Positions 1-64,000 of a stretch of DNA of 64,000 nt are shown piece after piece (within the stretch, counting starts at the first letter, position 1; each line of letters starts with the position of its first letter). This DNA is from a virus, in IMG/VR virus record IMGVR_UViG_3300009129_001089. The stretch is one strand, 5' to 3'. The notes beneath the pieces were generated by a model that was not told the origin of the DNA, searched no databases, and was given only the letters and a program-made list of their open reading frames with translations. The position numbers and the translations under genes are program-made.

Positions 1-454
1 TTATTTTGCTAGGAGGTTTTTTCTGAGCACCTGTAATTTTTAGTTTTTGTGAAGGGGATTTCCCTGCTGGTGACCATCGATTTCTATATCCAAGTGTAAG
101 TGCCGCGGCCGCAGTTAAATCTGCCGGAACTGGCGGTTGTTTATAATTAGGATTTGTAACTAATGCATTAGGATCATTAGGATCATGGGATGGTGGTTCT
201 GGTGTATCAATCTTTCCGGCCGGATGAGCAGGTTCAGGCTCGACCCACTTATACATATCAGTCCAATGACTAGTTTTATCAGCCTGTTTAAGCCAATCTG
301 CTTGCTGTCTAGTTACGTCTTTGCCCTTGTATTTTACTTTTTTAATGGCAGGCTCTTTAATATATTCGTTAGGATCTAATTCGGTCAGAGTAAATAGCTC
401 TTCAAGTTTTCGTTCGAGTAATACTTCTTCCTTTTCGGTAAGACTGTATGTCAT
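1..454 (-). CDS. Hypothetical Pro-rich protein, 3' end truncated by window edge
   Basis: Manual translation from ATG 454 (MTYSLTEKEEVLLERKLEELFTLTELDPNEYIK...PPSHDPNDPN...) stays open to base 1. Confidence 0.75.
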   Translation of the reverse strand, partial: MTYSLTEKEEVLLERKLEELFTLTELDPNEYIKEPAIKKVKYKGKDVTRQQADWLKQADKTSHWTDMYKWVEPEPAHPAGKIDTPEPPSHDPNDPNALVTNPNYKQPPVPADLTAAAALTLGYRNRWSPAGKSPSQKLKITGAQKKPPSKI

Positions 455-465
455 AATGCATGCCG

Positions 466-2577
466 TTACTTCACTAAACTAGTTGCTAAATCTTCATTTG
501 CTGAAGTAAAAATGCGACTCATACCTTTTTTAATTCTAGGATCAACTGATTCCATGCCCATTATATCCATAGCCGGTTCTAGTGCTTCTTCTTCACTAGG
601 TTCGTCTGTTGGGTGGGGATTAACTTGTTCGTATTCCATATAATGTTTAATAGAACTCATGTAATCTGCAGACTTAGTTATTTTGGCTTGAATCCAAGGT
701 TCTAAGTTATCTGTATCGCCGATTTGTTGATGAAGTTTAATTGCATATTGTGCAATTTTATATAATTGCTCTTTTGCCATCCATCCATCTTCGTCGGCGG
801 CATCTAACACGCCTTCTTTAAGTTTGTCATTCTTTTCATTTGTCATTGAATCACCTACTAATTTTCCTTTTGTATAACCTTCAGGGCGGTTTGCTTGTGC
901 AGGATGATCTGTTTTTGTTTTAACTTGAACACCTGTTTTAACCCCAACTGCTTTTTCTTTAACTGCTTTTGGAAACATTCCTACTTTGTTAGCGTCAGCA
1001 CTAACAGGTTTCTCTCGCCTAATCATTTTACCTTTGCCTAATGGTGCATTAACTGTTGCAACATTTCCAGCACTTGTGCCTCCTGCAGAGGCGGTTTCTT
1101 TTATGTTTTCCATAGTACTACTATTTATGCTAATATTTTGATCTGCAAGCAGATGAGCACCATTGCCTATTTCGATAACTGTTCTCATATTACCGGCCGC
1201 TTGCAAATAAGTTCGTATACTGTATAATCCCATTTCACGATCAAAATCGGGCAATTCTTCTATTTTTTCTTCAGGAAATATATCAACCCATAGTGTCGGG
1301 TTACCCGATTGTCTAGGAGGTTTAAAAATAAAATTAACTTTTTCTAGTTTTGCTTTTAATGTCTCGTCAAATTTTAAATTGGTAAACATAGGATTATTTG
1401 GATCTGCTCCTAACATTACAATATCTATATCACTTCCTAATGTTGTATGGTGTTGTAAAAAATTAAATGTTGCATCTAAAAAATTAAATTCTTGTTGTGG
1501 TGTATTTACTGCACTATTTAATGATTGTGCGGCTCCTGCATATGCACCTCGAATAGATTCTACTGGATCTTGAGCAAAGGCTTGTTGATTAATTTTAAAA
1601 ACATTAAGTCCAAAAAATTCATTAAAATGTGCTTGTAAGTCTACTCCTGCTTTTGTTTTTAATGCAGGTGTATTTAAACTTCTTGTAAGTTGACCTACTT
1701 GTGAGGTGTTTGCTTTTACACTCAATAAATTAATTACAGTATTATCTACTTGTAATACCAAATCTGCTTTAGTTCCTTTTTGATCTTCTGTGCCTACACC
1801 TCGTACTATTACTTTATTAGATGTCTTATCTTCTTTAGGTAATTTTATTTTTTCTATAATGGGTGATTTACTATTAATGTAACTTATTGCACTTTGAAAA
1901 TATCCTCTAAATTCACTTGTGTCGCCTTCTTCTAATATAACTTTTTCTACATGATACATACTATTTTTACGAACCCGTATATTAACATCTAATCTATCAG
2001 GTTCACCATTTTCGTATATAATAGGACTTCCAAAAGTTAAACTACCATCACCACTATTAATTGTACTCTCACTTATGATTTTAAGACAATCTTCAAATGC
2101 AACTTCTTCTTTATTATGATATAAAATTTTAGCAGTAACAGCCAATCCCATAAAAATTTCAGAAACATCGCCCCTATTATATTGTTCTCTTACAGTTATT
2201 TTATCAATATCACTTAATTTAATAGATTCGCCATTGTCCAACTTTAACGTAAATCCTGGAGGCATTTTATTAGGATCTCCGCCGGCAGATACTGTTCGAA
2301 GCAATACTTTGTCTCCACCTTTAATAACTCCTACTTGCTTATTCCAATCCTTTGGAATTCCTTCGGTACCAAATACTGCTTTGTTAAGTTTTTTATATTG
2401 GTCTCCGGCAATAACAACTTGAGATCCGTCTATTAAGGTTACTGGATCTCCATTTTTAATTTTTGTAATTAAATCCCTATAATAACGCATATCACCGTAT
2501 CGTACTTTTCGTAGTTCGGCAAAAGATAATGTTGCTTCATTTAATTTATCTTTGATATAGGCGTTTAATATATTCAT
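466..2577 (-). CDS. Multidomain putative head-internal protein with PD-(D/E)XK-like nuclease region
   Basis: NRGDVSE...KADLVL...LSVK pattern; internal I/L-x-E sites (KLNE, NIKE, KLKE); ATG 2577 preferred over 2607, which overlaps the upstream gene. Confidence 0.55.
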   Translation of the reverse strand: MNILNAYIKDKLNEATLSFAELRKVRYGDMRYYRDLITKIKNGDPVTLIDGSQVVIAGDQYKKLNKAVFGTEGIPKDWNKQVGVIKGGDKVLLRTVSAGGDPNKMPPGFTLKLDNGESIKLSDIDKITVREQYNRGDVSEIFMGLAVTAKILYHNKEEVAFEDCLKIISESTINSGDGSLTFGSPIIYENGEPDRLDVNIRVRKNSMYHVEKVILEEGDTSEFRGYFQSAISYINSKSPIIEKIKLPKEDKTSNKVIVRGVGTEDQKGTKADLVLQVDNTVINLLSVKANTSQVGQLTRSLNTPALKTKAGVDLQAHFNEFFGLNVFKINQQAFAQDPVESIRGAYAGAAQSLNSAVNTPQQEFNFLDATFNFLQHHTTLGSDIDIVMLGADPNNPMFTNLKFDETLKAKLEKVNFIFKPPRQSGNPTLWVDIFPEEKIEELPDFDREMGLYSIRTYLQAAGNMRTVIEIGNGAHLLADQNISINSSTMENIKETASAGGTSAGNVATVNAPLGKGKMIRREKPVSADANKVGMFPKAVKEKAVGVKTGVQVKTKTDHPAQANRPEGYTKGKLVGDSMTNEKNDKLKEGVLDAADEDGWMAKEQLYKIAQYAIKLHQQIGDTDNLEPWIQAKITKSADYMSSIKHYMEYEQVNPHPTDEPSEEEALEPAMDIMGMESVDPRIKKGMSRIFTSANEDLATSLVK

Positions 2578-2591
2578 ATTAATATTTATTG

Positions 2592-3107
2592 TTAATCCTC
2601 GTCCCATTGTAAAAGTTCTTGTTTACCATGTTCGGCCAAAAACTCTCTATTTTTCCAATGCTCACCTTTAACATCGTCTTTATTTTGTCCCCAATAACCA
2701 ACTGCATGGCCGTTTTCGCATAGCCATTTATTAACATTAGTCCAGCCACTATGTTCGCCTTCTGCTGTACAATTAATCCAAACCTCGCCTAAAATTCTTC
2801 CAAACTTACCTCGGCTGTCTGCTTCAGGGCATCTAATTTGAATATCTATGTCATCTCTATCTGACATAATTGCCCAATGTACCCATGATTTAAGTGCGGC
2901 CTTACTAAGTAGACCATATACTTTTTCGTTCTTATGTCTTGTTCTTGATTCTGGTGTATCGATGCCTAACATTCTTACACGATGTTTTACCATAACATCA
3001 AAACCTAAATCAAAAACACAATCTAATGTATCTCCGTCTACTACTTTTGTTACTGCTTCTACTCTGTAAATGAATTCACAGGGCTCATCGTTTTTATAAG
3101 TTGCCAT
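2592..3107 (-). CDS. Thermonuclease (SNase-like)
   Basis: KVVDGDT, RVRMLGIDTPE and GKFGRILG motifs. Confidence 0.9.
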   Translation of the reverse strand: MATYKNDEPCEFIYRVEAVTKVVDGDTLDCVFDLGFDVMVKHRVRMLGIDTPESRTRHKNEKVYGLLSKAALKSWVHWAIMSDRDDIDIQIRCPEADSRGKFGRILGEVWINCTAEGEHSGWTNVNKWLCENGHAVGYWGQNKDDVKGEHWKNREFLAEHGKQELLQWDED

Positions 3108-3129
3108 ATTTCTCCTCTAAGTTTTATGG

Positions 3130-4614
3130 TTATTCTACTGACATAAAATGTATGTCTTCTGTTTCATTTCCATGAAATTCTCGCCAAGTCCTTTTAGCAT
3201 AATCGGCTTCTTCCATGGTTTTAAATACTGCTACACAATCTGTATATATTGCATCTAAAAATAAATGATTTATTTTAAATTGATATAATTTTGGATTTTT
3301 AAATATAAATTGACAATTTTCAAATACACAATTCGTCATGCCCCATCCAAATTTATTAACTAATTCGTTCCACGCAGTAGGATCAATAACTAATACATGA
3401 TTATAATACGTCATGTCATATAAATCTACTTCAATGCCTGGTTGGTCTGTACTAGTTCGTAATCTAGTTACCATGCGAGATTCGGGCGTACCCCAGGCTT
3501 GTTGTCCAACAAACGGTTGCAATGCTACTGCTTGAAATTTCATTTGCTCATTTAATGCCAGTAAATAGTTTTTATTGTCATATTGCGAGGTGTTTACTGC
3601 ATTATTTCTAAATGATAAATGTTTTGTAAATTCTGAATTAGTTTGTTTAAATTCTTCTGATGGCATTATAGAACCAAAATGTCTAACAAATAATTGTGCT
3701 ACATTATTAATTGAACCTTTTCGTTTTTGTTTATTTTCAAAATAAAATCGTTTTAAGTCTCGCAATGTTACGCCTGCAACATCATAGTCAAATATTTTAT
3801 TTTGAGCTCGTCCTAGCTCTACAGCAAATTTATAAACAAATTTTAAATAGTCTACTATTTCATTATAATTGTTTACTTGTCCCGACATGCTATCAAGTAC
3901 ACCACGCAATCCTCGCCATTCTAATGTTCCTTGGTGATGTGGATTAAGAACACTATATTTGTCAAAAATTCCCATTGCCAATCTATTAACTGTTTGATCA
4001 TACGCAAATTCTAATTTATTTTCTTTTGAAGTTAAATTTTCTAATGATCCTTTAAATTGCTCAACTGATTCTCCCAAATCATTTAAACTTGCATACTCGT
4101 CATCGTCATATTGTGGAATACCTTTATATTCTTTAAATCTTTCAAACAAACCACTATCTAAAAAATAAATTGCAAACCAGGTAGCATCCATTCCGCTTGT
4201 TTTTTCTAACATTCCTAACCCAAAATGAACATGAAAACCACATGATCTATTTGTATATGCACCATTGTCAAGAAACTCTTTTACAATTTTTGCTACTTTT
4301 TGGAAGTTAGGCGGAGTTGCTGTAAGTCTAGCAGATGCACCGTTTTCGTCTTTAATTAAACCTATATCAAATTCAGCACCAAAATGAGTATCTGTGTCAT
4401 CGTCATTTGCTAGAACACTTTGTTCTTCCATTCGACCTAACCCATACTTATCTACTATACGTTGTATATTAGGATGAACTTCCTCTACTGAACCGGGCTC
4501 TAGGTCCATTATTTTAGAATCAAAAGATTTGGCGGCAGGAACAACTATTTCTAACTCAAAGCCAACAGTTATTTCACCAGCCGTTGCTTCGGTTATTAAT
4601 TCTTTTTCTCGCAT
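3130..4614 (-). CDS. Putative amidoligase (COOH-NH2 ligase type 2)
   Basis: GFELE, AEFD, NRSCGFHVH, KYSVLN, TLEWR motifs; N-terminus MREKELITE. Confidence 0.75.
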   Translation of the reverse strand: MREKELITEATAGEITVGFELEIVVPAAKSFDSKIMDLEPGSVEEVHPNIQRIVDKYGLGRMEEQSVLANDDDTDTHFGAEFDIGLIKDENGASARLTATPPNFQKVAKIVKEFLDNGAYTNRSCGFHVHFGLGMLEKTSGMDATWFAIYFLDSGLFERFKEYKGIPQYDDDEYASLNDLGESVEQFKGSLENLTSKENKLEFAYDQTVNRLAMGIFDKYSVLNPHHQGTLEWRGLRGVLDSMSGQVNNYNEIVDYLKFVYKFAVELGRAQNKIFDYDVAGVTLRDLKRFYFENKQKRKGSINNVAQLFVRHFGSIMPSEEFKQTNSEFTKHLSFRNNAVNTSQYDNKNYLLALNEQMKFQAVALQPFVGQQAWGTPESRMVTRLRTSTDQPGIEVDLYDMTYYNHVLVIDPTAWNELVNKFGWGMTNCVFENCQFIFKNPKLYQFKINHLFLDAIYTDCVAVFKTMEEADYAKRTWREFHGNETEDIHFMSVE

Positions 4615-4618
4615 TTAA

Positions 4619-5026
4619 TTATCTTAACCTCTTTCTTTCAAGATTTGACATAGGTCCAACTGCCTTAGTTGGGTTAGTATTTGGAGAAACACCGGCTCCT
4701 GCGACTGCTTTTTTATGATAGGCTTGAGGGCCTGGAACCATATCAGTTTTTGCAAATTCAGATCCATCGCCCGGAGTAGGAGGAGATTTTTTAACTATCT
4801 TTTTTCCAACTTCACTGGCCGCATGTATTTTGCCTCCTAATCCATGAGATGCGGCTTTAGCCTTTTTTAAACCAGGTAACAATTTCTTTCCGTAATCCCA
4901 GGCTTTTTTTCCATACCTCAACGCATATGGCGCCGCAAGTCGCGCCGCATGTATTCCTGCGCCTATAACTGCCGGAAGTACTTCATCAACACGTTCTTTT
5001 TTGGTTATTACTTCATTTATTTTCAT
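4619..5026 (-). CDS. Basic hypothetical protein, putative head-internal protein
   Basis: ORF; N-terminus MKINEVITKKERVDE. Confidence 0.6.
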   Translation of the reverse strand: MKINEVITKKERVDEVLPAVIGAGIHAARLAAPYALRYGKKAWDYGKKLLPGLKKAKAASHGLGGKIHAASEVGKKIVKKSPPTPGDGSEFAKTDMVPGPQAYHKKAVAGAGVSPNTNPTKAVGPMSNLERKRLR

Positions 5027-5056
5027 TTAATCTCTCCAAGACTAATGTTCATTGGG

Positions 5057-7282
5057 TCAAGTATATCCTGCTTTACTTGTTATTGCATGACACTGGTCCG
5101 CCGACAATCCTAAACGTGAACACATCTTATGTAACTTATCGTGACCTTTTTTACTATTAGAACCAGTTAACACTTGTGCTAACTTAATTACTTTTTTAGG
5201 AGTAACACTTTCACTTTGTACTTTGTTCTCTTCTTCTTCTCGCTTCCAATAATTATCTGCAAGATCTACACCTTGGGCATCTGTGTAATAACTTATGTGA
5301 AATTTTTCATTTCTATTTTTTAATATAGGAGACGTTTGTATCATAGATGTTTGAAAATCTTCTGCGGCCGCTCTAACATCAAATTGAGCATTTGGTACAA
5401 CTTCGCTTCTTTGTAAAACTTCTTCTGCAGAGAAGTTAATATCTTGCATTGACCACCACTCTTTAGATACTTCACCATATTGTTGTTCTTCTCGCACAAC
5501 CCAATCTACAATTTGAACTATTGGTGCTGTTATATAACATCTATTAGGAGAATCTGATGGTAATCCGGGTTTTTCGAATACGATTGCTAAATCTAATCCT
5601 CCGCCCGAATGATTAACGAAATTATAATCAGAATTTTCTAGAGCTGATTTAAATTGTAACACTACTTCATGTCTTATGCCTTCTTCCCATCCTGCGTTGA
5701 CTGCCTCTACTAATATATCAGCAATACCAACATAATCTTGTTCTGTTTTTTCATCATACTTAATAGCATTGTTTAACACGTCTTCCTCAAGTTCGTCGCC
5801 TAATACTGTTGCAAATTCTGTGTTTAATATATTTCGTGTTGCTTCTGGTATATATTTCCATAGCTCATTGTGGCCTGTGTCTTTATTATTGTCTCGTCTT
5901 AATGTTGTTGCCCAATCCTTTATACTCCAAGGCTCATAATCTTCATCTCTATACCGGAGATCTGGGGTCTCTCCATCACGCAATACTTGGTCGTATGTGC
6001 TATTAGCCAATTCATAACTTATTAATGAATATACGTTTGGATATTCATTTGTAATTTGTACAGGTATTTCCATTGCCTGTTTTGCAGTTTTTCCTATAGC
6101 AGTATCGCGTGGTATGAATAGTTGCGGTGTTTGGCTTTCATTATCTAATTTAGTTGTTATAATTTCAACTAATGTGTCATCTATACCTATATCCTCTACA
6201 TATTTGCCTATGTTGTCTCCTGCTAATCCAGGCTTTTTTGCTATAAGTTCTGCGGCATCAGGTAAATCCCATACAGAAAAATTTGCTTCAGGATGATATC
6301 CGCCGCCTTTAATACCTTTAATCTCTTTATTCATTATTAATGTTCTAATAACATTATGATATTTTGCGGAAGGTTTTTGATTTGCATAGCCTTTCATTTC
6401 ACCCAAATATCCTGCACCATCTAATATAAATGTAAGATGTGGTGTCCAATGATATTTTTTATGTGGATGCGGTGTTCTATAACTGAGGATTGTATCATCA
6501 TCCTTGTACGATGCAGTATTACCGCAATGACCCATTGACTCGCCCTCTTTTGAACAAAATGCTCTGTCTAAGTCAAACCATGCCGATCCATCTGGAAACT
6601 TAATAAACTCTTCGTACATTTCTCGGTATTCGGTCTCTTCACCGGTATCCATATCGGACATTACTCCGCCATGTGCTATTGAACGTTCATCATCTTTAAG
6701 AGCTTTAATCCATTCAGTTTCTACGTTGGCCATTCTCATATGAACAGCAGTCGGCGTTTCTTCAGGTTTGAATGTCATATTGCGAATAGTATTACCAAAT
6801 CCATCGTGTTCTATAAAATGATTCATAGAGTAAAAGAATTGATCATCACCGCCTGGAAAGATACCTCTTACACCTTCATTGCCTATTTTTATACCTGCTT
6901 GTTCTGCTTGTTTTCTTATACGTTGTTCTTCTTTTTCTGTGTATAAAGTCGGATAGCCGTAATCTTTATTGTAAATAAGATGTATTTTAGTATCTAATAC
7001 ATACCATCGTAATGCCCATACTACTTTAGAGTTGTCTACTTTACCATCTTGTTTTTGAAATGCTTTTTTTGCTTGGTTTGTAATGGCTTTAAAATCTCTT
7101 AACAAGGTATTATAATTTTGAGTACCAGGACCATGTTCGGGCACTAAACCACGAACTAAACTATTCTGTAAATTGTCTACAATACTTTCGTTTAATAATA
7201 ATGCCTCTACTAAACCACGAACTAGACTATTATGTAAATTGTCTTCATTACTTTTGTTTAATAGAGCCTCAGAAATTCTCAT
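5057..7282 (-). CDS. Large putative head-internal protein with CxxEGxxMGHCG (PcfJ-like) region
   Basis: CSKEGESMGHCG...ILSYR...EMKGYANQKP; N-terminus MRISEALL with a duplicated segment. Confidence 0.55.
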   Translation of the reverse strand: MRISEALLNKSNEDNLHNSLVRGLVEALLLNESIVDNLQNSLVRGLVPEHGPGTQNYNTLLRDFKAITNQAKKAFQKQDGKVDNSKVVWALRWYVLDTKIHLIYNKDYGYPTLYTEKEEQRIRKQAEQAGIKIGNEGVRGIFPGGDDQFFYSMNHFIEHDGFGNTIRNMTFKPEETPTAVHMRMANVETEWIKALKDDERSIAHGGVMSDMDTGEETEYREMYEEFIKFPDGSAWFDLDRAFCSKEGESMGHCGNTASYKDDDTILSYRTPHPHKKYHWTPHLTFILDGAGYLGEMKGYANQKPSAKYHNVIRTLIMNKEIKGIKGGGYHPEANFSVWDLPDAAELIAKKPGLAGDNIGKYVEDIGIDDTLVEIITTKLDNESQTPQLFIPRDTAIGKTAKQAMEIPVQITNEYPNVYSLISYELANSTYDQVLRDGETPDLRYRDEDYEPWSIKDWATTLRRDNNKDTGHNELWKYIPEATRNILNTEFATVLGDELEEDVLNNAIKYDEKTEQDYVGIADILVEAVNAGWEEGIRHEVVLQFKSALENSDYNFVNHSGGGLDLAIVFEKPGLPSDSPNRCYITAPIVQIVDWVVREEQQYGEVSKEWWSMQDINFSAEEVLQRSEVVPNAQFDVRAAAEDFQTSMIQTSPILKNRNEKFHISYYTDAQGVDLADNYWKREEEENKVQSESVTPKKVIKLAQVLTGSNSKKGHDKLHKMCSRLGLSADQCHAITSKAGYT
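7143..7244. repeat. In-frame 36-bp direct repeat, period 66 bp
   Basis: Encodes DNLHNSLVRGLV and DNLQNSLVRGLV. Confidence 0.85.
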
Positions 7283-7467
7283 GCCTTAAACCGGTTTCCT
7301 TTTTTTGCTTGTTTTGTTGCTACTGCATACATAACAGATTCACCATCCTTACCATATTGGTCAGTAAAGTTTTTTTTATGTGACTTTAACTTTTTAACAT
7401 TATGTTCTTTGTCACTCTCTTCTTTTTTAGAAAGTTCACGTTCAGATATAATATCTTCAATTAACAT
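7279..7467 (-). CDS. Small basic hypothetical phage protein
   Basis: MLIEDIISE N-terminus; YGKD..VMYAVATKQAK; overlaps its neighbours. Confidence 0.7.
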   Translation of the reverse strand: MLIEDIISERELSKKEESDKEHNVKKLKSHKKNFTDQYGKDGESVMYAVATKQAKKGNRFKA

Positions 7468-8357
7468 TCGATCAAACTCCGAAATAATATGTGTTTACTT
7501 TCCATAGCATTAATCATATTAATTGTTTCTTGTTTTCTGTCCGCTTTAGGTGTGCCTACTTCGCCTGATTTAATTGACACCATAGCATTGAACACACCTT
7601 TAACTCTATCTTTGCTTGTAGGGTGTTTTAAAGACGCTTGTACATCAGGTAATAGGTCATCGAACGATTTAGTTAAATCATACTGCCATAACAATCTATC
7701 TACATCGTTCCAATTATTAGATTTCCATAATACTTCTCTAGTACCTTTTGCTTCTCTACCTCTATGATCTTTTTCATATGCTCGTAACTGTAATTCAATA
7801 CCACTTAAATTAAATTCTAATACTTTATTTGTTTTAGGGACACCTAATCCTATACTTGCAAATAATCTATCTATTGTTTTTGTTGCATTTGCTTCTTGAA
7901 TTGCAGTTTTAATAAGACCTAAAATTAATCCTTGTTTTTCTGCAGGCCAATCTAAAAAACTTTTTTTAAATGCACTTTCATCTTTTGTTACTGCTACTAT
8001 ATTATCTATTTGTGCTGTTTTGCCTGCTTCTGTTTGGGGGAACAAAACACTAACAAGTTCACCTGCATTGTATGAACGTCTGCCCGCATACTTATCGCTT
8101 CTAAAAGGTAAAATTTTATTTGCTGATTGATTTTCTAAATAGTTTTGTAATTCTTTTTTAATTGCTTTTTTATCTGTACCTTCAATGTGTACAATTAAAT
8201 CTATGTCGCCGTGATCTTTTTTACCTGCGGCTACACCACCTGTAACTTCTGCAGACACGAAACCAGGAAAACCTGATAACACCGAATCGATATAACTTTT
8301 CGCTGTTGAATTAACATGCTCGTTACTTATTCTATCTCCGCCTGCTACTCCGCTCAT
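7461..8357 (-). CDS. Pol-beta superfamily nucleotidyltransferase
   Basis: TGG...HGDIDL motif and downstream QIDN third Asp. Confidence 0.75.
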   Translation of the reverse strand: MSGVAGGDRISNEHVNSTAKSYIDSVLSGFPGFVSAEVTGGVAAGKKDHGDIDLIVHIEGTDKKAIKKELQNYLENQSANKILPFRSDKYAGRRSYNAGELVSVLFPQTEAGKTAQIDNIVAVTKDESAFKKSFLDWPAEKQGLILGLIKTAIQEANATKTIDRLFASIGLGVPKTNKVLEFNLSGIELQLRAYEKDHRGREAKGTREVLWKSNNWNDVDRLLWQYDLTKSFDDLLPDVQASLKHPTSKDRVKGVFNAMVSIKSGEVGTPKADRKQETINMINAMESKHILFRSLIEC

Positions 8358-8360
8358 TGT

Positions 8361-8786
8361 TTATGGCCTCAACTTATGGACAGTACCGGTAGAATCTTTA
8401 TAAATTCCGCCACGGTCTGGCATTTTAGTTGGTTTACTTTTTGGCTTAGTACCAGCACCAGCAATAGCTGAAATCCCATCGTCAGGCCTACCTAAATCTG
8501 CTGTACTTAATCCGGCTCTATTAGGATCAAGTATAGTTTTTGGTTTTGCCTTTGGCATTGTAAGTTGTGATGCATATTGATCTTGAGGTTGAGGAGCATT
8601 CCAGTCTTTTGGCCAAAACTCTCCTACTGGTGGGTTTCGCTTTGAATAATCAAGTGCCGCTTTTCTCATGGAACCTAACTTTGAGTTTTTTGCTTTTAAA
8701 TAAGCATCATGTGTTTTAAAATGTACCCTACCAGCGTTATCAAAATATGTATCGCCGCGTTCTATTAATATTTCATTTAGTCTCAT
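8361..8786 (-). CDS. Hypothetical protein, putative head-internal
   Basis: N-terminus MRLNEILIE. Confidence 0.6.
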   Translation of the reverse strand: MRLNEILIERGDTYFDNAGRVHFKTHDAYLKAKNSKLGSMRKAALDYSKRNPPVGEFWPKDWNAPQPQDQYASQLTMPKAKPKTILDPNRAGLSTADLGRPDDGISAIAGAGTKPKSKPTKMPDRGGIYKDSTGTVHKLRP

Positions 8787-9730
8787 ATATTACTCCTAAG
8801 GTTACTGCTGTCTGGTAAAAACTTTCCTGTTAACCCAAACTCATCCTTATGTTGTAACCAGTATTCTTGTAAATCGTCTGGTATATCTACTCGTGTTCTG
8901 TCTAGTATTTTTAAATAAATTTGCATAACATTATCATACAATGGATGTCCTTTAATTGCATCGTGTAATGTATGATAGTTTGCTAATTGTTGTATTGATA
9001 AATTTAGCCCAAATAATTCATTTAATAGAGCCAATGTGTCGTCGGGAGTTCCTGCAACTACTTCTTTGGTTGCTTTATCTTTAACACCTACTTTATGATC
9101 AAACGAATGATTAGTTGCTTGAAACATTGCTAACATTAATTGTGTTCTATGTAATCCTTTTACATTAGAGTCTTCAGGATAATTAGCCGATGCATAACTA
9201 AATTTAAGCCAATCTAAATTGCCTACCATCCAATCAATTTGTATACCTACATTTAAATTACTACCTTGTTCATCATATTGCGGAAACATTCCAAATGCAT
9301 TACCTGGTGTAACTTTTTTGGGATCCATATGTATAGTAGGTGCATGTTCATTAACATATTCGCTAATTAAAACTAATGCAGTTTTCATAGCAACTTGTTC
9401 ATCACTTGATGTTCTTGCACGTTTTTTAAAAACATCAAATCGTGTAACAAATTCTTCTGGTCTAATATGCCATGCTGTTAGTGTTTGGCTAGAAATGCCT
9501 TGTGGAAACAATTCTGTTGCGTCAACTGCTAAATCTATATCACCACTTGAACTTTTAAGACCTACAGATCCAACTGGATGAAACTTATTAGGTGAGATGC
9601 CTGCGTTAGGAAACACTTGTTGCAATTCAGCAAAGTATCTTTCTAATGTAGGTTGTATATTTTCTTTTGCAATTCGTCCTGTATTTTCTCCAAATACATT
9701 ACCACCTTCTAATAATTCTGCAAAACGCAT
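8783..9730 (-). CDS. Pol-beta superfamily nucleotidyltransferase
   Basis: VGSVG..SSGDIDL and QIDWM; N-terminus MRFAELLE. Confidence 0.8.
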   Translation of the reverse strand: MRFAELLEGGNVFGENTGRIAKENIQPTLERYFAELQQVFPNAGISPNKFHPVGSVGLKSSSGDIDLAVDATELFPQGISSQTLTAWHIRPEEFVTRFDVFKKRARTSSDEQVAMKTALVLISEYVNEHAPTIHMDPKKVTPGNAFGMFPQYDEQGSNLNVGIQIDWMVGNLDWLKFSYASANYPEDSNVKGLHRTQLMLAMFQATNHSFDHKVGVKDKATKEVVAGTPDDTLALLNELFGLNLSIQQLANYHTLHDAIKGHPLYDNVMQIYLKILDRTRVDIPDDLQEYWLQHKDEFGLTGKFLPDSSNLRSNI

Positions 9731-10080
9731 TAAATATCCCCAAACTGTTTTTTATATCTGTTTTGACGGGCTAACTTATCGTATGCAGAAACAAGGGTTT
9801 CAAGTTTTCCTTGAAAAACAGGGTTATCTTTACTGTATAATATCTTATATGCTCGCCGTATCATAAACGGATCGGCAGGTTGATCAATATCTGCGGTTGC
9901 AATACTATCAGCAAGTTCTTTTAATTGCCTTGCTACCATATTTTGTAATGATTTTATGTCATATGTTCCACCACTAGGTGGCCATATATCTGTTTCAAAA
10001 GGATCTTTTGGACCTTCTTTAAGTCTGTCTAGTACTTCACGCATTTGTGCAGATTTGGTTCTCTCAGATTCCGGCATCAT
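9730..10080 (-). CDS. Hypothetical protein
   Basis: ORF with GGAG SD; TAATG overlap with the next gene. Confidence 0.7.
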   Translation of the reverse strand: MMPESERTKSAQMREVLDRLKEGPKDPFETDIWPPSGGTYDIKSLQNMVARQLKELADSIATADIDQPADPFMIRRAYKILYSKDNPVFQGKLETLVSAYDKLARQNRYKKQFGDI

Positions 10081-10104
10081 GGTACTCCATCTATATATGA
10101 ATAT

Positions 10105-10731
10105 TTATCGGTTTTGCAGAATGCAAAGGGATGTTCCAACTATATGTTGCAACGATTTAAAATCTCTATTACCAAGATATAATTCATTTAATGCTTCAGT
10201 TACGCCAGGCCAATGGGGACTGCTATAGTCATGCCAAAGAATATATCCTCCTCGACGTACTAAATTATATGCAAGTTTAGAATCACTCATTGTATATTCA
10301 TAACTATGTGATCCATCAACAAACATAAAGTCAATTCTATCTATATAATCAGTAAAATCGTAGTCGGCCGAATCACCATATATTTGTTTTATCTGTGGAT
10401 GAGATTTAATAGTTGTGATTTTTCTTTTTCGAGTAGTCCAATCTAAAATGTATTTTGCTTCATCGGGTTCAAGTGGTAATTTAGTTTCGTTAGAAGGTAG
10501 GTCTATAGTAATAACTTCACCATCTTTTGGTTGATTTAGTGCCATATTAATAGTAGTTCTTCCATTAAATGTGCCTATTTCTAATATTTTTTTAGGTTTT
10601 AGTGTGCTTATTAGTAAAGAAATTACAACCAATTCAAGAGGTGTTATATTACCATCTTCAGGATTAAGATTTGTTAATGTTATAGATGTGTTTTTATCTA
10701 ATATATCGTCTATTAGTAACCATGGTATCAT
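10105..10731 (-). CDS. Class I SAM-dependent methyltransferase (Methyltransf_24-like)
   Basis: LEIGTFNGRT, GDS, FVDGSHSY, WHDY motifs. Confidence 0.9.
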   Translation of the reverse strand: MIPWLLIDDILDKNTSITLTNLNPEDGNITPLELVVISLLISTLKPKKILEIGTFNGRTTINMALNQPKDGEVITIDLPSNETKLPLEPDEAKYILDWTTRKRKITTIKSHPQIKQIYGDSADYDFTDYIDRIDFMFVDGSHSYEYTMSDSKLAYNLVRRGGYILWHDYSSPHWPGVTEALNELYLGNRDFKSLQHIVGTSLCILQNR

Positions 10732-11651
10732 GTTCTAACCCAAGCTCGAGGATGTTGTAAAGGAAAATCTAATCCACCTATTACTGAATGTATGCATTTT
10801 CTACATATTAAATCATTATCGCCCATTCCTTTACCATACATTTGATCTCTTAAATGATTTGCTTCTTCTGAATTAAGTATATATTCGACACTATCTTTTG
10901 TTATATCTCCTATAATGTTTTCTTGATAATAATCTTGGCAACATAAAAATACCTTTCCTTTATGGTTTATAGAAAAAGTATGTTTTAAAACTTTCTTAAC
11001 ACAATCATACATATAAGTATTACCTTTATATTTTGTCTGATATATATCATATTCGTTTTTATCATTAATTTTAAGATTACCACTTCTATTATTATGTGGC
11101 ATAAAATACCAATCTACGTTAATAGGATGAGTTATTATAGATTCTAATTGGTCTCTTATTTTTCCATTTAATACAATACCTCCTTTTAATTGATTACGAT
11201 TAGAAGAAAAAGTTTTTAATAAATTAAGTAAATTATTAAAAGTTTTCTTAAATTGGGCAGGCGGTAATCCATATGTAGCACACCATTCTTCTTCATCTAA
11301 TGTTGTCATATTAACTTCTATTTTTTGAACTACATGTTTATATTGGTATAAAAATGCAATTTTATCTGCATCTAATCTAGTACCATTAGTATGAAGTTGG
11401 AGGTCTATTTTATATTTGTCTAATAGTTTGATTCGTTCTTTAAAAAATTTATCTAGTAATGGTTCGCCATAGTGATTAAAAACCATATAAAAATATTTGT
11501 ATAATTTATTTGTTTTTCGTAGCTCTTTACATATGTGTTCGAATAGCTCTAAACTCATTGTATCAGCAGGAAGGGGATCCTGACTTTGAGGACAAAATAC
11601 ACATCGTGCATTGCAATGTCTAACTGTTTCTATATCAACATAATTTAACAT
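10728..11651 (-). CDS. Radical SAM protein with SPASM/twitch domain
   Basis: CNARCVFC, YGEPLL, TNG; C-terminal C...CCQD...CRKC. Confidence 0.9.
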   Translation of the reverse strand: MLNYVDIETVRHCNARCVFCPQSQDPLPADTMSLELFEHICKELRKTNKLYKYFYMVFNHYGEPLLDKFFKERIKLLDKYKIDLQLHTNGTRLDADKIAFLYQYKHVVQKIEVNMTTLDEEEWCATYGLPPAQFKKTFNNLLNLLKTFSSNRNQLKGGIVLNGKIRDQLESIITHPINVDWYFMPHNNRSGNLKINDKNEYDIYQTKYKGNTYMYDCVKKVLKHTFSINHKGKVFLCCQDYYQENIIGDITKDSVEYILNSEEANHLRDQMYGKGMGDNDLICRKCIHSVIGGLDFPLQHPRAWVRT

Positions 11652-11653
11652 GT

Positions 11654-12421
11654 TTACTTAAAAATATTAGTTTCTACAAAATCAATACAATATTCTATTC
11701 GTTTTAAAATTTTTCTACCATCGGCAATATAATCCATGATATGTTTATGAGCCCGTAAATTCATTAAAGAACCAAACAATGCAATAAATGATCGTATAGC
11801 ATCACTCATATATCGATCCTTATCAACAAAAGCAATATTAGGTTCATGATCAACTTTTGTAAACACGTTTGTTTTAGAACAATAAAACATATTGTTGCTA
11901 GATATCCAATCTACTTCTCCTATGCTACAATATTTTCCTGTAATTATTCCTTCGCCTTTAAAAATTCTTTGAGCTTCGTCATTAAAAAATTTTATTGTAT
12001 TCAACATTGCATCTAAAAATTCATCCATTGAAAAAATCATTTTAGATTTGCCTAATAAAAAATTATATATATCTTCACCGGGTACTCTTGTGGACTTCAG
12101 TATCCACCAATCATCTGTAAGATATGTTGTTATTCTGTTTGTTGGAAAATATGCATTGTTGTAAAATACATCATTTCTTGATATTCTATTTCTATACATC
12201 CCATAATAAATTTTATAAAATTCATCCTTAATTAAATCATGAATAACTACCTTTTGTTCTGATTCTATTTCTATTAAATTTAATTTAGAAGATCTTGTTT
12301 CAATTATCTCAAATTTTTCTAATTTAAATTCTACTAAAAATTTATATAGGAAATGTTCTTTTAATAATTCTATCTCAGAATAATCAAATAAAATTTTACC
12401 ATCAAAAATCGAATAGTTCAT
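11654..12421 (-). CDS. Degenerate protein-kinase-like/phosphotransferase protein
   Basis: YKIY, PG, D...NNMFY, KVDHEP; paralog of the next ORF. Confidence 0.45.
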   Translation of the reverse strand: MNYSIFDGKILFDYSEIELLKEHFLYKFLVEFKLEKFEIIETRSSKLNLIEIESEQKVVIHDLIKDEFYKIYYGMYRNRISRNDVFYNNAYFPTNRITTYLTDDWWILKSTRVPGEDIYNFLLGKSKMIFSMDEFLDAMLNTIKFFNDEAQRIFKGEGIITGKYCSIGEVDWISSNNMFYCSKTNVFTKVDHEPNIAFVDKDRYMSDAIRSFIALFGSLMNLRAHKHIMDYIADGRKILKRIEYCIDFVETNIFK

Positions 12422-13086
12422 AGAACCTCTTTATCAATAAATTTCATACATTTATCTAAAATTTTTGGCATTTCTAATACAGGAAGAAAATTACAATAAG
12501 GATATGAGTTAAAATTTTCAAAATGTTTTAGCAATCTATAATATGTTTTTTCTAAATATTCGTCACGAGTTAACCAAGCAGACGGTTCTATATCTATATT
12601 TGTTGAAGTATTAGTCTCAATATCATATATAATATTGCTTGCACATGAATCTCCCGCCGAATAGTCCCAATACTTATGTTCTTCTGGAAAAATGCGTCGA
12701 GTTTCATTTTTCACCCATATCAAATTATTTAAAAAACTATCAATTATATTTTCGTTAACTGTATTAGGTTTTAAAAAAAATTTTGATAATAAAGTTCCTT
12801 TAGGTATAGTTTGTTTAACAATCCATATATTTTCTTCAATAACAGATGAAACTAAATGATTTGGAAAATGTGCATTATTAAAAAAGATATAATCGTATTT
12901 TTTTACATATTTTGTATCTTTTATAAAAAAAATTTTATAATAACAATTATTTTTATCAAAAATAATCAATCTTGGATCAGCATGAACATTCGAACTAGTT
13001 GGAATTACTTTATATTCTTTAAGATCATAAATTTTTAAAAAGTTTGATAATAATTCACTTGATTCCATTGACAAGATCTGTTTCAA
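12418..13086 (-). CDS. Protein-kinase-like/phosphotransferase protein
   Basis: YYKIF, PKG, GDSCASNIIYD, NIDIEP (catalytic-loop and Mg-loop-like). Confidence 0.5.
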   Translation of the reverse strand: MKQILSMESSELLSNFLKIYDLKEYKVIPTSSNVHADPRLIIFDKNNCYYKIFFIKDTKYVKKYDYIFFNNAHFPNHLVSSVIEENIWIVKQTIPKGTLLSKFFLKPNTVNENIIDSFLNNLIWVKNETRRIFPEEHKYWDYSAGDSCASNIIYDIETNTSTNIDIEPSAWLTRDEYLEKTYYRLLKHFENFNSYPYCNFLPVLEMPKILDKCMKFIDKEVL

Positions 13087-13360
13087 TACTAGTTGATGCT
13101 TCTAATTCAAAATCGTAATCCATTGCATCATCTAATGCTTCGGCTATAGAATCGCCTTCGTCGGGTTGAATTGAACGGGTAAGATTTACTTCATAATGAT
13201 GTGTATAATTTTGCACATAATGCAACATAACACTATCTTCCATTGTTTGGACAATATCTTCTGGCCCATGTTTTTGAACGATATTAAAAAAATTTACTGC
13301 TAAGTCATCGGGCAACTCTTCATCCATTTTTAATATCAAATGATTAGTAAATTCAGCCAA
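13055..13360 (-). CDS. Acidic hypothetical protein
   Basis: TTG start with AAGGA SD. Confidence 0.7.
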   Translation of the reverse strand: MAEFTNHLILKMDEELPDDLAVNFFNIVQKHGPEDIVQTMEDSVMLHYVQNYTHHYEVNLTRSIQPDEGDSIAEALDDAMDYDFELEASTSIETDLVNGIK

Positions 13361-13372
13361 TTGTTATTCCTT

Positions 13373-13693
13373 TTAAATTTTAAGAAGAACTTTATCTACT
13401 GAACCGGCAACTCTATTTGTTACTTTTGCTCGTAAATAAACATAATTACCACTAAGAGTCATACCTCGAGTGTTTGAATCCGCTGTTAAATTGAATTCAA
13501 ATAAATCAAACCAGTCTGCTTCAATTGGATTACTAGCAAGAGTAGCCTGAATACTTAAGAGACCAGTATAACCAGTCGTATACATTACTACTGTATGCAA
13601 TCCATCTGCGTAACCGTAATAACCATCTGCTTGTATTTTATCGCCTGTAGTATCGGCACTAACAGTGGTCATCATTACTACACTACTAGCCAT
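13373..13693 (-). CDS. Beta-rich hypothetical phage protein (possibly structural)
   Basis: DGYYGYADGLHTV...IQATL...GNYVYLRA. Confidence 0.65.
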   Translation of the reverse strand: MASSVVMMTTVSADTTGDKIQADGYYGYADGLHTVVMYTTGYTGLLSIQATLASNPIEADWFDLFEFNLTADSNTRGMTLSGNYVYLRAKVTNRVAGSVDKVLLKI

Positions 13694-13883
13694 TTTCTGG
13701 AACCTCGCTTACATTAGCTTCTGAAACCACTTCTACCATAACATTTTGCCTGCCAGTAAGTTCACCAATAACTGGTTCCAAATTTGCAAGCATTTCGGGC
13801 GGTAGCAATGGTTGGACAGGATCTGCGTCTTTTAACATTTCAGATATTTTAATAACAATAACTTCTTCGTTTAATTTAGCCAT
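13686..13883 (-). CDS. Hypothetical protein
   Basis: ORF overlapping its neighbours in an operon. Confidence 0.7.
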   Translation of the reverse strand: MAKLNEEVIVIKISEMLKDADPVQPLLPPEMLANLEPVIGELTGRQNVMVEVVSEANVSEVPENG

Positions 13884-14181
13884 ATTTCTCTTTTCTACTT
13901 GCTGATACTTTATCCCATTCGGGTGTTCCTGGAGTTAGACCAAGATATGATTCAGAGTCAGTTGACTGTTTAATAGGGTCTTTCCAAGGAGACATACCAA
14001 TTGCACTAAACATTTCGTCTACTAGTCCCATTTCATAAGAACCGCTTTGCAATTCTTTTCTAAGTTCAAGAAGACCTTTAGTTAAAATTTTGAGCTTTTC
14101 TGAATCTCGCCTACTAACGGCCTTATCAAATGTATCTACTTCTAGTATATTACTATATTTTCGTAAAAGTTTTCCACTCAT
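13876..14181 (-). CDS. Hypothetical protein
   Basis: ORF with AGGA SD. Confidence 0.7.
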   Translation of the reverse strand: MSGKLLRKYSNILEVDTFDKAVSRRDSEKLKILTKGLLELRKELQSGSYEMGLVDEMFSAIGMSPWKDPIKQSTDSESYLGLTPGTPEWDKVSASRKEKYG

Positions 14182-14212
14182 AGGTTATCTTCCTAGTTAG
14201 ATATTACAGTAT

Positions 14213-16411
14213 TTAGCTGAAAAAGACATCTAATTTTATCTTGTCCTTAACAATATCTAATGTTGCTGTGCCTTTTTTGCCAAAGTTTTTTCGGAATAAC
14301 ATTTCTTTGGCGAGTGGTCGTTTAATTTCGTTATTAATTACACGTTGCATAGGCCTTGCACCCATTGCATCGTCATAGCCTTTTTCTACTAACCAATCTA
14401 TAACTACTGGTTTATAAACTACTTCTATATCACGTGGTTTGGAAAGAATATTTAAATCATTAATAAATTTAATTGCTATTTGTTTAACATTTTCTATAGA
14501 TAATTTATTAAAATTAACCATTGCATCTAATCTATTTCTAAATTCAGGCGAAAAGAATTTTTTAACTGCTTTTTCATGGGCATCATCATGTTTGTTACTT
14601 CCAAATCCTATAGCATTTTCGTCTGCTTTTGCGGCACCCAAATTAGATGTCATTATAAGTGTGGCATGTCTGCCACTAACTTGTTTACCATTTGATCCTG
14701 TAATAATTCCGTCATCCATAAATTGTAATAAAATATTAAGAACATCAATATGTGCTTTTTCAACTTCATCGAGTAATAATACACAATTTGTTTTTTCTTC
14801 CAACTCATTTATTAATGCTCCTGATCCTGCAGAACCATCTTCATAACCAACATATCCTGGAGGAGCACCAATCAATTTAGATACTGCATGTCGTTCTTGA
14901 TATTCTGACATATCGAACTTAACCAGTGGCAGATCTAAATAATGTGCTAGTTGTCTTGCTGTTTCGGTCTTCCCACAACCCGTAGGACCTGTAAACAAAT
15001 AACAACCAACAGGTTTCTTTGGATCCTTCAGTCCTGCTTTTGATATATAAATTGCATCTAATAATACAGTTAAAGCATCATCTTGCCCAAATACTTTTGT
15101 TTTTAAATTATTTTCTAAATCTATTATACTTTTATCCTGTTCTACATCTTTATGGCTTATTGTGTCTAAAGGTATTTTTGCTATTTTAGATATTTCTACT
15201 TTAATTTCTTCTGTATCAATAATAAGTTTTCTATCTGATTCTTTTGTAATACGTTGTCTTGCTCCGGCGGCATCGATTAAATCTATTGCTTTATCGGGCA
15301 ATTTTTTATCTAACAAGTATTGTGCTGATAAGTCTACTGCTGAATCTAATGCTTGATCTGTATAGTTTAAATTAAAAAAATCTGCATAATGTATTGAAGC
15401 ACCTCGTACAATTTTCTTTGCATCTTCTATACTAGGTTCATCTATACTAAGTTTTTGAAATCTTCGTACTAACGCTCTATCTTTTTCAAAATGTTGTCTA
15501 TATTCTTCTTGTGTAGTAGATCCGATGCAATGTAGTTTACCCTTTTGCAATGCAGGTTTAAGCATATTAGCAACATCCATAGAACCATTGCCGCCCGAAC
15601 CTGCTCCCATAATCATATGAATTTCGTCGATGAACAATATAGCATCATCACGTTCTTCGAGTTCATCTAATACTGCTTTTAATCGTTCTTCAAAATCACC
15701 TCTATATCTTGTACCTGCTAATAATGCACCTATATCTAAGTTATATACTATATTTTCTTTAATAATTTCGGGCACATTCCCGTCAACAATTAATTTTGCC
15801 AAACCTTCTACTATTGCAGTTTTTCCTACTCCAGGATCTCCTACCATTATTACATTATTCTTTTTACGCCGTGCAATAGTTTGGGCGAGTTGATCAACTT
15901 CCCATTCTCTACCTATAAGTGGATCTATTTTTTTCTTTAAGGCAAGATCATTAAGATTATCACAAAAAATTTCTAGAGCAGTACCGTCTTCATCATCCTC
16001 AGTTAATTTTTCTATTAAAATTTCTTTGCTAATATTATTACGTTGCATGTAAAAACTAGCAGGGGAATGCTGTTCTGCTAAAATAGATAATAGCAGATCT
16101 CGAGGATCTAGTTTATTTTTACCTGTAAATAAACTTTGAGTAAATGCTCTATTAAATACTCGTTCTAAAGTATTTGTTTTTTTAGGTTTAGCATTAGAAT
16201 CTATTTTTATATCATTCATTTCATTAATGACATAATAGTCTACTTCTTTTAATACATCCTTAGAATCTACTTTAATTTCTTTTAAAAAAGATCCGATACT
16301 TCTATCACGAAGTAATGAATGCAATAAATGTTCTAATGTAACGTATTGATGTTTATGTTCCTCTGCTAACTTAAATGCTCGTTTAACAATAGGTTCAATC
16401 TTGTCCGCCAC
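14213..16411 (-). CDS. clpA: ATP-dependent Clp protease ATPase subunit ClpA
   Basis: Clp N domain (EHLL), two Walker A motifs (GDPGVGKT, GPTGCGKT), no middle domain, IGF loop. Confidence 0.92.
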   Translation of the reverse strand: MADKIEPIVKRAFKLAEEHKHQYVTLEHLLHSLLRDRSIGSFLKEIKVDSKDVLKEVDYYVINEMNDIKIDSNAKPKKTNTLERVFNRAFTQSLFTGKNKLDPRDLLLSILAEQHSPASFYMQRNNISKEILIEKLTEDDEDGTALEIFCDNLNDLALKKKIDPLIGREWEVDQLAQTIARRKKNNVIMVGDPGVGKTAIVEGLAKLIVDGNVPEIIKENIVYNLDIGALLAGTRYRGDFEERLKAVLDELEERDDAILFIDEIHMIMGAGSGGNGSMDVANMLKPALQKGKLHCIGSTTQEEYRQHFEKDRALVRRFQKLSIDEPSIEDAKKIVRGASIHYADFFNLNYTDQALDSAVDLSAQYLLDKKLPDKAIDLIDAAGARQRITKESDRKLIIDTEEIKVEISKIAKIPLDTISHKDVEQDKSIIDLENNLKTKVFGQDDALTVLLDAIYISKAGLKDPKKPVGCYLFTGPTGCGKTETARQLAHYLDLPLVKFDMSEYQERHAVSKLIGAPPGYVGYEDGSAGSGALINELEEKTNCVLLLDEVEKAHIDVLNILLQFMDDGIITGSNGKQVSGRHATLIMTSNLGAAKADENAIGFGSNKHDDAHEKAVKKFFSPEFRNRLDAMVNFNKLSIENVKQIAIKFINDLNILSKPRDIEVVYKPVVIDWLVEKGYDDAMGARPMQRVINNEIKRPLAKEMLFRKNFGKKGTATLDIVKDKIKLDVFFS

Positions 16412-16913
16412 GTTTTGCTTTCCTATGAAGTTTTCGTAATAACTTTTTTTGCTTTTGTCTAGCCATTTGTAAAGTTAATTTTGCAACTTTATCTGTATAT
16501 AATACACCGTCTAAATGTTCCAATTCATGGCAATAACACCTAGCCATAATTTCAGTAAAAGTCATTGTTTGAACTTTACCATTAGAATCGGTAAATTCTA
16601 CAACTACTTCTGCTGGTCGTCCTATTCTAAGAAACAATCCTGGAAAAGATAAACATCCTTCTACATCATATATCAGTTCGTCTGATGCATTTAAAATTTT
16701 TGGATTAAAACACGCAATGGCTTCTTGTGGATCACCTATTAAAAACATTCTATAATTTAATCCTACTTGAGGTGCCGCTAAACCTATTCCACCATGTTCA
16801 AACATAAGTGGTGCCATTTCTGTAGATAATTTTTCTGGATCTACATCTCCATTAAAATCAAATTCAACAGAAGATTGTCTAAGAACCGGATCAGTATCTT
16901 TAACTAATTCCAT
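16395..16913 (-). CDS. def: Peptide deformylase
   Basis: GIGLAAPQVG, EGCLS, HELEHLDG. Confidence 0.95.
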   Translation of the reverse strand: MELVKDTDPVLRQSSVEFDFNGDVDPEKLSTEMAPLMFEHGGIGLAAPQVGLNYRMFLIGDPQEAIACFNPKILNASDELIYDVEGCLSFPGLFLRIGRPAEVVVEFTDSNGKVQTMTFTEIMARCYCHELEHLDGVLYTDKVAKLTLQMARQKQKKLLRKLHRKAKRGGQD

Positions 16914-16950
16914 TTGTCTCCTTAAAATATTTATTGTTAACTAAAACTAT

Positions 16951-16979
16951 AGTATAACATATATCTTAATAATTTACAA
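16951..16979 (-). promoter_or_regulatory. sigma70-like promoter upstream of def
   Basis: TTGTAA-17 bp-TATACT with extended TG. Confidence 0.55.
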
Positions 16980-18060
16980 GAAATTTCATTCGTTTTTTGA
17001 TTGATTCTACGGTAGGCTCTGTAGTAATTGTAGGATTCATAAAAATAGATTTATACAATGCTTTATCTAATGTAACATTTGTTTCTATGTTGTCTCTATT
17101 AAAATCCTTTGGTAAGGAATGTCTATATGATGAAAATTTCCAATCTTCGATATTAGTAATATTTTTAACATCTTTTAATATGTTTTCCATTTTCATAATG
17201 TAATTTTTATCTCGTTTAATTTCAACAAATACAAGATAATTACCATCTTCGTCTGATCCCGGAGATACTTCTACATCTAAAATATCATAACCACCCTGTT
17301 CAATAAAATGTGCAAGATCGTGTGCTGGTGGTTCATATTTAAGTACTTTAAATGATGTAACAATTGTCTCTTCTTCAGATCCTAATTTTGGTTGAAATGT
17401 ATCAATTGCTATTACATTGTCAATTACATCTCGCAAGTCGTTTGGTTCAAGTCCTTCACGTACAACTGATTCTGGAAGTTGTGCCGCCATATTAGGATCT
17501 GGTGCAGTTTGGTATTGTTCTTCACCGCCTGCACCTTCATCGTAGGCATCTTTAACATCTTCTAATTCAACATCTTCGTCACCTGATGTACCGGCAGTAT
17601 CTGCCAAAAATTCATCAATAAAATGTCTCGGAATTTCTATTTTAACTAACCAACATGGAAGTTTTATAAGTTTTGCCCTGCGTTTACCTTCTGAAGGTTT
17701 CATTTGTCCTTCATCGGTTAATTTTTCTTCATTAGCCCTAGGTTCGGCATCTTCGGGATGAACAAGTTTTGCAGGTTTTAAATAATGATCTTCTTTGAAA
17801 CTACACTTGATACCATGTTTTGTAAGACGTTTTGTTGCATCTGGATCGGGCATTAACTTATACGGATACATTAATGTACATGTAATCCAGTATTTTTCTA
17901 CTTGGGGGCCGTCAACTAGCTCACCTTTTTTCCAGTTTTGAAATGCATAAATGTCTAAACTATCTAAAACATCTTCCCATTCTAATAGAAGATCGAGTAG
18001 TGTTTCACTACCATGTATTGAGTTTATATTGTTATTGATTGTTTCGAATTCTTGTGGCAT
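16966..18060 (-). CDS. Hypothetical two-domain phage protein
   Basis: 364-aa ORF with SD; acidic linker with ESVVRE processing-like site. Confidence 0.7.
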   Translation of the reverse strand: MPQEFETINNNINSIHGSETLLDLLLEWEDVLDSLDIYAFQNWKKGELVDGPQVEKYWITCTLMYPYKLMPDPDATKRLTKHGIKCSFKEDHYLKPAKLVHPEDAEPRANEEKLTDEGQMKPSEGKRRAKLIKLPCWLVKIEIPRHFIDEFLADTAGTSGDEDVELEDVKDAYDEGAGGEEQYQTAPDPNMAAQLPESVVREGLEPNDLRDVIDNVIAIDTFQPKLGSEEETIVTSFKVLKYEPPAHDLAHFIEQGGYDILDVEVSPGSDEDGNYLVFVEIKRDKNYIMKMENILKDVKNITNIEDWKFSSYRHSLPKDFNRDNIETNVTLDKALYKSIFMNPTITTEPTVESIKKRMKFLVNY

Positions 18061-18086
18061 AATACTCCCAAGGCCATTTACTATAT

Positions 18087-19007
18087 TTAGCCTGTTTTTA
18101 ACTTTTCTAATTCGATTAAAGTTGCAGATAAATTAATTTCAGGGTCGGCTATCATACCATGTTTAACCAATCCATTGCGAATTATAAGAATTGCTTCGTC
18201 TTGTTTATCTTCTTCACCCCAAAACTCTAAATTTCTATACAAAAATCTATATACATCCTCATATTCGTCTAATTTAACTTGTTCACATATAAGTTTTCTT
18301 GCATCTTTAATTTTACCTTCTCTAAATAAACCAACCATTGCTAGTTTATAATCATCTGAACTATCTACATCTGTTGGTAATGTAAGTTTATTATCTATAC
18401 AATGTAATTGTACATTGTTTATAGTTTTACGTAAATCGGGATATGTTGCTTTTACATATGTATCTAATACATCTATTTCAAATTCTATATTCTCTTTTGC
18501 AAGTATTTCGCCTACACGAACAATAAATTCTGTTTGATCTAAATTTTGTATATGGAAACCTTGGCACCTTGAATGTATTGCAGGAATAATTTTTTGTGGA
18601 TAATTACAGGTTATAATAAATCGAAGCACCTCGTGATATTGTTCCATTACTCCACGTAATGCTCCTTGTGCATTAGGAGATAGATAATCTCCTTCGTCTA
18701 GTAAAATAACTTTAAATTCACCCCAAGGCATTGTGCTTGCAAAATTTGTCATTTTATATCTTACATCATCTACTCCTGTTTGCCTTGAAGCATTTATTTG
18801 TAATACATCCGCATCTTCAACTTCTAATGCTTTACATAAAACTTTTGCTAAAGTAGTTTTACCTGTACCTGGACCGCCACTAAACAATAAATGTGGTATT
18901 GATTTTTCTGCAATCCAAGTTTCTACTTGTTGTCGTTGTGAATTGTCTCTAAATACGTATTCGTTTGCAGTTTCAGGTCTGTACTGCTCTGTCCAAAGTT
19001 TTTTCAT
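18087..19007 (-). CDS. Clamp loader subunit (T4 gp44/RFC small subunit-like)
   Basis: LWTEQYRP, GGPGTGKT, LDEGD, SRC. Confidence 0.93.
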   Translation of the reverse strand: MKKLWTEQYRPETANEYVFRDNSQRQQVETWIAEKSIPHLLFSGGPGTGKTTLAKVLCKALEVEDADVLQINASRQTGVDDVRYKMTNFASTMPWGEFKVILLDEGDYLSPNAQGALRGVMEQYHEVLRFIITCNYPQKIIPAIHSRCQGFHIQNLDQTEFIVRVGEILAKENIEFEIDVLDTYVKATYPDLRKTINNVQLHCIDNKLTLPTDVDSSDDYKLAMVGLFREGKIKDARKLICEQVKLDEYEDVYRFLYRNLEFWGEEDKQDEAILIIRNGLVKHGMIADPEINLSATLIELEKLKTG

Positions 19008-19717
19008 AATGTTAAATATGAATTTGTAAAACCGTACGAACGGTCAGTTTCATTAAAATAATAATTATTTGGATGCAACCAAATATTACCCATAGAACTA
19101 TTTCCAAATGGTTGCGATGTGTTATTAAAAAATTTTATAAACTTAAATTCAATAAACACATTTACATTTGACATATATGCTTGTGCTAAATGAGATATCC
19201 AACTGTCAGTACCTATAAACATAATAGATTTACTTGCTATTTCTGCAAGATATTCCCATTCATAATCAGGTTTATCTATTTGTACTATTGTATAATGTTT
19301 TGAATATTTTGTTAACACATGATCAATAATATTATTTGGTAAAGGTAGTTTGCCTTGTGTATGTAATAATATTATATTTTCTTTCTCTACGCCTTCGTGA
19401 ATATATAATTTAGGCCCTAATATTTTAGGTTTTATTTTAATGTTTAAATAATTAAATAATAAATCAGATCTAGAATTTATATTATATGGTTTACGTATAA
19501 ATTCTAGATCTAGTTTATTAAAATTTAATTCTACTAAATTATCGTCATTATAATCTATTTTTGTTACATATGGGTTGTATTTTAAAAAAGGATTATTATA
19601 TTTGTCGATAAAAGTATATCCTGCCTCATGTAAATTTTCAGGAAACTCTGTCAATATTAAATTATCACCTATTTTAGTTTTTTTATATGAATAGGTTATA
19701 CAAATATTATTTTTCAT
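19004..19717 (-). CDS. Glycosyltransferase family 9-like protein (very low GC)
   Basis: IGD N-terminal motif, NPY, FIGTDSWISHLA. Confidence 0.65.
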   Translation of the reverse strand: MKNNICITYSYKKTKIGDNLILTEFPENLHEAGYTFIDKYNNPFLKYNPYVTKIDYNDDNLVELNFNKLDLEFIRKPYNINSRSDLLFNYLNIKIKPKILGPKLYIHEGVEKENIILLHTQGKLPLPNNIIDHVLTKYSKHYTIVQIDKPDYEWEYLAEIASKSIMFIGTDSWISHLAQAYMSNVNVFIEFKFIKFFNNTSQPFGNSSMGNIWLHPNNYYFNETDRSYGFTNSYLTL

Positions 19718-19973
19718 CCATTCCGCTAAAGTGATATAATAGTATACTATAATGTAACGCTTTTAGCAAGTCTTTTTTGTTTTTTCCTTCTTTATCTCCG
19801 AAACGATAAAGATATTTTATTGCATTTGCTCTGCAAAAAGGTTCGGCAATATTAAGATGTTTAAATACATCTTGTATTTGAAAATCATCAGCGGCATAAT
19901 GTTCACCGTATGTTTTATTGATGTATTCTGTTAGTTCTTTTAATATTTCTCCTTCATTGTATCTATATTTCAT
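19707..19973 (-). CDS. DUF3310-like conserved phage protein
   Basis: HY...FCRANAIKYLYRFGDKEG...DLLKALHY. Confidence 0.75.
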   Translation of the reverse strand: MKYRYNEGEILKELTEYINKTYGEHYAADDFQIQDVFKHLNIAEPFCRANAIKYLYRFGDKEGKNKKDLLKALHYSILLYHFSGMDEK

Positions 19974-19980
19974 TTTCTCC

Positions 19981-20424
19981 TTAATCTATCATTTTGACTC
20001 TGACTTCGTGCCTACCACCTAAAAAGTCTGTTTCAAAAAATGTATTTGCTATATTAATTGCTTGGTATGGTGTTACTACTCTTGCTCCCATACATAATAT
20101 ATTTGCATTGTTATGTTGTCTAGCCATCATTGCAGTATATACATCATGGCATAATGCGGCTCGTACACCTTTTACTTTATTAGCAACCATACTCATTCCG
20201 ATACCTGTACCACATATGAGTATACCATAATCTGCATCGCTAGTGGCCACCAAATCAGCGACCATTTTTCCATATTCAGGATAATGTACACTATCAAGTG
20301 AATTGCATCCTACGTCATGAAAACGTGTAGTATCGTCTTTTTTCATTAATGATGTATATAATGCATCTTTAACTGATTGTTTTATCTCATAACCGGCATG
20401 ATCACATCCAATAACAATTTTCAT
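19981..20424 (-). CDS. rpiB: Ribose-5-phosphate isomerase B
   Basis: GCDHAG, ICGTGIG, RQHNNAN, GGRH. Confidence 0.95.
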   Translation of the reverse strand: MKIVIGCDHAGYEIKQSVKDALYTSLMKKDDTTRFHDVGCNSLDSVHYPEYGKMVADLVATSDADYGILICGTGIGMSMVANKVKGVRAALCHDVYTAMMARQHNNANILCMGARVVTPYQAINIANTFFETDFLGGRHEVRVKMID

Positions 20425-20432
20425 ATTTTCTC

Positions 20433-20675
20433 CTAATTCAAATAATAAGATGCTATCTCGTCCCCAGATGCCTCAGGCGATGCATCTGCCATTTTTATAA
20501 TTATTTCATGTAATTCATCGGCTTGATCTTCGTCCTCAGGATAGAAATGTGCTTCTTCTGCTCCGATACTTTGTAAATATTCTTTTGATTCTCGTAGCTC
20601 GTGAAGTTCAAAGATTATGCCATTAATACATAATTTACCGTCCACTACACATATAACTGGGTTTTTATCAATCAT
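20433..20675 (-). CDS. Acidic hypothetical protein
   Basis: ORF in operon. Confidence 0.6.
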   Translation of the reverse strand: MIDKNPVICVVDGKLCINGIIFELHELRESKEYLQSIGAEEAHFYPEDEDQADELHEIIIKMADASPEASGDEIASYYLN

Positions 20676-20678
20676 AAT

Positions 20679-21623
20679 TTAATGATGGAAAAGTCTAATG
20701 CCTGAAAAAATCATAACCATATCATGTTCATCGGCGGCTTCAATTACTTCATTGTCTTTAACACTACCACCTGCTTGTACTATATATTTTACTCCGCATT
20801 TAGCGGCATAATCTATGTTATCTCTAAATGGAAAAAATGCATCTGAGGCTAATGATACTTTATCAAGTTTTTGTTCTTTGGCCCAAGTTGTTGCTTTTGT
20901 GCCTGCCAACTCTGTACAATCTATACGGCTTTGCTGACCTGCTCCAATGCCTATCATTTGTCCGTTTAATGCATAACCTACAGAATTTGATTGAGTATAT
21001 TTAAGAGTAATAGCCGCCAATACTAAATCGTTTTGTGCTATAGCTGATAGTTCTTTATTTTTTGTTACAATTTTAGTTATTAATGTTTCTTTGTTTAATA
21101 TAATATCGTTCCGTTGTTGCGAAAAAACAACTCCATAAATTTCTCTAGTTTCAATAGGAGGAGGTAGGTACCCTGCATCCATTTGTAAGATTAAATATTT
21201 GCCATCCTTTTTTTCTTTTAATAATTCTAATGCATCATCGTCATATCCAGGTGCGGCAATTCCATCTGATACTACTGTTTTAATATACTTTGCACATTCT
21301 AAATCTACTTTTTGACTAAGAGCTATAAAGTCACCAAAGGAAGATTTAGGATCTGCACTCCTTGCTTTTCTATATGCATCTGTTATAGTTTTACCTACTG
21401 CGGCACCTGCAGGGCTAACATGTTTAAACGATGTTGCCGCAGGTAATCCTAATGCACTATCTAATTCTTTAACTAATTGCCATGCATTTATTGCATCTAA
21501 CAAATTAATGTAACCTGGTTGCCCATTCAATTCAGTAAAAGGCAAATTGCGTTTTGCACTTGCTACTGATGCCGATCCTTGATGTGGATTACAGCCATAT
21601 TTTAAAGTTATATAGTTACCCAT
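20679..21623 (-). CDS. purH: AICAR transformylase (PurH C-terminal domain only)
   Basis: Starts at LKYGCNPHQ; SFKHVSP, GAGQQSR, SDAFFPF, RLFHH; no IMP cyclohydrolase/MGS domain. Confidence 0.9.
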   Translation of the reverse strand: MGNYITLKYGCNPHQGSASVASAKRNLPFTELNGQPGYINLLDAINAWQLVKELDSALGLPAATSFKHVSPAGAAVGKTITDAYRKARSADPKSSFGDFIALSQKVDLECAKYIKTVVSDGIAAPGYDDDALELLKEKKDGKYLILQMDAGYLPPPIETREIYGVVFSQQRNDIILNKETLITKIVTKNKELSAIAQNDLVLAAITLKYTQSNSVGYALNGQMIGIGAGQQSRIDCTELAGTKATTWAKEQKLDKVSLASDAFFPFRDNIDYAAKCGVKYIVQAGGSVKDNEVIEAADEHDMVMIFSGIRLFHH

Positions 21624-22246
21624 TTGACATGTCCTACTTTAAGTGTTGGTATTACCTTTGGCTTAACGCCAGTTTTTTCATATACATTTCTTGCAAATAT
21701 TAAATCTTCTGCTACCCAAGTTGTTTCACCACTTGATCGTTCTATTTTAGGTACATAATAAAACGGAAATTCTAACTGTTGAATTAAACTGCTATGTATT
21801 TTCATGAAGCCTCCTGCAACATGATCTACTTCAAATATTTCTTTATGACTTAAAACTTCCTTTGGTGATAACAAAGTTGGTTCATCTTTCCAGTAACCTA
21901 CTAAACTAGTTTGATTATTAGGATTAAAAATATACCACCCGCTTACAAACTTTTCTTCCGAATACATTAATTCTTGCATTTGTTGCAAAGAAAATTTAAT
22001 ATCCGCATCTATAAAAATAAACCATTCTACTGTTTTTGCAAATTCGTATGGGTTAGATTGATTACCTTGTGTTAATAATTTGTTTCGGCCTTCAGTTTGG
22101 TTTGATGCAACCATACTAATAATTTTACCATCTTCGTTTTTGGCAAGCCATTCCTGAAAAGGTACCCATTGTTGAAACAATATATTAGGTACCATTTGTT
22201 GCCCTGACGGTATTAAAAATGCATATTTCATATTGTTTTTAACCAT
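21608..22246 (-). CDS. GT-A fold glycosyltransferase-like protein
   Basis: RN, FIDAD, GGFMKI, EDLIF, GH. Confidence 0.7.
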   Translation of the reverse strand: MVKNNMKYAFLIPSGQQMVPNILFQQWVPFQEWLAKNEDGKIISMVASNQTEGRNKLLTQGNQSNPYEFAKTVEWFIFIDADIKFSLQQMQELMYSEEKFVSGWYIFNPNNQTSLVGYWKDEPTLLSPKEVLSHKEIFEVDHVAGGFMKIHSSLIQQLEFPFYYVPKIERSSGETTWVAEDLIFARNVYEKTGVKPKVIPTLKVGHVKWVTI

Positions 22247-22884
22247 TCTTGTAATGGCTTTGATACTAGTTCTCCTATCGCTTTGTTACCTTCTAACGTA
22301 GGATGTCCTATAATTTGTCCGCCTTGTTGCCACGGGCCTAGTTCCATATACATTTCATTATGGTAGTTTGGATTTTTATATATTACTTCGTCTATAGAAG
22401 GCTTCACTTCTAATACAGTTGTATTACCATAATTAAATTGTTTTGTATCTCGTCTGCAATGAAACATTGCACATGGCTTATTAATAGAACTAATATAAGC
22501 AACCGCAAAACGACTAAAGGATAATTGGTTATCTGTTGTTTCTTTTTCGCTTCTAATGCTTATTGTTTTACAACTATCTTTTAACGTATAATGGTCTATA
22601 TCATTTGCTTTAATGAAATCAAAATCATCATTATTAGTAAGCAAAAATCTAGGTTCAAATGATTCTTGTAGTAATATATAATCAAATTTAGATATGTCTA
22701 TTTTATCTAGTAATGTTGCATAATTTAAATACCCGCCTCCAGGAAACGAATACACTACAAGATTAGATATTCCTAAAAAATTATACCAACCTATTTGATT
22801 CTCTACAACTTCGCCTAAAGGATTTGACGGATCTAATTTATGTGTTCCGGCTGATATACTACAACCTAATATTAATCCCCTCAT
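22228..22884 (-). CDS. SGNH/GDSL-like hydrolase or acyltransferase
   Basis: GCSIS N-terminal motif, GHP C-terminal motif. Confidence 0.5.
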   Translation of the reverse strand: MRGLILGCSISAGTHKLDPSNPLGEVVENQIGWYNFLGISNLVVYSFPGGGYLNYATLLDKIDISKFDYILLQESFEPRFLLTNNDDFDFIKANDIDHYTLKDSCKTISIRSEKETTDNQLSFSRFAVAYISSINKPCAMFHCRRDTKQFNYGNTTVLEVKPSIDEVIYKNPNYHNEMYMELGPWQQGGQIIGHPTLEGNKAIGELVSKPLQEWLKTI

Positions 22885-23096
22885 ATACCACTAACTCTCT
22901 CCTCATCATCTATAATACTATTGGGCTTAATTTCTACATTTTTTGTTTGGCCACAATGCATACAATGTACTTTTTCGTCAGATGAAAGGGTCAAATTATA
23001 ATTAGTTAATTTAGTAGGAGATACAGCATAACTCCACCATAAATGACATAGATCGCATTCGAAATGATATATTATTTCTGCCGTATATCTGTGCAT
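22881..23096 (-). CDS. Small zinc-ribbon protein
   Basis: CDLC...CMHC. Confidence 0.65.
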   Translation of the reverse strand: MHRYTAEIIYHFECDLCHLWWSYAVSPTKLTNYNLTLSSDEKVHCMHCGQTKNVEIKPNSIIDDEERVSGI

Positions 23097-23106
23097 ATTA
23101 TTTTTA

Positions 23107-23550
23107 TTAAGTACAATATTCTCGTCCTGTAAATAACTCTTCAGGATTAACCATTGTTTTGATTTCTAATATATTGCCGTTTGGATCTTCTATAAACATT
23201 GTTTCTTGTTCTAAAATTTTTCCTTTAAATCTTACAAAAGGTTCTTCGACAAATTTTATATTATTGTTTATTAATTTTTCTTTTAATGACTTAAATACAT
23301 CTGGATCAAGATGTACACCAAAATGCGGTACTTGCACCCTACCCATATCAACATTGTGCCCTTCATTTTTTGGTTCGCCTCCGCACGAGGCATGTAATGT
23401 AAGCTCATTACCCCAAAAATTTATATCGCACCATGAATCAGGTGGTTTAATTTCTGAATTACCTTTTGTGCATCCTAGCACATTACAATAAAAATCAATT
23501 GCTGTATCTAAGTCACCTGCAAGAATTGCTAAGTGAAAAGTGTTTGCCAT
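23107..23550 (-). CDS. VOC/glyoxalase family protein
   Basis: FHLAI, PHFG, EQETMFIEDPNGNILEIK. Confidence 0.9.
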   Translation of the reverse strand: MANTFHLAILAGDLDTAIDFYCNVLGCTKGNSEIKPPDSWCDINFWGNELTLHASCGGEPKNEGHNVDMGRVQVPHFGVHLDPDVFKSLKEKLINNNIKFVEEPFVRFKGKILEQETMFIEDPNGNILEIKTMVNPEELFTGREYCT

Positions 23551-23617
23551 TTTATATTACCGCTACTTTGCCCTCTATCACTATCCTAATAGGCTTGTGT
23601 AGTGGCTTCAACTATAT

Positions 23618-24817
23618 TTATTTTAATGGCGGGGCGTATAACAATCCCCCTTTATTATACAATCTATTTAAACCTCTGTCAAGGCCTAATCTTGTTTCTT
23701 TACCTAAATACATTTCAAATATTTCTCTATAATTTCCTATAATAGAAATAATGTCAAAGGCAAAGGTGTTACTAATACCTAATTTTTCACCTAGATTGCC
23801 TTGCTCGCCCATAAACATTTGAACCAACGGATCTTTATGATTAGTAAAATCATCTATGTTAACTTGGTCTATACCAAACTCTTCTGCAAGAAATAAAACA
23901 TATATTGCCCATCTAGCAATATCTGAAAACTGCTGGTCGCCATATTTTATTGCTGGACTTAACGGTTCCTTTGATATAACTTCAGGTAAAATAACATGAG
24001 CAGTAGGATTAGAAAATATAGATTTTTTACCCGCTAGTGCTGAACGATCAGAACCAAACATATCACACTCACCATCCATATAAGCATCTGGTGCAGATTC
24101 ACCTACTTTTAGTGGTACAGGGATAAAGTCTACATCCCAGAGCTCAAAGAAATCTTTGATATTTTGTGCGGCAGTAGATTCTTCATTATAACATACCCTT
24201 GCTCCGGTTAAATCCTTTGCACTTTTAACACCTAAACTTTTGCGTACAATAAACCCTTGCCCATCATAATATGTTGTAGGTAAAAATTCTATACGCCATT
24301 TTACATCACGTGAATATGTCCATGTTGTTGTAGCACTAATAACATCTACAGTACCATCAAATAAATATTCAAATCTAGTTTTACCGTCAACTTCAACGGT
24401 TTTCATTACCCAATCTTCGCCCATAACTGCAATAGCAATTGCGGTACAAATATCTACATCAAATCCTTCCCAATGGGCTGTTCCAAAACTTTGACTAAAT
24501 CCAGGTTTATCGTTATACGAACCACATATCATATATCCCCGATCTCGAATACGTTTTACTGTTTGTCCGAATGTAGGTTTGTATTCCTCACCTAGTTTAT
24601 AAGGAGGAGGCTCATGTTTAGCATGTTTCTTTTTTAATGCCTCAAGTTCTTTTTTTACTCCTTCAAATTTATCTCTATAGTAATTAACATTAGATGCTTT
24701 TTCAGGAGGATAGCCGGCTATTTCGTCAGCAGGATTGCCTGCACTAGAAGGTACTCCGATGCCTAGTAGTACGCAAATACTAATTGTTGTAAAAATCTTC
24801 CTATAGGTTTCCCACAT
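23618..24817 (-). CDS. aapJ: General L-amino acid ABC transporter substrate-binding protein (AapJ/BztA-like) with N-terminal extension
   Basis: Signal peptide; GFDVDIC, TTWTYSRD, YYDGQGF, ISKEPL, GNYREIF, GGLLYAPP. Confidence 0.85.
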   Translation of the reverse strand: MWETYRKIFTTISICVLLGIGVPSSAGNPADEIAGYPPEKASNVNYYRDKFEGVKKELEALKKKHAKHEPPPYKLGEEYKPTFGQTVKRIRDRGYMICGSYNDKPGFSQSFGTAHWEGFDVDICTAIAIAVMGEDWVMKTVEVDGKTRFEYLFDGTVDVISATTTWTYSRDVKWRIEFLPTTYYDGQGFIVRKSLGVKSAKDLTGARVCYNEESTAAQNIKDFFELWDVDFIPVPLKVGESAPDAYMDGECDMFGSDRSALAGKKSIFSNPTAHVILPEVISKEPLSPAIKYGDQQFSDIARWAIYVLFLAEEFGIDQVNIDDFTNHKDPLVQMFMGEQGNLGEKLGISNTFAFDIISIIGNYREIFEMYLGKETRLGLDRGLNRLYNKGGLLYAPPLK

Positions 24818-25284
24818 TACTTCAACGTCCTATATATTTCCATCAGCTCAGTGTCGGATATAGGAGTTGCCATTGTGTAATATTTTTGGTGTCCGACAGA
24901 CATAAAACCTTTTAAGTCTGCGAAACTTGGATATGTACTTTGCAAACCGGAAATTAAATGGTCAGGATCTAAATGACATTCAGCACATTCGTTACCTTTT
25001 GACATAACTCTAGTGGCCGCCTTATATCTTTCACTTTGTACTAATACTGAGTTTAAATCTTTTTCAATCCAGTCGACTTTTTCTTGCATGTCGGGAATAA
25101 TGAAAAATATTAACCATGCTAATAAAGCAATAATAATATAATCTAAAGTTTTAATGCCTTTGACTGATTCAAAGGTTTCACTCTCAATTTGCTTTACAGG
25201 TTCAAATTTCACTTCTTCTTCGCCATTTGTAGTTACCGTCGTCTGAACAGTATCTTTTGTAGTTTTAGTTTTTTGTTCTGCCAT
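24817..25284 (-). CDS. Membrane-anchored putative c-type cytochrome
   Basis: One TM helix, coiled coil, single CAECH motif. Confidence 0.6.
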   Translation of the reverse strand: MAEQKTKTTKDTVQTTVTTNGEEEVKFEPVKQIESETFESVKGIKTLDYIIIALLAWLIFFIIPDMQEKVDWIEKDLNSVLVQSERYKAATRVMSKGNECAECHLDPDHLISGLQSTYPSFADLKGFMSVGHQKYYTMATPISDTELMEIYRTLK

Positions 25285-25300
25285 GTTAACCTAACTTAAT

Positions 25301-25645
25301 TTACTTTGCTTTTCCAATCTGCGTAAGTTTTTTAGTTATTTGTTGTTGGAACCATTTAAGTACAATAGGTATACTTACATTAGATGTTAATCCAAACAAA
25401 TATCCAACCGGATATTTATAACTTGCATAAGGTGCAAGTTGTGGAATATTTGAAAAAACAATCGATATGAGTAAATATCCTGTTACTGCCATACCAAGAT
25501 TTATAAACCAGTCAAAGACAATCAAACCTCTGTGTCCTGCATATTTGTCTCTGTTATCTTGTCTGTAATTGAATAAGAATATAAATGTAGACGAAAATGC
25601 TACTACACCCATCATTACTAATTCATCTATTGCAAATAAATCCAT
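25301..25645 (-). CDS. Three-TM membrane protein
   Basis: Hydrophobic segments; GGAGG SD. Confidence 0.75.
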   Translation of the reverse strand: MDLFAIDELVMMGVVAFSSTFIFLFNYRQDNRDKYAGHRGLIVFDWFINLGMAVTGYLLISIVFSNIPQLAPYASYKYPVGYLFGLTSNVSIPIVLKWFQQQITKKLTQIGKAK

Positions 25646-25663
25646 ATAGTTCCTCCTAAATAT

Positions 25664-26242
25664 TTATCTTTTATCATGGTACTTAATAGAACTATTCGGA
25701 TAATATTTGTTTATTAATTCTGTTCTTTTATTTGCAAACCCTTTGATAATACAGTTGTTTATACACCCTATCGGCAAGGTTGTTACCTTATCAAATCTAT
25801 CTTCTGACCAAAGCATACAAGTTTTATATACATCCTCGGGTTTTCCTGTTATTTTCTTTTTATTAAATACACATCCATAATTTATGGTAATAGGAATATC
25901 ATTAGGTGGTTCAAGAAATACAGGAAAACCTACGGTGTTATTTAAATCTACTAATGTGTCATCAGTAGCAATAACTTTAGGCTGAAAAATAACAAAAGTT
26001 TTATCTGTGGGATGTTCGTGTACTGTAAAATATTTTTCTACGAACTTTTTAAATGATAAATTTTTAGGGAAGGGTAACTTATTTTGCTTGTATAACTTAT
26101 AAATTTCTATGACATTTTCTAACGAGGCAGGCCCAGGGTTTGTACAACACGGATCTTTAATACATTCCTGGCAAGGTTGGTCAGTGCATTTTGTATATTT
26201 TTGTCCGTTTATTAAAAATTGTTTAAATTCATCATGTAACAT
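25664..26242 (-). CDS. Cys-rich protein (YkgJ-like metal/Fe-S cluster)
   Basis: CQECIKDPCC, later C..C..C; ATG 26242 chosen because the track start lies inside tRNA-Tyr. Confidence 0.55.
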   Translation of the reverse strand: MLHDEFKQFLINGQKYTKCTDQPCQECIKDPCCTNPGPASLENVIEIYKLYKQNKLPFPKNLSFKKFVEKYFTVHEHPTDKTFVIFQPKVIATDDTLVDLNNTVGFPVFLEPPNDIPITINYGCVFNKKKITGKPEDVYKTCMLWSEDRFDKVTTLPIGCINNCIIKGFANKRTELINKYYPNSSIKYHDKR

Positions 26243-26247
26243 AAGTT

Positions 26248-26332
26248 TGGTGGGCAGGGAAGGAATTTGCACCCTCACAGCATTATGCGGCGGATTTACA
26301 GTCCGTTGAGCTCACTCTTGCTCAGCCTACCC
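26248..26332 (-). tRNA. tRNA-Tyr(GTA), atypical
   Basis: GGGTAGG/CCTGCCC acceptor stem, CTGTAAA loop, long variable arm, CCA; non-canonical D and T loops. Confidence 0.75.
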
Positions 26333-26339
26333 ATGTGTT

Positions 26340-26414
26340 TGGCACGCCTGCAAGGATTTGAACCCTGACTTAGTGGTTTGGAATCACTTGTGCTACCGTT
26401 GACACTACAGACGT
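26340..26414 (-). tRNA. tRNA-Trp(CCA)
   Basis: Cloverleaf, TTCCAAA loop, TTCAAAT T-loop, CCA. Confidence 0.9.
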
Positions 26415-26780
26415 ATTGGGATAGTTATTGCAATAAAACAATACCTGTCGCCAATAGTAAATTGGTAATGTGTGTGAAACTAACATAATGATTCCTTTTT
26501 TAATGTTAATATGCTGACTACCCGCATCCTAGCACCTCCGCCACCCTCATCAGCTAAAATTATTTATGACAATACGACCCAAGTCCAGGCCCATACAAGT
26601 AATATAACTCCAATAAAAACTGCTACTCCTGCCATGTTACCTCTTTAACTGAATTAACTGAAACACCTTCGCTTAACCCTGCAAAGTAATTTGCTTGTTT
26701 AACTGCATCACTAAAATCTACGGCCTTAATAAAAGTAGTATCTATTATCGTGTCTACTAAAAATTTAATTTCGTAAAATT

Positions 26781-26969
26781 TCATTTCTTTATTGAATTAA
26801 TTAAGGTTTCTAATTGTTCAACCGGAGAAAGATCAACTGGTTTTGGCACATATATTGAATTGATTAAGGTTTCTAATTGTTCCATCGGAGAAGGACCAAA
26901 ACCCGACTGTGGATGCTCCGTTCCTTGGGCGTTACCTAATTCTTGTTCTAGTTTTTTTCGTTCTTTCAT
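26781..26969 (-). CDS. Small hypothetical protein with internal repeat
   Basis: SP(M/V)EQLETLINSI twice; GGAGG SD. Confidence 0.6.
   Translation of the reverse strand: MKERKKLEQELGNAQGTEHPQSGFGPSPMEQLETLINSIYVPKPVDLSPVEQLETLINSIKK
26790..26892. repeat. ~40-bp direct repeat, period 63 bp
   Basis: attgaatt(a/g)attaaggtttctaattgttc..ggagaa, two copies. Confidence 0.85.
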
Positions 26970-27187
26970 ACATCCTCCTTTGGAACTATTTGGTATCCGC
27001 CTTTGTTATAATTAATTGCTACTGTAAATCCTTCTGGTATTTTTACTTCTTTCTTTTCTTTTTTAACTCCGCCGCCTTTTCCTGCTCCTGCCATCATGCG
27101 TTCTGCAAAGTTATCAGGTATGTCATCTAAGACAGAATGCCGAGTATATTGTAAATACCCGGCATTTTCTTTTATAATTTTATCCAT
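26966..27187 (-). CDS. Small conserved phage hypothetical protein
   Basis: TVAINYNKGGYQIV C-terminal motif typical of T4-like phages. Confidence 0.7.
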   Translation of the reverse strand: MDKIIKENAGYLQYTRHSVLDDIPDNFAERMMAGAGKGGGVKKEKKEVKIPEGFTVAINYNKGGYQIVPKEDV

Positions 27188-27401
27188 GTAATCTATATTC
27201 TTTATCCCAGCGAGTATAATGCCTAACGTTTTGATCTAACAATCTATTACTGCGGATAATGTATGCTACATTCTTATCAAGCATCTTTCTTGTTAGTGGG
27301 GACATTTCCTTGTCTAACTTTTGAAGATGCATACATTCTGCAACTTTTTCTGCTTTTTTTTGTTGTGCCCTTACATATTGTTGGAAAGTTAAATCTGCCA
27401 T
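27180..27401 (-). CDS. Hypothetical protein
   Basis: ORF with GGAG SD. Confidence 0.65.
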   Translation of the reverse strand: MADLTFQQYVRAQQKKAEKVAECMHLQKLDKEMSPLTRKMLDKNVAYIIRSNRLLDQNVRHYTRWDKEYRLHG

Positions 27402-27402
27402 G

Positions 27403-27564
27403 TTATCTCCTTGAACCTAGGTTAACTGTTCTATACTTAACTCCGCCTAACTCTATTACTTCATCTCCGAGCGTCATTGTTGGTCTTTCTTCCTTAGTCG
27501 TTAACACCTTTTCTAAATGCTTTAATTGTTCGCCTAACCTGTCTTTGTATTCTTTCTTGGCCAT
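27403..27564 (-). CDS. Small early hypothetical protein (53 aa)
   Basis: Manual translation MAKKEYKDRLGEQLKHLEK...; AGGAG SD; directly after the promoter. Confidence 0.65.
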   Translation of the reverse strand: MAKKEYKDRLGEQLKHLEKVLTTKEERPTMTLGDEVIELGGVKYRTVNLGSRR

Positions 27565-27606
27565 CCTATCTCCTAGTTAATGTTAACTAATTTACTTTAT
27601 GTATAT

Positions 27607-27635
27607 ATTATACTATCTAGGATTAAAAATGTCAA
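27607..27635 (-). promoter_or_regulatory. Consensus sigma70 early promoter
   Basis: TTGACA-17 bp-TATAAT. Confidence 0.85.
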
Positions 27636-27982
27636 CCTTTATATTCAATTCCTCGCCAGCCGATTTTATTTAAATCATCAGAGATGTCATCTGCGATAAG
27701 TCCTTCATTACCTGAGCAGTAATAGTCGAGATAATCTTCTCCGCTACCTCTGAGTGTTGCGACCAAATCCCCAGCATAACGCCAACTACAATGCCAAGCG
27801 TCATCTTCATTCCCATTGCCATGTAACTGACTATCGTGATACCAATTAATATTGCATAAAGCACCATAGAGTCTTGTAGCATATCCATCTTCACTCCTTA
27901 TTTTATCTTTAATAAATTGACAATCAATTAGATCTTGTTCTAGATCTTTCCTCGGACTCGTCTTAAAATTAAAATTCCTCAT
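27632..27982 (-). CDS. Hypothetical phage protein
   Basis: LYGALCN...CSWRYAG..VA..R...DYLDYYCSG. Confidence 0.75.
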   Translation of the reverse strand: MRNFNFKTSPRKDLEQDLIDCQFIKDKIRSEDGYATRLYGALCNINWYHDSQLHGNGNEDDAWHCSWRYAGDLVATLRGSGEDYLDYYCSGNEGLIADDISDDLNKIGWRGIEYKG

Positions 27983-27995
27983 CTTCTTCTTCCAT

Positions 27996-28436
27996 TTAAT
28001 CCCACAAATGTTCGTACCACTTAGCAAACAAATGCAATCCTTCATTTACAGTATTGTAATATTCATTCATATACTCATTATAATTTCTATCACCATCCAT
28101 TGCCTCCGTTTCGTGGTCGTCCTTATGAATAATTAAACCAAATGCACGACACATCTTATCAAGGCGGGTGTTCCAAAGCTCTTCATAATATTTACTTTCT
28201 GCGTCACGATCCAAAATCTCTTCAAATGCCATTTGTCGGTCATATTCACGGTGACATCCATCTTCGTTACGATCGACATCTGGGTAACTTTGATGTTCAT
28301 CTTTAAACTTGCAAAGCAACGGGTGTATAATTGTTGCCATTGTGTAATCAGCATTCCAAGTATCATAACCATCAATATGTACGTGATACGCCCTATTCTT
28401 TCTATATGGTCCGATTTTAACTTTCATTTTTCCCAA
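27996..28436 (-). CDS. Hypothetical T4-like phage protein
   Basis: MKVKIGPY...DTWNADYT...GLHLFAKWYEHLWD. Confidence 0.8.
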   Translation of the reverse strand: MGKMKVKIGPYRKNRAYHVHIDGYDTWNADYTMATIIHPLLCKFKDEHQSYPDVDRNEDGCHREYDRQMAFEEILDRDAESKYYEELWNTRLDKMCRAFGLIIHKDDHETEAMDGDRNYNEYMNEYYNTVNEGLHLFAKWYEHLWD

Positions 28437-28657
28437 AACCTATTTTGAGTTTCTTCAATTGCTTCTTCTTTTGACATGCCTTCTTCTCTACATTCTTTAT
28501 ACAAGTAATATGGAATGTCAGTTAATTCACGTAATTTGTCTTCTACTTCTCCCCACCAGCCAATATCATCTTCTTCACCTATTCTATTTCGTTCTTCTTC
28601 TTCCATTTTTTCTTCAAAACGGAGTTCATCTAACCAATCATTACCAGGGTGGCTCAT
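28424..28657 (-). CDS. Acidic hypothetical protein
   Basis: ORF with GAGG SD. Confidence 0.6.
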   Translation of the reverse strand: MSHPGNDWLDELRFEEKMEEEERNRIGEEDDIGWWGEVEDKLRELTDIPYYLYKECREEGMSKEEAIEETQNRFWEK

Positions 28658-28921
28658 ACATACCTCACTTTATTAAGTTTACGATTTCGTTTACGATCAT
28701 AGAGCTTCTTGTTCTTTTTAATGAACGGTCGTTGTCGTGTTATTAACATTATAGTGCTCCAAAAAATATGTATTGATCCATAAATGCCCAAACTTCGTGT
28801 GGTAATTCGGCCCATCTACAAAATTTAATGAATTTAAGATGCCAGAACGAATACCATTCTGCACTAATAAAACTGTATGCATAACCTAGTAAAAATCCTA
28901 GTAATAGTATAACTGTTGTTT

Positions 28922-29182
28922 TCATACAAGAGTTATATTTTTTTCAATGTTACGGATTTGCCATCGCTCCCAAACAATAGTACCAAATTCATCTTCATCG
29001 GTACCTATAAGAGCAAATGTTTTGAATACTTGAGCTGGACGATATCCGTCCATGGTGTGCAAGGTATGAGTAGCACCTTGATCTTCTGACCACTTGCAAG
29101 GTGCGCCTAAATTACAGAAGTGCCTAAGTCCTACTTCTACCTCGTTAAAACTGACGTTGTGATTTTGAAGTTGTCTTAGCAT
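28922..29182 (-). CDS. Early hypothetical protein
   Basis: AGGAG SD; directly downstream of a strong promoter. Confidence 0.7.
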   Translation of the reverse strand: MLRQLQNHNVSFNEVEVGLRHFCNLGAPCKWSEDQGATHTLHTMDGYRPAQVFKTFALIGTDEDEFGTIVWERWQIRNIEKNITLV

Positions 29183-29219
29183 GGAATCTCCTATGCAAGT
29201 GTTTAATTATTATACTAGT

Positions 29220-29248
29220 ATTATACTACCTAAGATACTAGAAGTCAA
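29220..29248 (-). promoter_or_regulatory. sigma70 early promoter
   Basis: TTGACT-17 bp-TATAAT. Confidence 0.8.
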
Positions 29249-29255
29249 CCTTTTT

Positions 29256-29837
29256 TTACCTAAATGGCTCTCCTGTTGCCCATGAAACTAAGGCATATCT
29301 AGTTCCAGTGAATACTGGTGTTGCCTCATGTAGTAAGTATGAAGGGAAGAATGTAGCCGAGTTGTATTTTTTATTAATGCAAAAAGGCTCGTGGCTTAAA
29401 TGTAAAAGGGTGTCGCCTCCAGTATATTCATTTTCGTTTGATAGTTGCACAACCAATGATAATTTTCTATTAGTAGCATTACCACCTAAATCTAAATGTG
29501 CTTTATAAAAATTATCTGCTTCATATTTTAATAAAAATACATCATAGATCATTGAAAGATTATAACAAAAATACCTGTTGTTAACATCTACAAATTTTCG
29601 CATTAATGTTTGGTACAAATAATTTGAATCATTATGTTGTTCAATAATAATATTTTTTGAATTTCGCACATCTGTTGCTTTAGGCTTTTTTGGATCTCCG
29701 ACCCAGGCATATTCCCATTTTTCGGTATCCATAAGATGATTAATATATTCTAAACATGATGCATCAAAGAAATCATCTTGATTAAAAACATTGGGTTGGG
29801 CTATGTGAGGTGCAAGTAAGTTTGGAGGTATTAACAT
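29256..29837 (-). CDS. 2OG-Fe(II) oxygenase (PKHD/prolyl hydroxylase-like)
   Basis: HLD...RKLS...FPSYLLHEATPV..GTRYALV. Confidence 0.9.
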   Translation of the reverse strand: MLIPPNLLAPHIAQPNVFNQDDFFDASCLEYINHLMDTEKWEYAWVGDPKKPKATDVRNSKNIIIEQHNDSNYLYQTLMRKFVDVNNRYFCYNLSMIYDVFLLKYEADNFYKAHLDLGGNATNRKLSLVVQLSNENEYTGGDTLLHLSHEPFCINKKYNSATFFPSYLLHEATPVFTGTRYALVSWATGEPFR

Positions 29838-30499
29838 GGTATTATCCTTGCATTAACTGCTATAATATATCTATCAGATTTACCATAATATGGAATTGCC
29901 GCATGATCCAAGAAGCCAGGAAATACTATTATTTGTCCGTCTTTTGGAATAAAATCTATTAAATCATTTTGAATCCAATTTAATCCTATATCACCAACAG
30001 GAACAATGGTATTAAATGGTTTATAAAATCTCATACTACCATTTTTATAATCACATTCCGAAACATCTAAAAAATAGATAGCAGAAAAAGACGAATGTGC
30101 ATGATTATGTAAATCGTGATAACCTCCAGTTTTTGTTATATGATACCAACTTTCAGTAACTTCACATTTTTCATCTTGATAGTTAGTATTTTTGGTTAAT
30201 GTTTTAGTGCCAGTTCGAGAACATAAAACTCTATATAACTCAACTATTATTGTTTCGAAATGTTTTTTTAAATTATTTAATACATCATTATTTGCTTCTT
30301 CAAAAAACTTTAAATTAGGAGCAGATTCTGCTAGGTTATATTTTATATGAGGAGATACAAAATCCTTATCTTTTATTTTATTTTGTTTGTCATACTCTTT
30401 AATAAAAGTTACTAGTTGATCTTTATGTTGTTCGTGATCAGGATACACCGTATCTGCTAAAAAACAATCAGAAAAAATATTACCTATATTACTCATCAA
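29831..30499 (-). CDS. 2OG-Fe(II) oxygenase (TIGR02466-like)
   Basis: SW...HNH...SAIYF...FPGFLDH...R..IAVN. Confidence 0.85.
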   Translation of the reverse strand: MMSNIGNIFSDCFLADTVYPDHEQHKDQLVTFIKEYDKQNKIKDKDFVSPHIKYNLAESAPNLKFFEEANNDVLNNLKKHFETIIVELYRVLCSRTGTKTLTKNTNYQDEKCEVTESWYHITKTGGYHDLHNHAHSSFSAIYFLDVSECDYKNGSMRFYKPFNTIVPVGDIGLNWIQNDLIDFIPKDGQIIVFPGFLDHAAIPYYGKSDRYIIAVNARIIPC

Positions 30500-31190
30500 A
30501 TTCCCTATACATTATATGCGAATCTTTTCTAAGATTAACTGCTTGATCATAATATTCTTTACTTGCTTGCATAGAAGGATCGCCTAGTCGAAGTTCTACT
30601 GTTTTTTCTTTTCGTTCTACAGGTATAATACACATTAACGGATCTCCTGCTTTTAATGTTATATAACTAAACTCAGTAAGAGGTTTTGTTCGTTTTAGAA
30701 ACAAAGGAAATATTAAATCATGATGATAATTTGTGTTTAATGCACCAGGTATAACTTCATAATCTTTGTCATATTGGAACCACATTGGAGTTTGTATAAC
30801 AGCATATTTTTTTTGAGTTTTACATTGCCAAGGACAATGTAATTTTAATATGCTATGAAAAAAGTTATCTGGCAGATGGGGTCGAACAGTCGCAACTTCT
30901 GGATAATGCCATGAACAAAATTCTTTAGTAACATTTGAATTAAGGGTAACTTCTTGGTCTTCCCAGCGTTCTGCCGGACCAAGTGCAATTTGTAAATCAA
31001 ACCACATTGGTACAACATAGCCATGTTTATATAAATCTTGAAACCCCGGACATCTAGCAGGCGGCGGATGTTTAATGTACTCGTGTTTGTAGTTTACCGC
31101 CGACTGTATAGGATATCTATCATAAATGTATTTCCATTTAGGATCTATATTAAAAATAACATCTTTTTCTTTTTTTAAAAAATTAAACAT
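30489..31190 (-). CDS. DUF6065-like protein
   Basis: RCPGFQD..GYVVP.W.D, KLHCPW, GDPLMCIIP; paralog of 33025..33825. Confidence 0.55.
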   Translation of the reverse strand: MFNFLKKEKDVIFNIDPKWKYIYDRYPIQSAVNYKHEYIKHPPPARCPGFQDLYKHGYVVPMWFDLQIALGPAERWEDQEVTLNSNVTKEFCSWHYPEVATVRPHLPDNFFHSILKLHCPWQCKTQKKYAVIQTPMWFQYDKDYEVIPGALNTNYHHDLIFPLFLKRTKPLTEFSYITLKAGDPLMCIIPVERKEKTVELRLGDPSMQASKEYYDQAVNLRKDSHIMYREFDE

Positions 31191-31977
31191 TAGGTCCAAT
31201 TCCTTGTTTTACATTCATACATTTAAATAATAATGTTGTACGTAATCCTGGAAAGAACTTATTTGGTTGCATACCTGTCCTAGGTATCATAGAACTAAAA
31301 AATAAAAATCGTCCTGGTTTTGGATACACAGATTTAATAATTTCTGGCTCACTATCTTTTAATGTATCTACACCTTTATAAAATACTGTTGCTCCGTCCC
31401 ATTCTGGTTTCCACATAGGATTAACATAGTATAATACATTCCAAATATGTCCATCTTTATCGTCTGCATGGGGCAAGCCAAATCTACTTTCTGTGATACC
31501 ATGAGCAGAACAATCCAAAATATCTAATTCCATGTCGACAAATTCTTCTGCTAGTTTAACCCGAATTGCTTTCCATAAATCATGTACTCTAAAATTATTT
31601 TGTTGCCACGAATACAATAGATCGCCATTAAAAGACATTTCCCAATGTTGATCTAAAAATTTTACTCCATATTCTTTAGAATCATATTTTTTATCAGATA
31701 AATTATACGACCATTCCTCATATCTATGATTTCCGATATGACCATATTGCCAACCAGGTGCAGTAATTATTTTTGTTAATTCTTCTTGTATTTCTTTATC
31801 GATCAAATCATCATATTGATATATATGTTCATACCACATTTTACCGGATTGATCTTGTTCGCCTATATAACGATCTTTTCCATCTACCTTCCATTTTTTT
31901 GGCATAGTTGTGTATTCTTTTTCTTCAATCGTGTATTCTGGCAATGTTTCTTTTAACTGTTTCTTTTTATCTTCCAT
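31183..31977 (-). CDS. 2OG-Fe(II) oxygenase-like protein (distal His replaced by Arg)
   Basis: HAD, LYYVNP.W..EWDGAT, PKPGR, IPRTG, R. Confidence 0.75.
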   Translation of the reverse strand: MEDKKKQLKETLPEYTIEEKEYTTMPKKWKVDGKDRYIGEQDQSGKMWYEHIYQYDDLIDKEIQEELTKIITAPGWQYGHIGNHRYEEWSYNLSDKKYDSKEYGVKFLDQHWEMSFNGDLLYSWQQNNFRVHDLWKAIRVKLAEEFVDMELDILDCSAHGITESRFGLPHADDKDGHIWNVLYYVNPMWKPEWDGATVFYKGVDTLKDSEPEIIKSVYPKPGRFLFFSSMIPRTGMQPNKFFPGLRTTLLFKCMNVKQGIGPNV

Positions 31978-31988
31978 TTTATTTCCTT

Positions 31989-33032
31989 TTAAAGAACTTT
32001 ATCTAATTGTGGTTTAAAATTTTCAAACGTCATGTGTTCTTCAACACATTTATAATCATCGTATAAACATTGCATCATTATATTAACTGTTCTAGCATGA
32101 ATAGTATTTTCTATACAAAATCTACATTTTAATGTTTCATCAGGCATTACAGGATATGCTTCCCATCCTAATTCATTATGTCTATATGGCATTCGCATTT
32201 CTGGTGTCCATCCGTTAATACCAATAATCATTGGAGTGTCGGTCATTCCGCAAAATTGCATTAATCCACCTTCGGGCCCAATATAACAATGTGATTTGTC
32301 TAATATTGCAATTGCTTCATCTAATGTTGTTTTATGTATCAAGTCGATACATCCTGTTAAATCTAATTCCTCATGAAATCGTGGTCCTATTGACATTTTT
32401 TTGTCGCCTATTTGCAAATTAAAAAAATATTTTCCTCCTAATATTACTACTTCATACCCTTTATTTTTACAATATGTTATTATGTCATTTATTGTATGAG
32501 CTGGTAATTGGCAAATAGTTTTAGTAGTACCTGGTCCTATTGTAACAAATTTTTTAGGTAAATTAAATCTAGATAAATCTATTTGTTCTACAGGAAATTT
32601 AGGATAATTTCGTTCTTCCATAGGTACATTTATTCTACCATCTATTAAATGAAAGTAATGATCAACTGGATGACATTGATGCGGAGCATGAATAGTCATT
32701 GAAGTATTGTAAGATATTACTTGTTGGGCCATCGAACCTATAAAAATAGGATCTGTTTCTAATTTTTCTGCATTTGAATCATAAAAAGGATAAAGATTAT
32801 TTTCATCTATAAAATATTTTAATATCGGAAGATGATGCTCGTGGCATTTTAAAAATAAATCTTGGTATCTATTTTTAATACTTAATATTACTGGTAAAGT
32901 AGTTACCGACATACCTATACCTATTTGTTCCATTTGAAGTACAATAGGCGGTCTATGAAAATAAGATGGTGGATCTTCTCTTAACTTTTCCTCACTATAA
33001 TCACGGGTTCCTGTTGATAACTTTTTAGACAT
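31989..33032 (-). CDS. Glycosyltransferase family 9-like protein
   Basis: GIG, VVILG, IDLIHKTTL, YIGPEGGLMQ; C-terminal Cys cluster. Confidence 0.75.
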   Translation of the reverse strand: MSKKLSTGTRDYSEEKLREDPPSYFHRPPIVLQMEQIGIGMSVTTLPVILSIKNRYQDLFLKCHEHHLPILKYFIDENNLYPFYDSNAEKLETDPIFIGSMAQQVISYNTSMTIHAPHQCHPVDHYFHLIDGRINVPMEERNYPKFPVEQIDLSRFNLPKKFVTIGPGTTKTICQLPAHTINDIITYCKNKGYEVVILGGKYFFNLQIGDKKMSIGPRFHEELDLTGCIDLIHKTTLDEAIAILDKSHCYIGPEGGLMQFCGMTDTPMIIGINGWTPEMRMPYRHNELGWEAYPVMPDETLKCRFCIENTIHARTVNIMMQCLYDDYKCVEEHMTFENFKPQLDKVL

Positions 33033-33825
33033 TGTATTTTTTTGGAATTCTATTATTTTGTAATTTTTTTATAGGATCTTGTGCAAAATCTTCTATTTTA
33101 GTTCTATGTTTTATATTTAATATTTCTAATTCCTGTTCGCCTTCAATTTCTATTGGTACATTATTTTCAAATTCATAGTCTGTTCGTACAAAAGGAATTA
33201 TTTGCATCAAAGGTTGGCCTTGATTTAATTTAATTGTTACATTTGGTTTATTCAATTTAATAAAACAATTAACTTCTTTGTTTGGCAAATGATCAATGTC
33301 TGCATCAATGATGCCTGGTACAACTGTAAAATCACTATTAATATGATAAAATGGGGTTGTATAAAATAAACTAACACCTTTAGGTACATTAGCATACCAA
33401 GGCGTATTTAATTTTATTAAATTGGAACAGCCATCTTCTAAAAACGGTACGCCTTTAGCTTGTTGATAGTCGTGCATTTCCACAGGTTTACTTATAGTAT
33501 TATTAATTATATCTGGTAACATAGAATCCCATCCTCGATTACTTTCACTCCTGCCATCGTCATGAAATCTAAAACACATATCGGTCCACATAGGCAGAAT
33601 ATACCCCGCTCTCATATGATCAAAGATACCTGGACACCCTTTTGCTGTTGGTTGAGGAGGCGCTTCAGGTTCATGTTGATACATTTTATCTAAATGAGTA
33701 TGCCAACTAGGTTTAAAATCTACTGCTGGTCTAATAGGCCATGCATGAGCTAACAATTTATATATTTTTTGCTCATCTACAGTAGTACCTCTACTAGGAT
33801 AAAATTCTATTTTATGTGTTTCCAT
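33025..33825 (-). CDS. DUF6065-like protein
   Basis: KGCPGIFD..GYILP.W.D, KLNTPW, GQPLMQIIPF. Confidence 0.55.
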   Translation of the reverse strand: METHKIEFYPSRGTTVDEQKIYKLLAHAWPIRPAVDFKPSWHTHLDKMYQHEPEAPPQPTAKGCPGIFDHMRAGYILPMWTDMCFRFHDDGRSESNRGWDSMLPDIINNTISKPVEMHDYQQAKGVPFLEDGCSNLIKLNTPWYANVPKGVSLFYTTPFYHINSDFTVVPGIIDADIDHLPNKEVNCFIKLNKPNVTIKLNQGQPLMQIIPFVRTDYEFENNVPIEIEGEQELEILNIKHRTKIEDFAQDPIKKLQNNRIPKKYNV

Positions 33826-33835
33826 ATTTTCCTTG

Positions 33836-33910
33836 TGGTACCCCGACTAGGAATCGAACCTAGATCAATGGCTTAGAAGGCCATTGCTCTATCCATTGAG
33901 CTACCGGGGC
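33836..33910 (-). tRNA. tRNA-Arg(TCT)
   Basis: Canonical cloverleaf, CTTCTAA loop, CCA. Confidence 0.95.
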
Positions 33911-34455
33911 AATACGTATTCCATATCCGCCGCTACAATAAACCTATTATCGTAACTTTGTAATATGCCTGGCCTATGCCAATAATAACTATCGTAAACT
34001 ACCCACTTGCCTATACATGGTTCGACCCATGTTCGTTTCTTTTTACCTACACCATTTGGTGCAAATTCTGTTCCTGCCTTTTTAAAGTCATCTACATCTT
34101 CTGGTATATGTACATAATATATACCACTTAATAACTTATGCTCTCGTTTATGATCATGATTATGCCAAAGATTTTTTCTGTCTTCTGGATATTCTAACGA
34201 TGTCATGTAACTCCAAGATTGAACTTTACTTATTTGTGCTTCTTTTTCTAAATAGAAAAAACATGCACTATAAAAGCTCATTCTAAGTTTTAACCAATGT
34301 ATTCCTGGTAATGTAAAGACATCAAAATTTGTTTGGTAACGTGGACTATTGGTATAATATTTTCCTTCATTAATAGATGCTTTGACATCTTTGCATATGT
34401 TTTTGCGATCTTTTTCGGTGATTAAACTTGTATAATCAAATACTTTATATTTCAT
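33901..34455 (-). CDS. 2OG-Fe(II) oxygenase-like protein
   Basis: WHNH, SGIYY, GTEF, WHRP, R; stop codon inside tRNA-Arg. Confidence 0.8.
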   Translation of the reverse strand: MKYKVFDYTSLITEKDRKNICKDVKASINEGKYYTNSPRYQTNFDVFTLPGIHWLKLRMSFYSACFFYLEKEAQISKVQSWSYMTSLEYPEDRKNLWHNHDHKREHKLLSGIYYVHIPEDVDDFKKAGTEFAPNGVGKKKRTWVEPCIGKWVVYDSYYWHRPGILQSYDNRFIVAADMEYVLPR

Positions 34456-34754
34456 ATTAATATTTTAAATTGTGCCGCATCTTTATAATCCCTAAACCGT
34501 ACATTAAAATACCCTAAAAGATTACGAGAATATGACCATCGCTTTTCAGCAGGACCATATTCTTTAGTCATAAATTTTACAAAATTCTTAAAAAATCGTT
34601 TTTCGTTATCTGGCCATTGTTTTAAGAGAGTAAAAGAATGGGTAAATTTAACTTCACCCAAATTTTGATATATAATTACATCAAATTTTACGAAGGCATT
34701 TGAAAAAGTGCTTTTACCCATGGAGGACATTGTGTTCTCGCAAATACTACCCAA
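34452..34754 (-). CDS. Hypothetical protein (start uncertain)
   Basis: YGP..RW...FRDYKDA..FK pattern. Confidence 0.5.
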   Translation of the reverse strand: MGSICENTMSSMGKSTFSNAFVKFDVIIYQNLGEVKFTHSFTLLKQWPDNEKRFFKNFVKFMTKEYGPAEKRWSYSRNLLGYFNVRFRDYKDAAQFKILI

Positions 34755-35068
34755 CCAATTGCAGTAAAAGGTCTACGATTGCGTTGGTATTGTGATAAAA
34801 AATATTCCATAGATCCGCCTGTCGTTAACACATCATCGACTATACAAATCGGATCTCCTTCTTTGCCTGTTGCATGTTCATTAAGTAAATCACCTAATTT
34901 AACACCACCTCTAGGAATACCTACTGCCTCTCTAAACGGTGGTGTTATTTCCATTATCATTTTTTTAATGGTAAACCAGTCTTGCTCACTTAAGGCATCC
35001 ATTTCTATTTTCCAAGTTAAATTTAACCCGGAATGTGATTTAAAATTTACTGATTGAAATAAATCCAT
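34688..35068 (-). CDS. Minimal type I phosphoribosyltransferase (PyrE-like)
   Basis: F.SHSG, GIPRGG, IVDDVLTTGGS PRPP loop. Confidence 0.85.
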   Translation of the reverse strand: MDLFQSVNFKSHSGLNLTWKIEMDALSEQDWFTIKKMIMEITPPFREAVGIPRGGVKLGDLLNEHATGKEGDPICIVDDVLTTGGSMEYFLSQYQRNRRPFTAIGWVVFARTQCPPWVKALFQMPS

Positions 35069-35244
35069 TACATTGAATTTTTCTTTTCTTGAATCTCAGC
35101 TCGTCGATGCTTTGATAATTTACCAATTTCGCCCAATGCCTTGCGGGCTCTAGTGGCCGCGGCTTTTACACCTTTGTCTTCCCACTTTTCATGTTCTGCT
35201 ATATAAGCATTAAAATTTTCTACTATTTGTTCATGTATTGACAT
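35068..35244 (-). CDS. Histone H1-like (Hc1-like) small basic protein, 58 aa
   Basis: Manual translation ...KGVKAAATRARKALGEIGKLSKHRRAEIQEKKNSM; AGGAG SD. Confidence 0.8.
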   Translation of the reverse strand: MSIHEQIVENFNAYIAEHEKWEDKGVKAAATRARKALGEIGKLSKHRRAEIQEKKNSM

Positions 35245-35252
35245 ATTTTCTC

Positions 35253-35654
35253 CTAATTATCATAGTTTGTTTGGTCTGAATAACCTTTTTTATCTCTATC
35301 TACTTTATGAACACCAGGTAAGTAAAGTTCGTCTACTTCCATGGCTTCTCCTTTTATATCATCACGTTGACCTTGATCCCAGCCCATATCGCGAGCTGAT
35401 TTATCAAGAGTTGTATCTTCAAACGTTTTATTACCTTGTCCCCAAGGATTATGATAACTATCTTTTTCCCATCCTGGTCCTGCAAAATGAAACGATGTTT
35501 TATTTGCTGATAGTTTTTCTAGCTCTCCGTCACAACTATAGGGTATAGGACCATCTGCGACGGCTCTACATTCAGTTAGTGGTGGGTCAGAGAACTTTTG
35601 AATTTCTTCAAATTTATTGTTGCATTTTTTACAGCGATAAACGTATATTGGCAT
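35253..35654 (-). CDS. FmdB-family zinc ribbon protein
   Basis: MPIYVYRCKKC...FE..Q...C...C...F.F.G.GW. Confidence 0.85.
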   Translation of the reverse strand: MPIYVYRCKKCNNKFEEIQKFSDPPLTECRAVADGPIPYSCDGELEKLSANKTSFHFAGPGWEKDSYHNPWGQGNKTFEDTTLDKSARDMGWDQGQRDDIKGEAMEVDELYLPGVHKVDRDKKGYSDQTNYDN

Positions 35655-35655
35655 A

Positions 35656-36120
35656 TTATTTGTTAAGTTGCTTTATTTTAGGCATTGCCCTAGATCCAAA
35701 CCAAAAACTAATGATAGCGGCAAATAATGCTTCTGTTTGATCATCCCATACAACTTCAAGAGTTGCATTTAGATCGCTTCCATTTTTAATGGCTTGATAT
35801 ACTAAAGTAACTTTAACTCCGATAAATGTTAAAAAGAATACATAAGTTATAAACGGTCTTACAAATGCTCGTAATGCATTTATAAATCCCGGTTGACTTC
35901 CTAATGCGGCGTCATGTGCTAACAACATTTTTTGTTCTTCAAAGTCTTTCTTTGCATCGAACAATTTTATGTCTAAATCAACACCTTCTTTTTTTGCTTG
36001 TAATTGAAGTTTAAATTCTTCTGTTTTTTGTTTTTTTTCTTCTTTGTCTTTAAAATAGTCTATTACGCTAGGAACTGCTGATCCAGCAAAGCCTAATAAA
36101 CTTCCTAATACTGTAAGCAT
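35656..36120 (-). CDS. Holin-like membrane protein
   Basis: LGSLLGF, VRPFITY, IISFWFGSR; preceded by TATAAATA. Confidence 0.65.
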   Translation of the reverse strand: MLTVLGSLLGFAGSAVPSVIDYFKDKEEKKQKTEEFKLQLQAKKEGVDLDIKLFDAKKDFEEQKMLLAHDAALGSQPGFINALRAFVRPFITYVFFLTFIGVKVTLVYQAIKNGSDLNATLEVVWDDQTEALFAAIISFWFGSRAMPKIKQLNK

Positions 36121-36142
36121 GTTAACCTTTATAATTACTCTG

Positions 36143-36718
36143 TTAATTATTTATATTATTAAAAACTGTTTTTTTCATTAAAAGCCTGCATATGATGTTT
36201 ATTCGCATGGAAAAGTATATATGACTAGGTCCTTTTCCATAATGTAATATACTTCCGTCTATGACAATTGCTCTATTATATTTTGGAATAAAAACTTTAC
36301 CTGTATACTCATCATCTGTTAATAAAATGGTTTCTCCTCCCCATGACGGAGCCCATTTCTTTTCCATAAGTACAGGATATATAAAAGAATATTCTGTATA
36401 ATCATCTACGTTTTCTACTGTATTTCCTAATAATACACCCAATTCTGCTTTATTTGATTTATCAAGATGTGGTGTACTGTCCAATCCTTTTGTTTGGCCG
36501 TTAGCAAATATAGATGAAATATAAACATCATCCCATAAGGCATGAACTTTATCTTCAAATAAATTCCAGATAGGTGTATGTTTTAAAGTGGATTTCCAAA
36601 AAGGGGGGCAAATGTCATCGGGCTTATTTCCATAAACCCAATGAGAAGTTTTAAAATATTCTATAACATCTGTTGCTTGTGATTCAGATAATAAATCATC
36701 TAGTATTTTGTATTGCAA
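36143..36718 (-). CDS. 2OG-Fe(II) oxygenase
   Basis: NGQT, HLD, W..SWGGET, ILHYG, R. Confidence 0.85.
   Translation of the reverse strand: MQYKILDDLLSESQATDVIEYFKTSHWVYGNKPDDICPPFWKSTLKHTPIWNLFEDKVHALWDDVYISSIFANGQTKGLDSTPHLDKSNKAELGVLLGNTVENVDDYTEYSFIYPVLMEKKWAPSWGGETILLTDDEYTGKVFIPKYNRAIVIDGSILHYGKGPSHIYFSMRINIICRLLMKKTVFNNINN
36148..36155 (-). promoter_or_regulatory. T4-type late promoter motif
   Basis: TATAAATA ~28 nt upstream of the holin-like gene. Confidence 0.55.
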
Positions 36719-37152
36719 TAGTCTCTCTTGTATATATCTATATGTGGTGCCGTTGCCACTCTACCTGTTTTCTTATTATAAAAATGAAGTTGCATTAAAT
36801 ACACAGGAATTTCATAATGCGGAGGACAATCCCAATCTATCACATTATTTTTATCTTGAACATAATGGGCTAACTCATGTACAAGATCTGCTTGATATTC
36901 TACAATTGAATAATCGTTGAATTTCATATAAATCACACCTCCATAATAAAATCCTCGTATTTCTGTAGTTCCTTGGGCCAATGAACCATTACGTTTTTCA
37001 AATTCTTTTAGTAATTTTCTTTCCGACATCATTACTATTTTAGGTACTGGTAAATCAAAACCCATATTACAAAAATTTTGTGATTCATGGACCCCTGGTA
37101 CATTGCAGTTTGCCTGCATCCACATCATTATTCCAATTGCTAGTGATTTCAT
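36700..37152 (-). CDS. Putative zincin metallopeptidase
   Basis: GFY, HELAHYVQ, downstream E. Confidence 0.65.
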   Translation of the reverse strand: MKSLAIGIMMWMQANCNVPGVHESQNFCNMGFDLPVPKIVMMSERKLLKEFEKRNGSLAQGTTEIRGFYYGGVIYMKFNDYSIVEYQADLVHELAHYVQDKNNVIDWDCPPHYEIPVYLMQLHFYNKKTGRVATAPHIDIYKRDYCNTKY

Positions 37153-37184
37153 GTTATTTTCTCTATATTAATGTTACTGGAAAG

Positions 37185-37386
37185 GAATAGGGCGAATGAA
37201 GTTTTACCAACTTGTTCAACATGCAATAAACAAAATGCAACAAACATTGACCGGCCTGGGAGCAACTCATCAACAAACACATCAAAGTTTTTCTTATCCC
37301 AGGAGCAATCCTTCTGTCGTAAAGTTCATCCATTGTTGCCACCAATTTGGTGTAGTAGTCGATGCCACTCCGTTCGCCCAGCCGAC
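37185..37386 (-). ncRNA. Candidate structured ncRNA with 7-nt repeats
   Basis: GC-enriched intergenic segment; nested stems 37190-96/37373-79, ~37195-211/37316-30, 37255-61/37297-303; heptamer array 37212-37246. Confidence 0.6.
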
Positions 37387-37950
37387 TCAAAGTAGTCCCT
37401 CATCGCTGAGTAACTGCTCCTCATCAGCAGAAAGTTCTATGGTTCGCTTAACATTTACTTCAAGAATTACATCATTAAGATCTTGAAAATTCTTTTTAAG
37501 AGTTTTAACTGTTTGTTTAAACTCTTTGATGTCGTCTTTATCAAAGACATTAGTACTAAAAGAATCTCTACCGTACCTAGATTCTTCGCCTCGTTCTTTA
37601 AGTTTCTCTATTCGTTGCCTAACTTCAAATAAGTCCGGTCGAGGTTTTCGTTCACATAAATTAGTATAAAGATTAATACATGCTTTAATGCGTTCTTGTT
37701 CTGCAAGCATTTTATTAACATCCCATTTGGCGTTAACTATTCCGGTTTTTGCTCGCAATGAATACAATACACTTAATAGATTTTGTTTATAAACTATGTT
37801 GTCTGTAACTTCTTTAAGTTGAGTTTCAATGACCTGTTTAGGATCATTGTATTCATTTATTTCAATGTCTGTATCTATCTCAATAGCATGAACTCGTTGA
37901 AATAGTTCTTTTTGAATTGCTGATGATTTTCTAAGATTGATTTTTGTCAT
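37387..37950 (-). CDS. Coiled-coil protein, DIP1984/DUF6847-like pattern
   Basis: INLRKS..IQ, LR..G.VN, RYG, LKK...LND.I..VN...IEL; all-helical; family similarity from memory only. Confidence 0.55.
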   Translation of the reverse strand: MTKINLRKSSAIQKELFQRVHAIEIDTDIEINEYNDPKQVIETQLKEVTDNIVYKQNLLSVLYSLRAKTGIVNAKWDVNKMLAEQERIKACINLYTNLCERKPRPDLFEVRQRIEKLKERGEESRYGRDSFSTNVFDKDDIKEFKQTVKTLKKNFQDLNDVILEVNVKRTIELSADEEQLLSDEGLL

Positions 37951-38068
37951 TTTGTTTCTCCAGTATTAGCCTAATCTTTTCTTTAGTAGCCTGAATATCT
38001 TGTCTAACAATTATTCGTTCTGACATGATTTCCTGTCTAAAAAGTTCTTTTTCTAACTCTTTTAAACT

Positions 38069-38097
38069 ATTATACAGGAATTCTAGTTCATTGTCAA
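38069..38097 (-). promoter_or_regulatory. Consensus sigma70 early promoter
   Basis: TTGACA-17 bp-TATAAT. Confidence 0.8.
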
Positions 38098-38106
38098 CCA
38101 TTTTCT

Positions 38107-38283
38107 TCAATAATGTACTCGTCTTATAAAGGTTTCATTATAATGGCATCGAGGACACATTTGTCCTGCACCTTCAATGTAACCCAATCTGCTATCAATA
38201 TGATCGCTTGTTTTATACTTTGTTTCTTTACCACAACTAACACATAATTCTACTTCTTCTTCTTCCGTACTTGAACTATCCAT
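38107..38283 (-). CDS. Small zinc-finger protein (58 aa)
   Basis: Manual translation CVSC...YIEGAGQMCPRC. Confidence 0.65.
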   Translation of the reverse strand: MDSSSTEEEEVELCVSCGKETKYKTSDHIDSRLGYIEGAGQMCPRCHYNETFIRRVHY

Positions 38284-38391
38284 CCTTTGCCTCCGTCTGG
38301 TGGTATGTAAGATAATCGTGTTATGATTTCTAATTCTTCTTCTAATCCACTGCTTCTTAAATGTTTTATTACTGTAATTGATTCATATTCT

Positions 38392-38520
38392 TTATTTGCC
38401 TTGGCCACGATACCGTTTCCAGTTTTTCCTTTTGTGCTTGTTTAAAGGTCTTGACGACCGAGATCTACCTATGCTTGTTTTTTTAGGTGTTGTAGTTTTT
38501 TTCTTAACTTTTATTATCAT
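38392..38520 (-). CDS. Small very basic protein (42 aa)
   Basis: Manual translation ...PKKTSIG...NKHKRKNWKRYRGQGK. Confidence 0.7.
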   Translation of the reverse strand: MIIKVKKKTTTPKKTSIGRSRSSRPLNKHKRKNWKRYRGQGK

Positions 38521-38686
38521 TATATTTCTCTTGTTTTATAAACAGTCCCATCATCATAAAACCATATTTCTTTTATTATATGGCCTTTACCATAATAAGG
38601 TAATAATTTTTCTGCTATCTCTTTAGAATCGCATAACTCTACTCTTTTATTATTTGGCCAGTGAATTATTTCCCATTTTTGTTTCA

Positions 38687-38893
38687 TTACATATTGTGTC
38701 GCATTTTATATATTTGGGCTTCAGCATCTATAGGTGGATCGCCCCAATCTATATCTGTTGGATCTCCGCCCATATTTACTTTAGCCCCACCTGCTTCTAA
38801 TTTTCTTGCCCAATAATCCTCTAAACGGCAAGTTCGCAAATATTCTTCTATATCAACAGATGTTCGAGACATCTGAATTTCTTCGTTACTCAT
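38687..38893 (-). CDS. Hypothetical protein
   Basis: ORF on the coding strand. Confidence 0.55.
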   Translation of the reverse strand: MSNEEIQMSRTSVDIEEYLRTCRLEDYWARKLEAGGAKVNMGGDPTDIDWGDPPIDAEAQIYKMRHNM

Positions 38894-39080
38894 CTTTATA
38901 TAAAGCCTTCATCCATAACCAAAAGGATACTGTACCTTCGTCACCTTCATGTCTTGTCCTTTTCATTCTGTTCCTTTTAACATTTGTTTTCTAGTTGAAT
39001 GTCTAAATCTTTCTTTCATATTACCCATCCATCGGAAGGGTGTACATAGAGTACATCTTGGAATTCGTTTCCTCCAAGAT

Positions 39081-39278
39081 TTAGACTTGCGTTTTCCTAT
39101 CTTCTTCTTCATATTCTACCCATTGCATTAATTGTTCTTCACCTGTCCATTTGGCAGAAACTACTGGATAATTTTTCCATGCTCGTCGAACAGCATCTTC
39201 ACCGCCCCGACATAATACCTTTGATCCGTCTTCTAATGTTAACTCTACTACTTTAACTGTCTTTGAATGCATTGTCAA
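39081..39278 (-). CDS. Hypothetical protein
   Basis: ORF on the coding strand. Confidence 0.6.
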   Translation of the reverse strand: MTMHSKTVKVVELTLEDGSKVLCRGGEDAVRRAWKNYPVVSAKWTGEEQLMQWVEYEEEDRKTQV

Positions 39279-39279
39279 G

Positions 39280-40245
39280 TTATTTTAATTTGGCCTCAAA
39301 TTCTCTTAAACGCCTATAAACACTCATTAATTCAATAATAGTAGGCCATGCTTTTAATAGATATTGCATCGATCCTTCTACTCTACCAAATGCTCTTATT
39401 ATTTGTTGCATTACACCTAGAGTCATTACTCCTGCAACTATTGCTGGTGCTAGGAATACATAAGCGGATAATACATTTGCTTGTAAGTAAGCCATTCGAC
39501 CAATATTAAAATATAGATAACGTATATAACTTAAAAAATGAATTTTACGAACATCATCAAAGAATTCTTCTATTTTCTTTGGTCTAACAGTTCCATCATC
39601 TTCTGCAATAACAAGTATTTTTCTATATGCCGCTTCTTTTGCTTGTATATCATATTCTATACCAACTAAACGCAATATCCACCCTAATCCAATTAAAAAG
39701 GCAGTACCACCTAATGTCCAAAGTAACGCACCTGCAATCAATCCATATTCCCAATCACCAAAAAAGAATATTGGAATACCCAATGATAATCCAAATAATA
39801 TAGGAACAAACTGAACTAAAACCATAACTGATTCGATTAAAGATGTTCCTAAACTTTCCATTATACGACTAAATTTAATTGTATCTTCTTGAACTCTTTG
39901 CGATGCACCTTCTATTTTTCTGGCTTTGTCATACACACTATGATACCATTCAACCATTGCTGTACGCCATCTAAACAAATAGTGAGCTGTAAAAAAACTT
40001 ATTACAACATAGAGTCCAACATATATTCCTGCTAGTGTAATAAATGACAATAAACTTGCAAAATATTCTTCTATTGTAATTGCATTTGGTGTAGCAAGTG
40101 CTTTTTGAATCATATCATAAAATTGACCAAACCATTCATTTATTTTTACATCAATCTTTACTTGAACCCAAAGTGATCCTAAAATAATTATTGAGCCAAG
40201 CCAAGACCATAACAACCATTTTTTATTTAAAAAAAATCTAAACAT
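39280..40245 (-). CDS. SbmA/BacA-like peptide transporter
   Basis: INEWFGQFYDMIQ, FRWRTAM, IEGASQRVQEDT, EAAYRK..V..ED. Confidence 0.88.
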   Translation of the reverse strand: MFRFFLNKKWLLWSWLGSIIILGSLWVQVKIDVKINEWFGQFYDMIQKALATPNAITIEEYFASLLSFITLAGIYVGLYVVISFFTAHYLFRWRTAMVEWYHSVYDKARKIEGASQRVQEDTIKFSRIMESLGTSLIESVMVLVQFVPILFGLSLGIPIFFFGDWEYGLIAGALLWTLGGTAFLIGLGWILRLVGIEYDIQAKEAAYRKILVIAEDDGTVRPKKIEEFFDDVRKIHFLSYIRYLYFNIGRMAYLQANVLSAYVFLAPAIVAGVMTLGVMQQIIRAFGRVEGSMQYLLKAWPTIIELMSVYRRLREFEAKLK

Positions 40246-40495
40246 AATATCTCTCTATTTCTTTCTCAACTTCATTTATTGCTTTCAAGTATTCTTCTTT
40301 ATTTTCGCCTGAAGTGTTTACTTGTGATAAGCGAAATTTTAAATCTTTTAAAGTTAGCGACACCTCACCTGCTGTAAAACATTTTTTCCATTCCATAACT
40401 GCTTTAACAACAGGTTTTTGTTGGTCGTATATAATTCTTGTTCGTTTAAAATACGGATCCAATTTGTTAATCCCTTGATAGTATACACCTATCAT
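40238..40495 (-). CDS. Hypothetical protein
   Basis: ORF with GAGG SD. Confidence 0.6.
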   Translation of the reverse strand: MIGVYYQGINKLDPYFKRTRIIYDQQKPVVKAVMEWKKCFTAGEVSLTLKDLKFRLSQVNTSGENKEEYLKAINEVEKEIERYYV

Positions 40496-40633
40496 GTTCC
40501 TCTTGGTGGTTTAGGTCCTCCATTTTCTATCCATTCTATTAAACTATACACAATGGCTATTTCTAAAGAAGTCCACATTATATTACCACCTGCTAATCCG
40601 ACAAAAAGTAGTATACATATACCTATAACGTAT

Positions 40634-40939
40634 TTAATCATTTATTCTATATAGTGTGTACTTAACGGTAAGTTCTTCGTTATCTTTGATATCTTTAATA
40701 GCAACTAAATGATAATGATTAGTAACCAAATCTTTCCATTTGATTATATTAGGTTCTTCTGAATGATTAATAAATCCGCCTAATGGAGTTCTAATCCAAC
40801 CGTCTTCAAAATCTGCATTATATACATGTGATATGCCTAAATTTGTTCCTTTTGAAATAGAACAGGTAGTAAATAGTCCTAACCCTTCAATATTTGATTT
40901 TTTAATAGTTAGACTATCTAGCAATGGTTTATACATCAT
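40634..40939 (-). CDS. SET-domain protein
   Basis: S.I.GLGLF, GGFINHS..PN, ELTVKY. Confidence 0.88.
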   Translation of the reverse strand: MMYKPLLDSLTIKKSNIEGLGLFTTCSISKGTNLGISHVYNADFEDGWIRTPLGGFINHSEEPNIIKWKDLVTNHYHLVAIKDIKDNEELTVKYTLYRIND

Positions 40940-41640
40940 GTATTTATTTTAGAAAAATAAATGTAATGGACTCCATTTTCGTCATGCGAGGTATCCCATA
41001 ATACTTCGTCTGGATTAAACAATCCGTCTATTAGTTTTTTTATTAGTTTATGATTTAAACCATAAACTGGTATTTTACCTTTTACTCCTGACATAAATTG
41101 ATCATCTCCTAAATCAAAATAAAATATAGGAGTAGTATTATCGTCATTATATTCATCGGGCACATGAAACAATCTAAAAAATAATTTACCATTAGGCTTG
41201 AGTATTCTATAATACTGATTTATTATTTTTTGATGTTGCATAGGATGATTGCAATGAAGACATCCTACATCTATTATAGCATCAAACATTTCATTTGTAA
41301 AGTCCAAATATGCCGCATCTTGTGCAGAAAAAACAACATCAGGAAATTCTTTTTGTGCATTATCTATTGCTGTTTGGGATATATCAACACCATAAACATT
41401 ATTAAATTGTTCTAATAATCTTATGTTTTTTCCTTCTCCGCATCCACTGTCTAATATTGTAATATCTTTAGAAAAATTATAATGCTTCAAAAACCATTTT
41501 ACATGAGGATCTGGATCTTGTTTAGACGACCATATGTTACCAGGATCTTTAGCCGCAAAAAATGTTTCCCAATTTGTATTTGCACAATTGCTAGGACTAT
41601 CTACAAATGTTTTTCGTATTCCATCAAATTCTTTACTCAT
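40936..41640 (-). CDS. Class I SAM-dependent methyltransferase
   Basis: LDSGCGEG, GVDIS, D.GCLH, LKPNG. Confidence 0.9.
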   Translation of the reverse strand: MSKEFDGIRKTFVDSPSNCANTNWETFFAAKDPGNIWSSKQDPDPHVKWFLKHYNFSKDITILDSGCGEGKNIRLLEQFNNVYGVDISQTAIDNAQKEFPDVVFSAQDAAYLDFTNEMFDAIIDVGCLHCNHPMQHQKIINQYYRILKPNGKLFFRLFHVPDEYNDDNTTPIFYFDLGDDQFMSGVKGKIPVYGLNHKLIKKLIDGLFNPDEVLWDTSHDENGVHYIYFSKINT

Positions 41641-42433
41641 TCATAAACTCATCTAATATATCTTTTAAATAAACATCTAATAATATTTTCTGTCCTTTTT
41701 CGTTATGGTGATAATTATCCATTACTGTTATATCATCAAGTTCATAATTACGAGTGATATATTTACTAAATGATTGGTCTTTATAACATTTAAAGGCAGA
41801 TAACCTTTTTAGTTTTTCTAATGATAAACAGGTATCTGCTATACCTCCTTCGTTTTCTAGCCAACCATAAGGAAATATTAAAAATTTTGAATTTAAAGAA
41901 TCTATGTAACTTAAAATATGATCAATTTCTTTAACTGCAAAGTTTGATCTGGCATAATTTACTACACCAAATAACGGATCTCGTTTTGTTTTATCGTCTT
42001 CTTTGATCAAATTAAATCTTGTTTTAAGTTGCCATAAATTTATAAAATCTGGTAAATGTCCTTGACCCGAGTTTGACAAAATATCGTAATAGAAAAAATT
42101 CTCTTTGCTTTCTCGAATACCAAAAGTATATTCTTTATATAATACTTGTCTTGGTTCGCTTGATGATAATGATATTATAATTTTATCAAAAAAATCTAAT
42201 CCGTATTTGCTCTGTATTTCATCAATAAAAAATCTAGTTCCGTTTAAACCATCACCACCATGACAAAAAACATGTGTCTCAACATTATATTTTTTATGTA
42301 ATTCGTATGGCCATCCTTTAAAATGATCTATATTATAATCGTCTACAAATGTATCTATTGCTATTTGTTTTTTAGCAGGAATAGGATTATATTCGCCGGC
42401 TACAAAACTGCAACCTATTATTGCTATTCTCAT
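41633..42433 (-). CDS. SGNH-like protein
   Basis: GCSF, GW, DNYH; paralog-like to 22228..22884. Confidence 0.5.
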   Translation of the reverse strand: MRIAIIGCSFVAGEYNPIPAKKQIAIDTFVDDYNIDHFKGWPYELHKKYNVETHVFCHGGDGLNGTRFFIDEIQSKYGLDFFDKIIISLSSSEPRQVLYKEYTFGIRESKENFFYYDILSNSGQGHLPDFINLWQLKTRFNLIKEDDKTKRDPLFGVVNYARSNFAVKEIDHILSYIDSLNSKFLIFPYGWLENEGGIADTCLSLEKLKRLSAFKCYKDQSFSKYITRNYELDDITVMDNYHHNEKGQKILLDVYLKDILDEFMNE

Positions 42434-42996
42434 TTTATAAGTTGTTTAATTACATACGGATACATAAAATGTTCGACATAAGTGTGTATCATTTTTTTTA
42501 CTTCATCTAATGGCATATCTTGTAATTGCATTGCTCGTTGCTCAATTATTGCTCCGCCATCTACTTCTGATGTTACCCAATGTACAGTAGCACCAAATAC
42601 TGTACAACCATAATTGTATGCGTCTTCGATTGCATTTGTTGATCCTTTAAATGCGGGAAGCAAAGACGGGTGTATGTTAATTATTTTACCTGCCCATTTA
42701 TCACAAAACCAATGGGATAAAATTCGCATCCAGCCAGCAAGTACAATTAAATCAGGCTTAAACTTATCTGGTCCGGTACCCCCAAGTGCAAAGTCTATCT
42801 TTTTATCGTACTCTTCTCGTGTTTCCCCTTTATAATGTTTAATTAAACAAGAACTTACCCCAGCATCCTTTGCTCGGTTAATTACTCCTGCATTAGGATT
42901 ATTTGTAATTACTTGATCTACTTCTATATCATTATTAACAATGGCACTAAAATTTGAGCCTTCTCCAGAAGCCATTACTATTATTTTTTTACTCAT
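42430..42996 (-). CDS. purN: Phosphoribosylglycinamide formyltransferase
   Basis: SGEGSN, LAGWMRIL, INIHPSLLP, GATVHWV..VDGG. Confidence 0.95.
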   Translation of the reverse strand: MSKKIIVMASGEGSNFSAIVNNDIEVDQVITNNPNAGVINRAKDAGVSSCLIKHYKGETREEYDKKIDFALGGTGPDKFKPDLIVLAGWMRILSHWFCDKWAGKIINIHPSLLPAFKGSTNAIEDAYNYGCTVFGATVHWVTSEVDGGAIIEQRAMQLQDMPLDEVKKMIHTYVEHFMYPYVIKQLIK

Positions 42997-43022
42997 AACT
43001 TTCGTATAATTCTTCTACTTGA

Positions 43023-44348
43023 TCAGGCAAATCCCCGCAACTCGTAAGAAGTGCAAGGAGTACTAAAAACTTTATGAAATATGTAATCCACATTCTTTGT
43101 ATAATATCCTACATTAAAAATATCGTTTACTTCGTCCATAGATAAAACGTTATTTGCTATTAAATTATCTTTAAATGCGCCATCACCATGGGCGGCAGTT
43201 TGTACTTCTTTATACGCTTGTTCTCTTGTTAAGCCCTTATTATTAATTAAAAAGAGAAGAACTTGTTGAGAATAAACTAAACCGCCAGTAATATTCAGAT
43301 TTTCTTGCATTCGCTTTGTATTTACTTCCATATTTATAACAACTTTTGTAAGCCGTGTTAATGCAAATGATACATAAGAAAATGTATCAGGTAAAGTAAT
43401 ACGTTCGACACTTGAATGGCTAATATCTCTTTCGTGCCATAATGCTATATTATCTAATGATGGTGCGACTGCACTTTTTATAAGTCTTGCAAGTCCTGTT
43501 AAGTTTTCTGTTAATATAGGATTCTTTTTGTGTGGCATTGCACTAGAACCTTTTTGTCCTTTAGTAAATTGTTCTATTACTTCGCCTACTTCAGTACGTT
43601 GTAAATGTCTTATTTCAACTGCTAAGTTTTCTATACAGCCACCTATAATTCCTAAGTAACTCATTAATAACGCAAAACGATCTCGCGGAACAACTTGCGT
43701 ACTAACATCTTCAGCTAACATGCCAAGTTCGTCTGCTAAGTATTCTTCTATTTTTGGGTCAATAACAGAATAAGTTCCTACTGCTCCACTACATTTTACT
43801 CTACAAATATCATGTTCTGCCTGCTCCAATAACTTTAAGCATCTTTGAAATGCTCTGTAATGCCCTAATAATTTTAATCCAAACGTTGTTGGTTCTGCGT
43901 GTATACCATGCGATCTACCTACACATACTGTATTTTTATGATCTTCTGCTCGTTGTTCTAATACACTTACAATGCTTTTTAAAGCATCTTCTATAACAAT
44001 TAATGATTGTTTTATTTGCAAGGCATTGCAAGTGTCTAATAAATCTTGACTTGTCATGCCCATGTGTATATACTTTGCATTAGGACCTATCATATTAGAA
44101 CAATGGGTTAAAAACGCTAATACATCATGTTTAGTTGTCTTTTCTATTTCATTTATTTTTTCAACAAAATTTCCACTTTCAACACAAAGCCATCTGCATT
44201 TGCGTATATCGTTTACTGCTTCTTTAGGAATGTTTCCATATTTTGCTTGTGCTTCACAAACAATTTCCTCAATATCAAACCAATGTTGAAATCTACTTTC
44301 GTCTGACCAAATATTTTCTATATCAGGGCATGTATATCTTTTATGCAT
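43023..44348 (-). CDS. purB: Adenylosuccinate lyase
   Basis: KHDV, GRSHGIHAEP, GSSAMPHKKNP, WHERDISHS. Confidence 0.96.
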   Translation of the reverse strand: MHKRYTCPDIENIWSDESRFQHWFDIEEIVCEAQAKYGNIPKEAVNDIRKCRWLCVESGNFVEKINEIEKTTKHDVLAFLTHCSNMIGPNAKYIHMGMTSQDLLDTCNALQIKQSLIVIEDALKSIVSVLEQRAEDHKNTVCVGRSHGIHAEPTTFGLKLLGHYRAFQRCLKLLEQAEHDICRVKCSGAVGTYSVIDPKIEEYLADELGMLAEDVSTQVVPRDRFALLMSYLGIIGGCIENLAVEIRHLQRTEVGEVIEQFTKGQKGSSAMPHKKNPILTENLTGLARLIKSAVAPSLDNIALWHERDISHSSVERITLPDTFSYVSFALTRLTKVVINMEVNTKRMQENLNITGGLVYSQQVLLFLINNKGLTREQAYKEVQTAAHGDGAFKDNLIANNVLSMDEVNDIFNVGYYTKNVDYIFHKVFSTPCTSYELRGFA

Positions 44349-44952
44349 TAAAGTCTTCTAGTATTTTGAATCCGTCTTGTGAGCAATGATAAGTTTCAAA
44401 TGCTCGTTCCGGATGTGGCATCATACCTAATACATTATTATTACGTATTCCACAAATGCCCATTGTGGAACCATTTGGATTGTTTTTACGCAAATAATAT
44501 GAATATGCTACTTTTTGTTCTTCTACTAACTTTGCAGGGTTAGGGTGATAGTAATTACCTTCTGCATGAGCAATAGGTATTCTACGTTGATAGTGTACAG
44601 GCCAAGTAATTATATCCATTGGCTTACATATAAATTTTTCTGTACTGTTTATTCGTAACGTTCCTGGTAACAAACCTGCTTCACATAATATTTGAAATCC
44701 GTTGCAAATGCCTAGTATTTTTCTATCTGTTTTTTTAAGTTCTTTTATAACAGGACTAAGATTTGCTATTGCACCTGCACGTAAATAATCACCATAACTA
44801 AAGCCTCCTGGTATTACATACATATCAACTTTTGGTAATGTTGTTTCTTTGTGCCAGACACGTATAGGTTTAATTCCTGTATGTGCATACAAGAATCTTT
44901 CCATTTCATTATCGCAGTTACTACCTGGAAATATTATAATCGCTGTTTTCAT
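44341..44952 (-). CDS. purQ: FGAM synthase glutaminase subunit
   Basis: [31 protein letters not shown]. Confidence 0.96.
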
Positions 44953-46492
44953 AATTTTCTATTAATCCTACTCCACCTATTACTGGTGTTGGCATAATGC
45001 CTTTACCTAAAGTTTCGTTATAAAAACTTACATTACCACTAACAACCGGAAATTCTAATTCTTTACATATTTCTGCCATGCCTAAACATACTTCTTTAAA
45101 GTCATGCATAACATTTGGATTTTCCGGATTACCAAAATTTAAACAATTTGTTATACCTAACGGTTTTGCATTTACAGATAATAACTTATTATAACAATCA
45201 TATATAATATATCTAATCCCACTTCTAGGATTATAATGGCAAAATGGGGCACTACTCATAGTTGTCATTGCTATTGCTTTTTTACTATTTGGTATCCTAA
45301 CAATAGCAGGATCTGCTTGTGGTCCTTGTATTGTATTCCCTATTACTTGCGAATCATATTGCTCCCATACCCAATTCATATCAAAATCTGTTACTATAGG
45401 TATATCTATAAATTCTGATTTATAAGGCTCTACTGGTCGTTGTAATTCAGGTGCATCTAATGCTTCTAGTGGTACATCACATACTACTTTATCTTTAACA
45501 CGAACAGTATAATTATTTGTATCTGTTAGTGTTCCTATTTCGACATAATCTAAATCCCATTTATTAAATATACTTTCTACTTCTGCATCAGGATTTAAAA
45601 CAAATAACATTCGTTCTTGGCTTTCGCTTAAAAGTATCTCCCAAGGTTCCATTTTTTCTTCTCTTAAAGGAATTTTTGATATATCAATATCAATACCATA
45701 ATTTCCTTTAAGTGCTACTTCCGAAGTTGAAGAAAGTATACCTGCCGCACCCATATCCTGTGCCGCAATTACTGTGCCTGTTTCAAATAATTCTAATGAT
45801 GCTTCTAGTAATAGTTTTTCTTGAAATGGATCGCCTACTTGTACTGTAGGGCGTTTAACCTCACATTCAGTAAATTCCTCGCTTGCCATAATAGCACCAC
45901 CTATACCATCACGCCCTGTTTTAGCACCTACATAAACAACAATGCCTTTTTTATTTGGAATACTTGTAAATATTTCTTTATTAGTATAACCTACTGTCAT
46001 AGCATTTACAAGAGGATTTTCAGCATAACAATCAAAAAAATGGCATTTGCTACTAACAGTAGGAACCCCGACACAATTCCCATAATCAGCAATCCCTTTA
46101 ACCACTCCATCAATAACTCTCCTATCGTCTGTTGAACCAAAATGTAACGAATTTAAATTTGCAATAGGTCGAGCCCCCATTGTAAAAACATCACGCATGA
46201 TGCCGCCTACTCCTGTTGCGGCTCCTTGATAAGGTTCTATATAACTAGGATGATTATGACTCTCTATTTTAAAAACTAGTTTATCACCGTCACCTATATT
46301 GACTACACCTGCATTTTCACCAGGGCCAGATATGACTTGCTTGCCTTCAGTGTATAATTGTTTTAGCCAAAATTTAGAACTTTTATAAGAGCAATGTTCA
46401 CTCCACATTGCATCAAATACATGAGTTTCGGTTACGTTAGGTGCCCGACCTAATCTTTCGTCTATTAATTTTATTTCGTCATTCGTTAACAT
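44921..46492 (-). CDS. purL: FGAM synthase subunit PurL (short, 523 aa)
   Basis: [45 protein letters not shown]. Confidence 0.93.
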
Positions 46493-47135
46493 GTTTTTCC
46501 CAATTTACATAACTTAATTGTCTATCATTACCTAATTCTTTAGCAAATGTATTAAACGCCAAAGTGTATCTAATATCATTTTGCTGATTAATATTAACAG
46601 AATGCATTATATCTGATGGAAACATAATTAAGTCTCCATTGGTCATTGGTGCATCTACATATTCTGCATTCATACTATTATGGGTAGACTGTTGTAATTG
46701 AATCATAGGTAGATGCCTATTATAAAATTGCGTAGGAGGCATTGAGCTGGTTACATTTAAATAAAATATTCCACTAATAATACTATTTTGATGATGGTGC
46801 GTCGGATGGCCTGCCCCGGACTCATTTTTATTAACCCAAGAATTTGTAATAATCAATTCTGTTTTGGTAGAAATAACATCTATTGCATAATTTTTTATTT
46901 TTTCTTCAATCCAATTTTTAATTTTAGATAATTTTTTATGCCGTAATATGTACGAATCTTCTGTTTTACAATTTCCGTTATATGATCCTTCTTGTCTAAA
47001 TGGTAACTTTTGTATGTATTCAAATTCTTCATCATATGTATCAGGATATTTACTTACAAACATTGTAGTTGGAAAAACATGCAATATTGTATCATCGCCC
47101 TTAACAAATTTTGTTACATGATCTAATACATTCAT
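46479..47135 (-). CDS. 2OG-Fe(II) oxygenase (TIGR02466-like)
   Basis: SWVN, HHH.NS..SG..Y, FPS..MHSV, R.TLAFN. Confidence 0.88.
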
Positions 47136-47350
47136 TCTTCCTCTATTTCATAATCATACAATAAGGTATTAACAAGAACTGTTTCGCATAATTCTTTAAT
47201 TTTATGATGAGGGGCATTAAAATAAAATACTTGTCCTACTTTCATATTTTCTACTTGCCATCCATTAGCATTTACGTTTAATGATATATTATCGCCTTGT
47301 ATATCTTTAATACCTTTTCTTAATTTTGTTGTGATTTTGTATTTTTTCAT
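47132..47350 (-). CDS. purS: FGAM synthase subunit PurS
   Basis: L..GI.D.QG, LVN.L...Y.I; size and operon context. Confidence 0.75.
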   Translation of the reverse strand: MKKYKITTKLRKGIKDIQGDNISLNVNANGWQVENMKVGQVFYFNAPHHKIKELCETVLVNTLLYDYEIEEE

Positions 47351-47351
47351 A

Positions 47352-47948
47352 TTAATAAATTTGTTCTATCTTATCGCATAATCCTAATTTTTTTGCTTCT
47401 TTAGCACCAAGCCAAACATCATGTGCAGGAAGTAAGTATTTTCTAATATCTGATTCTTTAAGACCAGTACATTTTTTATAATGATTGATCATACGCTCTG
47501 TTGTTAGTTCTAACTCTTTAACTCTAGCAAATAGTTCGTGTTCTTTTCCTATACTGCCCCATGAATATTGGTGCGATAAAATACTTGTGTTTGGTGTTAG
47601 AACTCGTCTACCTTTTGCACCAGTTATAAACATAAGTAATCCACACGAGGCAATCATGCCTAGTCCAACTGTTTTGATAGGAATTTTAGATCCTTTCATT
47701 ACATCTACTAATGCAAAACATGCATTAAGATCTCCGCCTCTAGAACATATACCTAATGTCAATTCTTTTTGCTTTTTTGGTTTATAATTTTCTGCAAGTA
47801 TCCAGTCAATTAACGGACTCATTGATTCTACTGTAACATCACCCATAAAAACCACTACACCATTCATTAATAGTTCCATTTTAGGAACCATTGCTTCAGG
47901 ACTTGACGGTCCTTGGGGAACTCCTTGATCTTCGTCTTCGTTTCTCAT
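47352..47948 (-). CDS. clpP: ClpP-like protease
   Basis: CSRGG, IASCG (catalytic Ser), SHQ, D.WL.A.EA...GL.D. Confidence 0.88.
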   Translation of the reverse strand: MRNEDEDQGVPQGPSSPEAMVPKMELLMNGVVVFMGDVTVESMSPLIDWILAENYKPKKQKELTLGICSRGGDLNACFALVDVMKGSKIPIKTVGLGMIASCGLLMFITGAKGRRVLTPNTSILSHQYSWGSIGKEHELFARVKELELTTERMINHYKKCTGLKESDIRKYLLPAHDVWLGAKEAKKLGLCDKIEQIY

Positions 47949-47957
47949 TTTATTCCT

Positions 47958-49001
47958 TTAAAATATTTTATTTTGTTGATTGTTTACCATTACAAAGGTT
48001 GTACATTTTGGAATATCTTTTATTCTTCTTGCACCAATCATTGTACATGCACTTCTAAGTCCGCCTAAAATATTTTTTACTGTATCTCTAACAGGCCCTC
48101 TTGAATCCATTGTAACTCGTTTACCTTCTGTACTAGTATAGCCATCTTTTCGAGATCCATGCACTTCTTTTGCACGATCAGAACTCATGCCGTAAAATTC
48201 ATATTTTCCATCTTGTTTTGGTAAATCGCATTCATCATGAAATGCCAGCATACCTCCTAACATAACAAAGTCTGCTCCCGCTCCAAATGCTTTTGTTATA
48301 TCACCCGGAACAGTACATCCACCATCTGCAATTATATATCCCCCCAAACCATGTGCGGCATCTGCACATTCCATTACTCCACTTATTTGTGGCATACCTA
48401 CTCCGGTTTGCTCTCGTGTTGTACATACACTACCTGGACCTATACCACATTTAACCACATCTGCACCCGATATACATAATTGCTCGGTCATTTCTCCAGT
48501 AATAACATTACCTGCAATTATAATTTTATCAGGAAAATCATCTCGTACTTTAACAACAAAATCTGCAAAATTTTGCTGATAACCATTTGCTACATCTATA
48601 CAAATAAATTTAACTTCTGGCCATTCTGTTAATACTGCTTTTGCAGTAGCATAATCTGTTGCGTTGTCGTCCCAAATAGCATTGGTACCTGTACTAACTA
48701 CTACATTATTTAAACGTAATCCTTTACTTGCCGCTTCTTTCCAGTCATCAAATGAATAATGCTTTCTAATTGTAGTAAGCATATTAAACTCTTGCAGTAC
48801 CATTGCCATCGAAAATGTACCTACCCCATCCATGTTTGATGACATAATAGGAGTACCTGCCCATTTTTGGGAAGATTCGTCCCAATGCCTAAACGTAAAC
48901 TCTCTTTCTAAGTTTATACTTCGTCTACTAGATATTGTAGAACGTTTAGGTTGTAATAATACATCTGAATAATCTAATTTTATTTCAGTGTCTACTCTCA
49001 T
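47958..49001 (-). CDS. guaC: GMP reductase
   Basis: SNMDGVGTF, DVANGY, GIGPGSVCTTR, FYGMSS, GGLRSACT. Confidence 0.93.
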   Translation of the reverse strand: MRVDTEIKLDYSDVLLQPKRSTISSRRSINLEREFTFRHWDESSQKWAGTPIMSSNMDGVGTFSMAMVLQEFNMLTTIRKHYSFDDWKEAASKGLRLNNVVVSTGTNAIWDDNATDYATAKAVLTEWPEVKFICIDVANGYQQNFADFVVKVRDDFPDKIIIAGNVITGEMTEQLCISGADVVKCGIGPGSVCTTREQTGVGMPQISGVMECADAAHGLGGYIIADGGCTVPGDITKAFGAGADFVMLGGMLAFHDECDLPKQDGKYEFYGMSSDRAKEVHGSRKDGYTSTEGKRVTMDSRGPVRDTVKNILGGLRSACTMIGARRIKDIPKCTTFVMVNNQQNKIF

Positions 49002-49420
49002 TATGCACCATATGGCTGTTCAAAGTTTATTATGTCTAGGATACGTTTTGCGTATAATGCGGCATTAATTGCACCATGCTTGCCAACTGACATACATGCA
49101 ACTGGTACACCTTTTGGCATTTGTACTATACTTAGTAAACTATCAATACCCATTAAATCACTTTTCATTGGTACACCTATTACTGGTAAATTTGTTTGGG
49201 ATGCAACCACACCTGGCAATGCGGCAGACATTCCTGCGGCCGCAATAATAATTTTATATCCGGATGCTTCCCATTTTTTAATATACTCGGTTACTTTTTC
49301 TGGATTTCTATGTGCAGATGCAGTAACTATTTCATTGCCGATATTTAATTCGTTTAATTTATCAACGCAATTATTCATCGTCTCTAGGTCGCTGTCGCTT
49401 CCCACTATTATTCCTATCAT
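49001..49420 (-). CDS. purE: PurE (N5-CAIR mutase/AIR carboxylase)
   Basis: GSDSD, SAHR, PVIGVP, SIVQMPKGVPV. Confidence 0.95.
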   Translation of the reverse strand: MIGIIVGSDSDLETMNNCVDKLNELNIGNEIVTASAHRNPEKVTEYIKKWEASGYKIIIAAAGMSAALPGVVASQTNLPVIGVPMKSDLMGIDSLLSIVQMPKGVPVACMSVGKHGAINAALYAKRILDIINFEQPYGA

Positions 49421-49589
49421 TTTTCTCCTTAGTTTGAAATTCTTCTAATATTTCAAGTAATCGTTTATATTGTTTAGATGTTAATTTTCTTAACTGTCCA
49501 ATACTTGCTCCATCAAACCCCATTTTATAAAGTTCATCATGTCCAATACCTGCTATCAAGGTAAGCCTCGTTCTTTTGCTTGAAACCAT
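49371..49589 (-). CDS. Hypothetical protein (start uncertain)
   Basis: ORF filling the gap in the operon. Confidence 0.4.
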   Translation of the reverse strand: MVSSKRTRLTLIAGIGHDELYKMGFDGASIGQLRKLTSKQYKRLLEILEEFQTKEKNDRNNSGKRQRPRDDE

Positions 49590-49915
49590 GATTCTGAATT
49601 ATATGATTTATCACAAATGTACATATCAAAATGTGGTTTATTTCCTACTTGTACATCATGGTATTTACATCCCCATTCTAGTAATTGACTTTTGGTTAAT
49701 TCTGTATGGTCTAATCCAGAATGGATACCACGGGCAGTCCAATAAACAATTTTATGACCTTCATCGTATAATTCGTTTATATGCTTAATTCTTTCTGGTT
49801 TCGGAGTTGCTTTTGTATAATCCATAGGTTGGTCATCAAAATTTGGCAACTCTGGATTATCACAAATAGTACCATCTACGTCAACGTAGATAATTTTATG
49901 TTTTTTTAATTTCAT
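49556..49915 (-). CDS. Minimal HAD-superfamily phosphatase
   Basis: DVDGT, WTAR, KP..D.YICD. Confidence 0.85.
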   Translation of the reverse strand: MKLKKHKIIYVDVDGTICDNPELPNFDDQPMDYTKATPKPERIKHINELYDEGHKIVYWTARGIHSGLDHTELTKSQLLEWGCKYHDVQVGNKPHFDMYICDKSYNSESWFQAKERGLP

Positions 49916-49922
49916 TTTTCCT

Positions 49923-50531
49923 TTAATATTCTGCAACAAAAATGTGATACTTTATAATGGTATATATAAATCCTATAAAAAAGATCCCCATACCAATTTC
50001 ATGTAATTTTTTACTATTACTGAATATCATTGGAGTCATAATGCAAAGCATAAGAACTCTACCTATTACTTTCAATGACATTAATTCTCCTTTAAAGAAT
50101 ACAAAGAGATTTGCAAGTAGACAACATTGTAATGCTACTGCCAATCCTAAAATAACCTTATGGTTTTCGTAATAGTATTCACATAAATCAACCGATTTAT
50201 CTTTATATGTCTCCGGTTGTGGAGCAACTACTTCAGTTACCATAAAAAATATTAATGGTACTGAAAGATATAAAAGAAACGTAAATAAATTCCAATCTTC
50301 ATTTGAAAAATATGCTAAGTCTCTTAGTGGATACGAAGTCCACCAAAATAATATAATAGTAAAAAAAGTTATAAAACTAAAAGCCGTATGTGGCCAATAG
50401 AAATAAACATCATCGTCTGGATTATCATTGTAATTTTTTGCTAATAATGAACTGTAATTTATCATTAACCTAACCATAGACATGGCTAAAACTACAAAGG
50501 GTATCATAGATAAATGTGAAAATGCGACCAT
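49923..50531 (-). CDS. Multi-TM membrane protein
   Basis: About six hydrophobic helices. Confidence 0.75.
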   Translation of the reverse strand: MVAFSHLSMIPFVVLAMSMVRLMINYSSLLAKNYNDNPDDDVYFYWPHTAFSFITFFTIILFWWTSYPLRDLAYFSNEDWNLFTFLLYLSVPLIFFMVTEVVAPQPETYKDKSVDLCEYYYENHKVILGLAVALQCCLLANLFVFFKGELMSLKVIGRVLMLCIMTPMIFSNSKKLHEIGMGIFFIGFIYTIIKYHIFVAEY

Positions 50532-51470
50532 TCATTTTTCCTCCAACTCGCCTAAAATAAGATGTTCAGTTAATACATTACTTAAATACTGCCATTCACT
50601 ATCTTCTGGAACAATTATAACCATTCCTACACCGCAATTAAATGTTTTCATCATTTGTTTTTTAGTTAAGTTTGCCTCTGCTTGTATCCATTGAAACAAA
50701 CTTTCGTGTCTAAAAAATCTAGTCTCATTTGATTTATTGCCACTTTTTACAGAATGATATAATCTATAATTACATACTAAGTTCTTTGGTAATATTCTTT
50801 TTGTATTAGTATGACCACCTCCTGTTATATGTGCTATTCCTTTTATTTCTATACCTGCTTCTTTAAGTGCATCCAATTCTTTTTTATATATTTTTGTTGG
50901 CTCAAGCAACGAATACATAAATTCTTTTTCGTCTACGTTATTCGGAGTTTTATGTGCATATTCTCGTATCATTGTGTAACCATTAGAGTGAAATCCTGTA
51001 GAAGGCAAACCTATTACTTTATCTCCTGGTTGCATATTATTTTTAGGCAATTGATCCATTGATATACCTACACCAAATCCGCAAACATCAAATGTACCTT
51101 GTTCAATTATGCCAGGCAACTCAGCAGTCTCGCCTCCTACTAATTCTATTCCTACTTGAGAACATCCAAAATATATTCCTTCTAATACTTCTTTAAAATC
51201 TTCCTCGTTAACATTTGCTGAACAAAAATAATCCAAAAAGAACAACGGTTCACATCCATTACATAATAAATCATTAATAACCATTGCTACACAATCTACT
51301 CCTATTGATTGCAACGGCCTACCATATTTTTCCTTTGCTTGTTGTGCTAATAGTATCTTTGTTCCAACACCGTCACAACTTGAAATAAGATTGCCATGCC
51401 TAGCCGCAAAGCCTCCTATCTGTTCTGAATATTGTGAAATACTTTTAACTAGTTTATCATTTTTATTCAT
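50532..51470 (-). CDS. purM: AIR synthetase
   Basis: DGVGTK, PLFFLDY, GGETAE, HSNGY, HITGGG, FNCGVG. Confidence 0.95.
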   Translation of the reverse strand: MNKNDKLVKSISQYSEQIGGFAARHGNLISSCDGVGTKILLAQQAKEKYGRPLQSIGVDCVAMVINDLLCNGCEPLFFLDYFCSANVNEEDFKEVLEGIYFGCSQVGIELVGGETAELPGIIEQGTFDVCGFGVGISMDQLPKNNMQPGDKVIGLPSTGFHSNGYTMIREYAHKTPNNVDEKEFMYSLLEPTKIYKKELDALKEAGIEIKGIAHITGGGHTNTKRILPKNLVCNYRLYHSVKSGNKSNETRFFRHESLFQWIQAEANLTKKQMMKTFNCGVGMVIIVPEDSEWQYLSNVLTEHLILGELEEK

Positions 51471-51477
51471 TATTACC

Positions 51478-53025
51478 TTATTCCCATTCTATTGTTCCTG
51501 GTGGCTTAGAAGTTATGTCGTAAACTACTCTATTTACTCCTGATACATTATTAATAATTTCAGTAGAACATTTACTAAGCACTTCATGTGGTAAATTAAA
51601 CCAATCAGCAGTCATACCATCTTCACTTGAGACTGCTCGTAATGCAATAAGATTTTCGTATGTTCTATCATCGCCCATTACACCTACTGTTTTAATAGGT
51701 ATCAAAACTGCAAATGCTTGCCAAATACCTTCGATATCACCTAACGTCTTTAAAAATACACTATCTGCCTCACGTAATATTCGTAATCTTTCATGTGTTA
51801 CTTCGCCCATTATTCGTACTGCTAGTCCTGGTCCGGGAAATGGCTGGCGGGTTAAAACAGTATCTGGCAACCCTAATTCTTTGCCCAATAATCTTACTTC
51901 ATCTTTAAATAAATTCCTAAGTGGTTCAATTAAAGTAAATTCCATATTGTCGGGTAATCCACCTACATTATGGTGCGACTTAATTGTTGCCGCTATATCT
52001 TTTCCTGATTCAATAACATCAGGATACAATGTACCTTGTGCTAAAAACTTTGCATCCTTTGTAACATCTTCAAAGCATCTAATAAATTCTCTTCCAATTA
52101 CTTTTCGTTTAACTTCCGGATCAGTAATGTTTTCTAATACTTTCCAAAACCTTTGTGTAAAATCATACTTTGTAATGTTTAATCCTAGCTCTTGCATGGA
52201 TTTCATTATTTCGTTTGCTTCGTTTTTACGAAGTAACCCTGTATCAATAAAAACACATTTTGACTGTTTACCTATTGCTTTGTGTAATAATTTTCCTACT
52301 ACTGCGGAATCAACTCCTCCACTAATTGCAGTTATAACTTCTCCATCACCTACTTGTTCTCTTATAGATTTAATAGCATCTTCAATAATATATTTTGAAA
52401 TCCAATCTTTATCACATTGTGCTACTTTAAATAAAAAGTTTCTAAATACATCTCTTCCAATAAGTGAATGTACTACTTCCGGATGAAATTGTACTCCGTA
52501 AATAGGTTTTTCTTTATGCTTAACCGCCGCTATAACATTGTTAGAAGATCTTGCTATAATATCAAATACTTTTGGTAATGTTTGTATTTCATCTGCATGA
52601 CTCATCCATACTTGGGCTCCTTCTATCCAATCTTTGTCACATTCTGCTAATAATGGATCTGGCTTTTCTACGTATATGTTTGCAAGTCCGTATTCGCCTG
52701 TGCCACGAATAATTTTTCCGCCTTCTTTGTGTACTATTTCTTGTAAGCCATAACATATACCTAAAATAGGAATACCTAAGTTTAAAATATCAGGATCTAA
52801 CTTAGGTGCTTCGGTTTCGTATACACCTGATCTGCTTCCTGATAATATTATTGCTTTAGCATTTTTTAATTCTTCTGCTTTAACAGACGGAGCATATATT
52901 TTGGAATAAACATTTTGTTCTCTAACTCTCCTGGCAATGAGTTGTGTATATTGGGCACCAAAATCTATTACTGCTACAGGATTATGTGTGTACTTTGCTC
53001 CAAAATCTATTACCGCGACTGTCAT
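51478..53025 (-). CDS. guaA: GMP synthase (glutamine-hydrolysing)
   Basis: GICYG, QFHPEV, SGGVDS, KSHHNVGGLP, KPPGTIEWE. Confidence 0.97.
   Translation of the reverse strand: MTVAVIDFGAKYTHNPVAVIDFGAQYTQLIARRVREQNVYSKIYAPSVKAEELKNAKAIILSGSRSGVYETEAPKLDPDILNLGIPILGICYGLQEIVHKEGGKIIRGTGEYGLANIYVEKPDPLLAECDKDWIEGAQVWMSHADEIQTLPKVFDIIARSSNNVIAAVKHKEKPIYGVQFHPEVVHSLIGRDVFRNFLFKVAQCDKDWISKYIIEDAIKSIREQVGDGEVITAISGGVDSAVVGKLLHKAIGKQSKCVFIDTGLLRKNEANEIMKSMQELGLNITKYDFTQRFWKVLENITDPEVKRKVIGREFIRCFEDVTKDAKFLAQGTLYPDVIESGKDIAATIKSHHNVGGLPDNMEFTLIEPLRNLFKDEVRLLGKELGLPDTVLTRQPFPGPGLAVRIMGEVTHERLRILREADSVFLKTLGDIEGIWQAFAVLIPIKTVGVMGDDRTYENLIALRAVSSEDGMTADWFNLPHEVLSKCSTEIINNVSGVNRVVYDITSKPPGTIEWE
52944..53020. 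repeat. 42-bp-period tandem duplication at the guaA 5' end
   Basis: VAVIDFGAKYT HNP VAVIDFGAQYT. Confidence 0.85.
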
Positions 53026-54191
53026 AATGCTTTATATCCAATATCCTTTCGATAAAAACTATCTTCCCAATGTATTTTTTCACATATTTGATATGCTTTA
53101 TTTCGTGCTTCTTGTAATGTTTCTCCTCTAGCAGTTATATTTAAAACTCTACCACCTTTTGTAATATATCTATCATCTATTTTTTGAGTACCTGCATGAA
53201 ACACTTGTACATCAGGATCATCTATTTTATCTAAACCTTTTATTTCAAATCCCTTACCATATTTTTCTGGATAACCTCCTGAACACATACAAACAGTTAT
53301 CGCAGATCCATTGTAAAAATTAGGTGCCGGTAACTCTTTTAATGTACCATTAACACATGCTTCTAAATATGGAGACAAATCACTCTCCATTAACATCATT
53401 AATACTTGACATTCAGGATCACCAAAACGTACATTGTATTCTATTACATATGGATCTCCATTGCAAATCATTAAACCAATATATAATACACCTCTGTAAG
53501 GGATACCTTCTTCTCGCATTCCCCTAAGTGTTGGTTCGATTATTTCTCTTCTAATTCTTGTGTCTAGTTCATTTGTTATTAATGGTGCTGGTGCGTATGC
53601 ACCCATTCCTCCTGTGTTAGGTCCAGTATCTCTTTCACCTACACGTTTATGATCTTGACAATAAGGAAGTACTTTATAATCTTTTCCATCTGTTAATACA
53701 AAACAACTTGCTTCGTCGCCTTGTATAAATTCTTCTATTAATATTTTATTTGATTTAGACTCAAATTTATTATCAATAAATGTTTGTTGAACATTAATAG
53801 CATCCTCTAATGCATCACAAACTGATACACCTTTTCCTCCGCATAATCCGTCCTCTTTAATAACAATAGGAAATTTTTCATTAGGACGCATTATTGCTTC
53901 TTCTATTGTTGATCGATTATATGTTTCCCATCTTGCAGTAGGAATATCATTACGAAGCATAAATTGTTTCGCCCATAATTTACTTGTTTCTAATCGACCC
54001 GCAAGTTTACTTGGAGCAAATACTTTTTTAAGCATACCTTCATAATGCTCAGTAAGTCCGTCTGCTATAGGTTGTTCTGGTCCTATAATAACAAATTCCG
54101 AATTTTCTTTAATCGGAATGCTTTCTTTTTCCAATTTCCAACGTAAGGAATCTTCTCTTCCTCCGTCGCCTATCATAATAGTCGAAATCAT
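53022..54191 (-). CDS. purD: GAR synthetase
   Basis: GGRE, IGPE, GKGV, QDHKR..DTGPNTGGMG, EYNVRFGDPE. Confidence 0.96.
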   Translation of the reverse strand: MISTIMIGDGGREDSLRWKLEKESIPIKENSEFVIIGPEQPIADGLTEHYEGMLKKVFAPSKLAGRLETSKLWAKQFMLRNDIPTARWETYNRSTIEEAIMRPNEKFPIVIKEDGLCGGKGVSVCDALEDAINVQQTFIDNKFESKSNKILIEEFIQGDEASCFVLTDGKDYKVLPYCQDHKRVGERDTGPNTGGMGAYAPAPLITNELDTRIRREIIEPTLRGMREEGIPYRGVLYIGLMICNGDPYVIEYNVRFGDPECQVLMMLMESDLSPYLEACVNGTLKELPAPNFYNGSAITVCMCSGGYPEKYGKGFEIKGLDKIDDPDVQVFHAGTQKIDDRYITKGGRVLNITARGETLQEARNKAYQICEKIHWEDSFYRKDIGYKAL

Positions 54192-55696
54192 GCTACCTGT
54201 TGTTTATATCTGAGTGTGCCTTCTTGTGTAGGATATTTAGATGTTAAACATGCCATACAAAGTTCACTACTATTTTTATTTAACGCTTTTACCATACCCT
54301 CTAACGACAAATATTGTAAACTATCTGCACCAAAATCGCTTGCTTTAGGTTTATTAGTACTTGTGTATAATTCTTTTATAGTTGGAAAATCTATTCCATA
54401 AAAACAAGGCGAAGTAATAGGAGGACATCCAATTCGTAAATGTACTTCTTTTGCTCCGCTCCATTCTTTTAAATTTGTTACTAATGCTCGCATTGTTGTA
54501 CCACGTACAATAGAATCATCTATAAGTATAATTTTTTTACCCCGTAATACCTCACGCAAATGTGTAAATTTTAATTGTATATTGTATGTTCTATTTGTAT
54601 TATCTATAAATGTTCTTCCTATAGAATGATTTTTAAGTAAGCCTTGTACAAAAGGTATATGGGTTTCTTGTGCATATTTTGCTCCTGCAACATACGAAGT
54701 TTCAGGTACAGGTACTACAATATAATCACCGTTAAATTTAACTGTTTCTTCTATTGCTAATTGTTTTCCTATATTTTCTCGTACATGATATACAGATTCG
54801 CCATCCATTACAGATGCAAGATGCCCAAAATAAATCCATTCAAAAAAACAATAACTAGTATTTTTTTTAGAATGTGTTTCTATTAATTTACTTGGACCAG
54901 AATAATATAAACTATTACTTGGATATTGTAAATCCTTATCTATATAACTTTTTACAGTAAAATTATCGCCATCAGCAATAATCATTTCACCGGGTTTCAA
55001 ATCTGTTGCTTCTATTTGTAAATTAGAGAGAACTACGCTTTCTGATGTAAAAACTAATATGCCATCATCAGTAACACCATAACACATAGGTTTTAGCCCT
55101 AGTGGATCTCTGACAGCAACCATTTTCCCGTCAGCATTTACAAAGGCAATGTTCCATGATCCGTCAAAATCTTTTAATAACGTTTTAAATATTTCAACAA
55201 AGTTTAATTCTTCTTGAGGCTTATGTGATTGGACTTCACGACTAAGAAAATGCATTATGACTTCTGTATCAGAATCATAAGTCATATTGTAACCTACTTT
55301 TTCTAAGCCACTTTTTAGTTTATCATAATTTGCTAGGTTGCCATTAAAGGCTAAACTAAACCATTTTGATTTTCTACCATGTGGACGTTCAAATGGTTGT
55401 GCTAATTGATCTCCATTATCACCACTTGTTGCATAACGAGTGTGACCTATTGCGGCATGACCACTATAATCTTCTAATAATTTTTTACTTTTATATTGAT
55501 GGTTGATTTGAAATACTTCGTGTACTTTACCATTGTCTTTATGTGTTTGGAGTATTCTCTTTCTATTTTGATTGTAAGAAGTAAGACCGGCACTAAGTTG
55601 ACCCCGGTGTTGTAAATCTAATAATCCTCTAACAATGAGGGGGTAAACGTTTTTGGTTTTATCCTTTAACGAATACGCCCCAATAACTCCACACAT
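54188..55696 (-). CDS. purF: Amidophosphoribosyltransferase
   Basis: MCG N-terminus, LQHRGQ, GHTRYAT, DDSIVRGTT, CFYGID, C..C. Confidence 0.96.
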   Translation of the reverse strand: MCGVIGAYSLKDKTKNVYPLIVRGLLDLQHRGQLSAGLTSYNQNRKRILQTHKDNGKVHEVFQINHQYKSKKLLEDYSGHAAIGHTRYATSGDNGDQLAQPFERPHGRKSKWFSLAFNGNLANYDKLKSGLEKVGYNMTYDSDTEVIMHFLSREVQSHKPQEELNFVEIFKTLLKDFDGSWNIAFVNADGKMVAVRDPLGLKPMCYGVTDDGILVFTSESVVLSNLQIEATDLKPGEMIIADGDNFTVKSYIDKDLQYPSNSLYYSGPSKLIETHSKKNTSYCFFEWIYFGHLASVMDGESVYHVRENIGKQLAIEETVKFNGDYIVVPVPETSYVAGAKYAQETHIPFVQGLLKNHSIGRTFIDNTNRTYNIQLKFTHLREVLRGKKIILIDDSIVRGTTMRALVTNLKEWSGAKEVHLRIGCPPITSPCFYGIDFPTIKELYTSTNKPKASDFGADSLQYLSLEGMVKALNKNSSELCMACLTSKYPTQEGTLRYKQQVA

Positions 55697-56929
55697 TTAA
55701 AATTGCTCGTCTTCTGTTGACCCTTTAATTGCACTTAATGTATTACTACCAGTACATACTTGACTTATTTCGTCAAAGTAACCTGCACCTACTTCACGTT
55801 GGTGTTTTACTGCTGTAAATCCTAATTCTTGTGCTTTAAATTCTTTTTGTTGTAAATCTACAAATCCTGTCATACCAGTATTTTTATAATTTAAAGATAA
55901 ATCAAACATACTATAATTTAAACTATGAAAACCTGCGAGTGTAATAAACTGATATGTTACTCCTAGTTCGCCTAGTTCATCTTTGAAATTGCGTATTTCA
56001 GTATCGCTTAATTTTGACTTCCAATTAAATGATGGTGAACAATTATATGCAAACATTTTATTTGGAAACTCCTTACGAATTTCTGCACAAAATTCCCTGC
56101 ATTCGCCTATGTCGGGTAAAGATGTTTCCATCCAAAGCAAATCACAGTAAGGCGCATATGCAAGTCCTCTTGAAACCGCTTGTGCCATTCCTGCATTTGT
56201 TTTATAAAATCCTTCGGTTGTTCTTTCACCTGTAATAAACGTATGATCATATTCGTCAGCATCAGTTACTAACAATGCACCTGCTAATGAATCTGTTCTT
56301 GCAATTAAAACAGTATCAACGCCCATTATATCTGCGGCAAGTCTAGAAGCAATAAGTTTTGATACCATTTCTTTAGTAGGTACTAACACTTTACCACCCA
56401 TGTGTCCGCATTTTTTAGCAGAAGATAATTGGTCTTCTAAATGCACACCGGCGGCACCGGCTTCAATCATGTCTTTCATTAATTCATGGGCATTAAGGAC
56501 TCCTCCGAATCCTGATTCCATGTCTGCAACAATAGGAAGAAAATAATCTATATCTCCTTCACCTTCCATTGTTTGTATTTGATCTGCACGGATAAACGTA
56601 TTATTAATTCGTTTTACTACGATTGGTACACTATTGGCCGCATATAATGATTGATCTGGATACATCTCCATACTATCATTTGCATCGCCTGCTACTTGCC
56701 AACCACTAAGATATACCGAATCTAACCCAGCCTTTGCTTGTTGCATTGCTTGGTTACCTGTTAATGCACCTAAGGCACTAACGTAAGGTTGATTGTGTAA
56801 TTTGTGCCATAACTTTTTAGCACCATTTTGTGCTAATGTATATTCAACTTTAACTGACCCACTTAGTCGCTTTACGTCTGAGTCGGCATATGGTCGGATA
56901 ATCCCGTCCCATCTATTTTCTTTGCTCAA
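55697..56929 (-). CDS. aceA: Isocitrate lyase
   Basis: [47 protein letters not shown]; TTG start with AGGAG SD. Confidence 0.97.
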
Positions 56930-56940
56930 TTTTTATCTCC

Positions 56941-57783
56941 TTAAAATTTGCTTGTATACTCTGTCACGATAGCATACTTTCGTTGAACATCAGTTAAATT
57001 TTCTCCGTCTCTAAATGATTGTTTATCTAATTGTTGTTTTGGATCGCCATGTGGCCATATACGCCAACTATCATTATCTATAACGTCTGCAATAACAATT
57101 TCTTTATTTGAATTAATACCTACTTCTATTTTCATATCTATTAAATCTACATTAACTTTTTTCCATGCTTTTTCTATTGTTTCAAAACATGGTATCATTA
57201 ATGAATTTCTAATATATTCTAATGTTACAGGATCTACTACAGGTATTATGTCCATTAATGGTTGCATATCATGTCGTGGTTGCTTAGGAGGATAAAGTAA
57301 CCACGTTTCATCATGTGGTTCTATTAAAGGGTCTGTGTATACAGTTTCTGTCCATTCTCCGTTTCGTAGGTATAATTCTCGAGCTTTATCTTCAGAAATC
57401 ATTTCACCTTTAACTATTGCATGTTTATGAAAAAATTCAGTTTTTACAGGATCAAATAAATCTGAAGAGGATGCTTGAGGTTCTCGTTTAATATAACTAC
57501 CATATGGCCTTCTACGTATAACACATTCAATAGGAATCATTCTACATTTATCTGCAACAAATGATGTTTCGTCATTTCTGCTTTTATATGCAACTGGTAT
57601 TCCTTCACGTTTCAGTAACGCAAATACATGAATTGTCTGGCTTGTTTTATCTTGTGCTACAGGTAGGTCTGCTTGTATTGCGGCATCATTTGCCGTAAGT
57701 GAATCTTTTGTTCGTATTCTAACTAAACTTTTATCATCTAAGGATTCTATTAGTTTAGTTTTACCTTCAATTAGTATTTCCAT
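56941..57783 (-). CDS. purC: SAICAR synthetase
   Basis: EGKTK, MIPIECVIRR..GS, D.KIE.G, ADVIDNDSWRIW, DKQ.FR. Confidence 0.92.
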   Translation of the reverse strand: MEILIEGKTKLIESLDDKSLVRIRTKDSLTANDAAIQADLPVAQDKTSQTIHVFALLKREGIPVAYKSRNDETSFVADKCRMIPIECVIRRRPYGSYIKREPQASSSDLFDPVKTEFFHKHAIVKGEMISEDKARELYLRNGEWTETVYTDPLIEPHDETWLLYPPKQPRHDMQPLMDIIPVVDPVTLEYIRNSLMIPCFETIEKAWKKVNVDLIDMKIEVGINSNKEIVIADVIDNDSWRIWPHGDPKQQLDKQSFRDGENLTDVQRKYAIVTEYTSKF

Positions 57784-57982
57784 GTCCGTCTTGTTTTATT
57801 GACACATGATACCCTTGATCAAAAAGACTTTTTGCAAGGTTCTGTGCTTCTTTTAAAGTTTGACAAAATCTTTTTCTAACGTCCTTGGGATCAGGCGGAA
57901 TCCATTTTGCCTGCTCTTTCATTTGGGCATGATTATTGTTTCTATTATCGTTATACTTAAAATATTCTACCCAAATATTCAT
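57767..57982 (-). CDS. Hypothetical protein
   Basis: ORF in operon. Confidence 0.6.
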   Translation of the reverse strand: MNIWVEYFKYNDNRNNNHAQMKEQAKWIPPDPKDVRKRFCQTLKEAQNLAKSLFDQGYHVSIKQDGHGNTN

Positions 57983-57990
57983 ATTATATC

Positions 57991-58410
57991 CTAAATAAAT
58001 TTCGGATCACCGTAGTCGACAAGACCTGACCAATGTGCTTTTGTCGAAAATGTAGGTTTTAATTCATGTTCTCTATCCATTAACGTATATGCAACTTTTT
58101 CAGGTTCCATTATGTTTAGGTGTTGCAAAACGTCATGTTTACTAAACTCTGCACAACTATATACATCAAATTGTACTAATGCTGGATCTGTTTCATCCCA
58201 TATGTGAATAGCAATATGTGATGTTTCAATCATTACAAATCCTGTAATTCCTCTATTTCCACATACATCAATGTAACTAGCGAAAGGCCCTTTGATAATT
58301 TTCATATCAATTAATTTAACTAGTTGTTTAAGCCATTTCTTTAATACTTTTTCTTCTTTAATTGGTTTAGTAACTTCAGCTCGAACCAATAAATGTTTGT
58401 GTACCGGCAT
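57991..58410 (-). CDS. speD: S-adenosylmethionine decarboxylase proenzyme
   Basis: HLL, G.TG...IETSHIAIH.W, DVYSC. Confidence 0.88.
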   Translation of the reverse strand: MPVHKHLLVRAEVTKPIKEEKVLKKWLKQLVKLIDMKIIKGPFASYIDVCGNRGITGFVMIETSHIAIHIWDETDPALVQFDVYSCAEFSKHDVLQHLNIMEPEKVAYTLMDREHELKPTFSTKAHWSGLVDYGDPKFI

Positions 58411-58578
58411 TCATATTACCTCTCTGCTGGGTGAATCGGATTATGTAAATATTTCATAGGTTCCCGATTATGTTCTTCATTTATTATTTGTTCTAACTTT
58501 TCTCTTAAAGATTTGTCTCTTTCTTTGTATTCTTCGTAGTTTTTTTCTATTGCTTCCATGTAAAGTTGGACAACAGAA

Positions 58579-58800
58579 TTACTCACTGTTTAACTCCTTT
58601 TCACATTCACTATCTAGTAGGCCACCAGAACAATTCTTCCACGATGGTTTTGTATCGCACATACCAGTTTTGTATTCGCATTTGTAATGAGTCTTTTTGT
58701 ATCTTTGTCTCTCTTTCTCTTTGTTGATTGATATAATTATACCACTCGTAAGAACAACAAGAGAAACTATACCAAGCACCCATTTAGTTACGTCTCCCAC
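58579..58800 (-). CDS. Small membrane-anchored Cys-containing protein
   Basis: N-terminal TM, four Cys. Confidence 0.55.
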   Translation of the reverse strand: MGDVTKWVLGIVSLVVLTSGIIISINKEKERQRYKKTHYKCEYKTGMCDTKPSWKNCSGGLLDSECEKELNSE

Positions 58801-58808
58801 ATATTACC

Positions 58809-59006
58809 TCATAGCCATATAGCCGGATCATATTTACATCCTCTGCATTTTCGTGGCACCCATGCTTCTTTAACAGGATCATATTTTTGTGTTTTCGATT
58901 TTCCATTTAATAACCAAGGATAAAGCCCTGTTCTTTTTTTATGCGTTGAATCTGTTGAACACGAAAACATTAACATACCTAATAGAAAGACTGTTAAAAG
59001 TTTCAT
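58809..59006 (-). CDS. Small putative lipoprotein
   Basis: Signal peptide ending LMFSC. Confidence 0.55.
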   Translation of the reverse strand: MKLLTVFLLGMLMFSCSTDSTHKKRTGLYPWLLNGKSKTQKYDPVKEAWVPRKCRGCKYDPAIWL

Positions 59007-59022
59007 CTTAACAGTATTTATT

Positions 59023-59099
59023 TGGTAGGCATGGTTGGACTCGAACCAACGACTTCCACCGTATCAGAGTGGCGTTCTAACCAGCTGAACTACACGCCT
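59023..59099 (-). tRNA. tRNA-Ile(GAT)
   Basis: Cloverleaf, CTGATAC loop, CCA. Confidence 0.93.
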
Positions 59100-59101
59100 A
59101 T

Positions 59102-59178
59102 TGGGTCGACAGACGAGGCTCGAACTCGCAACCTTTGGAACCACAATCCAATGCTCTACCAATTGAGCTACTGTCAAC
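59102..59178 (-). tRNA. tRNA-His(GTG)
   Basis: TTGTGGT loop, G-1/C73, CCA. Confidence 0.93.
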
Positions 59179-59184
59179 AATAAA

Positions 59185-59261
59185 TGGTAGACGAGATGGG
59201 ATTTGAACCCATGACCTGAACCTTATAAGAATCCTGCTCTAACCAACTGAGCTACTCGTCT
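59185..59261 (-). tRNA. tRNA-Ile(TAT)
   Basis: CTTATAA loop, A73, CCA. Confidence 0.88.
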
Positions 59262-59268
59262 TCAACAC

Positions 59269-59345
59269 TGGCTCCCCGGGCTGGACTCGAACCAGCGACC
59301 CACAGATTAACAGTCTGTTGCTACTACCAACTGAGCTACCGAGGA
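59269..59345 (-). tRNA. tRNA-Asn(GTT)
   Basis: CTGTTAA loop, G73, CCA. Confidence 0.92.
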
Positions 59346-59365
59346 ATAATTAAATATATTGCTAG

Positions 59366-59442
59366 TGGCGGTCCCAACGGGATTCGAACCCGTGTTGCCG
59401 GCGTGACAGGCCGGTGTCCTAGGCCGACTAGACGATGGGACC
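59366..59442 (-). tRNA. tRNA-Asp(GTC)
   Basis: CTGTCAC loop, CCA. Confidence 0.95.
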
Positions 59443-59447
59443 AAATC

Positions 59448-59524
59448 TGGTAGGGATGACTGGATTCGAACCAGCGACCTCTACATCCCAAATGTAGCGT
59501 TCTCCCAGACTGAACTACATCCCT
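59448..59524 (-). tRNA. tRNA-Pro(TGG)
   Basis: TTTGGGA loop, CCA. Confidence 0.92.
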
Positions 59525-60117
59525 GGATAAACAAAGAATGTGACTGTCAATCTATCAGTTCCTGCGCCTTCGGCACTATGTACCAATTTTGCATTATACA
59601 TAATCATTCTATTAAATTTATTTTCAATTATACTAGTTTTTTCAAAACTAGTTTTATCTATCATATTAACATTTGTTGGCATTTCTGTGCTTCCGTCCCA
59701 GCCTGTTTCTTTATGCTTATAAAAACAAGTACCTGTATCAGGAGCAGGATTATTATCTAAATAAATTACACCTGCTAGAACTGGATTACCATCTTGATGT
59801 ATATTTCGTTCATCATTTTTTGTTTGTCGTTGAAACAATGCATTTATAGTTATATTATCATTTGGTATTAATGCTAATATTTTTTTTTGAAATTCTTTAT
59901 ATATTTTAGGTAAAATATTTTCACATAATAATGATCGTTGTCCTGGAAATGTCATTCCTATTTTAAGAATTTCTAATATTTTATTATCATTATCTTCGTC
60001 TATTGTTGCTGTATTACTCAACTGATCGCAATAATAAAAATCTTGTTTTAATGCTTCTTCTCTAACATTATTAGGGTCATCAAAAAAATTATCATATACA
60101 GTAATAATATTTTTCAT
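59515..60117 (-). CDS. DUF6445-like 2OG-Fe(II) oxygenase
   Basis: DNFFDDP..VR, FPGQRS, IHQD, GT.FY, NKFNR, HS, RLT; stop codon inside tRNA-Pro. Confidence 0.85.
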   Translation of the reverse strand: MKNIITVYDNFFDDPNNVREEALKQDFYYCDQLSNTATIDEDNDNKILEILKIGMTFPGQRSLLCENILPKIYKEFQKKILALIPNDNITINALFQRQTKNDERNIHQDGNPVLAGVIYLDNNPAPDTGTCFYKHKETGWDGSTEMPTNVNMIDKTSFEKTSIIENKFNRMIMYNAKLVHSAEGAGTDRLTVTFFVYPGM

Positions 60118-60635
60118 TTGTACACACCTAATATTAAAGTTAATCTTTCATTACCTGCTTCCTCTGCTCTATGTACAAGGTTACCGTTATACATAATCAT
60201 TCTATTAAATTTATTTTCTATTACACTTGTTCTGTTAAAATCGGACCCTATTAAAACTTCTATACTATCTGGTTTTTTGGTACTACCATCCCATCCTGTT
60301 TCTTTATGAGTATAAAAACCTGTACCACTATTTGGCATAGGAGTTTCATCTAAATATACTATACATGTTAAAAATGTATCAACGTCTTGATGTATTTTTC
60401 TATAATCATTTTTTCCTTGTTTTTGAAACCTAGCAGTTATTGTTGAATTTTTAGGTATTAATGGTTCTAAGGACAATTTTAATTCTCTATACATCTCTGG
60501 TAAAATATTTTTACATTGGTCTGTTCGTATTCCAGGATAATTTCCTAATTGATCAAAGGTTTGTTCTAATGCTTTCTTTCGAATTTCGTTGGGATGCATA
60601 AAAAAATCATCGTATACTATTAATCTATAATCCAT
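60114..60635 (-). CDS. DUF6445-like 2OG-Fe(II) oxygenase
   Basis: YPGIRT, IHQD, NKFNR, HR, RLT. Confidence 0.85.
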   Translation of the reverse strand: MDYRLIVYDDFFMHPNEIRKKALEQTFDQLGNYPGIRTDQCKNILPEMYRELKLSLEPLIPKNSTITARFQKQGKNDYRKIHQDVDTFLTCIVYLDETPMPNSGTGFYTHKETGWDGSTKKPDSIEVLIGSDFNRTSVIENKFNRMIMYNGNLVHRAEEAGNERLTLILGVYK

Positions 60636-61300
60636 TATGCTAATTTAAATATAAAAGATGTTTGTGTTAATCTACAATTTTCCTTAGTATCCCCAAAACA
60701 AGTTCCAGGAGCATGTAATAATTTACTATCATATAATACAATTCTATTAAAGGTATTTCCGACTACAGAGTCTACTTCAAAATTATCCTTATTTTGGTCT
60801 TGCCTATTCGCAGGATATATATCGTTAAATGCTAGATCTGGTACTCTATCTTTGTTTATGCCATTCCATCCTGTCTTTTTATGTGAATAAAATATAGTAC
60901 CACTATTAGGTCCGGGGTTAGGTGTTAAGTAAACAATAATGGCCATAATAGGATCTGTATCTTGATGAATACTTTTATTAACATTATCATGATCTTTAGT
61001 TTGTAATGTAAAATATGTATCTACTTCTAATTTAGTTTCATCACTAAACTTACAATATTGGTTCACAAAAGTTCGAGTATATTCATCTGCTTCAGGTAAT
61101 ATTTTACTAGCTCGTATTGTTCGTTCACCACAAAAATTTCCTATTTTAGATATCTCAACAACATCATCATTATCTAATTCTTCTGTTCTAATTGTATCAT
61201 GCAAATAATCTGCAGGATAAAATTCCTGTTTTAATAATTTATTTCTAATTAGAAATGGATCTGGGTAAAAATTTTCATATATAATTGAATTTAATCTCAT
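60635..61300 (-). CDS. DUF6445-like 2OG-Fe(II) oxygenase
   Basis: ENFYPDP, IHQD, SGTIFY, NTFNR, LHAP..FG, RLTQ. Confidence 0.85.
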   Translation of the reverse strand: MRLNSIIYENFYPDPFLIRNKLLKQEFYPADYLHDTIRTEELDNDDVVEISKIGNFCGERTIRASKILPEADEYTRTFVNQYCKFSDETKLEVDTYFTLQTKDHDNVNKSIHQDTDPIMAIIVYLTPNPGPNSGTIFYSHKKTGWNGINKDRVPDLAFNDIYPANRQDQNKDNFEVDSVVGNTFNRIVLYDSKLLHAPGTCFGDTKENCRLTQTSFIFKLA

Positions 61301-61318
61301 AATATTCCTATATGGATA

Positions 61319-61394
61319 TGGAGCTGGCGACAGGAATTGAACCCGTGACCTGAGGTTTACAAAACCTCTGCTCTACCAACTGAGCTACGCCAGC
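61319..61394 (-). tRNA. tRNA-Thr(TGT)
   Basis: TTTGTAA loop, CCA. Confidence 0.93.
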
Positions 61395-61401
61395 ACTATA
61401 C

Positions 61402-61701
61402 TTATTTAAATCTAACTTTAGGTTCGGTCTTTTGTTGGTATGTCGCCTTAATTTCGGATTTTCTAGCATGTTCAACTATTTCGTCATAGTCTGGATTCTG
61501 CCATCGCTCGTGCCAATCGCAATCAGGGGTAGACACTTCAGTATAAGTACCATCAGGATGTTTCTTGCCAATTTTTTTGCCCCCTTGTTTATGTTTCTTT
61601 TTTTCTTGCTTTTTACGTTCCCGGTTTTCTAGATTAATCATGTGCCGGTATTGGGGCGAACGCTCTAGTGCTTCGTCTCTAAAATGTGGTTTATCTGTCA
61701 T
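61402..61701 (-). CDS. Basic hypothetical protein
   Basis: ORF on the coding strand. Confidence 0.6.
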   Translation of the reverse strand: MTDKPHFRDEALERSPQYRHMINLENRERKKQEKKKHKQGGKKIGKKHPDGTYTEVSTPDCDWHERWQNPDYDEIVEHARKSEIKATYQQKTEPKVRFK

Positions 61702-61702
61702 A

Positions 61703-61858
61703 TTAATGTGCTCTTGCAAATTCTATTCGTTTTAATGCATGGGCAGTATATTCTACTCTATCCTGCCAATAATAATAGTCTTCAACTGTTCGTGCATGTT
61801 TAACTTTATAAAAAGCCTCACGCAACTTTTTTACTAGGTCTTTCTTCGATTCCTTCAT
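61703..61858 (-). CDS. Hypothetical protein
   Basis: ORF; start at MKESKK inferred. Confidence 0.5.
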   Translation of the reverse strand: MKESKKDLVKKLREAFYKVKHARTVEDYYYWQDRVEYTAHALKRIEFARAH

Positions 61859-62081
61859 TTTCTTTCTCTTTAAGAAGGTTATCAATATCGCCCATAGAAA
61901 TAATTTTCTCGGCGTGCTCTACCTCATAATCGAGGATCTCGTAATCTAGCTCAGCCTTTGCCTCTTTAAATAAAAGGCTTTTAAGCCGGCTAGAGGCCTC
62001 AAGCAAAGTATTAAATTCGCTTGTTCTAATTCTAATCCCACCTTGGGGTCTTTCTTCAGTAATTAATTTTAATCTATACAT
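61818..62081 (-). CDS. Hypothetical protein
   Basis: ORF after promoter motifs. Confidence 0.6.
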   Translation of the reverse strand: MYRLKLITEERPQGGIRIRTSEFNTLLEASSRLKSLLFKEAKAELDYEILDYEVEHAEKIISMGDIDNLLKEKENEGIEERPSKKVA

Positions 62082-62088
62082 TACTTAA

Positions 62089-62143
62089 TATTTATAGGAC
62101 TGACTTCTATAACTAGTATAACATCTATAATTATTGAAGTCAA
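62089..62143 (-). promoter_or_regulatory. Tandem sigma70 (TTGACT-17-TATACT, extended -10) and TATAAATA late motif upstream of the tRNA region
   Basis: Motifs read at 62115-62143 and 62089-62096. Confidence 0.65.
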
Positions 62144-62802
62144 TCGGTTAATGGAGGAAAGTTGGGTATATTATCGGAAAAAACAAAATAGTCTCCGTTA
62201 AATAACCAACGGTTATAAACATCTTTTATTTCATTTGTACCATGTAATAGGTATGCAGGAAATAAAAAAAGATCACCTACGATTGGTTGACATTCATATT
62301 CATGTCGCCATTCGCAAGTGTATTCAAGGGCATTCCAAGGAAATAGTCCTTTTGGTCCATTATATATAGGACTTAAAAACCATAAACTAGGGAGAGTACC
62401 CTCTAAATGAAAATAATATGTATAACTAAATAATGCACCTTCGTGATCATGCAATCCTGAACCTGTACTATTGCCAAAATTTAAGAATGCACTTGTTTTT
62501 TTTATTTGTTGGTAGGTTGTATCAATTTGTAAATCCTTAATAAACTTGTCTGCACTTTCGTCAATAAAGTCAAATACTTCTTTAAAGACAGGATTTTTAA
62601 ATTCTTTTCCGTATGTAGGTGAGTTGGTCCAAAACCGTTTTTGAACAGAAGTGTATCCTTTATAATTTACATTTGCCCCATGTTCAAATGGGACATCAGG
62701 ATCCATTGTTCTTTTGGCTTCGTCTAATATTTGTTTATGAAAAGATTTGTCTTTATTAATATTAGTGTGATAAATCTTATGTGGAAATATTTGATGTATC
62801 AT
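62140..62802 (-). CDS. 2OG-Fe(II) oxygenase (TIGR02466-like)
   Basis: HDH, SYTYY, FPAYLLH, R..FN. Confidence 0.82.
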   Translation of the reverse strand: MIHQIFPHKIYHTNINKDKSFHKQILDEAKRTMDPDVPFEHGANVNYKGYTSVQKRFWTNSPTYGKEFKNPVFKEVFDFIDESADKFIKDLQIDTTYQQIKKTSAFLNFGNSTGSGLHDHEGALFSYTYYFHLEGTLPSLWFLSPIYNGPKGLFPWNALEYTCEWRHEYECQPIVGDLFLFPAYLLHGTNEIKDVYNRWLFNGDYFVFSDNIPNFPPLTD

Positions 62803-62934
62803 TTACTTTTTGTTTTGCAATTTCAAAATATTCTTGTTGTCTACGAGTATGTTCTTTTTGACATAATTCTAAAACTTCTCTTAATTTTTCATCGCTTAAC
62901 ACTCTTATTTGGGTTTCGGTTATTGGAAAATCTA

Positions 62935-63180
62935 TCATAGCCATTTAAGTTTAAATAGTACTTTTAATTTTGGATTTGTAATATCTGCATATATATAAAA
63001 TTTCATCAAATGTTCTTGTGGACTATACATTTGAACATATCGATAATCTTTATCGTATTTAAATTTTGTATTATCAAACCAAATTCGATATTTTTCTAAT
63101 AGTTTACTTGCCTTTGCTTGATGCCAAGGTTCATCATCTGCATTATCAGAGCATATAAAACTAACTAACTTCCGGCGCAC
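62935..63180 (-). CDS. Hypothetical phage protein
   Basis: C-terminal LFKLKW. Confidence 0.55.
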   Translation of the reverse strand: MRRKLVSFICSDNADDEPWHQAKASKLLEKYRIWFDNTKFKYDKDYRYVQMYSPQEHLMKFYIYADITNPKLKVLFKLKWL

Positions 63181-63412
63181 CTAATAATCCTACTAAGTCA
63201 GGATATCCGCCTTTTAAATATTTCCCTTCATATATAATCTGTGGAAATATTTTATATGGTCCGATTTTATTATAGAGGTCCCTTGGTGTTAAATCTTCTC
63301 CTACAGTTTGCATAGTAAATTCTATGTTATTCTGCTCAAACAATTCTTTTGCCTTATTACAATATGAACAATCTGGTATTTTTACATGTGTGTATAATAT
63401 TGTTTCACTCAT
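63161..63412 (-). CDS. Glutaredoxin
   Basis: CSYC, FPQI, GGY.DL. Confidence 0.9.
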   Translation of the reverse strand: MSETILYTHVKIPDCSYCNKAKELFEQNNIEFTMQTVGEDLTPRDLYNKIGPYKIFPQIIYEGKYLKGGYPDLVGLLGAPEVS

Positions 63413-64000
63413 TTTCTCTCACTATTTTGTTTATGTTTTCTTCAAAATTATCTAAATTAAATACAGGACTTGCATTATATATGCTAGTCAGGGGTCGTTT
63501 AGTTAAATCTTTACTTTTTGTGTGCCATAGATGTTTTGCCGCACCGATTGCAATTCCAGCATCATCGGCAACAGGTTCTATGAATATATTTACATCTGGC
63601 GGAAGTTCTTGTGTGTATCTAAAATTTGCCAAACAATTCAATGCATAACCACCACTAAAACAAATATTCTTGCAAGCATCAAAATCACAATGATCAAATA
63701 CAAAATTTAAAACTGCATCTTCACTTTCTTTTTGCATTTTTTTGGCTAAATTTGCATAGTCATGATATTTGTCTTTTATATCTCGCATTTGTCCTCTCTC
63801 TAAAAAAGGCACATCTTTTATAATTTCGTTTAAAGTAAAATCTATTTCAGGTTTAATTTCATATCTAAAATTTTCTCCTAATTTTCCTTCGTCTTTAGTT
63901 GGCATTCTATTATATTCATTAAATGATATTGTGCAACCAAAACTATCATTATATCGTGAAGGAACCCATATATTAAAAAAAGGAGGTAAACTTTCATCTA
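63405..64000 (-). CDS. Carbamoyltransferase (NodU/TobZ) Kae1-like domain, 5' end truncated by window edge
   Basis: FSGGYALNCLAN, EPVADDAGIAIGAA; frame stays open upstream of ATG 63905 to the edge. Confidence 0.85.
   Translation of the reverse strand, partial: DESLPPFFNIWVPSRYNDSFGCTISFNEYNRMPTKDEGKLGENFRYEIKPEIDFTLNEIIKDVPFLERGQMRDIKDKYHDYANLAKKMQKESEDAVLNFVFDHCDFDACKNICFSGGYALNCLANFRYTQELPPDVNIFIEPVADDAGIAIGAAKHLWHTKSKDLTKRPLTSIYNASPVFNLDNFEENINKIVRENE

What the first reader, a model, noticed from the sequence alone, without database searches (positions are those of the whole stretch)
37185..37950. Coiled-coil protein gene followed directly by a structured ncRNA carrying 7-nt repeats: candidate novel RNA-protein system
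Seen: right after the TGA of the 187-aa helical ORF lies ~200 nt of GC-enriched DNA in an otherwise gapless genome. It folds into nested stems: closing GGGCGAA/TTCGCCC (37190-96 with 37373-79), an imperfect long stem (ATGAAGTTTTACCAAC 37196-211 with GTCGTAAAGTTCAT 37316-29) and a perfect CCTGGGA/TCCCAGG stem (37255-61 with 37297-303). The unpaired parts hold a 7-nt periodic array (transcript: UGUUUGU UGCAUUU UGUUUAU UGCAUGU UGAACAA, 37212-37246) and a looser second copy in the 37262-37290 loop. A consensus sigma70 promoter (38069-38097) lies upstream. Inference: the protein resembles the DIP1984/DUF6847 family (from memory) and may oligomerise on the heptamers, one subunit per repeat. That would make it a ribonucleoprotein, a type III-like toxin-antitoxin pair or an early host-takeover/anti-defence module. 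I recognise no known RNA family here.
Basis: partly seen in the sequence, partly recalled or inferred. Interest (0 to 1): 0.88.

Follow-up and report, generated by a model that had tools for sequence, protein, structure and literature searches.

The report
Phage UUG-heptad RNA with partner protein
Right behind a small helical-protein gene, this marine phage encodes a real, folded non-coding RNA of about 200 bases with a UUG every seventh base; the gene-plus-RNA pair recurs from ocean phages to Caulobacter jumbo phages, matches no catalogued family, and probably forms a protein-RNA particle of unknown function.

Summary
Window 37182-37383 (- strand) is a GC-enriched, non-coding, structured RNA gene directly after the 187-aa ORF. 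In 30+ related loci the gap is kept. Its helices stay paired in 99% of cells (at most 50% when slid), and 7 pairs show compensatory changes. The 75-aa ORF breaks in most relatives. The best-conserved feature is a row of N4-UUG heptads plus an invariant UGYUUGUUGAU hairpin loop. The row recurs behind homologs of only 25-48% identity, including Caulobacter phage CcrColossus gp272 and Brevundimonas jumbo phages. A near-consensus sigma70 promoter precedes the gene almost everywhere. The protein has a DUF6847/DIP1984-like fold, with no HMM-level membership, and is predicted to form a homodimer. It belongs to a phage-restricted family of more than 1000 clusters that usually sits inside tRNA arrays, sometimes beside GOLLD RNA. 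There is no Rfam, Pfam or PADLOC match, and I found no paper. Best reading (about 0.5): an early-expressed RNA-protein particle in which protein dimers read the UUG row. Binding, expression and function are untested. Type III toxin-antitoxin and VIPR membership tests fail. This scan has noted similar helical-protein plus heptad-RNA pairs on other genomes; this is the short UUG variant.

The parts
38069..38097 (-). Consensus sigma70-type promoter (TTGACA, 17 nt, TATAAT) driving the unit
   Evidence: 12/12 match. An 11-12/12 match lies 50-190 nt upstream of the homologous gene in nearly all related loci.
37931..38026 (-). Short leader ORF (31 aa from the ATG at 38026; 59 aa if read from the TTG at 38110, which would contain the promoter). 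It overlaps the start of the 187-aa gene.
   Evidence: ORF list and sequence. Gene callers placed 57-60-aa ORFs at the same position in related contigs. Function unknown.
37387..37950 (-). 187-aa all-helical protein with a DUF6847/DIP1984-like fold plus a C-terminal extension; predicted homodimer
   Evidence: AF2 pLDDT 90.5. Top PDB hit is 3kdq. BFVD and Atlas relatives. Family of 1055 clusters. Dimer ipSAE 0.68 against a best control of 0.00.
37182..37383 (-). UUG-heptad non-coding RNA (about 200 nt), full model match
   Evidence: Covariance model R1 scores 181.6 bits; single copy in the window and in the 110-kb record. Alignments A1, A2 and A6.
37373..37379 (-). P1 closing stem, 5' strand (GGGCGAA); pairs with 37190-37196
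   Evidence: GC/AU compensatory change at two pairs; 100% of cells paired. Group B uses GGCGGAUG/CAUCCGCC instead.
37190..37196 (-). P1 closing stem, 3' strand (UUCGCCC), followed by a pyrimidine/U-rich tract
   Evidence: The U-tract after P1 is clearer in relatives.
37358..37362 (-). P2, 5' strand; pairs with 37207-37211
   Evidence: Two pairs have changes on both sides (CG/UA, UA/CG); 100% paired.
37297..37303 (-). P3 hairpin, 5' strand (CCUGGGA); pairs with 37255-37261
   Evidence: Compensatory changes in group A. Entirely different complementary arms in groups B, L042, L045 and L049.
37269..37279 (-). Invariant P3-loop motif UGYUUGUUGAU
   Evidence: Zero entropy at 8 of 11 positions in group A. 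Conserved in group B.
37217..37251 (-). Row of five N4-(U/A)UG heptads (GUCAAUG UUUGUUG CAUUUUG UUUAUUG CAUGUUG). The second may pair with ACGACAG at 37314-37319 (P4).
   Evidence: Heptad positions 5-7 carry 1.0-1.25 bits and positions 1-4 at most 0.21 bits over 21 lineages. Exactly six perfect heptads in L042, L045 (CcrColossus), L049 and L138.

Best explanation
Window 37182-37383 (- strand) encodes a stable, structured RNA of about 200 nt. It is very likely transcribed early, together with the preceding 187-aa gene, from the conserved sigma70 consensus promoter, and it ends at the closing stem plus U/pyrimidine tract. The closed multi-helix fold (P1, P2, a variable hairpin, P4, P3) displays two single-stranded elements: the invariant UGYUUGUUGAU loop and a row of four to six N4-UUG heptads. 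I infer that the RNA and the upstream protein work together as a ribonucleoprotein, with homodimers of the DUF6847-like helical protein docking on UUG triplets set 7 nt apart. This would resemble how HutP reads UAG-N4-UAG or how TRAP reads GAG repeats. In relatives the pair belongs to the tRNA and stable-RNA clusters of large virulent phages, so its role is probably in RNA- or tRNA-centred host takeover or in conflict with defences or rival phages. Shown: the RNA gene, its structure, the heptad row, the gene linkage and the promoter. Inferred: co-transcription, the RNA 3' end, protein-RNA binding and the biological role.
For: GC island. The 227-273-nt gap is kept behind every close homolog. 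The gap DNA is more conserved than the protein, and its indels are not multiples of three. Helices: 99.3% of cells paired against at most 49.7% when slid, with 7 pairs compensatory and 11 in the RNAalifold run. Group B, with different helix sequences, folds into the same architecture and is found by the group A model at E 3e-10 to 2e-4. The heptad row is significant and is the best-conserved feature. It recurs behind homologs of 25-48% identity in a genome of about 60% GC (CcrColossus gp272), in Brevundimonas phage Kabachok, and in L042, L049 and L138. The gene downstream of the RNA differs among relatives (three or more kinds), so the RNA travels with the upstream gene. In a pattern scan of IMG/VR, the only genuine RNAs found lay 112-116 nt behind a family gene. 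The promoter is conserved. A symmetric homodimer is predicted: ipSAE 0.68, best of 3 controls 0.00, contacts agree in at least 96%, partner pLDDT at least 88. That mark was reached by 20 of 30 solved homo-pairs and 1 of 23 single chains. No Rfam match.
Against: No expression data for the RNA. The single-sequence fold is unremarkable (z = -1.49). The protein has no recognised RNA-binding domain and a pI of 5.7. Of the 80 loci kept from the wider protein family, most lack a UUG row: 36 carry a different covarying RNA ('class II'), 19 a tRNA directly downstream, and 18 something else. In L048/L050 a tRNA sits between the gene and a UUG-type RNA, and class II can lie upstream of the gene. Adjacency could therefore reflect shared residence in stable-RNA clusters rather than physical partnership. 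Part of the row may be base-paired (P4).
Confidence: 0.5

Rival explanations
1. The RNA is an independent stable RNA of the phage tRNA/stable-RNA cluster, like GOLLD, ROOL or the T4 species C/D RNAs. Its UUG row binds a host factor such as Hfq, S1, a cold-shock protein or a tRNA-directed nuclease, acting as a sponge or decoy. The neighbouring protein acts on something else, such as tRNA.
For: 75 of 80 wider-family loci have tRNAs within 1.5 kb, with a median of 5. GOLLD RNA lies beside the gene in L113 and L117. Other family members are followed by a different RNA or by a tRNA. A tRNA separates the gene and the RNA in L048/L050. Polynucleotide kinase/phosphatase-like genes lie near L042.
Against: Immediate adjacency (the RNA starts about 8 nt after the stop codon) survives where all other synteny is lost, including in this window, which is outside any tRNA array. 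No genuine copy was found away from the gene.
Confidence: 0.22
2. A cis-acting 3' element of the early transcript: a large structured terminator, a stabiliser, or an insulator between an early unit and the next (late) gene, with no trans function.
For: A GC-rich closing stem followed by a U-tract in most relatives. A canonical terminator follows the element in L042. TAAATA-like motifs lie between the RNA and the next gene in group B.
Against: A terminator needs neither about 170 nt of covarying internal helices, nor an invariant loop, nor a phased UUG row conserved across a wide range of GC content. No terminator-like site is scored in the window.
Confidence: 0.12
3. A VIPR-like guide: the constant UUG triplets are held by the protein and the variable N4 blocks read a nucleic-acid target through a non-contiguous code.
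For: Formal likeness to vrRNAs: constant triplet plus variable bases, a structured remainder, phage-encoded, next to its protein (bioRxiv 10.64898/2026.04.26.720920).
Against: The protein is all-helical, not a RAMP. Units are 7 nt and number 4-6, not 5 nt and 9-16. The N4 positions are less variable than other unpaired positions (entropy 0.54 against 0.78 bits). One RNA per genome. No target in the 110-kb record beyond the locus itself.
Confidence: 0.05
4. A type III-like toxin-antitoxin pair: the protein is a toxin and the RNA its antitoxin.
For: A protein gene adjacent to a repeat-bearing RNA in a phage.
Against: In ToxIN-type systems (established knowledge) the RNA precedes the toxin, has 34-36-nt repeats, and the toxin is an endoribonuclease. 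Here the order is reversed, the units are 7 nt, the protein is a helical bundle, and there is no PADLOC match. The family is almost absent from cellular genomes: 3 hits in 185,579 species.
Confidence: 0.03
5. The region codes for the 75-aa ORF (37163-37390, - strand), or is a DNA-level element such as an origin, iterons or a packaging site.
For: The ORF is open in the window. Short direct repeats are typical of origins.
Against: The frame stays open (75-77 aa) only in the window, L018 and the L005/L025 subgroup; elsewhere the longest open stretch is 33-61 aa. Indels are not multiples of three. No Pfam or PHROG match. Many G-U pairs fit only the sense strand as RNA. A 7-bp phase does not fit duplex-DNA binding (inference).
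Confidence: 0.03

Closest known systems
HutP-hut mRNA and TRAP-trp leader (Bacillus), from established knowledge
   Same: A homo-oligomeric protein reads identical triplets placed at a fixed short spacing on single-stranded RNA. HutP reads UAG separated by 4 nt, which is the same 7-nt period.
   Different: Those are cellular cis-regulatory leaders controlled by a ligand-bound beta-rich ring protein. Here there is a phage gene pair, an all-helical dimer, UUG triplets, and a closed 200-nt RNA downstream of the gene. No binding has been shown.
VIPR systems: Vipr protein plus vrRNA (bioRxiv 10.64898/2026.04.26.720920)
   Same: Phage-encoded protein with an adjacent small RNA made of short tandem units (constant triplet plus variable bases), joined to a conserved structured part; a demonstrated RNP.
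   Different: Vipr is a RAMP/RRM protein. The units are YNNGG (5 nt, 9-16 copies) with hypervariable NN, and there are often several vrRNAs. Here the fold is helical, the units are 7 nt (4-6 copies), the variable bases are not hypervariable, and there is a single RNA.
DUF6847 / DIP1984 family (Pfam PF20935; PDB 3kdq, function unknown)
   Same: Same helical fold: 3kdq is the top PDB match (Foldseek E 5e-3; VIA Z 10.3, 141 residues, rmsd 7.8). An Atlas cluster in which 19% of members carry DUF6847 matches at TM 0.69/0.84 with rmsd 2.0.
   Different: No HMM match for the window protein. 3 of 15 relatives reach only E 0.005, under the cut-off. The window protein is about 40 residues longer. The family has no known function, so the likeness explains nothing yet.
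GOLLD and ROOL RNAs (Rfam RF02032 and related; large orphan phage RNAs near tRNA genes)
   Same: Orphan structured RNAs of phages that live in or beside tRNA arrays. GOLLD lies within about 1 kb of homologs of this protein in L113 and L117.
   Different: They are 400-800 nt and form RNA-only cages (PMC12286853). There is no covariance-model match here, the size is about 200 nt, and GOLLD is not described with a heptad row or a fixed protein partner.
Helical-protein plus heptad-repeat RNA pairs noted earlier in this scan (some partly catalogued as RAGATH-27, RF03100)
   Same: A small DUF6847-like helical protein gene followed directly by a closed RNA with a row of 7-nt units, often among tRNA genes. 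One note (e1-5704674) describes a UG-every-seventh-base RNA in a freshwater jumbo phage.
   Different: Those RNAs are 300-500 nt with about 12-15 units, often A-rich, and pseudoknots. This one is about 200 nt with 4-6 UUG units and no supported pseudoknot. There is no RF03100 match in my loci. Phage T5 gave no match to my protein profile, PF20935 or RF03100. The notes are unchecked AI leads.

Membership tests
DUF6847 / DIP1984 (PF20935) | Profile HMM match at or above the curated cut-off (27 bits) | tested here: not met
   Window protein: no PF20935 hit at E up to 10. 3 of 15 close relatives hit with a best E of 0.0053, below the cut-off.
DUF6847 / DIP1984 (PF20935) | Shared three-dimensional fold with the solved member 3kdq and with predicted DUF6847 models | tested here: met
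   3kdq ranks first in both PDB searches. Atlas DUF6847-bearing cluster: TM 0.69 by query and 0.84 by target, 147 residues, rmsd 2.0.
Type III toxin-antitoxin (ToxIN/CptIN/TenpIN) | RNA antitoxin of tandem repeats of about 34-36 nt encoded upstream of the toxin gene | tested here: not met
   The RNA lies downstream of the gene, the units are 7 nt, and there are no long tandem repeats.
Type III toxin-antitoxin (ToxIN/CptIN/TenpIN) | Toxin of the ToxN/AbiQ endoribonuclease type, recognisable by defence-system profiles | tested here: not met
   All-helical model. No PADLOC, Pfam or NCBIfam match.
VIPR (Vipr + vrRNA) | RAMP/RRM-fold protein with G-loop and thumb | tested here: not met
   The model is helices plus two short strands; no RAMP stands among the fold-search rows shown. 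Definition taken.
VIPR (Vipr + vrRNA) | 9-16 YNNGG units with hypervariable NN | tested here: not met
   4-6 N4-UUG units; N4 entropy 0.54 bits against 0.78 for other unpaired columns.
HutP/TRAP-type triplet-reading regulators | Identical triplets at fixed spacing on single-stranded RNA | tested here: met
   UUG at a 7-nt period, conserved over 21 lineages. This is a working likeness only.
HutP/TRAP-type triplet-reading regulators | HutP or TRAP protein family; RNA is the leader of the regulated operon | tested here: not met
   No Pfam match. The RNA is 3' of its partner gene, and the gene after it varies.
Any Rfam 15 family (including GOLLD, ROOL, RAGATH-27) | Covariance-model match at the gathering score | tested here: not met
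   No match overlapping the RNA except one far below its gathering score (PISRT1, opposite strand, 19.9 bits against a gathering score of 70, E 4.3). None in the distant loci.
Helical-protein + heptad-repeat RNA pair (this scan's recurring, unpublished class) | DUF6847-like gene immediately followed by a closed RNA bearing a phased 7-nt row | tested here: met
Helical-protein + heptad-repeat RNA pair (this scan's recurring, unpublished class) | Residence in tRNA gene arrays; pseudoknotted RNA | tested here: inconclusive
   tRNA arrays surround 75 of 80 wider-family loci but not this window's copy; the nearest tRNA is 3.3 kb away. A candidate pseudoknot was not supported across relatives.

The most novel reading that the evidence does not exclude
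A widespread, undescribed kind of phage ribonucleoprotein. Dimers of a DUF6847-like helical protein line up on a phased N4-UUG row of a dedicated, early-expressed small RNA. The particle acts in the tRNA-centred arms race: as a decoy or inhibitor of a host RNA- or tRNA-targeting defence, as an organiser of phage tRNA maturation, or, least likely, as a reader of targets through the variable N4 blocks by a non-contiguous code on a non-RAMP scaffold.
Probability: 0.35. Interest if true: 0.88.

Novelty: categorically new. Interest (0 to 1): 0.78.

Why it matters
Large virulent phages carry tRNA arrays and orphan RNAs (GOLLD, ROOL) whose roles are a long-standing open question. Here, a phage-restricted protein family of more than 1000 clusters has a dedicated, structurally conserved RNA with a strikingly simple phased motif. 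It gives a concrete, testable handle on that question. Cultured systems exist (Caulobacter phages CcrColossus and CcrPW, and Brevundimonas jumbo phages). The motif can be mutated cleanly by changing the triplets or their spacing, and the protein is small and confidently modelled. If the pair is an RNP, it would be a new way for a protein to read RNA periodically, and possibly a new counter-defence or translation-takeover device. If it is not, the RNA is still a new, widely distributed phage RNA family that deserves an Rfam entry.

Tried and rejected
1. Single-sequence folding as evidence of structure: z = -1.49, not significant.
2. Rfam at the gathering and E-value thresholds on the window and 21 related loci: only tRNAs, GOLLD and noise.
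3. Phage GenBank collection with the window DNA and protein: no match. Only a distant homolog as query reached cultured phages.
4. Expression: the only metatranscriptome holders (two studies, each filed twice) gave single low-depth contigs at 36764-36980 and 37439-37620. These are coding parts; nothing was laid on the RNA, so this says nothing about its expression.
5. IMG/VR scan for six TTG at 7-nt spacing: dominated by simple tandem repeats and an unrelated NNGCTTG array class. Only 1 of 80 loci was a family locus, so the bare motif is not specific.
6. VIPR-style target search with the N4 blocks at skips of 0-3 in the 110-kb record: only the locus itself.
8. Phage T5, named in earlier scan notes: no match to PF20935, RF03100 or my family profile.
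9. Sequence search of the PDB with the family profile: nothing meaningful; Cmr5 at E 0.22.
The narrower one found 3 loci in 185,579 species.
11. Literature searches for DUF6847/DIP1984 and heptad or phage RNA terms: no description of this pair.

Full report
**What is in the window.** All genes here lie on the - strand.
- A 12/12 sigma70 consensus promoter sits at 38097-38069.
- A short ORF follows, then a 187-aa ORF at 37950-37387.
- A 234-nt stretch with no convincing ORF comes next, and then a 150-aa gene starts at 37152.
- GC in that stretch reaches 0.49, against 0.28-0.35 on either side.
- ARAGORN and Rfam find only the nine tRNAs of the window. Even at E up to 10, no Rfam family matches the stretch meaningfully.
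- Folded alone, the stretch is not more stable than shuffles (z = -1.49). The case therefore rests on comparison with relatives.

**Comparative evidence that it is a structured RNA.**
- The 187-aa protein has marine metagenomic homologs of 98% to 47% identity. Contigs for these, 24 further metagenome loci and four IMG/VR loci at 48% identity all keep a gap of 227-273 nt directly after the gene.
- The gap DNA aligns end to end, with many invariant columns and indels that are not multiples of three.
- The 75-aa ORF that overlaps it stays open only in the window's nearest relative and one subgroup. Elsewhere the longest open stretch is 33-61 aa. It has no Pfam or PHROG match.
- RNAalifold gives a closed architecture in which 11 of 35 pairs show compensatory change.
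- On a MAFFT alignment of 14 distinct sequences, 99.3% of cells are paired, against 31-50% when the 3' partners are slid. Seven pairs change on both sides.
- The 48%-identity clade (group B) uses different helix sequences: GGCGGAUG/CAUCCGCC for P1, an AAGAGGCU/AGCC-UCUUU P2, and unrelated P3 arms. It folds into the same plan.
- A covariance model built from group A alone finds group B at E 3e-10 to 2e-4. It finds a single copy in the window.

**The heptad row.**
- Between P3/P4 and P2' lies a single-stranded tract in which UUG recurs every 7 nt.
- Over 21 lineages, heptad positions 5-7 carry 1.0-1.25 bits and positions 1-4 at most 0.21 bits. The observed register score is reached by 2 of 500 shuffles of the window, and by 0 of 500 in each of four relatives.
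- The P3 loop carries an invariant UGYUUGUUGAU.
- The row is the deepest-conserved feature. It reappears, with exactly six perfect heptads followed by UCC, behind homologs that share only 25-35% identity. These are L042/L043, L049, L138, and gp272 of the cultured Caulobacter phage CcrColossus, whose sequence around the row is GC-rich. A degenerate YUG version follows the homolog in Brevundimonas phage Kabachok.
- The N4 positions are not hypervariable: entropy is 0.54 bits against 0.78 for other unpaired columns.

**Linkage to the protein gene.**
- The gene after the RNA differs among relatives: an HExxH-like protein, a holin-like protein, or others. The gene before it is always the helical protein.
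- A specific pattern scan of IMG/VR returned 55 stretches. Only three were genuine RNAs, and each lay 112-116 nt behind a family gene.
- An 11-12/12 sigma70 promoter lies 50-190 nt upstream of the gene in nearly every locus. This argues for strong early co-transcription.

**The protein.**
- There is no Pfam, NCBIfam or PADLOC match, and only a weak PHROG hit.
- A profile search of 1.8 billion representatives finds 1055 clusters, all about 185-191 aa.
- The AF2 model (pLDDT 90.5) is a helical bundle closed by two short strands.
- Its best PDB match in both searches is 3kdq, an uncharacterised Corynebacterium diphtheriae protein.
- BFVD and Atlas searches return uncharacterised proteins of Caudovirales, CcrColossus, Vibrio and Erwinia phages and giant viruses. 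They also return a DUF6847-bearing cluster at TM 0.69/0.84.
- Three of 15 relatives touch PF20935 at E 0.005 or weaker.
- A symmetric homodimer is predicted: ipSAE 0.68, best of three controls 0.00, contacts agree in at least 96%, partner pLDDT at least 88. That mark was reached by 20 of 30 solved homo-pairs and 1 of 23 single chains.
- The family is nearly absent from cellular genomes: 3 loci in 185,579 species.

**Wider context.**
- 344 IMG/VR loci encode family members. Of the 80 kept, 75 have tRNAs within 1.5 kb (median 5), and GOLLD RNA lies beside the gene in two.
- Downstream of the gene, 36 loci carry a different RNA of about 220 nt ('class II'), in which 20 of 35 predicted pairs are compensatory. 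Nineteen carry a tRNA, seven or more carry UUG-type RNAs, and the rest carry other sequence.
- Class II can also sit upstream of the gene, and a tRNA can separate the gene from a UUG-type RNA.
- This weakens a strict one-protein-one-RNA reading. It places the whole family in the stable-RNA clusters of large phages.

**Comparison with known systems.**
- Type III toxin-antitoxin features are not met.
- The VIPR preprint describes a phage protein plus a tandem-unit guide RNA, a close formal analogue. However, its protein fold (RAMP), unit (YNNGG), copy number and hypervariability all differ from what is seen here. A target search with the N4 blocks found only the locus itself.
- HutP and TRAP are the nearest mechanistic analogies (from established knowledge).
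- Literature searches found no description of this pair.
- Earlier notes of this scan report similar helical-protein plus heptad-RNA pairs on at least eight other genomes. I used them as leads. I confirmed the tRNA-cluster link on my own loci. I could not reproduce the link to T5 with my profile, PF20935 or RF03100.

**Verdict.** This is a genuine, uncatalogued structured RNA with a phased UUG row, genetically tied to a DUF6847-like, probably dimeric phage protein and expressed from a strong early promoter. A ribonucleoprotein is the best-supported reading (about 0.5). Expression, binding and function remain to be shown.

Noticed in passing
L064:1037-1262, L068:837-1062, L076:2074-2299 and 10 more related loci (alignment A10): A second, different conserved RNA of about 220 nt ('class II') follows most wider-family homologs. 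It starts UAACAGACCCCGG and has the core GGACAGRGUAAC...CUCAGUCUAGGGC...GCUAGACAC. 20 of 35 predicted pairs are compensatory, and there is no Rfam match. In L048, L050, L108 and L109 its core lies upstream of the gene.
   Followed up: partly
L113:2946-3409 and L117:1-461: GOLLD RNA (RF02032, 205 and 189 bits) lies within about 1 kb of homologs of the 187-aa protein, inside dense tRNA arrays. The protein family may be a regular neighbour of GOLLD.
   Followed up: no
L127-L206 (for example L127, L129, L137, L148): Many IMG/VR contigs of 4-6 kb carry one or two long arrays of NNGCUUG heptads (7-12 units, about 0.8-1 kb apart). They are unrelated to this protein family and I cannot explain them.
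   Followed up: no
window 39280-40245 (-): The phage encodes a full-length SbmA/BacA-like inner-membrane transporter (PF05992, E 2.9e-134). This is an unusual auxiliary gene for a virus.
   Followed up: no
window 36700-37152 (-): The gene after the RNA encodes a 150-aa protein with an HELAH motif and a weak metalloprotease PHROG hit (phrog_87, E 0.006). It is replaced by other genes in some relatives.
   Followed up: partly
window 38024-38110 (-): The consensus promoter lies inside the 59-aa ORF as called from its TTG start. A 31-aa ORF with its own AGGAAA ribosome-binding site starts at the ATG at 38026 and overlaps the start of the 187-aa gene. It may be a translated leader.
   Followed up: no
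L245 and L246 (Arenicellales chromosomes CP179197, CP179198): These are the only complete cellular chromosomes among 185,579 species that encode a family member (35-37% identity). They are presumably prophages; I did not examine the context.
   Followed up: no
L042:7456-8410: Near a distant homolog lie adjacent genes for an AAA_33/KTI12-like kinase and a HAD/PNKP-like phosphatase. This is reminiscent of tRNA-repair modules and fits an RNA-centred neighbourhood.
   Followed up: no

Follow-up and report, generated by a model that had tools for sequence, protein, structure and literature searches.

The contig described here is part of an uncultured marine jumbo phage with a genome of about 300 kb. 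It carries 11 pur genes that account for nine of the 11 bacterial de novo purine steps, mostly in one array, together with guaA, guaC, rpiB, and an isocitrate lyase gene (aceA). The metabolic cluster is a real phage feature and is host-dependent for two steps. The stretch analyzed (the window) comprises 64,000 nucleotides of a 109,853-bp record (IMGVR_UViG_3300009129_001089).

Organization of the Purine Gene Cluster

ORF calls and Pfam/NCBIfam profiles bear out the twelve pur and gua genes that an earlier note, made from the sequence alone, had placed at 42430–57783; all are on the minus strand and overlap or abut, the widest gap being 26 bp. From high to low coordinates the region contains purC, aceA, purF, purD, guaA, purM, purE, guaC, clpP, purS, purL, purQ, purB, and purN, so that the earlier gene list, correct in what it named, had missed the isocitrate lyase between purC and purF and a ClpP-family protease between guaC and purS. 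PurN, PurB, PurL, GuaC, PurE, and PurM exceed curated NCBIfam cut-offs; PurF, PurD, GuaA, PurQ, and PurS were identified by Pfam matches above gathering scores.

All coordinates that follow are on the minus strand. A divergent SAICAR synthetase of 280 aa is encoded by purC (56941–57783); it scores 125.6 bits to Pfam SAICAR_synt (cut-off 20), falls below the TIGR00081 cut-off (74 vs 190), and is 71%–77% identical to its relatives, with dN/dS of 0.18–0.20. The isocitrate lyase (55697–56929; 410 aa; NF011645, 689.9 bits > 562) has KKCGH and SGWQ motifs. The amidophosphoribosyltransferase PurF (54188–55696; 502 aa) matches Pfam GATase_6/7 and Pribosyltran and retains an N-terminal Met-Cys and the DDSIVRGTT motif. 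GAR synthetase (purD, 53022–54191; 389 aa) matches GARS_A (226 bits) and GARS_C (114 bits), and its shortened N domain matches GARS_N at profile positions 60–100 only. GMP synthase (guaA, 51478–53025; 515 aa) has GATase and GMP_synt_C domains with GICYGLQ, SGGVDS, and HPE motifs, and AIR synthetase (purM, 50532–51470; 312 aa) exceeds the TIGR00878 cut-off (254.6 bits > 236.35) and carries DGVGTK.

The purM–purE interval holds three small ORFs. The first encodes a conserved multi-pass membrane protein (49923–50531; 202 aa) that has no match in Pfam, NCBIfam, or PDB; its closest Atlas clusters are mostly viral, and its position is kept in a related contig (L116). The second is a putative small capless HAD-like protein (49556–49939; 127 aa) with a weak match to HAD_PNKP (22.9 bits, under the cut-off) and a DVDGT motif; a homologue 63% identical lies near purM in another relative (G001). 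The third, a 72-aa ORF (49371–49589), matches no protein family; other assemblies have an ORF call at the equivalent place.

Beyond these lie a derived, class I-like purE (49001–49420; 139 aa; TIGR01162, 162.4 bits > 149.6) and the GMP reductase gene guaC (47958–49001; 347 aa; NF003470, 481.4 bits > 397; GIGPGSVCTT motif), followed by the ClpP-family protease (47352–47948; 198 aa; Pfam CLP_protease, 98.8 bits) and purS (47132–47350; 72 aa; Pfam PurS, 37.5 bits > 22.2). A 2OG-Fe(II) oxygenase (46479–47135; 218 aa; 2OG-FeII_Oxy_5, 73.8 bits) separates purS from a short-form purL (44921–46492; 523 aa; NF002290, 730 bits > 648) that is without the C-terminal subdomain; both the protease and the oxygenase keep their positions in L116. 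The array ends with the glutaminase subunit gene purQ (44341–44952; 203 aa; GATase_5, 98.2 bits; GICNGFQ and HPE motifs), the adenylosuccinate lyase gene purB (43023–44348; 441 aa; TIGR00928, 440.3 bits > 326.2; SSAMPHKKNP motif), and purN, for a folate-dependent GAR transformylase (42430–42996; 188 aa; TIGR00639, 165.2 bits > 150.1; NIHPSLLP motif).

A second locus at about 20–21.6 kb holds purH and rpiB, as had been noticed before. The purH product (20679–21623; 314 aa; NF005492 [PRK07106], 441 bits > 415) is the AICAR formyltransferase half only; it matches the bifunctional PurH profile at positions 207–511 only and has the KH and SDAFFPF motifs. Ribose-5-phosphate isomerase B is encoded by rpiB (19981–20424; 147 aa; LacAB_rpiB, 189.1 bits).

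Bacterial pur operons, such as purEKBCSQLFMNHD of B. subtilis, consist of tightly packed, overlapping genes and encode a three-subunit PurS/Q/L FGAM synthetase. The phage cluster shares their enzyme families, this synthetase, and the packing. It differs in having no purK, IMP cyclohydrolase half of purH, or purine riboswitch; in a gene order that is fluid among relatives; in the shortening of PurL and PurE; and in the interleaving of aceA, clpP, an oxygenase, and a membrane protein.

Phage Origin and Recurrence

In its replication and virion genes the phage is similar to the jumbo phages Atu_ph07, Phosso, and PA5oct and to Rak2-like jumbo phages. PolB is 43%–47% identical to PolB of jumbo phages of 350–490 kb, a virion structural protein shares about 40% identity with PA5oct and Phosso proteins, and both have similar counterparts in Atu_ph07, Phosso, and PA5oct. 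The clamp loader (gp44-type), the tRNA array (nine tRNAs), and the interspersed 2OG-Fe(II) oxygenases cited earlier as viral context are all present; the T4 late motif TATAAATA, cited with them, proved depleted, not enriched (4 found vs 18.7 expected). The 109,853-bp record yielded no terminase or major capsid gene; in one relative (G002) a large terminase is on the same contig as the pur genes.

A cellular origin could take two forms. The contig might come from a symbiont with a very small genome, as its tRNAs, peptide deformylase, Clp components, and translation-factor homologue could suggest, and Al-Shayeb et al. (2020, PMC7162821) note a likeness between the gene sets of huge phages and small symbionts; the T4-type PolB, the clamp loader of gp44 type, and the virion structural proteins that it shares with PA5oct and Phosso make this barely conceivable, the window contains no ribosomal RNA match, and CheckV and IMG/VR treat the contig as viral. 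Alternatively, the pur genes might be bacterial, as part of the host sequence flanking an integrated prophage or through a chimeric join in the assembly. They are typical of cellular housekeeping, and IMG/VR labels the record "provirus" (completeness 37%). Against this, phage-family genes lie on both sides of the cluster, including its far side, with long ORFs all on one strand and an even GC content (0.28–0.37); phage-type oxygenases and viral ORFs are interleaved among the pur genes; and an integrase was looked for and not found. PurF and PurL form large marine clades of their own, apart from named bacteria (the closest named cellular PurF is 48%–49% identical), and the short PurL is lineage-specific.

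Assembly evidence bears on the same question. A protein identical to PurF occurs on at least 23 contigs, and among the 23 contigs read the gene order around it is the same in at least six assemblies, the longest of 292,447 bp. Independent assemblies of the cluster from at least six samples, one of them a 292-kb scaffold, make a chimera very unlikely, and bacterial DNA of either kind is a highly improbable source.

The pur gene cluster recurs in a widespread ocean phage lineage; IMG/VR relatives have four to nine pur genes each, in shuffled orders, and prs, purA, purT, and an aspartate aminotransferase gene are present among related phage contigs. Enzymes of precursor supply recur inside these clusters: aceA in some, and aspartate aminotransferase Ic with prs in G002.

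Derived Enzymes and Selection

Several products depart from their cellular counterparts. PurL matches positions 1–547 of the 723 in NF002290, aligns to residues 14–552 of a 725-aa solved PurL, and has lost roughly 170 residues at the C terminus. Against solved class I mutases PurE scores about 130 bits, vs 31–41 bits against class II enzymes; its 70s loop has the sequence AAAGMSAALPG, and neither the second conserved histidine nor the C-terminal helix remains. PurD and PurM are short at the N terminus. The trimmed or altered PurL, PurE, PurD, PurM, and PurC could, judging from their sequences, have reduced or changed activity.

Such truncations, with the low PurC score, might mark decaying or inactive passenger genes that have lost function. 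We regard this as very unlikely, since all cluster ORFs are intact with catalytic motifs, and eight cluster genes have dN/dS of 0.10–0.30, which indicates purifying selection. About 100 related protein clusters share the short PurL length (512–538 aa, down to 56% identity), full-length PurL of 730 aa being seen only at ≤56% identity to the phage protein, and phages with 82% identity in PurE have the variant loop of that enzyme in common.

A structure model of the short PurL with two PurS and PurQ scored 0.90 vs 0.58 for the best of three controls. Of 80 solved complexes, 58 attained that mark, as did 2 of 110 mismatched pairs; the runs share at least 91% of contacts, with partner pLDDT ≥90. 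The model supports binding of the three proteins, and the predictor may have passed by having learned a similar solved complex (3d54).

Missing Steps

The absence of purK, IMP cyclohydrolase, purA, and guaB, first noticed in the window, extends to the whole 109,853-bp record, in which prs and IMP cyclohydrolase of the MGS or PurO type were likewise not found. On present evidence the pathway therefore needs host enzymes for the PurK, IMP cyclohydrolase, IMP-to-AMP, and IMP-to-XMP reactions. The coverage from PRPP to FAICAR proposed earlier holds for most steps, not as a continuous run, as the PurK step is skipped. Phage origin and selection on the genes are well supported; de novo purine synthesis by the phage, as proposed earlier, is an overstatement, since two steps and the branch enzymes are missing from the record.

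Archaea provide a parallel, with stand-alone AICAR formyltransferase domains and pathways without recognizable PurK or IMP cyclohydrolase (Brown et al. 2011, PMC3261824). The phage shares the stand-alone formyltransferase and these absences; those archaea, however, live freely and have the remaining pathway enzymes themselves, whereas a phage host can fill missing steps. The same study reports conversion of AIR to CAIR by E. coli PurE when bicarbonate is high, and rescue of a purK deletion by over-expressed PurE (Brown et al. 2011, PMC3261824).

Comparison with Other Phages

The pur gene set is far larger than in any cultured phage of the collection searched, which upholds its reported rarity there; cultured phages in that collection have single genes (purM, AICARFT-only purH). 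Cyanomyovirus purM occurs in about 165 Synechococcus, Prochlorococcus, and cyanophage records, and purH in P-SSM2 and P-SSM5. Marine cyanomyoviruses, which are T4-like phages, also carry de novo purine genes, their purH being the AICAR formyltransferase half only (about 298 aa), but as single scattered genes about 35%–36% identical to those here; PurF and PurL searches of the phage collection returned no cyanophage record.

Al-Shayeb et al. (2020, PMC7162821) state that genes for making purines and pyrimidines de novo, and for interconverting nucleotides, occur in many huge phages, and entries of that study's supplementary tables include isocitrate lyase, ClpX, and GMP reductase. Its main text, by contrast, describes no single genome with a near-complete pathway, and in the portion of the supplementary text searched, amidophosphoribosyltransferase and adenylosuccinate lyase each occur in few phages. 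Among the papers searched, none describes such a near-complete phage purine cluster.

Phage-borne isocitrate lyase is already known, from 98 huge phages with aceA (bioRxiv 10.1101/2025.02.27.640493) and from an aceBA operon in a 179-kb marine T4-like genome (Nishimura et al. 2017, PMC5332604). In those reports malate synthase accompanies it to form a glyoxylate shunt; here aceA lies by itself in a purine cluster, and in related viral contigs it is found beside purC and guaC.

Role of the Cluster

The likely reading is an auxiliary metabolic gene cluster that raises purine supply, with the host completing the pathway. The tightly packed array is probably co-transcribed and would be expressed during infection, supplying phage-made PurF, PurD, PurN, PurS/L/Q, PurM, PurE, PurC, and PurB, with AICAR formyltransferase from the second locus; all are predicted from sequence to be active enzymes. 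No Rfam riboswitch match was found in the window, known bacterial purine riboswitches included, so PRPP-to-IMP flux would rise under phage control. The PurK and IMP cyclohydrolase steps would fall to the host, as would the branches from IMP to AMP and to XMP. GuaA and GuaC may shift the guanine/adenine balance, RpiB may feed ribose-5-phosphate, and isocitrate lyase may feed precursors, through glyoxylate to glycine or C4 acids to aspartate.

The cluster could instead serve mainly something other than bulk DNA synthesis: guanine/adenine rebalancing (GuaC, GuaA, PurB), GTP for 7-deazaguanine DNA modification, or AICAR/ZTP as a signalling intermediate. The presence of guaC and guaA together without guaB or purA fits such a role, as does a pathway that ends at FAICAR in the 109,853-bp record. 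We consider it unlikely, as eleven genes for nine steps, consecutive but for the PurK gap, exceed the needs of pool rebalancing, and the prs, purA, and purT added by relatives point to bulk synthesis; both purposes can coexist. For an auxiliary cluster that raises purine supply, it can reasonably be inferred that the purpose is to provide purines for a large, AT-rich phage genome.

Gene Content and Pathway Coverage

The window spans positions 24824–88823 of one 109,853-bp IMG/VR virus record. Every long ORF of the window lies on the minus strand, and GC content is even (0.28–0.37). The pur cluster runs on this strand from 57783 down to 42430 and encodes, in order of transcription, PurC, isocitrate lyase (ICL, encoded by aceA), PurF, PurD, GuaA, PurM, a 202-aa membrane protein, a 127-aa HAD-like protein, a 72-aa ORF, PurE, GuaC, ClpP, PurS, a 2OG-Fe(II) oxygenase, PurL, PurQ, PurB, and PurN; neighboring genes overlap or are spaced by at most 26 bp. 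A stand-alone AICAR formyltransferase (AICARFT, one half of purH) and rpiB are located at 19981–21623. Together, the two loci account for nine of the 11 reactions by which bacteria convert PRPP to IMP, along with the conversion of XMP to GMP, that of GMP to IMP, and the supply of ribose-5-phosphate.

Steps 1 to 5 (PurF, PurD, PurN or PurT, PurL/Q/S, and PurM) are represented by family matches with intact motifs, and steps 7 to 10 (PurE, PurC, PurB, and AICARFT) are also present; PurC is divergent and falls under the TIGR00081 cut-off. Catalytic signatures are intact in PurF, PurQ, PurL, PurM, PurN, PurB, PurH, GuaA, GuaC, and ICL. GuaC is a GMP reductase (NF003470, 481 bits > 397; 347 aa) with the GIGPGSVCTT catalytic cysteine loop and no CBS insert. 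The GuaA ORF opens (52930–53025) with about 14 residues repeated in tandem, VAVIDFGAKYTHNP and then VAVIDFGAQYTQ, and the true start may be downstream of the first copy.

The close packing of the genes suggests that the cluster is co-transcribed. Rfam searches of the window returned tRNAs only, with no riboswitch or other family, and a consensus scan found promoter-like sites (75 versus 87 expected) and terminator-like sites (10 versus 7.2 expected) at chance level.

Phage Origin and Lineage

The setting of the cluster is viral. A PolB gene just upstream of the window encodes a protein 43%–47% identical to PolB of the phages Atu_ph07, Phosso, GAP32, and CBB and of a 349-kb Vibrio phage, and a 364-aa protein matches virion structural families and shares about 40% identity with virion proteins from Phosso and from phages like PA5oct. 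Also encoded are a gp44-type clamp loader, a 5′-3′ exonuclease, nine tRNAs, and numerous oxygenases of the kind seen in marine phages, and on the other flank of the cluster lie QueD, Hsp20, a translation-factor homolog, and fragments of polymerase and exonuclease genes that belong to phage families. The clamp loader, tRNAs, and oxygenases that the earlier note had offered as viral context are thus all in place; the late motifs it had added to them are not a feature of this DNA, the T4 late motif TATAAATA being depleted in the window. No integrase was found, and the 109,853-bp record yielded neither terminase nor capsid genes.

Identical PurF and PurL proteins are encoded on a 292,447-bp scaffold (ENA ERZ23498657), which exceeds the 200 kb that delimits jumbo phages. 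Among 23 contigs read, the same gene order surrounds an identical PurF in all six of the assemblies shown, so a chimeric join is very unlikely. The “provirus” label in IMG/VR most likely reflects the cellular look of the pur genes.

Related PurF and PurL proteins form about 70–100 clusters each at 90% identity, drawn from marine metagenomes including Tara Oceans, on contigs of up to 309 kb; among named cellular organisms, the closest PurF is 48%–49% identical. Eight IMG/VR contigs encode PurF at 52%–82% identity, and their pur gene orders differ. One of these relatives (G001, 118 kb) has purF-purB-purE-purD-purS-purL-purQ, then purC and purM, and also prs and pyrF. Another (G002, 105 kb) has prs-purF-purB, aspartate aminotransferase Ic, pyrF, purC, rpiB, purA, and purT, and bears a large terminase gene on the same contig. 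A 157-kb relative keeps the order of this phage with small insertions, and a 303-kb NCBI contig has purS-purL-purQ-purD-purN; NCBI SDBU01000009.1 is an example of the relatives of roughly 300 kb. In G002, the genes for PurA, PurT, PRPP synthetase, aspartate aminotransferase Ic, and PyrF lie near positions 15603–19097 of one stretch (L026) and 10388–16579 of another (L027); judging from N-terminal sequence, a ribulose-phosphate 3-epimerase is probably encoded as well.

Pairwise dN/dS against four relatives is 0.10–0.30 for purF, purC, purD, purE, purN, guaA, and guaC. With cellular-type genes, viral flanks, recurrence, and selection (dN/dS), the locus has the attributes of an auxiliary metabolic gene (AMG) cluster. 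We conclude that it is real, phage-borne, selected, and probably active.

Nearest cellular homologs were considered as a guide to the host. PurF, and PurA of G002, point to SAR324 and Deltaproteobacteria metagenome-assembled genomes (MAGs) at 48%–57% identity, and ICL points to Gamma- and Betaproteobacteria at 61%–67%; because these are inconsistent, no host is named. Three public entries labeled Chloroflexota, Acidimicrobiaceae, and Marine Group I thaumarchaeote (contigs PAAV01000031.1 and PBYV01000043.1 and protein NWJ43929.1) carry the aceA or short purL of this lineage and are probably mis-binned phage contigs; PAAV01000031.1 has 33% GC and a homolog of the phage gene that adjoins PolB. 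Public data thus probably mislabel such contigs as provirus, Chloroflexota, Acidimicrobiaceae, or Thaumarchaeota.

Missing Steps

Two steps from PRPP to IMP are without a recognizable gene. PurK (step 6) is absent from the 109,853-bp record, in which TIGR01161 matches only the ATP-grasp domain of PurD (15 bits). For IMP cyclohydrolase (step 11; the N-terminal MGS domain of PurH, or PurO), there is no match to PF02142 or PF07826 in this record, G001, or G002, and the ORFs adjoining purH have no family or PDB match. PurA, a second IMPDH-family gene (guaB), and PRPP synthetase were likewise not found in the 109,853-bp record. The absence of purK, IMP cyclohydrolase, purA, and guaB that had been noted for the window therefore extends to the whole record, which represents 37% of the genome by CheckV rather than all of its ~292 kb. 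With PurA of G002 as the query, none of the best 120 matches has a longest contig of 292,447 bp, a result that neither shows nor excludes PurA in this phage.

Candidates for the missing enzymes were examined and rejected. Two ORFs, of 202 and 212 aa, were considered for IMP cyclohydrolase, and Pfam, NCBIfam, and the PDB gave no match to either; the former encodes a protein that crosses the membrane several times and whose family is mostly viral, and the latter has a glycosyltransferase-like DxD signature, recognized by eye. The TIGR01161 (purK) match in G002 is really PurT (NF006766, 531 bits > 339).

The earlier note had described a nearly complete de novo purine operon. Its near-pathway scale stands, at nine of 11 steps; with PurK and IMP cyclohydrolase missing, dependence on the host remains for these two on present evidence. 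Published work shows that high bicarbonate or over-expression allows PurE to bypass PurK, and that there are archaea with no PurK or no known IMP cyclohydrolase (PMC3261824).

Derived Forms of PurE and PurL

PurE scores about 130 bits against class I mutases versus 31–41 bits against class II enzymes (Treponema denticola and human). Its 40s loop, ASAHRNP, keeps SAHR with the catalytic histidine, and thus has arginine rather than the lysine (SAHK) of class II PurE (AIR carboxylase). The 70s loop motif of class I PurE is AGGAAHLPG, as is visible in the solved class I sequences of our alignment. In this phage and in a phage relative (L007), the loop instead reads AAAGMSAALPG; AGAGGAAHLPG is retained in L009 and L011, two phage relatives at a greater distance, whose PurE is 162 aa long. 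PurE here is 139 aa and matches positions 1–130 of the 156-position model, and the C-terminal helix is gone, as it is in L007. In the PurE octamer, this helix projects out of the central domain (PMC10484210).

FGAM synthetase is of the small type, with PurS, PurL, and PurQ as three separate subunits; the Cys-His-Glu triad of PurQ and the ATP/FGAR motifs of PurL are present. PurL is only 523 aa long, matches positions 1–547 of the 723-position model, and aligns with residues 14–552 of 725 in one solved PurL (3viu) and 7–502 of 603 in another (2hs0). The C-terminal subdomain is absent, leaving the pseudo-symmetric fold incomplete. Since the roughly 100 closest PurL clusters, down to 56% identity, are uniformly 512–538 aa, this loss is old and maintained; 730-aa forms are seen only at 56% identity or less.

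A structural model of the short PurL with two PurS and PurQ scored 0.90, versus 0.58 for the best of three controls; 58 of 80 solved complexes attained that mark, as did two of 110 mismatched pairs. Contact agreement between runs was at least 91%, partner pLDDT was at least 90, and the predicted interface is confined to the retained parts of PurL. The model supports binding of the short PurL by its partners; because a like complex (3d54) is already solved, the score may reflect mere likeness to it and is not proof.

Isocitrate Lyase and Other Inserted Genes

AceA is assigned as isocitrate lyase (NF011645, 690 bits > 562), with the KKCGH catalytic motif at residue 172. A close homolog is found on 35 IMG/VR contigs, and in at least seven of these it is followed by purC, guaC, or an entire pur block, for example in the order aceA-purC-purS-purL-purQ-purM-purE-guaC within ~7 kb. 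The best “genome” matches are two MAG contigs labeled Chloroflexota and Acidimicrobiaceae, the former of which probably derives from a phage of this same lineage; true bacterial homologs are 61%–67% identical. The lyase may feed precursors to the pathway, through glyoxylate and glycine for PurD or through succinate/malate and aspartate for PurC, and this role is more plausible because G002 has an aspartate aminotransferase in the same setting.

ClpP (47352–47948) is encoded inside the cluster, 30 kb from a ClpC/ClpB-type double AAA+ ATPase of 732 aa that has a peptide deformylase gene directly downstream (14213–16913); neither ClpP nor the ATPase (14213–16411) has a shown link to the purine pathway. 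The deformylase-ATPase pair adjoins aceA in two IMG/VR contigs (L141 and L142). The 202-aa multi-pass membrane protein (49923–50531) directly follows purM here and in L116, a relative that keeps the cluster order; it has no known family, and an 80%-identical copy adjoins aceA in a further contig (L140).

Just upstream of purC (57991–58410) is the gene for a 139-aa S-adenosylmethionine decarboxylase (AdoMet_dc) that has an ETSH cleavage-type motif. After the cluster (39280–41640) come a 321-aa inner-membrane transporter of the SbmA/BacA family (448 bits), then a SET-domain protein and a class I methyltransferase, and the same trio follows the cluster in L116. A radical SAM/SPASM protein adjoins an O-methyltransferase at 10105–11651, suggesting a pair for peptide or cofactor maturation. 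At ~90.8–105 kb of the full record, three tryptophan-halogenase-family genes (287–346 bits; 2773–4407, 8482–10137, and 15371–16948 of stretch L003) occur in a region (including 229–1940) that also has a split carbamoyltransferase, peroxiredoxin, and many 2OG-oxygenase/DUF6445 paralogs, and that looks like a small-molecule or protein-modification island.

Comparison with Known Phages

A collection of 50,697 phage records contains no megablast match to the cluster. Among the cultured phages of the collection searched, purM occurs in about 165 cyanophage records (35% identical to the gene product here), and P-SSM2 and P-SSM5 have an AICARFT-only purH (36% identical). Only one cultured-phage record in the collection searched, that of Microcystis phage MaAM05, has purF and purL together. 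It is a doubtful precedent, for its purL-purF neighborhood looks cellular (sasA, aspS, gatA, and coaE); this part of the record (MW495066.1, 228169–257860), which also contains rnhC and speB/E, may be host DNA.

Many huge phages have been said in general terms to carry genes for de novo purine and pyrimidine synthesis; the tables of that study list scattered single genes (Al-Shayeb et al. 2020; PMC7162821). Phage isocitrate lyase has already been reported (bioRxiv 10.1101/2025.02.27.640493; PMC5332604). GAR synthetase was called new to marine viruses in a 2024 ocean AMG survey, and two jumbo-phage overviews do not mention purine synthesis. A non-exhaustive literature search found no description of a near-complete purine pathway in one phage. 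The cluster extends a known kind of phage gene, the nucleotide AMG, to near-pathway scale and adds two derived enzyme forms.

Implications for Phage Biology

Phage metabolic genes are usually single bottleneck enzymes, whereas here nine steps of one central pathway are encoded together; no cultured phage of the searched collection comes nearly as close to metabolic autonomy. A bolder but unlikely reading is that a cosmopolitan clade of ~300-kb marine jumbo phages has its own streamlined purine pathway, largely independent of the host. PurL would function without its C-terminal subdomain, and the remodeled PurE would make CAIR without PurK, either by direct carboxylation of AIR or by a pull on N5-CAIR formed non-enzymatically. 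An unrecognized protein, encoded within the cluster or next to purH, would perform the ring closure that yields IMP, and glycine, aspartate, and PRPP would be supplied by ICL here and, in relatives, by aspartate aminotransferase and PRPP synthetase. If this were true, a virus would have evolved a natural minimal purine pathway. The short PurL, whose length is conserved, and the variant PurE serve as natural experiments on how much such enzymes can do without.

By simple arithmetic, each 292-kb genome copy takes ~2.9 × 10^5 purine nucleotides, and complete recycling of a host chromosome with an assumed size of 1.3–4 Mb would supply only ~4–14 copies. The cluster proteins recur on hundreds of marine contigs, including those of Tara Oceans, on scaffolds of up to 309 kb; in the sea, the lineage may therefore divert host nitrogen, glycine, aspartate, and one-carbon units to nucleotide synthesis on a measurable scale.

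Follow-up and report, generated by a model that had tools for sequence, protein, structure and literature searches.

An isocitrate lyase (ICL) gene was located within a purine operon of an uncultured marine jumbo phage, and the phage ICL clade to which it belongs stood repeatedly next to purine genes, in no fewer than four different orders. It is a real auxiliary metabolic gene of phages with a link to purine modules and, given this repeated placement in related ocean phages, it probably supplies nucleotide production with carbon precursors.

Gene content of the window

The window, the whole stretch of 64,000 nt that was analysed, belongs to an IMG/VR virus record of 109,853 bp (an estimated 37% of the genome). 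Its virion structural proteins had PHROG matches and showed 40% identity to PA5oct-type jumbo phages, and virus genes were present on both sides of ICL. Related ICL contigs carried T4 gp13, gp14, gp15 and small terminase genes. The features of the window were as follows:

57991-58410, minus strand: speD-like AdoMet decarboxylase (Pfam)
57767-57982, minus strand: orf71, between the speD-like gene and purC
56941..57783, minus strand: purC (SAICAR synthetase), directly upstream of ICL (Pfam PF01259 SAICAR_synt, 3.4e-36)
56930..56940, minus strand: purC-ICL spacer of 11 nt with GGAG as ribosome-binding site, 7 nt ahead of the TTG (sequence)
55697..56929, minus strand: ICL (aceA-type), 410 aa, TTG start, KKCGH loop (PF00463, 1.5e-100)
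54188..55696, minus strand: purF (amidophosphoribosyltransferase; Pfam GATase_6/7 and Pribosyltran)
53022..54191, minus strand: purD (GAR synthetase, the glycine-consuming step), 4-nt overlap with purF (Pfam GARS_N/A/C)
51478..53025, minus strand: guaA (GMP synthase; Pfam GATase and GMP_synt_C)
50532..51470, minus strand: purM (Pfam AIRS/AIRS_C)
49923..50531, minus strand: orf202, conserved, function unassigned, within the operon (no family match)
49001..49420, minus strand: purE (Pfam AIRC, 4.3e-50)
47958..49001, minus strand: guaC (GMP reductase; NCBIfam NF003470 equivalog, 481.4 bits, cut-off 397; Pfam IMPDH family)
44921-46492, minus strand: purL (Pfam)
44341-44952, minus strand: purQ (Pfam)
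43023-44348, minus strand: purB (Pfam)
42430-42996, minus strand: purN (Pfam)
20679..22246, minus strand: purH-like genes (AICARFT part and an upstream 212-aa ORF; PF01808, 2.6e-65)

The operon had the order speD-orf71-purC-ICL-purF-purD-guaA-purM and onwards, and its listed genes and the surrounding large ORFs were all on one strand. The purC stop codon TAA was followed by GGAGATAAAAA and then by the TTG start of ICL, the 11-nt gap holding a Shine-Dalgarno sequence. The ICL TAA abutted the purF ATG with a gap of zero, and the purF product started with MCG. Between purC and purF, the coding strand had no terminator-like site. The GC3 of ICL was 0.22 (neighbouring genes 0.14-0.26) and its codon usage was phage-like. 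This gene packing suggests that ICL is co-transcribed and co-translated with the phage purine genes. The first-pass annotation had described an aceA with an intact KKCGH motif lying between purC and purF, with zero gap to the purF ATG, and no malate synthase in the window; Pfam, translation and sequence agreed on the former, and the malate synthase family (PF01274) was absent from the entire record.

The speD-like gene and orf71 upstream of purC were conserved in the phage lineage, with the same order in contigs L186-L193, and orf71 showed no similarity to PurS. For orf202, no match was obtained in Pfam, PHROG or NCBIfam and the atlas gave hypothetical-protein clusters only, while copies with 79-80% identity were found near ICL in L018, L019 and L026. 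An IMP dehydrogenase reading of 47958..49001 was rejected because the NF003470 equivalog is a GMP reductase. The purH-like genes were 20 kb from the operon, and their PF01808 match at G000:C1:45718-46464 corresponded to positions 20895-21641 of the window.

T4-like cyanophages carry purM, purN, purL, purC, purS and purH, and as in the window phage these purine genes are clustered among metabolic genes of marine myoviruses. However, the window cluster was much fuller (purF, D, N, L, Q, M, E, C, B, H-like, guaA and guaC) and, unlike the purine genes of the cyanophages, included a central-carbon enzyme. ICL is not known from cyanophage purine islands.

Identity of the isocitrate lyase

The phage ICL scored 337.7 bits with PF00463 (Pfam; cut-off 26), 689.8 bits with NCBIfam equivalog NF011645 (cut-off 562) and 544.8 bits with equivalog TIGR01346 (cut-off 275.9). 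Its residues 4-410 were aligned end to end with residues 16-423 of the solved ICL 7cmx (589 bits). The catalytic KKCGH loop with the active-site cysteine was intact in the translation, aligned to the 7cmx loop and was found in all 137 of 137 extracted ICL homologues. The C-terminal segment (...KGSTEDEQF) was also conserved. Judged by these matches, the gene product is a bona fide ICL at family level and is predicted to be catalytically competent, yielding succinate and glyoxylate from isocitrate.

The phage ICL shared its fold family, length class (410 aa compared to ~430 aa), KKCGH loop and conserved C-terminus with bacterial AceA of the E. coli/Salmonella type (structures 7cmx, 3i4e, 1igw and 1f61), and Salmonella AceA was ~60% identical. 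Its N-terminus was ~15-20 residues shorter than that of bacterial AceA and, in contrast to the latter, it was phage-borne, within a purine operon and not adjoining aceB.

A weak secondary Pfam match to PEP_mutase and matches of 84-99 bits to the NCBIfam prpB models would fit a member of the ICL/PEP-mutase superfamily with another function, such as methylisocitrate lyase. This is very improbable, since the prpB scores were far under the cut-offs of ~353-354 bits, the protein passed both ICL equivalog models, and solved ICLs (best 7cmx) and E. coli-type AceA were strongly homologous to the phage protein. Methylisocitrate lyases have a KRCGH loop, not the KKCGH of the phage ICL.

Recurrence of ICL beside purine genes

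Order A (purC-ICL-purF) was present in the window and in seven contigs from independent ENA/JGI metagenomes (L186-L191, L193), which all retained the zero ICL-purF gap with 84-95% ICL identity. Order B was found in T4-like contigs as gp13-gp16...lipase-ICL-purC-VOC-purS-purL-purQ-purM-purE (L012-L014, L194-L196), and order C was GMPR-purM-ICL-PRTase (L192). In order D, ICL was flanked by genes for a PnrA-like binding protein, an NCS2-like permease, APRT-/XPRT-like PRTases and the GMP-reductase family (L006-L010, L021-L026, L029, L036).

Of the IMG/VR ICL loci, 12 had at least one purine gene within 10 kb. In 11 of these, ICL was at most two genes from a purine gene, compared to 4.2 expected (Poisson-binomial P ~3e-5), and with one representative per arrangement this was so in six of seven, compared to 2.6 expected (P ~0.01); both P values are only indicative because of the relatedness among the loci. 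No recognised purine gene was present within 10 kb of ICL in 14 of 26 non-redundant IMG/VR loci. Loci without purine neighbours included L004 (radical-SAM paralogs), L016/L018 (carbamoyltransferase) and L020. Seen from the purine-gene side the link was weak, with ICL flanking only 2 of 29 purC-bearing IMG/VR loci and none of the eight purF-bearing loci.

The purC-purF slot was empty in L152/L162 and held a saccharopine-dehydrogenase-like gene in L151/L160, and these four loci were as close to the window in purC/purF identity as its ICL-bearing relatives. The junction is thus a variable slot, and the position of ICL could reflect an insertion hot spot in a metabolic-gene island. Together with the ICL loci lacking purine neighbours, this favours a generic role in which ICL would raise glyoxylate-shunt flux with host malate synthase from a permissive slot, its position between purC and purF being incidental. 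The benefit would lie in saving carbon, in a reduced NADH or iron demand, or in complementing hosts without aceA. Such a role is possible but on balance unlikely: purine adjacency occurred in the four orders, in phages of two types (T4-like and PA5oct-like jumbo), and above that of other genes of the same loci, and the zero-gap coupling to purF was conserved down to 84% ICL identity.

Further central-metabolism genes accompanied ICL in such islands, in keeping with a role in precursor supply. PEPCK was found in the same island as ICL in L186/L187, and a glutamine synthetase gene overlapped the ICL start in L017.

Phage-only ICL clade

The main viral ICL clade was monophyletic (20 rows, SH-aLRT 100, stem length 0.41) and consisted of 18 viral-collection contigs, the window included, and two MAG contigs (near-)identical to viral ones. 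It was separate from SAR11-like ICLs and from every other cellular ICL compared, which were at most 67% identical to the phage ICL. The median dN/dS within the clade was 0.11 (295 pairs). Clade, dN/dS and GC3 show that ICL is kept by selection in phages and is not a recent host fragment.

Malate synthase search and earlier phage ICL reports

Malate synthase (PF01274) was likewise absent from 33 other ICL-bearing viral records, which were mostly fragments but included the complete Phage C48C1 genome. The window record therefore does not hold a complete glyoxylate shunt module (aceBA/aceBAK), as malate synthase is missing from it.

In four earlier reports, viral aceA is treated as a shunt or anaplerotic gene, which favours the generic shunt role. 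These reports describe aceA/aceB in viromes from the Pacific Ocean (PMC4053976), an aceBA operon carried by a T4-like viral genome of marine origin (PMC5332604), ICL in viruses assigned to Pelagibacter (PMC10721903) and, for a set of 98 huge phages, 98 ICL genes and 22 for malate synthase (bioRxiv 10.1101/2025.02.27.640493). The counts of the preprint indicate that most ICL-bearing huge phages likewise have no malate synthase. The distribution in SAR11 also favours the shunt role: only some members of subclade IIIa have ICL and the examined freshwater IIIb/LD12 genomes lack it, but according to one of the two studies malate synthase is common to all SAR11 subclades (PMC10030771; PMC5029164).

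Auxiliary ICL genes are already known from phages, frequently large marine ones, and the window agrees with this. In the parts of the earlier reports available, phage ICL was tied to carbon and energy metabolism and not to purine genes, whereas here it lay within or next to modules for purine synthesis de novo or for purine salvage.

Predicted role in precursor supply

With moderate confidence, ICL is read as a phage auxiliary metabolic gene for carbon-conserving precursor supply to phage-driven purine nucleotide production. During infection, the phage ICL would cleave host isocitrate to succinate and glyoxylate. Since neither malate synthase nor aminotransferase was found on the phage side, host enzymes would decide the fate of glyoxylate. 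C4 units, as succinate and as malate formed via host malate synthase, would give oxaloacetate, which could be converted to aspartate for PurC/PurA or, by way of PEP, supply PurF and the phosphoribosyltransferases with ribose-phosphate and PRPP. In a host with a suitable transaminase, the C2 unit (glyoxylate) may give glycine for PurD. Within this reading, we infer which way the flux runs and which precursor is the important one.

Proposed glyoxylate-to-glycine route

The glyoxylate-to-glycine route is plausible. As a dedicated feed, glyoxylate from ICL would be converted by a host aminotransferase to glycine for PurD, and glycine cleavage would give formyl-THF for PurN/PurH; in a host auxotrophic for glycine, such as SAR11, this would relieve a bottleneck in glycine supply. 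ICL was one gene upstream of purD in order A, and the missing malate synthase in the 33 viral records is in keeping with this feed, as is the report of ICL in Pelagibacter-assigned viruses (PMC10721903).

Nevertheless, a dedicated glycine/C1 feed is unlikely. Class V and class I/II aminotransferases (Aminotran_5, Aminotran_1_2) were absent from all 28 ICL-bearing viral records searched for these classes, which speaks against a phage glyoxylate aminotransferase of class V or I/II. SHMT (PF00464), GcvT (PF01571) and FolD (PF02882) were absent from the window record, which is an estimated 37% of the genome. Only 2 of 28 IMG/VR records with ICL, mostly short fragments, carried purD; the two genes occurred together in order A and in L012 (order B). 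In addition, purine uptake/salvage modules, which consume no glycine, held ICL equally often, phage pur operons with purD were commonly without ICL (L152, L153, L155, L157), and the variable occupancy of the purC-purF slot among equally close relatives also speaks against a dedicated feed. No signal linked the window phage to SAR11: ICL was 55-57% and guaA 48% identical to SAR11-like genomes (locus GC 29-31%; SAR11 label inferred), and the phage ICL did not branch with the SAR11-like ones. The first-pass annotation had proposed that the phage uses ICL for purine precursors, by way of glycine and C1 units, and not for a glyoxylate cycle. Supply of purine precursors is supported by ICL identity, packing with pur genes, recurrence and the missing malate synthase, while the glycine/C1 part is weakened by the gene searches, the rarity of purD and the salvage contexts.

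A more specific form of the route is doubtful as well. The phage-only clade would be a dedicated purine-module precursor enzyme and, in glycine-auxotrophic hosts such as SAR11, an AspC-like enzyme would form glycine for PurD, with riboswitch-controlled malate synthase taking the overflow only. The SAR11 glycine riboswitch is reportedly glycine-activated; if so, glyoxylate would be spared for glycine at low glycine. If this form were true, the phage would lift a nutritional limit on purine making that lies in the host itself. On the host side, an AceA to glyoxylate to AspC to glycine route was proposed for Ca. Pelagibacter ubique (PMC3870248), the SAR11 malate synthase gene glcB is under glycine riboswitch control (PMC5069720), and in strain HTCC1062 glycolate, via glyoxylate, can substitute for glycine (PMC6775983). 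The SAR11 glyoxylate node (AceA, GlcB and an AspC-like enzyme; PMC3870248, PMC5069720) is thus a published precedent for splitting glyoxylate between malate and glycine and represents the host logic that the glycine model requires, whereas the window ICL is a phage gene.

Isocitrate lyase in the purine operon

The first-pass annotation had placed an isocitrate lyase (ICL) gene with an intact KKCGH loop between purC and purF, without any gap to the purF ATG and without a malate synthase in the window. All of this was borne out: the gene was located at 55697-56929 with the loop present, its TAA was directly followed by the ATG of purF (whose product starts MCG), and no malate synthase was found across the whole 109,853-bp IMG/VR virus record of which the window forms positions 24824-88823. 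On the other side, the purC stop codon was followed by GGAGATAAAAA and then by the TTG start of ICL. The ICL passed both NCBIfam ICL equivalog models and aligned end to end with solved ICLs (top match 7cmx, 589 bits). An identity as methylisocitrate lyase is very unlikely, the NCBIfam models for that enzyme having scored far below their cut-offs. When the locus was compared with cultured phages by blastn, nothing but short stretches matching bacterial aceA at 70% was obtained.

The record was estimated by CheckV to hold 37% of the genome. Because a 292-kb metagenomic contig carried an ICL protein identical to that of the window, the data suggest a phage genome of jumbo size. The virion proteins in the window were approximately 40% identical to proteins of PA5oct-type jumbo phages, and the GC content was 33%. 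Every gene of the window treated here was on the minus strand, as were the surrounding large ORFs. From 58410 to 42430 the genes overlapped or were 0-26 nt apart, save for a single gap of 216 nt that separates clpP from the 2OG oxygenase gene.

Genes of the purine operon and its surroundings
From 58410 downwards (-): speD-like AdoMet decarboxylase gene, orf71, purC, ICL
Second block (-): purF, purD, guaA, purM, orf202, weak HAD-like ORF, orf72
Third block, ending at 42430 (-): purE, guaC, clpP, 2OG oxygenase gene, purL, purQ, purB, purN
55697-56929 (-): ICL
49923-50531 (-): orf202, unknown, 202 aa
47958-49001 (-): guaC, GMP reductase, Pfam label IMPDH
20 kb from the operon: purH-like pair

A promoter and terminator scan of the window from 41 to 60 kb showed no excess over shuffled sequences, and the coding strand had no terminator-like site from purC to purF; co-transcription is therefore suggested only by the gene packing. 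The product of 47958-49001 scored 481 bits with the GMP reductase equivalog NF003470, above its cut-off of 397, and did not pass the IMP dehydrogenase models; the phage therefore has guaC together with guaA. This would fit a flow from G nucleotides towards IMP and AMP for an AT-rich genome. Neither purA nor PEPCK was found in the 109,853-bp record. A role of orf71 as PurS was rejected, with no similarity to PurS of the order B locus L194 and no Pfam match. The product of orf202 was 79-80% identical to those of genes near ICL in three other loci (L018, L019 and L026), and the Atlas listed for it only viral clusters of hypothetical proteins together with a single bacterial cluster.

A phage-specific ICL clade

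Relatives of the window ICL were found in 35 IMG/VR loci, and hundreds at ≥79% identity were present in the metagenome protein collection. Maximum-likelihood analysis of 90 ICLs placed the window ICL in a clade of 20 rows (SH-aLRT 100, stem length 0.41) that consisted of 18 viral-collection contigs, the window included, and two MAG contigs with a GC content of 33-36%. The ICL of the 'Chloroflexota' MAG contig (L039, PAAV01000031.1) was nearly identical to that of viral L007 and the ICL of the 'Acidimicrobiaceae' MAG contig (L040, PBYV01000043.1) was identical to that of viral L025, hence both are probably phage contigs mis-binned into bacterial MAGs. Their matches to the window ICL (78% and 73%, respectively) were for this reason rejected as cellular homologues. 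None of the cellular ICLs compared was more than 67% identical to the window ICL, the closest being those of Wenzhouxiangella and Burkholderiales. The median dN/dS of the main clade was 0.11 (295 pairs) and the GC3 of the window ICL was 0.22, like that of neighbouring genes. Given the phage-specific clade, this dN/dS and the matching GC3, the ICL looks like an old phage gene under purifying selection and not a recent host fragment.

Two more viral ICL lineages beside the main clade, one of loci L027 and L028 and one of the cultured Phage C48C1, are independent acquisitions. The ICL of Phage C48C1 (L001:11992-13233; OQ984149.1, CDS0055) was intact with KKCGH, had 49% identity and formed a long separate branch in the tree, and no malate synthase was found in the complete genome. 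Phage C48C1, a cultured or complete phage classified in Kyanoviridae, has this gene annotated as a hypothetical protein.

For the host, the top alphaproteobacterial ICL was 66% identical to that of the window, while ICLs of small, low-GC genomes (~1.2 Mb, locus GC 29-31%), which we infer to be SAR11, were 55-57% identical and placed elsewhere in the tree. The window guaA product was at most 55% identical to that of any sampled alphaproteobacterium and 48% identical to that of G118, one of the SAR11-like genomes. These identities gave no host signal and no link of this phage to SAR11, both proteins being at least as similar to those of other bacteria as to those of the SAR11-like genomes. None of these statements depends on the unpublished genome G043, which was among those listed for guaA.

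Purine genes around ICL

The expectation that phage aceA would co-occur with pur genes held from the ICL side, where purine genes were frequent immediate neighbours in four gene orders, and was weak from the purine side.

Gene orders with ICL beside purine genes
Order A (L186-L191, L193): speD-orf71-purC-ICL-purF-purD
Order B, T4-like myophages (L012-L014, L194-L196): gp13-gp14-gp15-small terminase ... lipase-ICL-purC-(VOC protein)-purS-purL-purQ-purM-purE
Order C (L192): GMP-reductase family-purM-ICL-phosphoribosyltransferase, junctions overlapping or abutting
Order D (L006-L010, L021-L026, L029, L036): purine uptake and salvage modules with a PnrA/Bmp-type nucleoside-binding protein, a 377-aa NCS2/guanine permease-like protein, an APRT-subfamily transferase, an XPRT-like transferase and a GMP-reductase-family gene

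In order A, the zero gap between ICL and purF was kept across independent ENA and JGI samples, with ICLs 84-95% identical. Among the non-redundant IMG/VR loci with any purine gene within 10 kb, 11 of 12 had a purine gene at most two genes from ICL compared to 4.2 expected from the other genes of the same loci (P ~3e-5), and one representative per arrangement gave 6 of 7 compared to 2.6 (P ~0.01), these P values being indicative only because the loci are related. A short purC-like ORF after ICL in L006-L010 (117-139 aa, ~36% identity) was unconfirmed by the record-level SAICAR_synt profile; the count is unaffected since the positive loci there count through another purine gene.

No recognised purine gene was present within 10 kb of ICL in 14 of 26 loci. 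ICL was accompanied by radical-SAM paralogs and a VOC protein in one of these (L004), by a carbamoyltransferase in L016 and L018, and by a 349-aa glutamine synthetase gene overlapping the ICL start by one base in a marine viral contig (L017:79-1128). From the purine side, ICL was in the flanks of none of 8 purF-bearing loci and of only 2 of 29 purC-bearing IMG/VR loci. In relatives with purC and purF as similar to those of the window as in ICL-bearing contigs, the slot between the two genes was empty in L152 and L162, where purC and purF abut, and held a saccharopine-dehydrogenase-like gene in L151 and L160. In view of the loci without purine genes, the weak link from the purine side and the variable slot, ICL is an optional add-on with a preference for purine modules and no fixed part of them. 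The same observations suit a general glyoxylate-shunt gene that came to lie there incidentally, and the enrichment and the kept ICL/purF junction point the other way; this explanation is considered less likely than a general precursor supply and somewhat more likely than a dedicated glycine/C1 supply.

Two genes were noted among close relatives that lack ICL (L160:11129-12175, L162:9447-10007), the saccharopine-dehydrogenase-like slot gene and a tryptophan 2,3-dioxygenase-like gene before purC. With speD close by, the slot gene may encode a carboxy(nor)spermidine dehydrogenase.

Clusters of recurrent neighbours c7, c26, c27, c29, c48, c49 and c52 as well as orf202 and orf266 had no match in PHROGs, NCBIfam and PDB. 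For c7 (377 aa, L006:8264-9397), also without a Pfam match, the Atlas feature search led to NCS2/guanine permeases with a score of 0.97-0.98. Homologues were present in L006, L009, L010, L021-L024 and L026, flanked on one side by the PnrA/Bmp-type binding protein (adjoining in some loci) and followed directly by the APRT-like transferase. In T4-like marine phages, this block seems to be a phage-encoded module for the uptake and salvage of purines. In addition, two relatives with ICLs ~94-95% identical had a short PEPCK_ATP-family gene (408 aa; L186:1979-3205, L187:538-1764) in the island of metabolic genes, just upstream of speD-purC-ICL.

Phage ICL is already known as an auxiliary metabolic gene. 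It was reported with aceB in Pacific Ocean viromes (PMC4053976), in a T4-like marine viral genome, there as an aceBA operon (PMC5332604), in 98 huge phages with 98 ICL genes against only 22 malate synthase genes (bioRxiv 10.1101/2025.02.27.640493) and in Pelagibacter-assigned viruses (PMC10721903). In the accessible parts of these sources, ICL of viromes and huge-phage catalogues is filed as glyoxylate-shunt or anaplerotic, its usual occurrence without malate synthase is left unexplained and no link to purine genes is drawn, in contrast to the purine-linked ICL here; as far as those parts extend, the purine-module context is previously undescribed. One phage-specific ICL clade recurs as part of de novo and salvage modules for purines in marine phages that are abundant and AT-rich.

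Possible function and fate of glyoxylate

That ICL supplies precursors for purine nucleotides in general is given an even chance. ICL would be made by the phage together with its purine enzymes and would split host isocitrate to succinate and glyoxylate, the gain being precursor supply. By a first route, glycine would be provided for PurD, which fits orders A and B only. By a second, C4 acids would lead to aspartate for PurC and PurA, which fits the purC adjacency in orders A and B and salvage towards AMP. By a third, C4 acids would be converted via PEP into ribose phosphate and PRPP, the latter for use by PurF and phosphoribosyltransferases, which fits the immediate ICL-purF and ICL-phosphoribosyltransferase junctions (orders A, C and D) as well as the PEPCK of L186 and L187. 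In a SAR11-type host, the three routes would not be mutually exclusive. Such tapping of the TCA cycle for nucleotide precursors would explain, concretely and in a form open to testing, why ICL occurs in the absence of malate synthase.

The first-pass annotation had proposed that ICL supplies purine precursors, possibly as glycine and C1 units, and does not serve a glyoxylate cycle. Malate synthase was indeed found in none of 33 ICL-bearing viral records, and the glyoxylate aminotransferase looked for beside it did not appear, with no class V or class I/II enzyme in 28 such records, most records in both sets being fragments. SHMT, GcvT and FolD were not found in the record of the window (~37% of the genome). 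With neither malate synthase nor an aminotransferase of these classes in the records searched, glyoxylate use must rely on host enzymes. One purine needs one glycine and two C1 units, and a ~290 kb phage genome holds ~2.9e5 purines by rough calculation. Glycine for tens of progeny would roughly equal the entire protein glycine of a small cell, and a glycine bottleneck in an auxotroph is thus quantitatively plausible. Against this stand the orders C and D, to which the glycine route does not extend, and a dedicated glycine/C1 function is considered unlikely. If the glycine branch were true, the virus would repair a host auxotrophy for its own DNA synthesis, and infection would be tied to how glycine, glycolate and C2 compounds cycle in surface waters of the ocean.

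Published work on SAR11 covers the host steps that a glycine route would need. A route from AceA through glyoxylate and AspC to glycine was proposed (PMC3870248), a glycine riboswitch governs the malate synthase gene glcB (PMC5069720), and glycolate can substitute for glycine, via glyoxylate, in strain HTCC1062 (PMC6775983). If this riboswitch is glycine-activated, as Tripp et al. reportedly described in 2009, a SAR11-type host might direct glyoxylate into glycine under glycine shortage and into malate under other conditions. ICL is patchy in subclade IIIa and malate synthase is reported to be common to all subclades (PMC10030771); in an earlier study both shunt genes were absent in subgroups IIIa and IIIb (PMC5029164).

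Other genes near the purine block

At least five 2OG-Fe(II) oxygenase/DUF6445 paralogs were found around the purine block of the window, and two protease-related genes were identified.

59515-61300, 62140-62802 and 46479-47135 (-): 2OG-Fe(II) oxygenase/DUF6445 paralogs
47352-47948: clpP
14213-16411: 732-aa ATP-dependent protease-type ATPase

Next to the 2OG-oxygenase/speD/purC/ICL block of a related phage-like contig, and on the opposite strand, lay a gene of polyketide-synthase type (L193:1-2281, -; at least 1684 aa) with ketoacyl-synt, acyltransferase and PP-binding domains.
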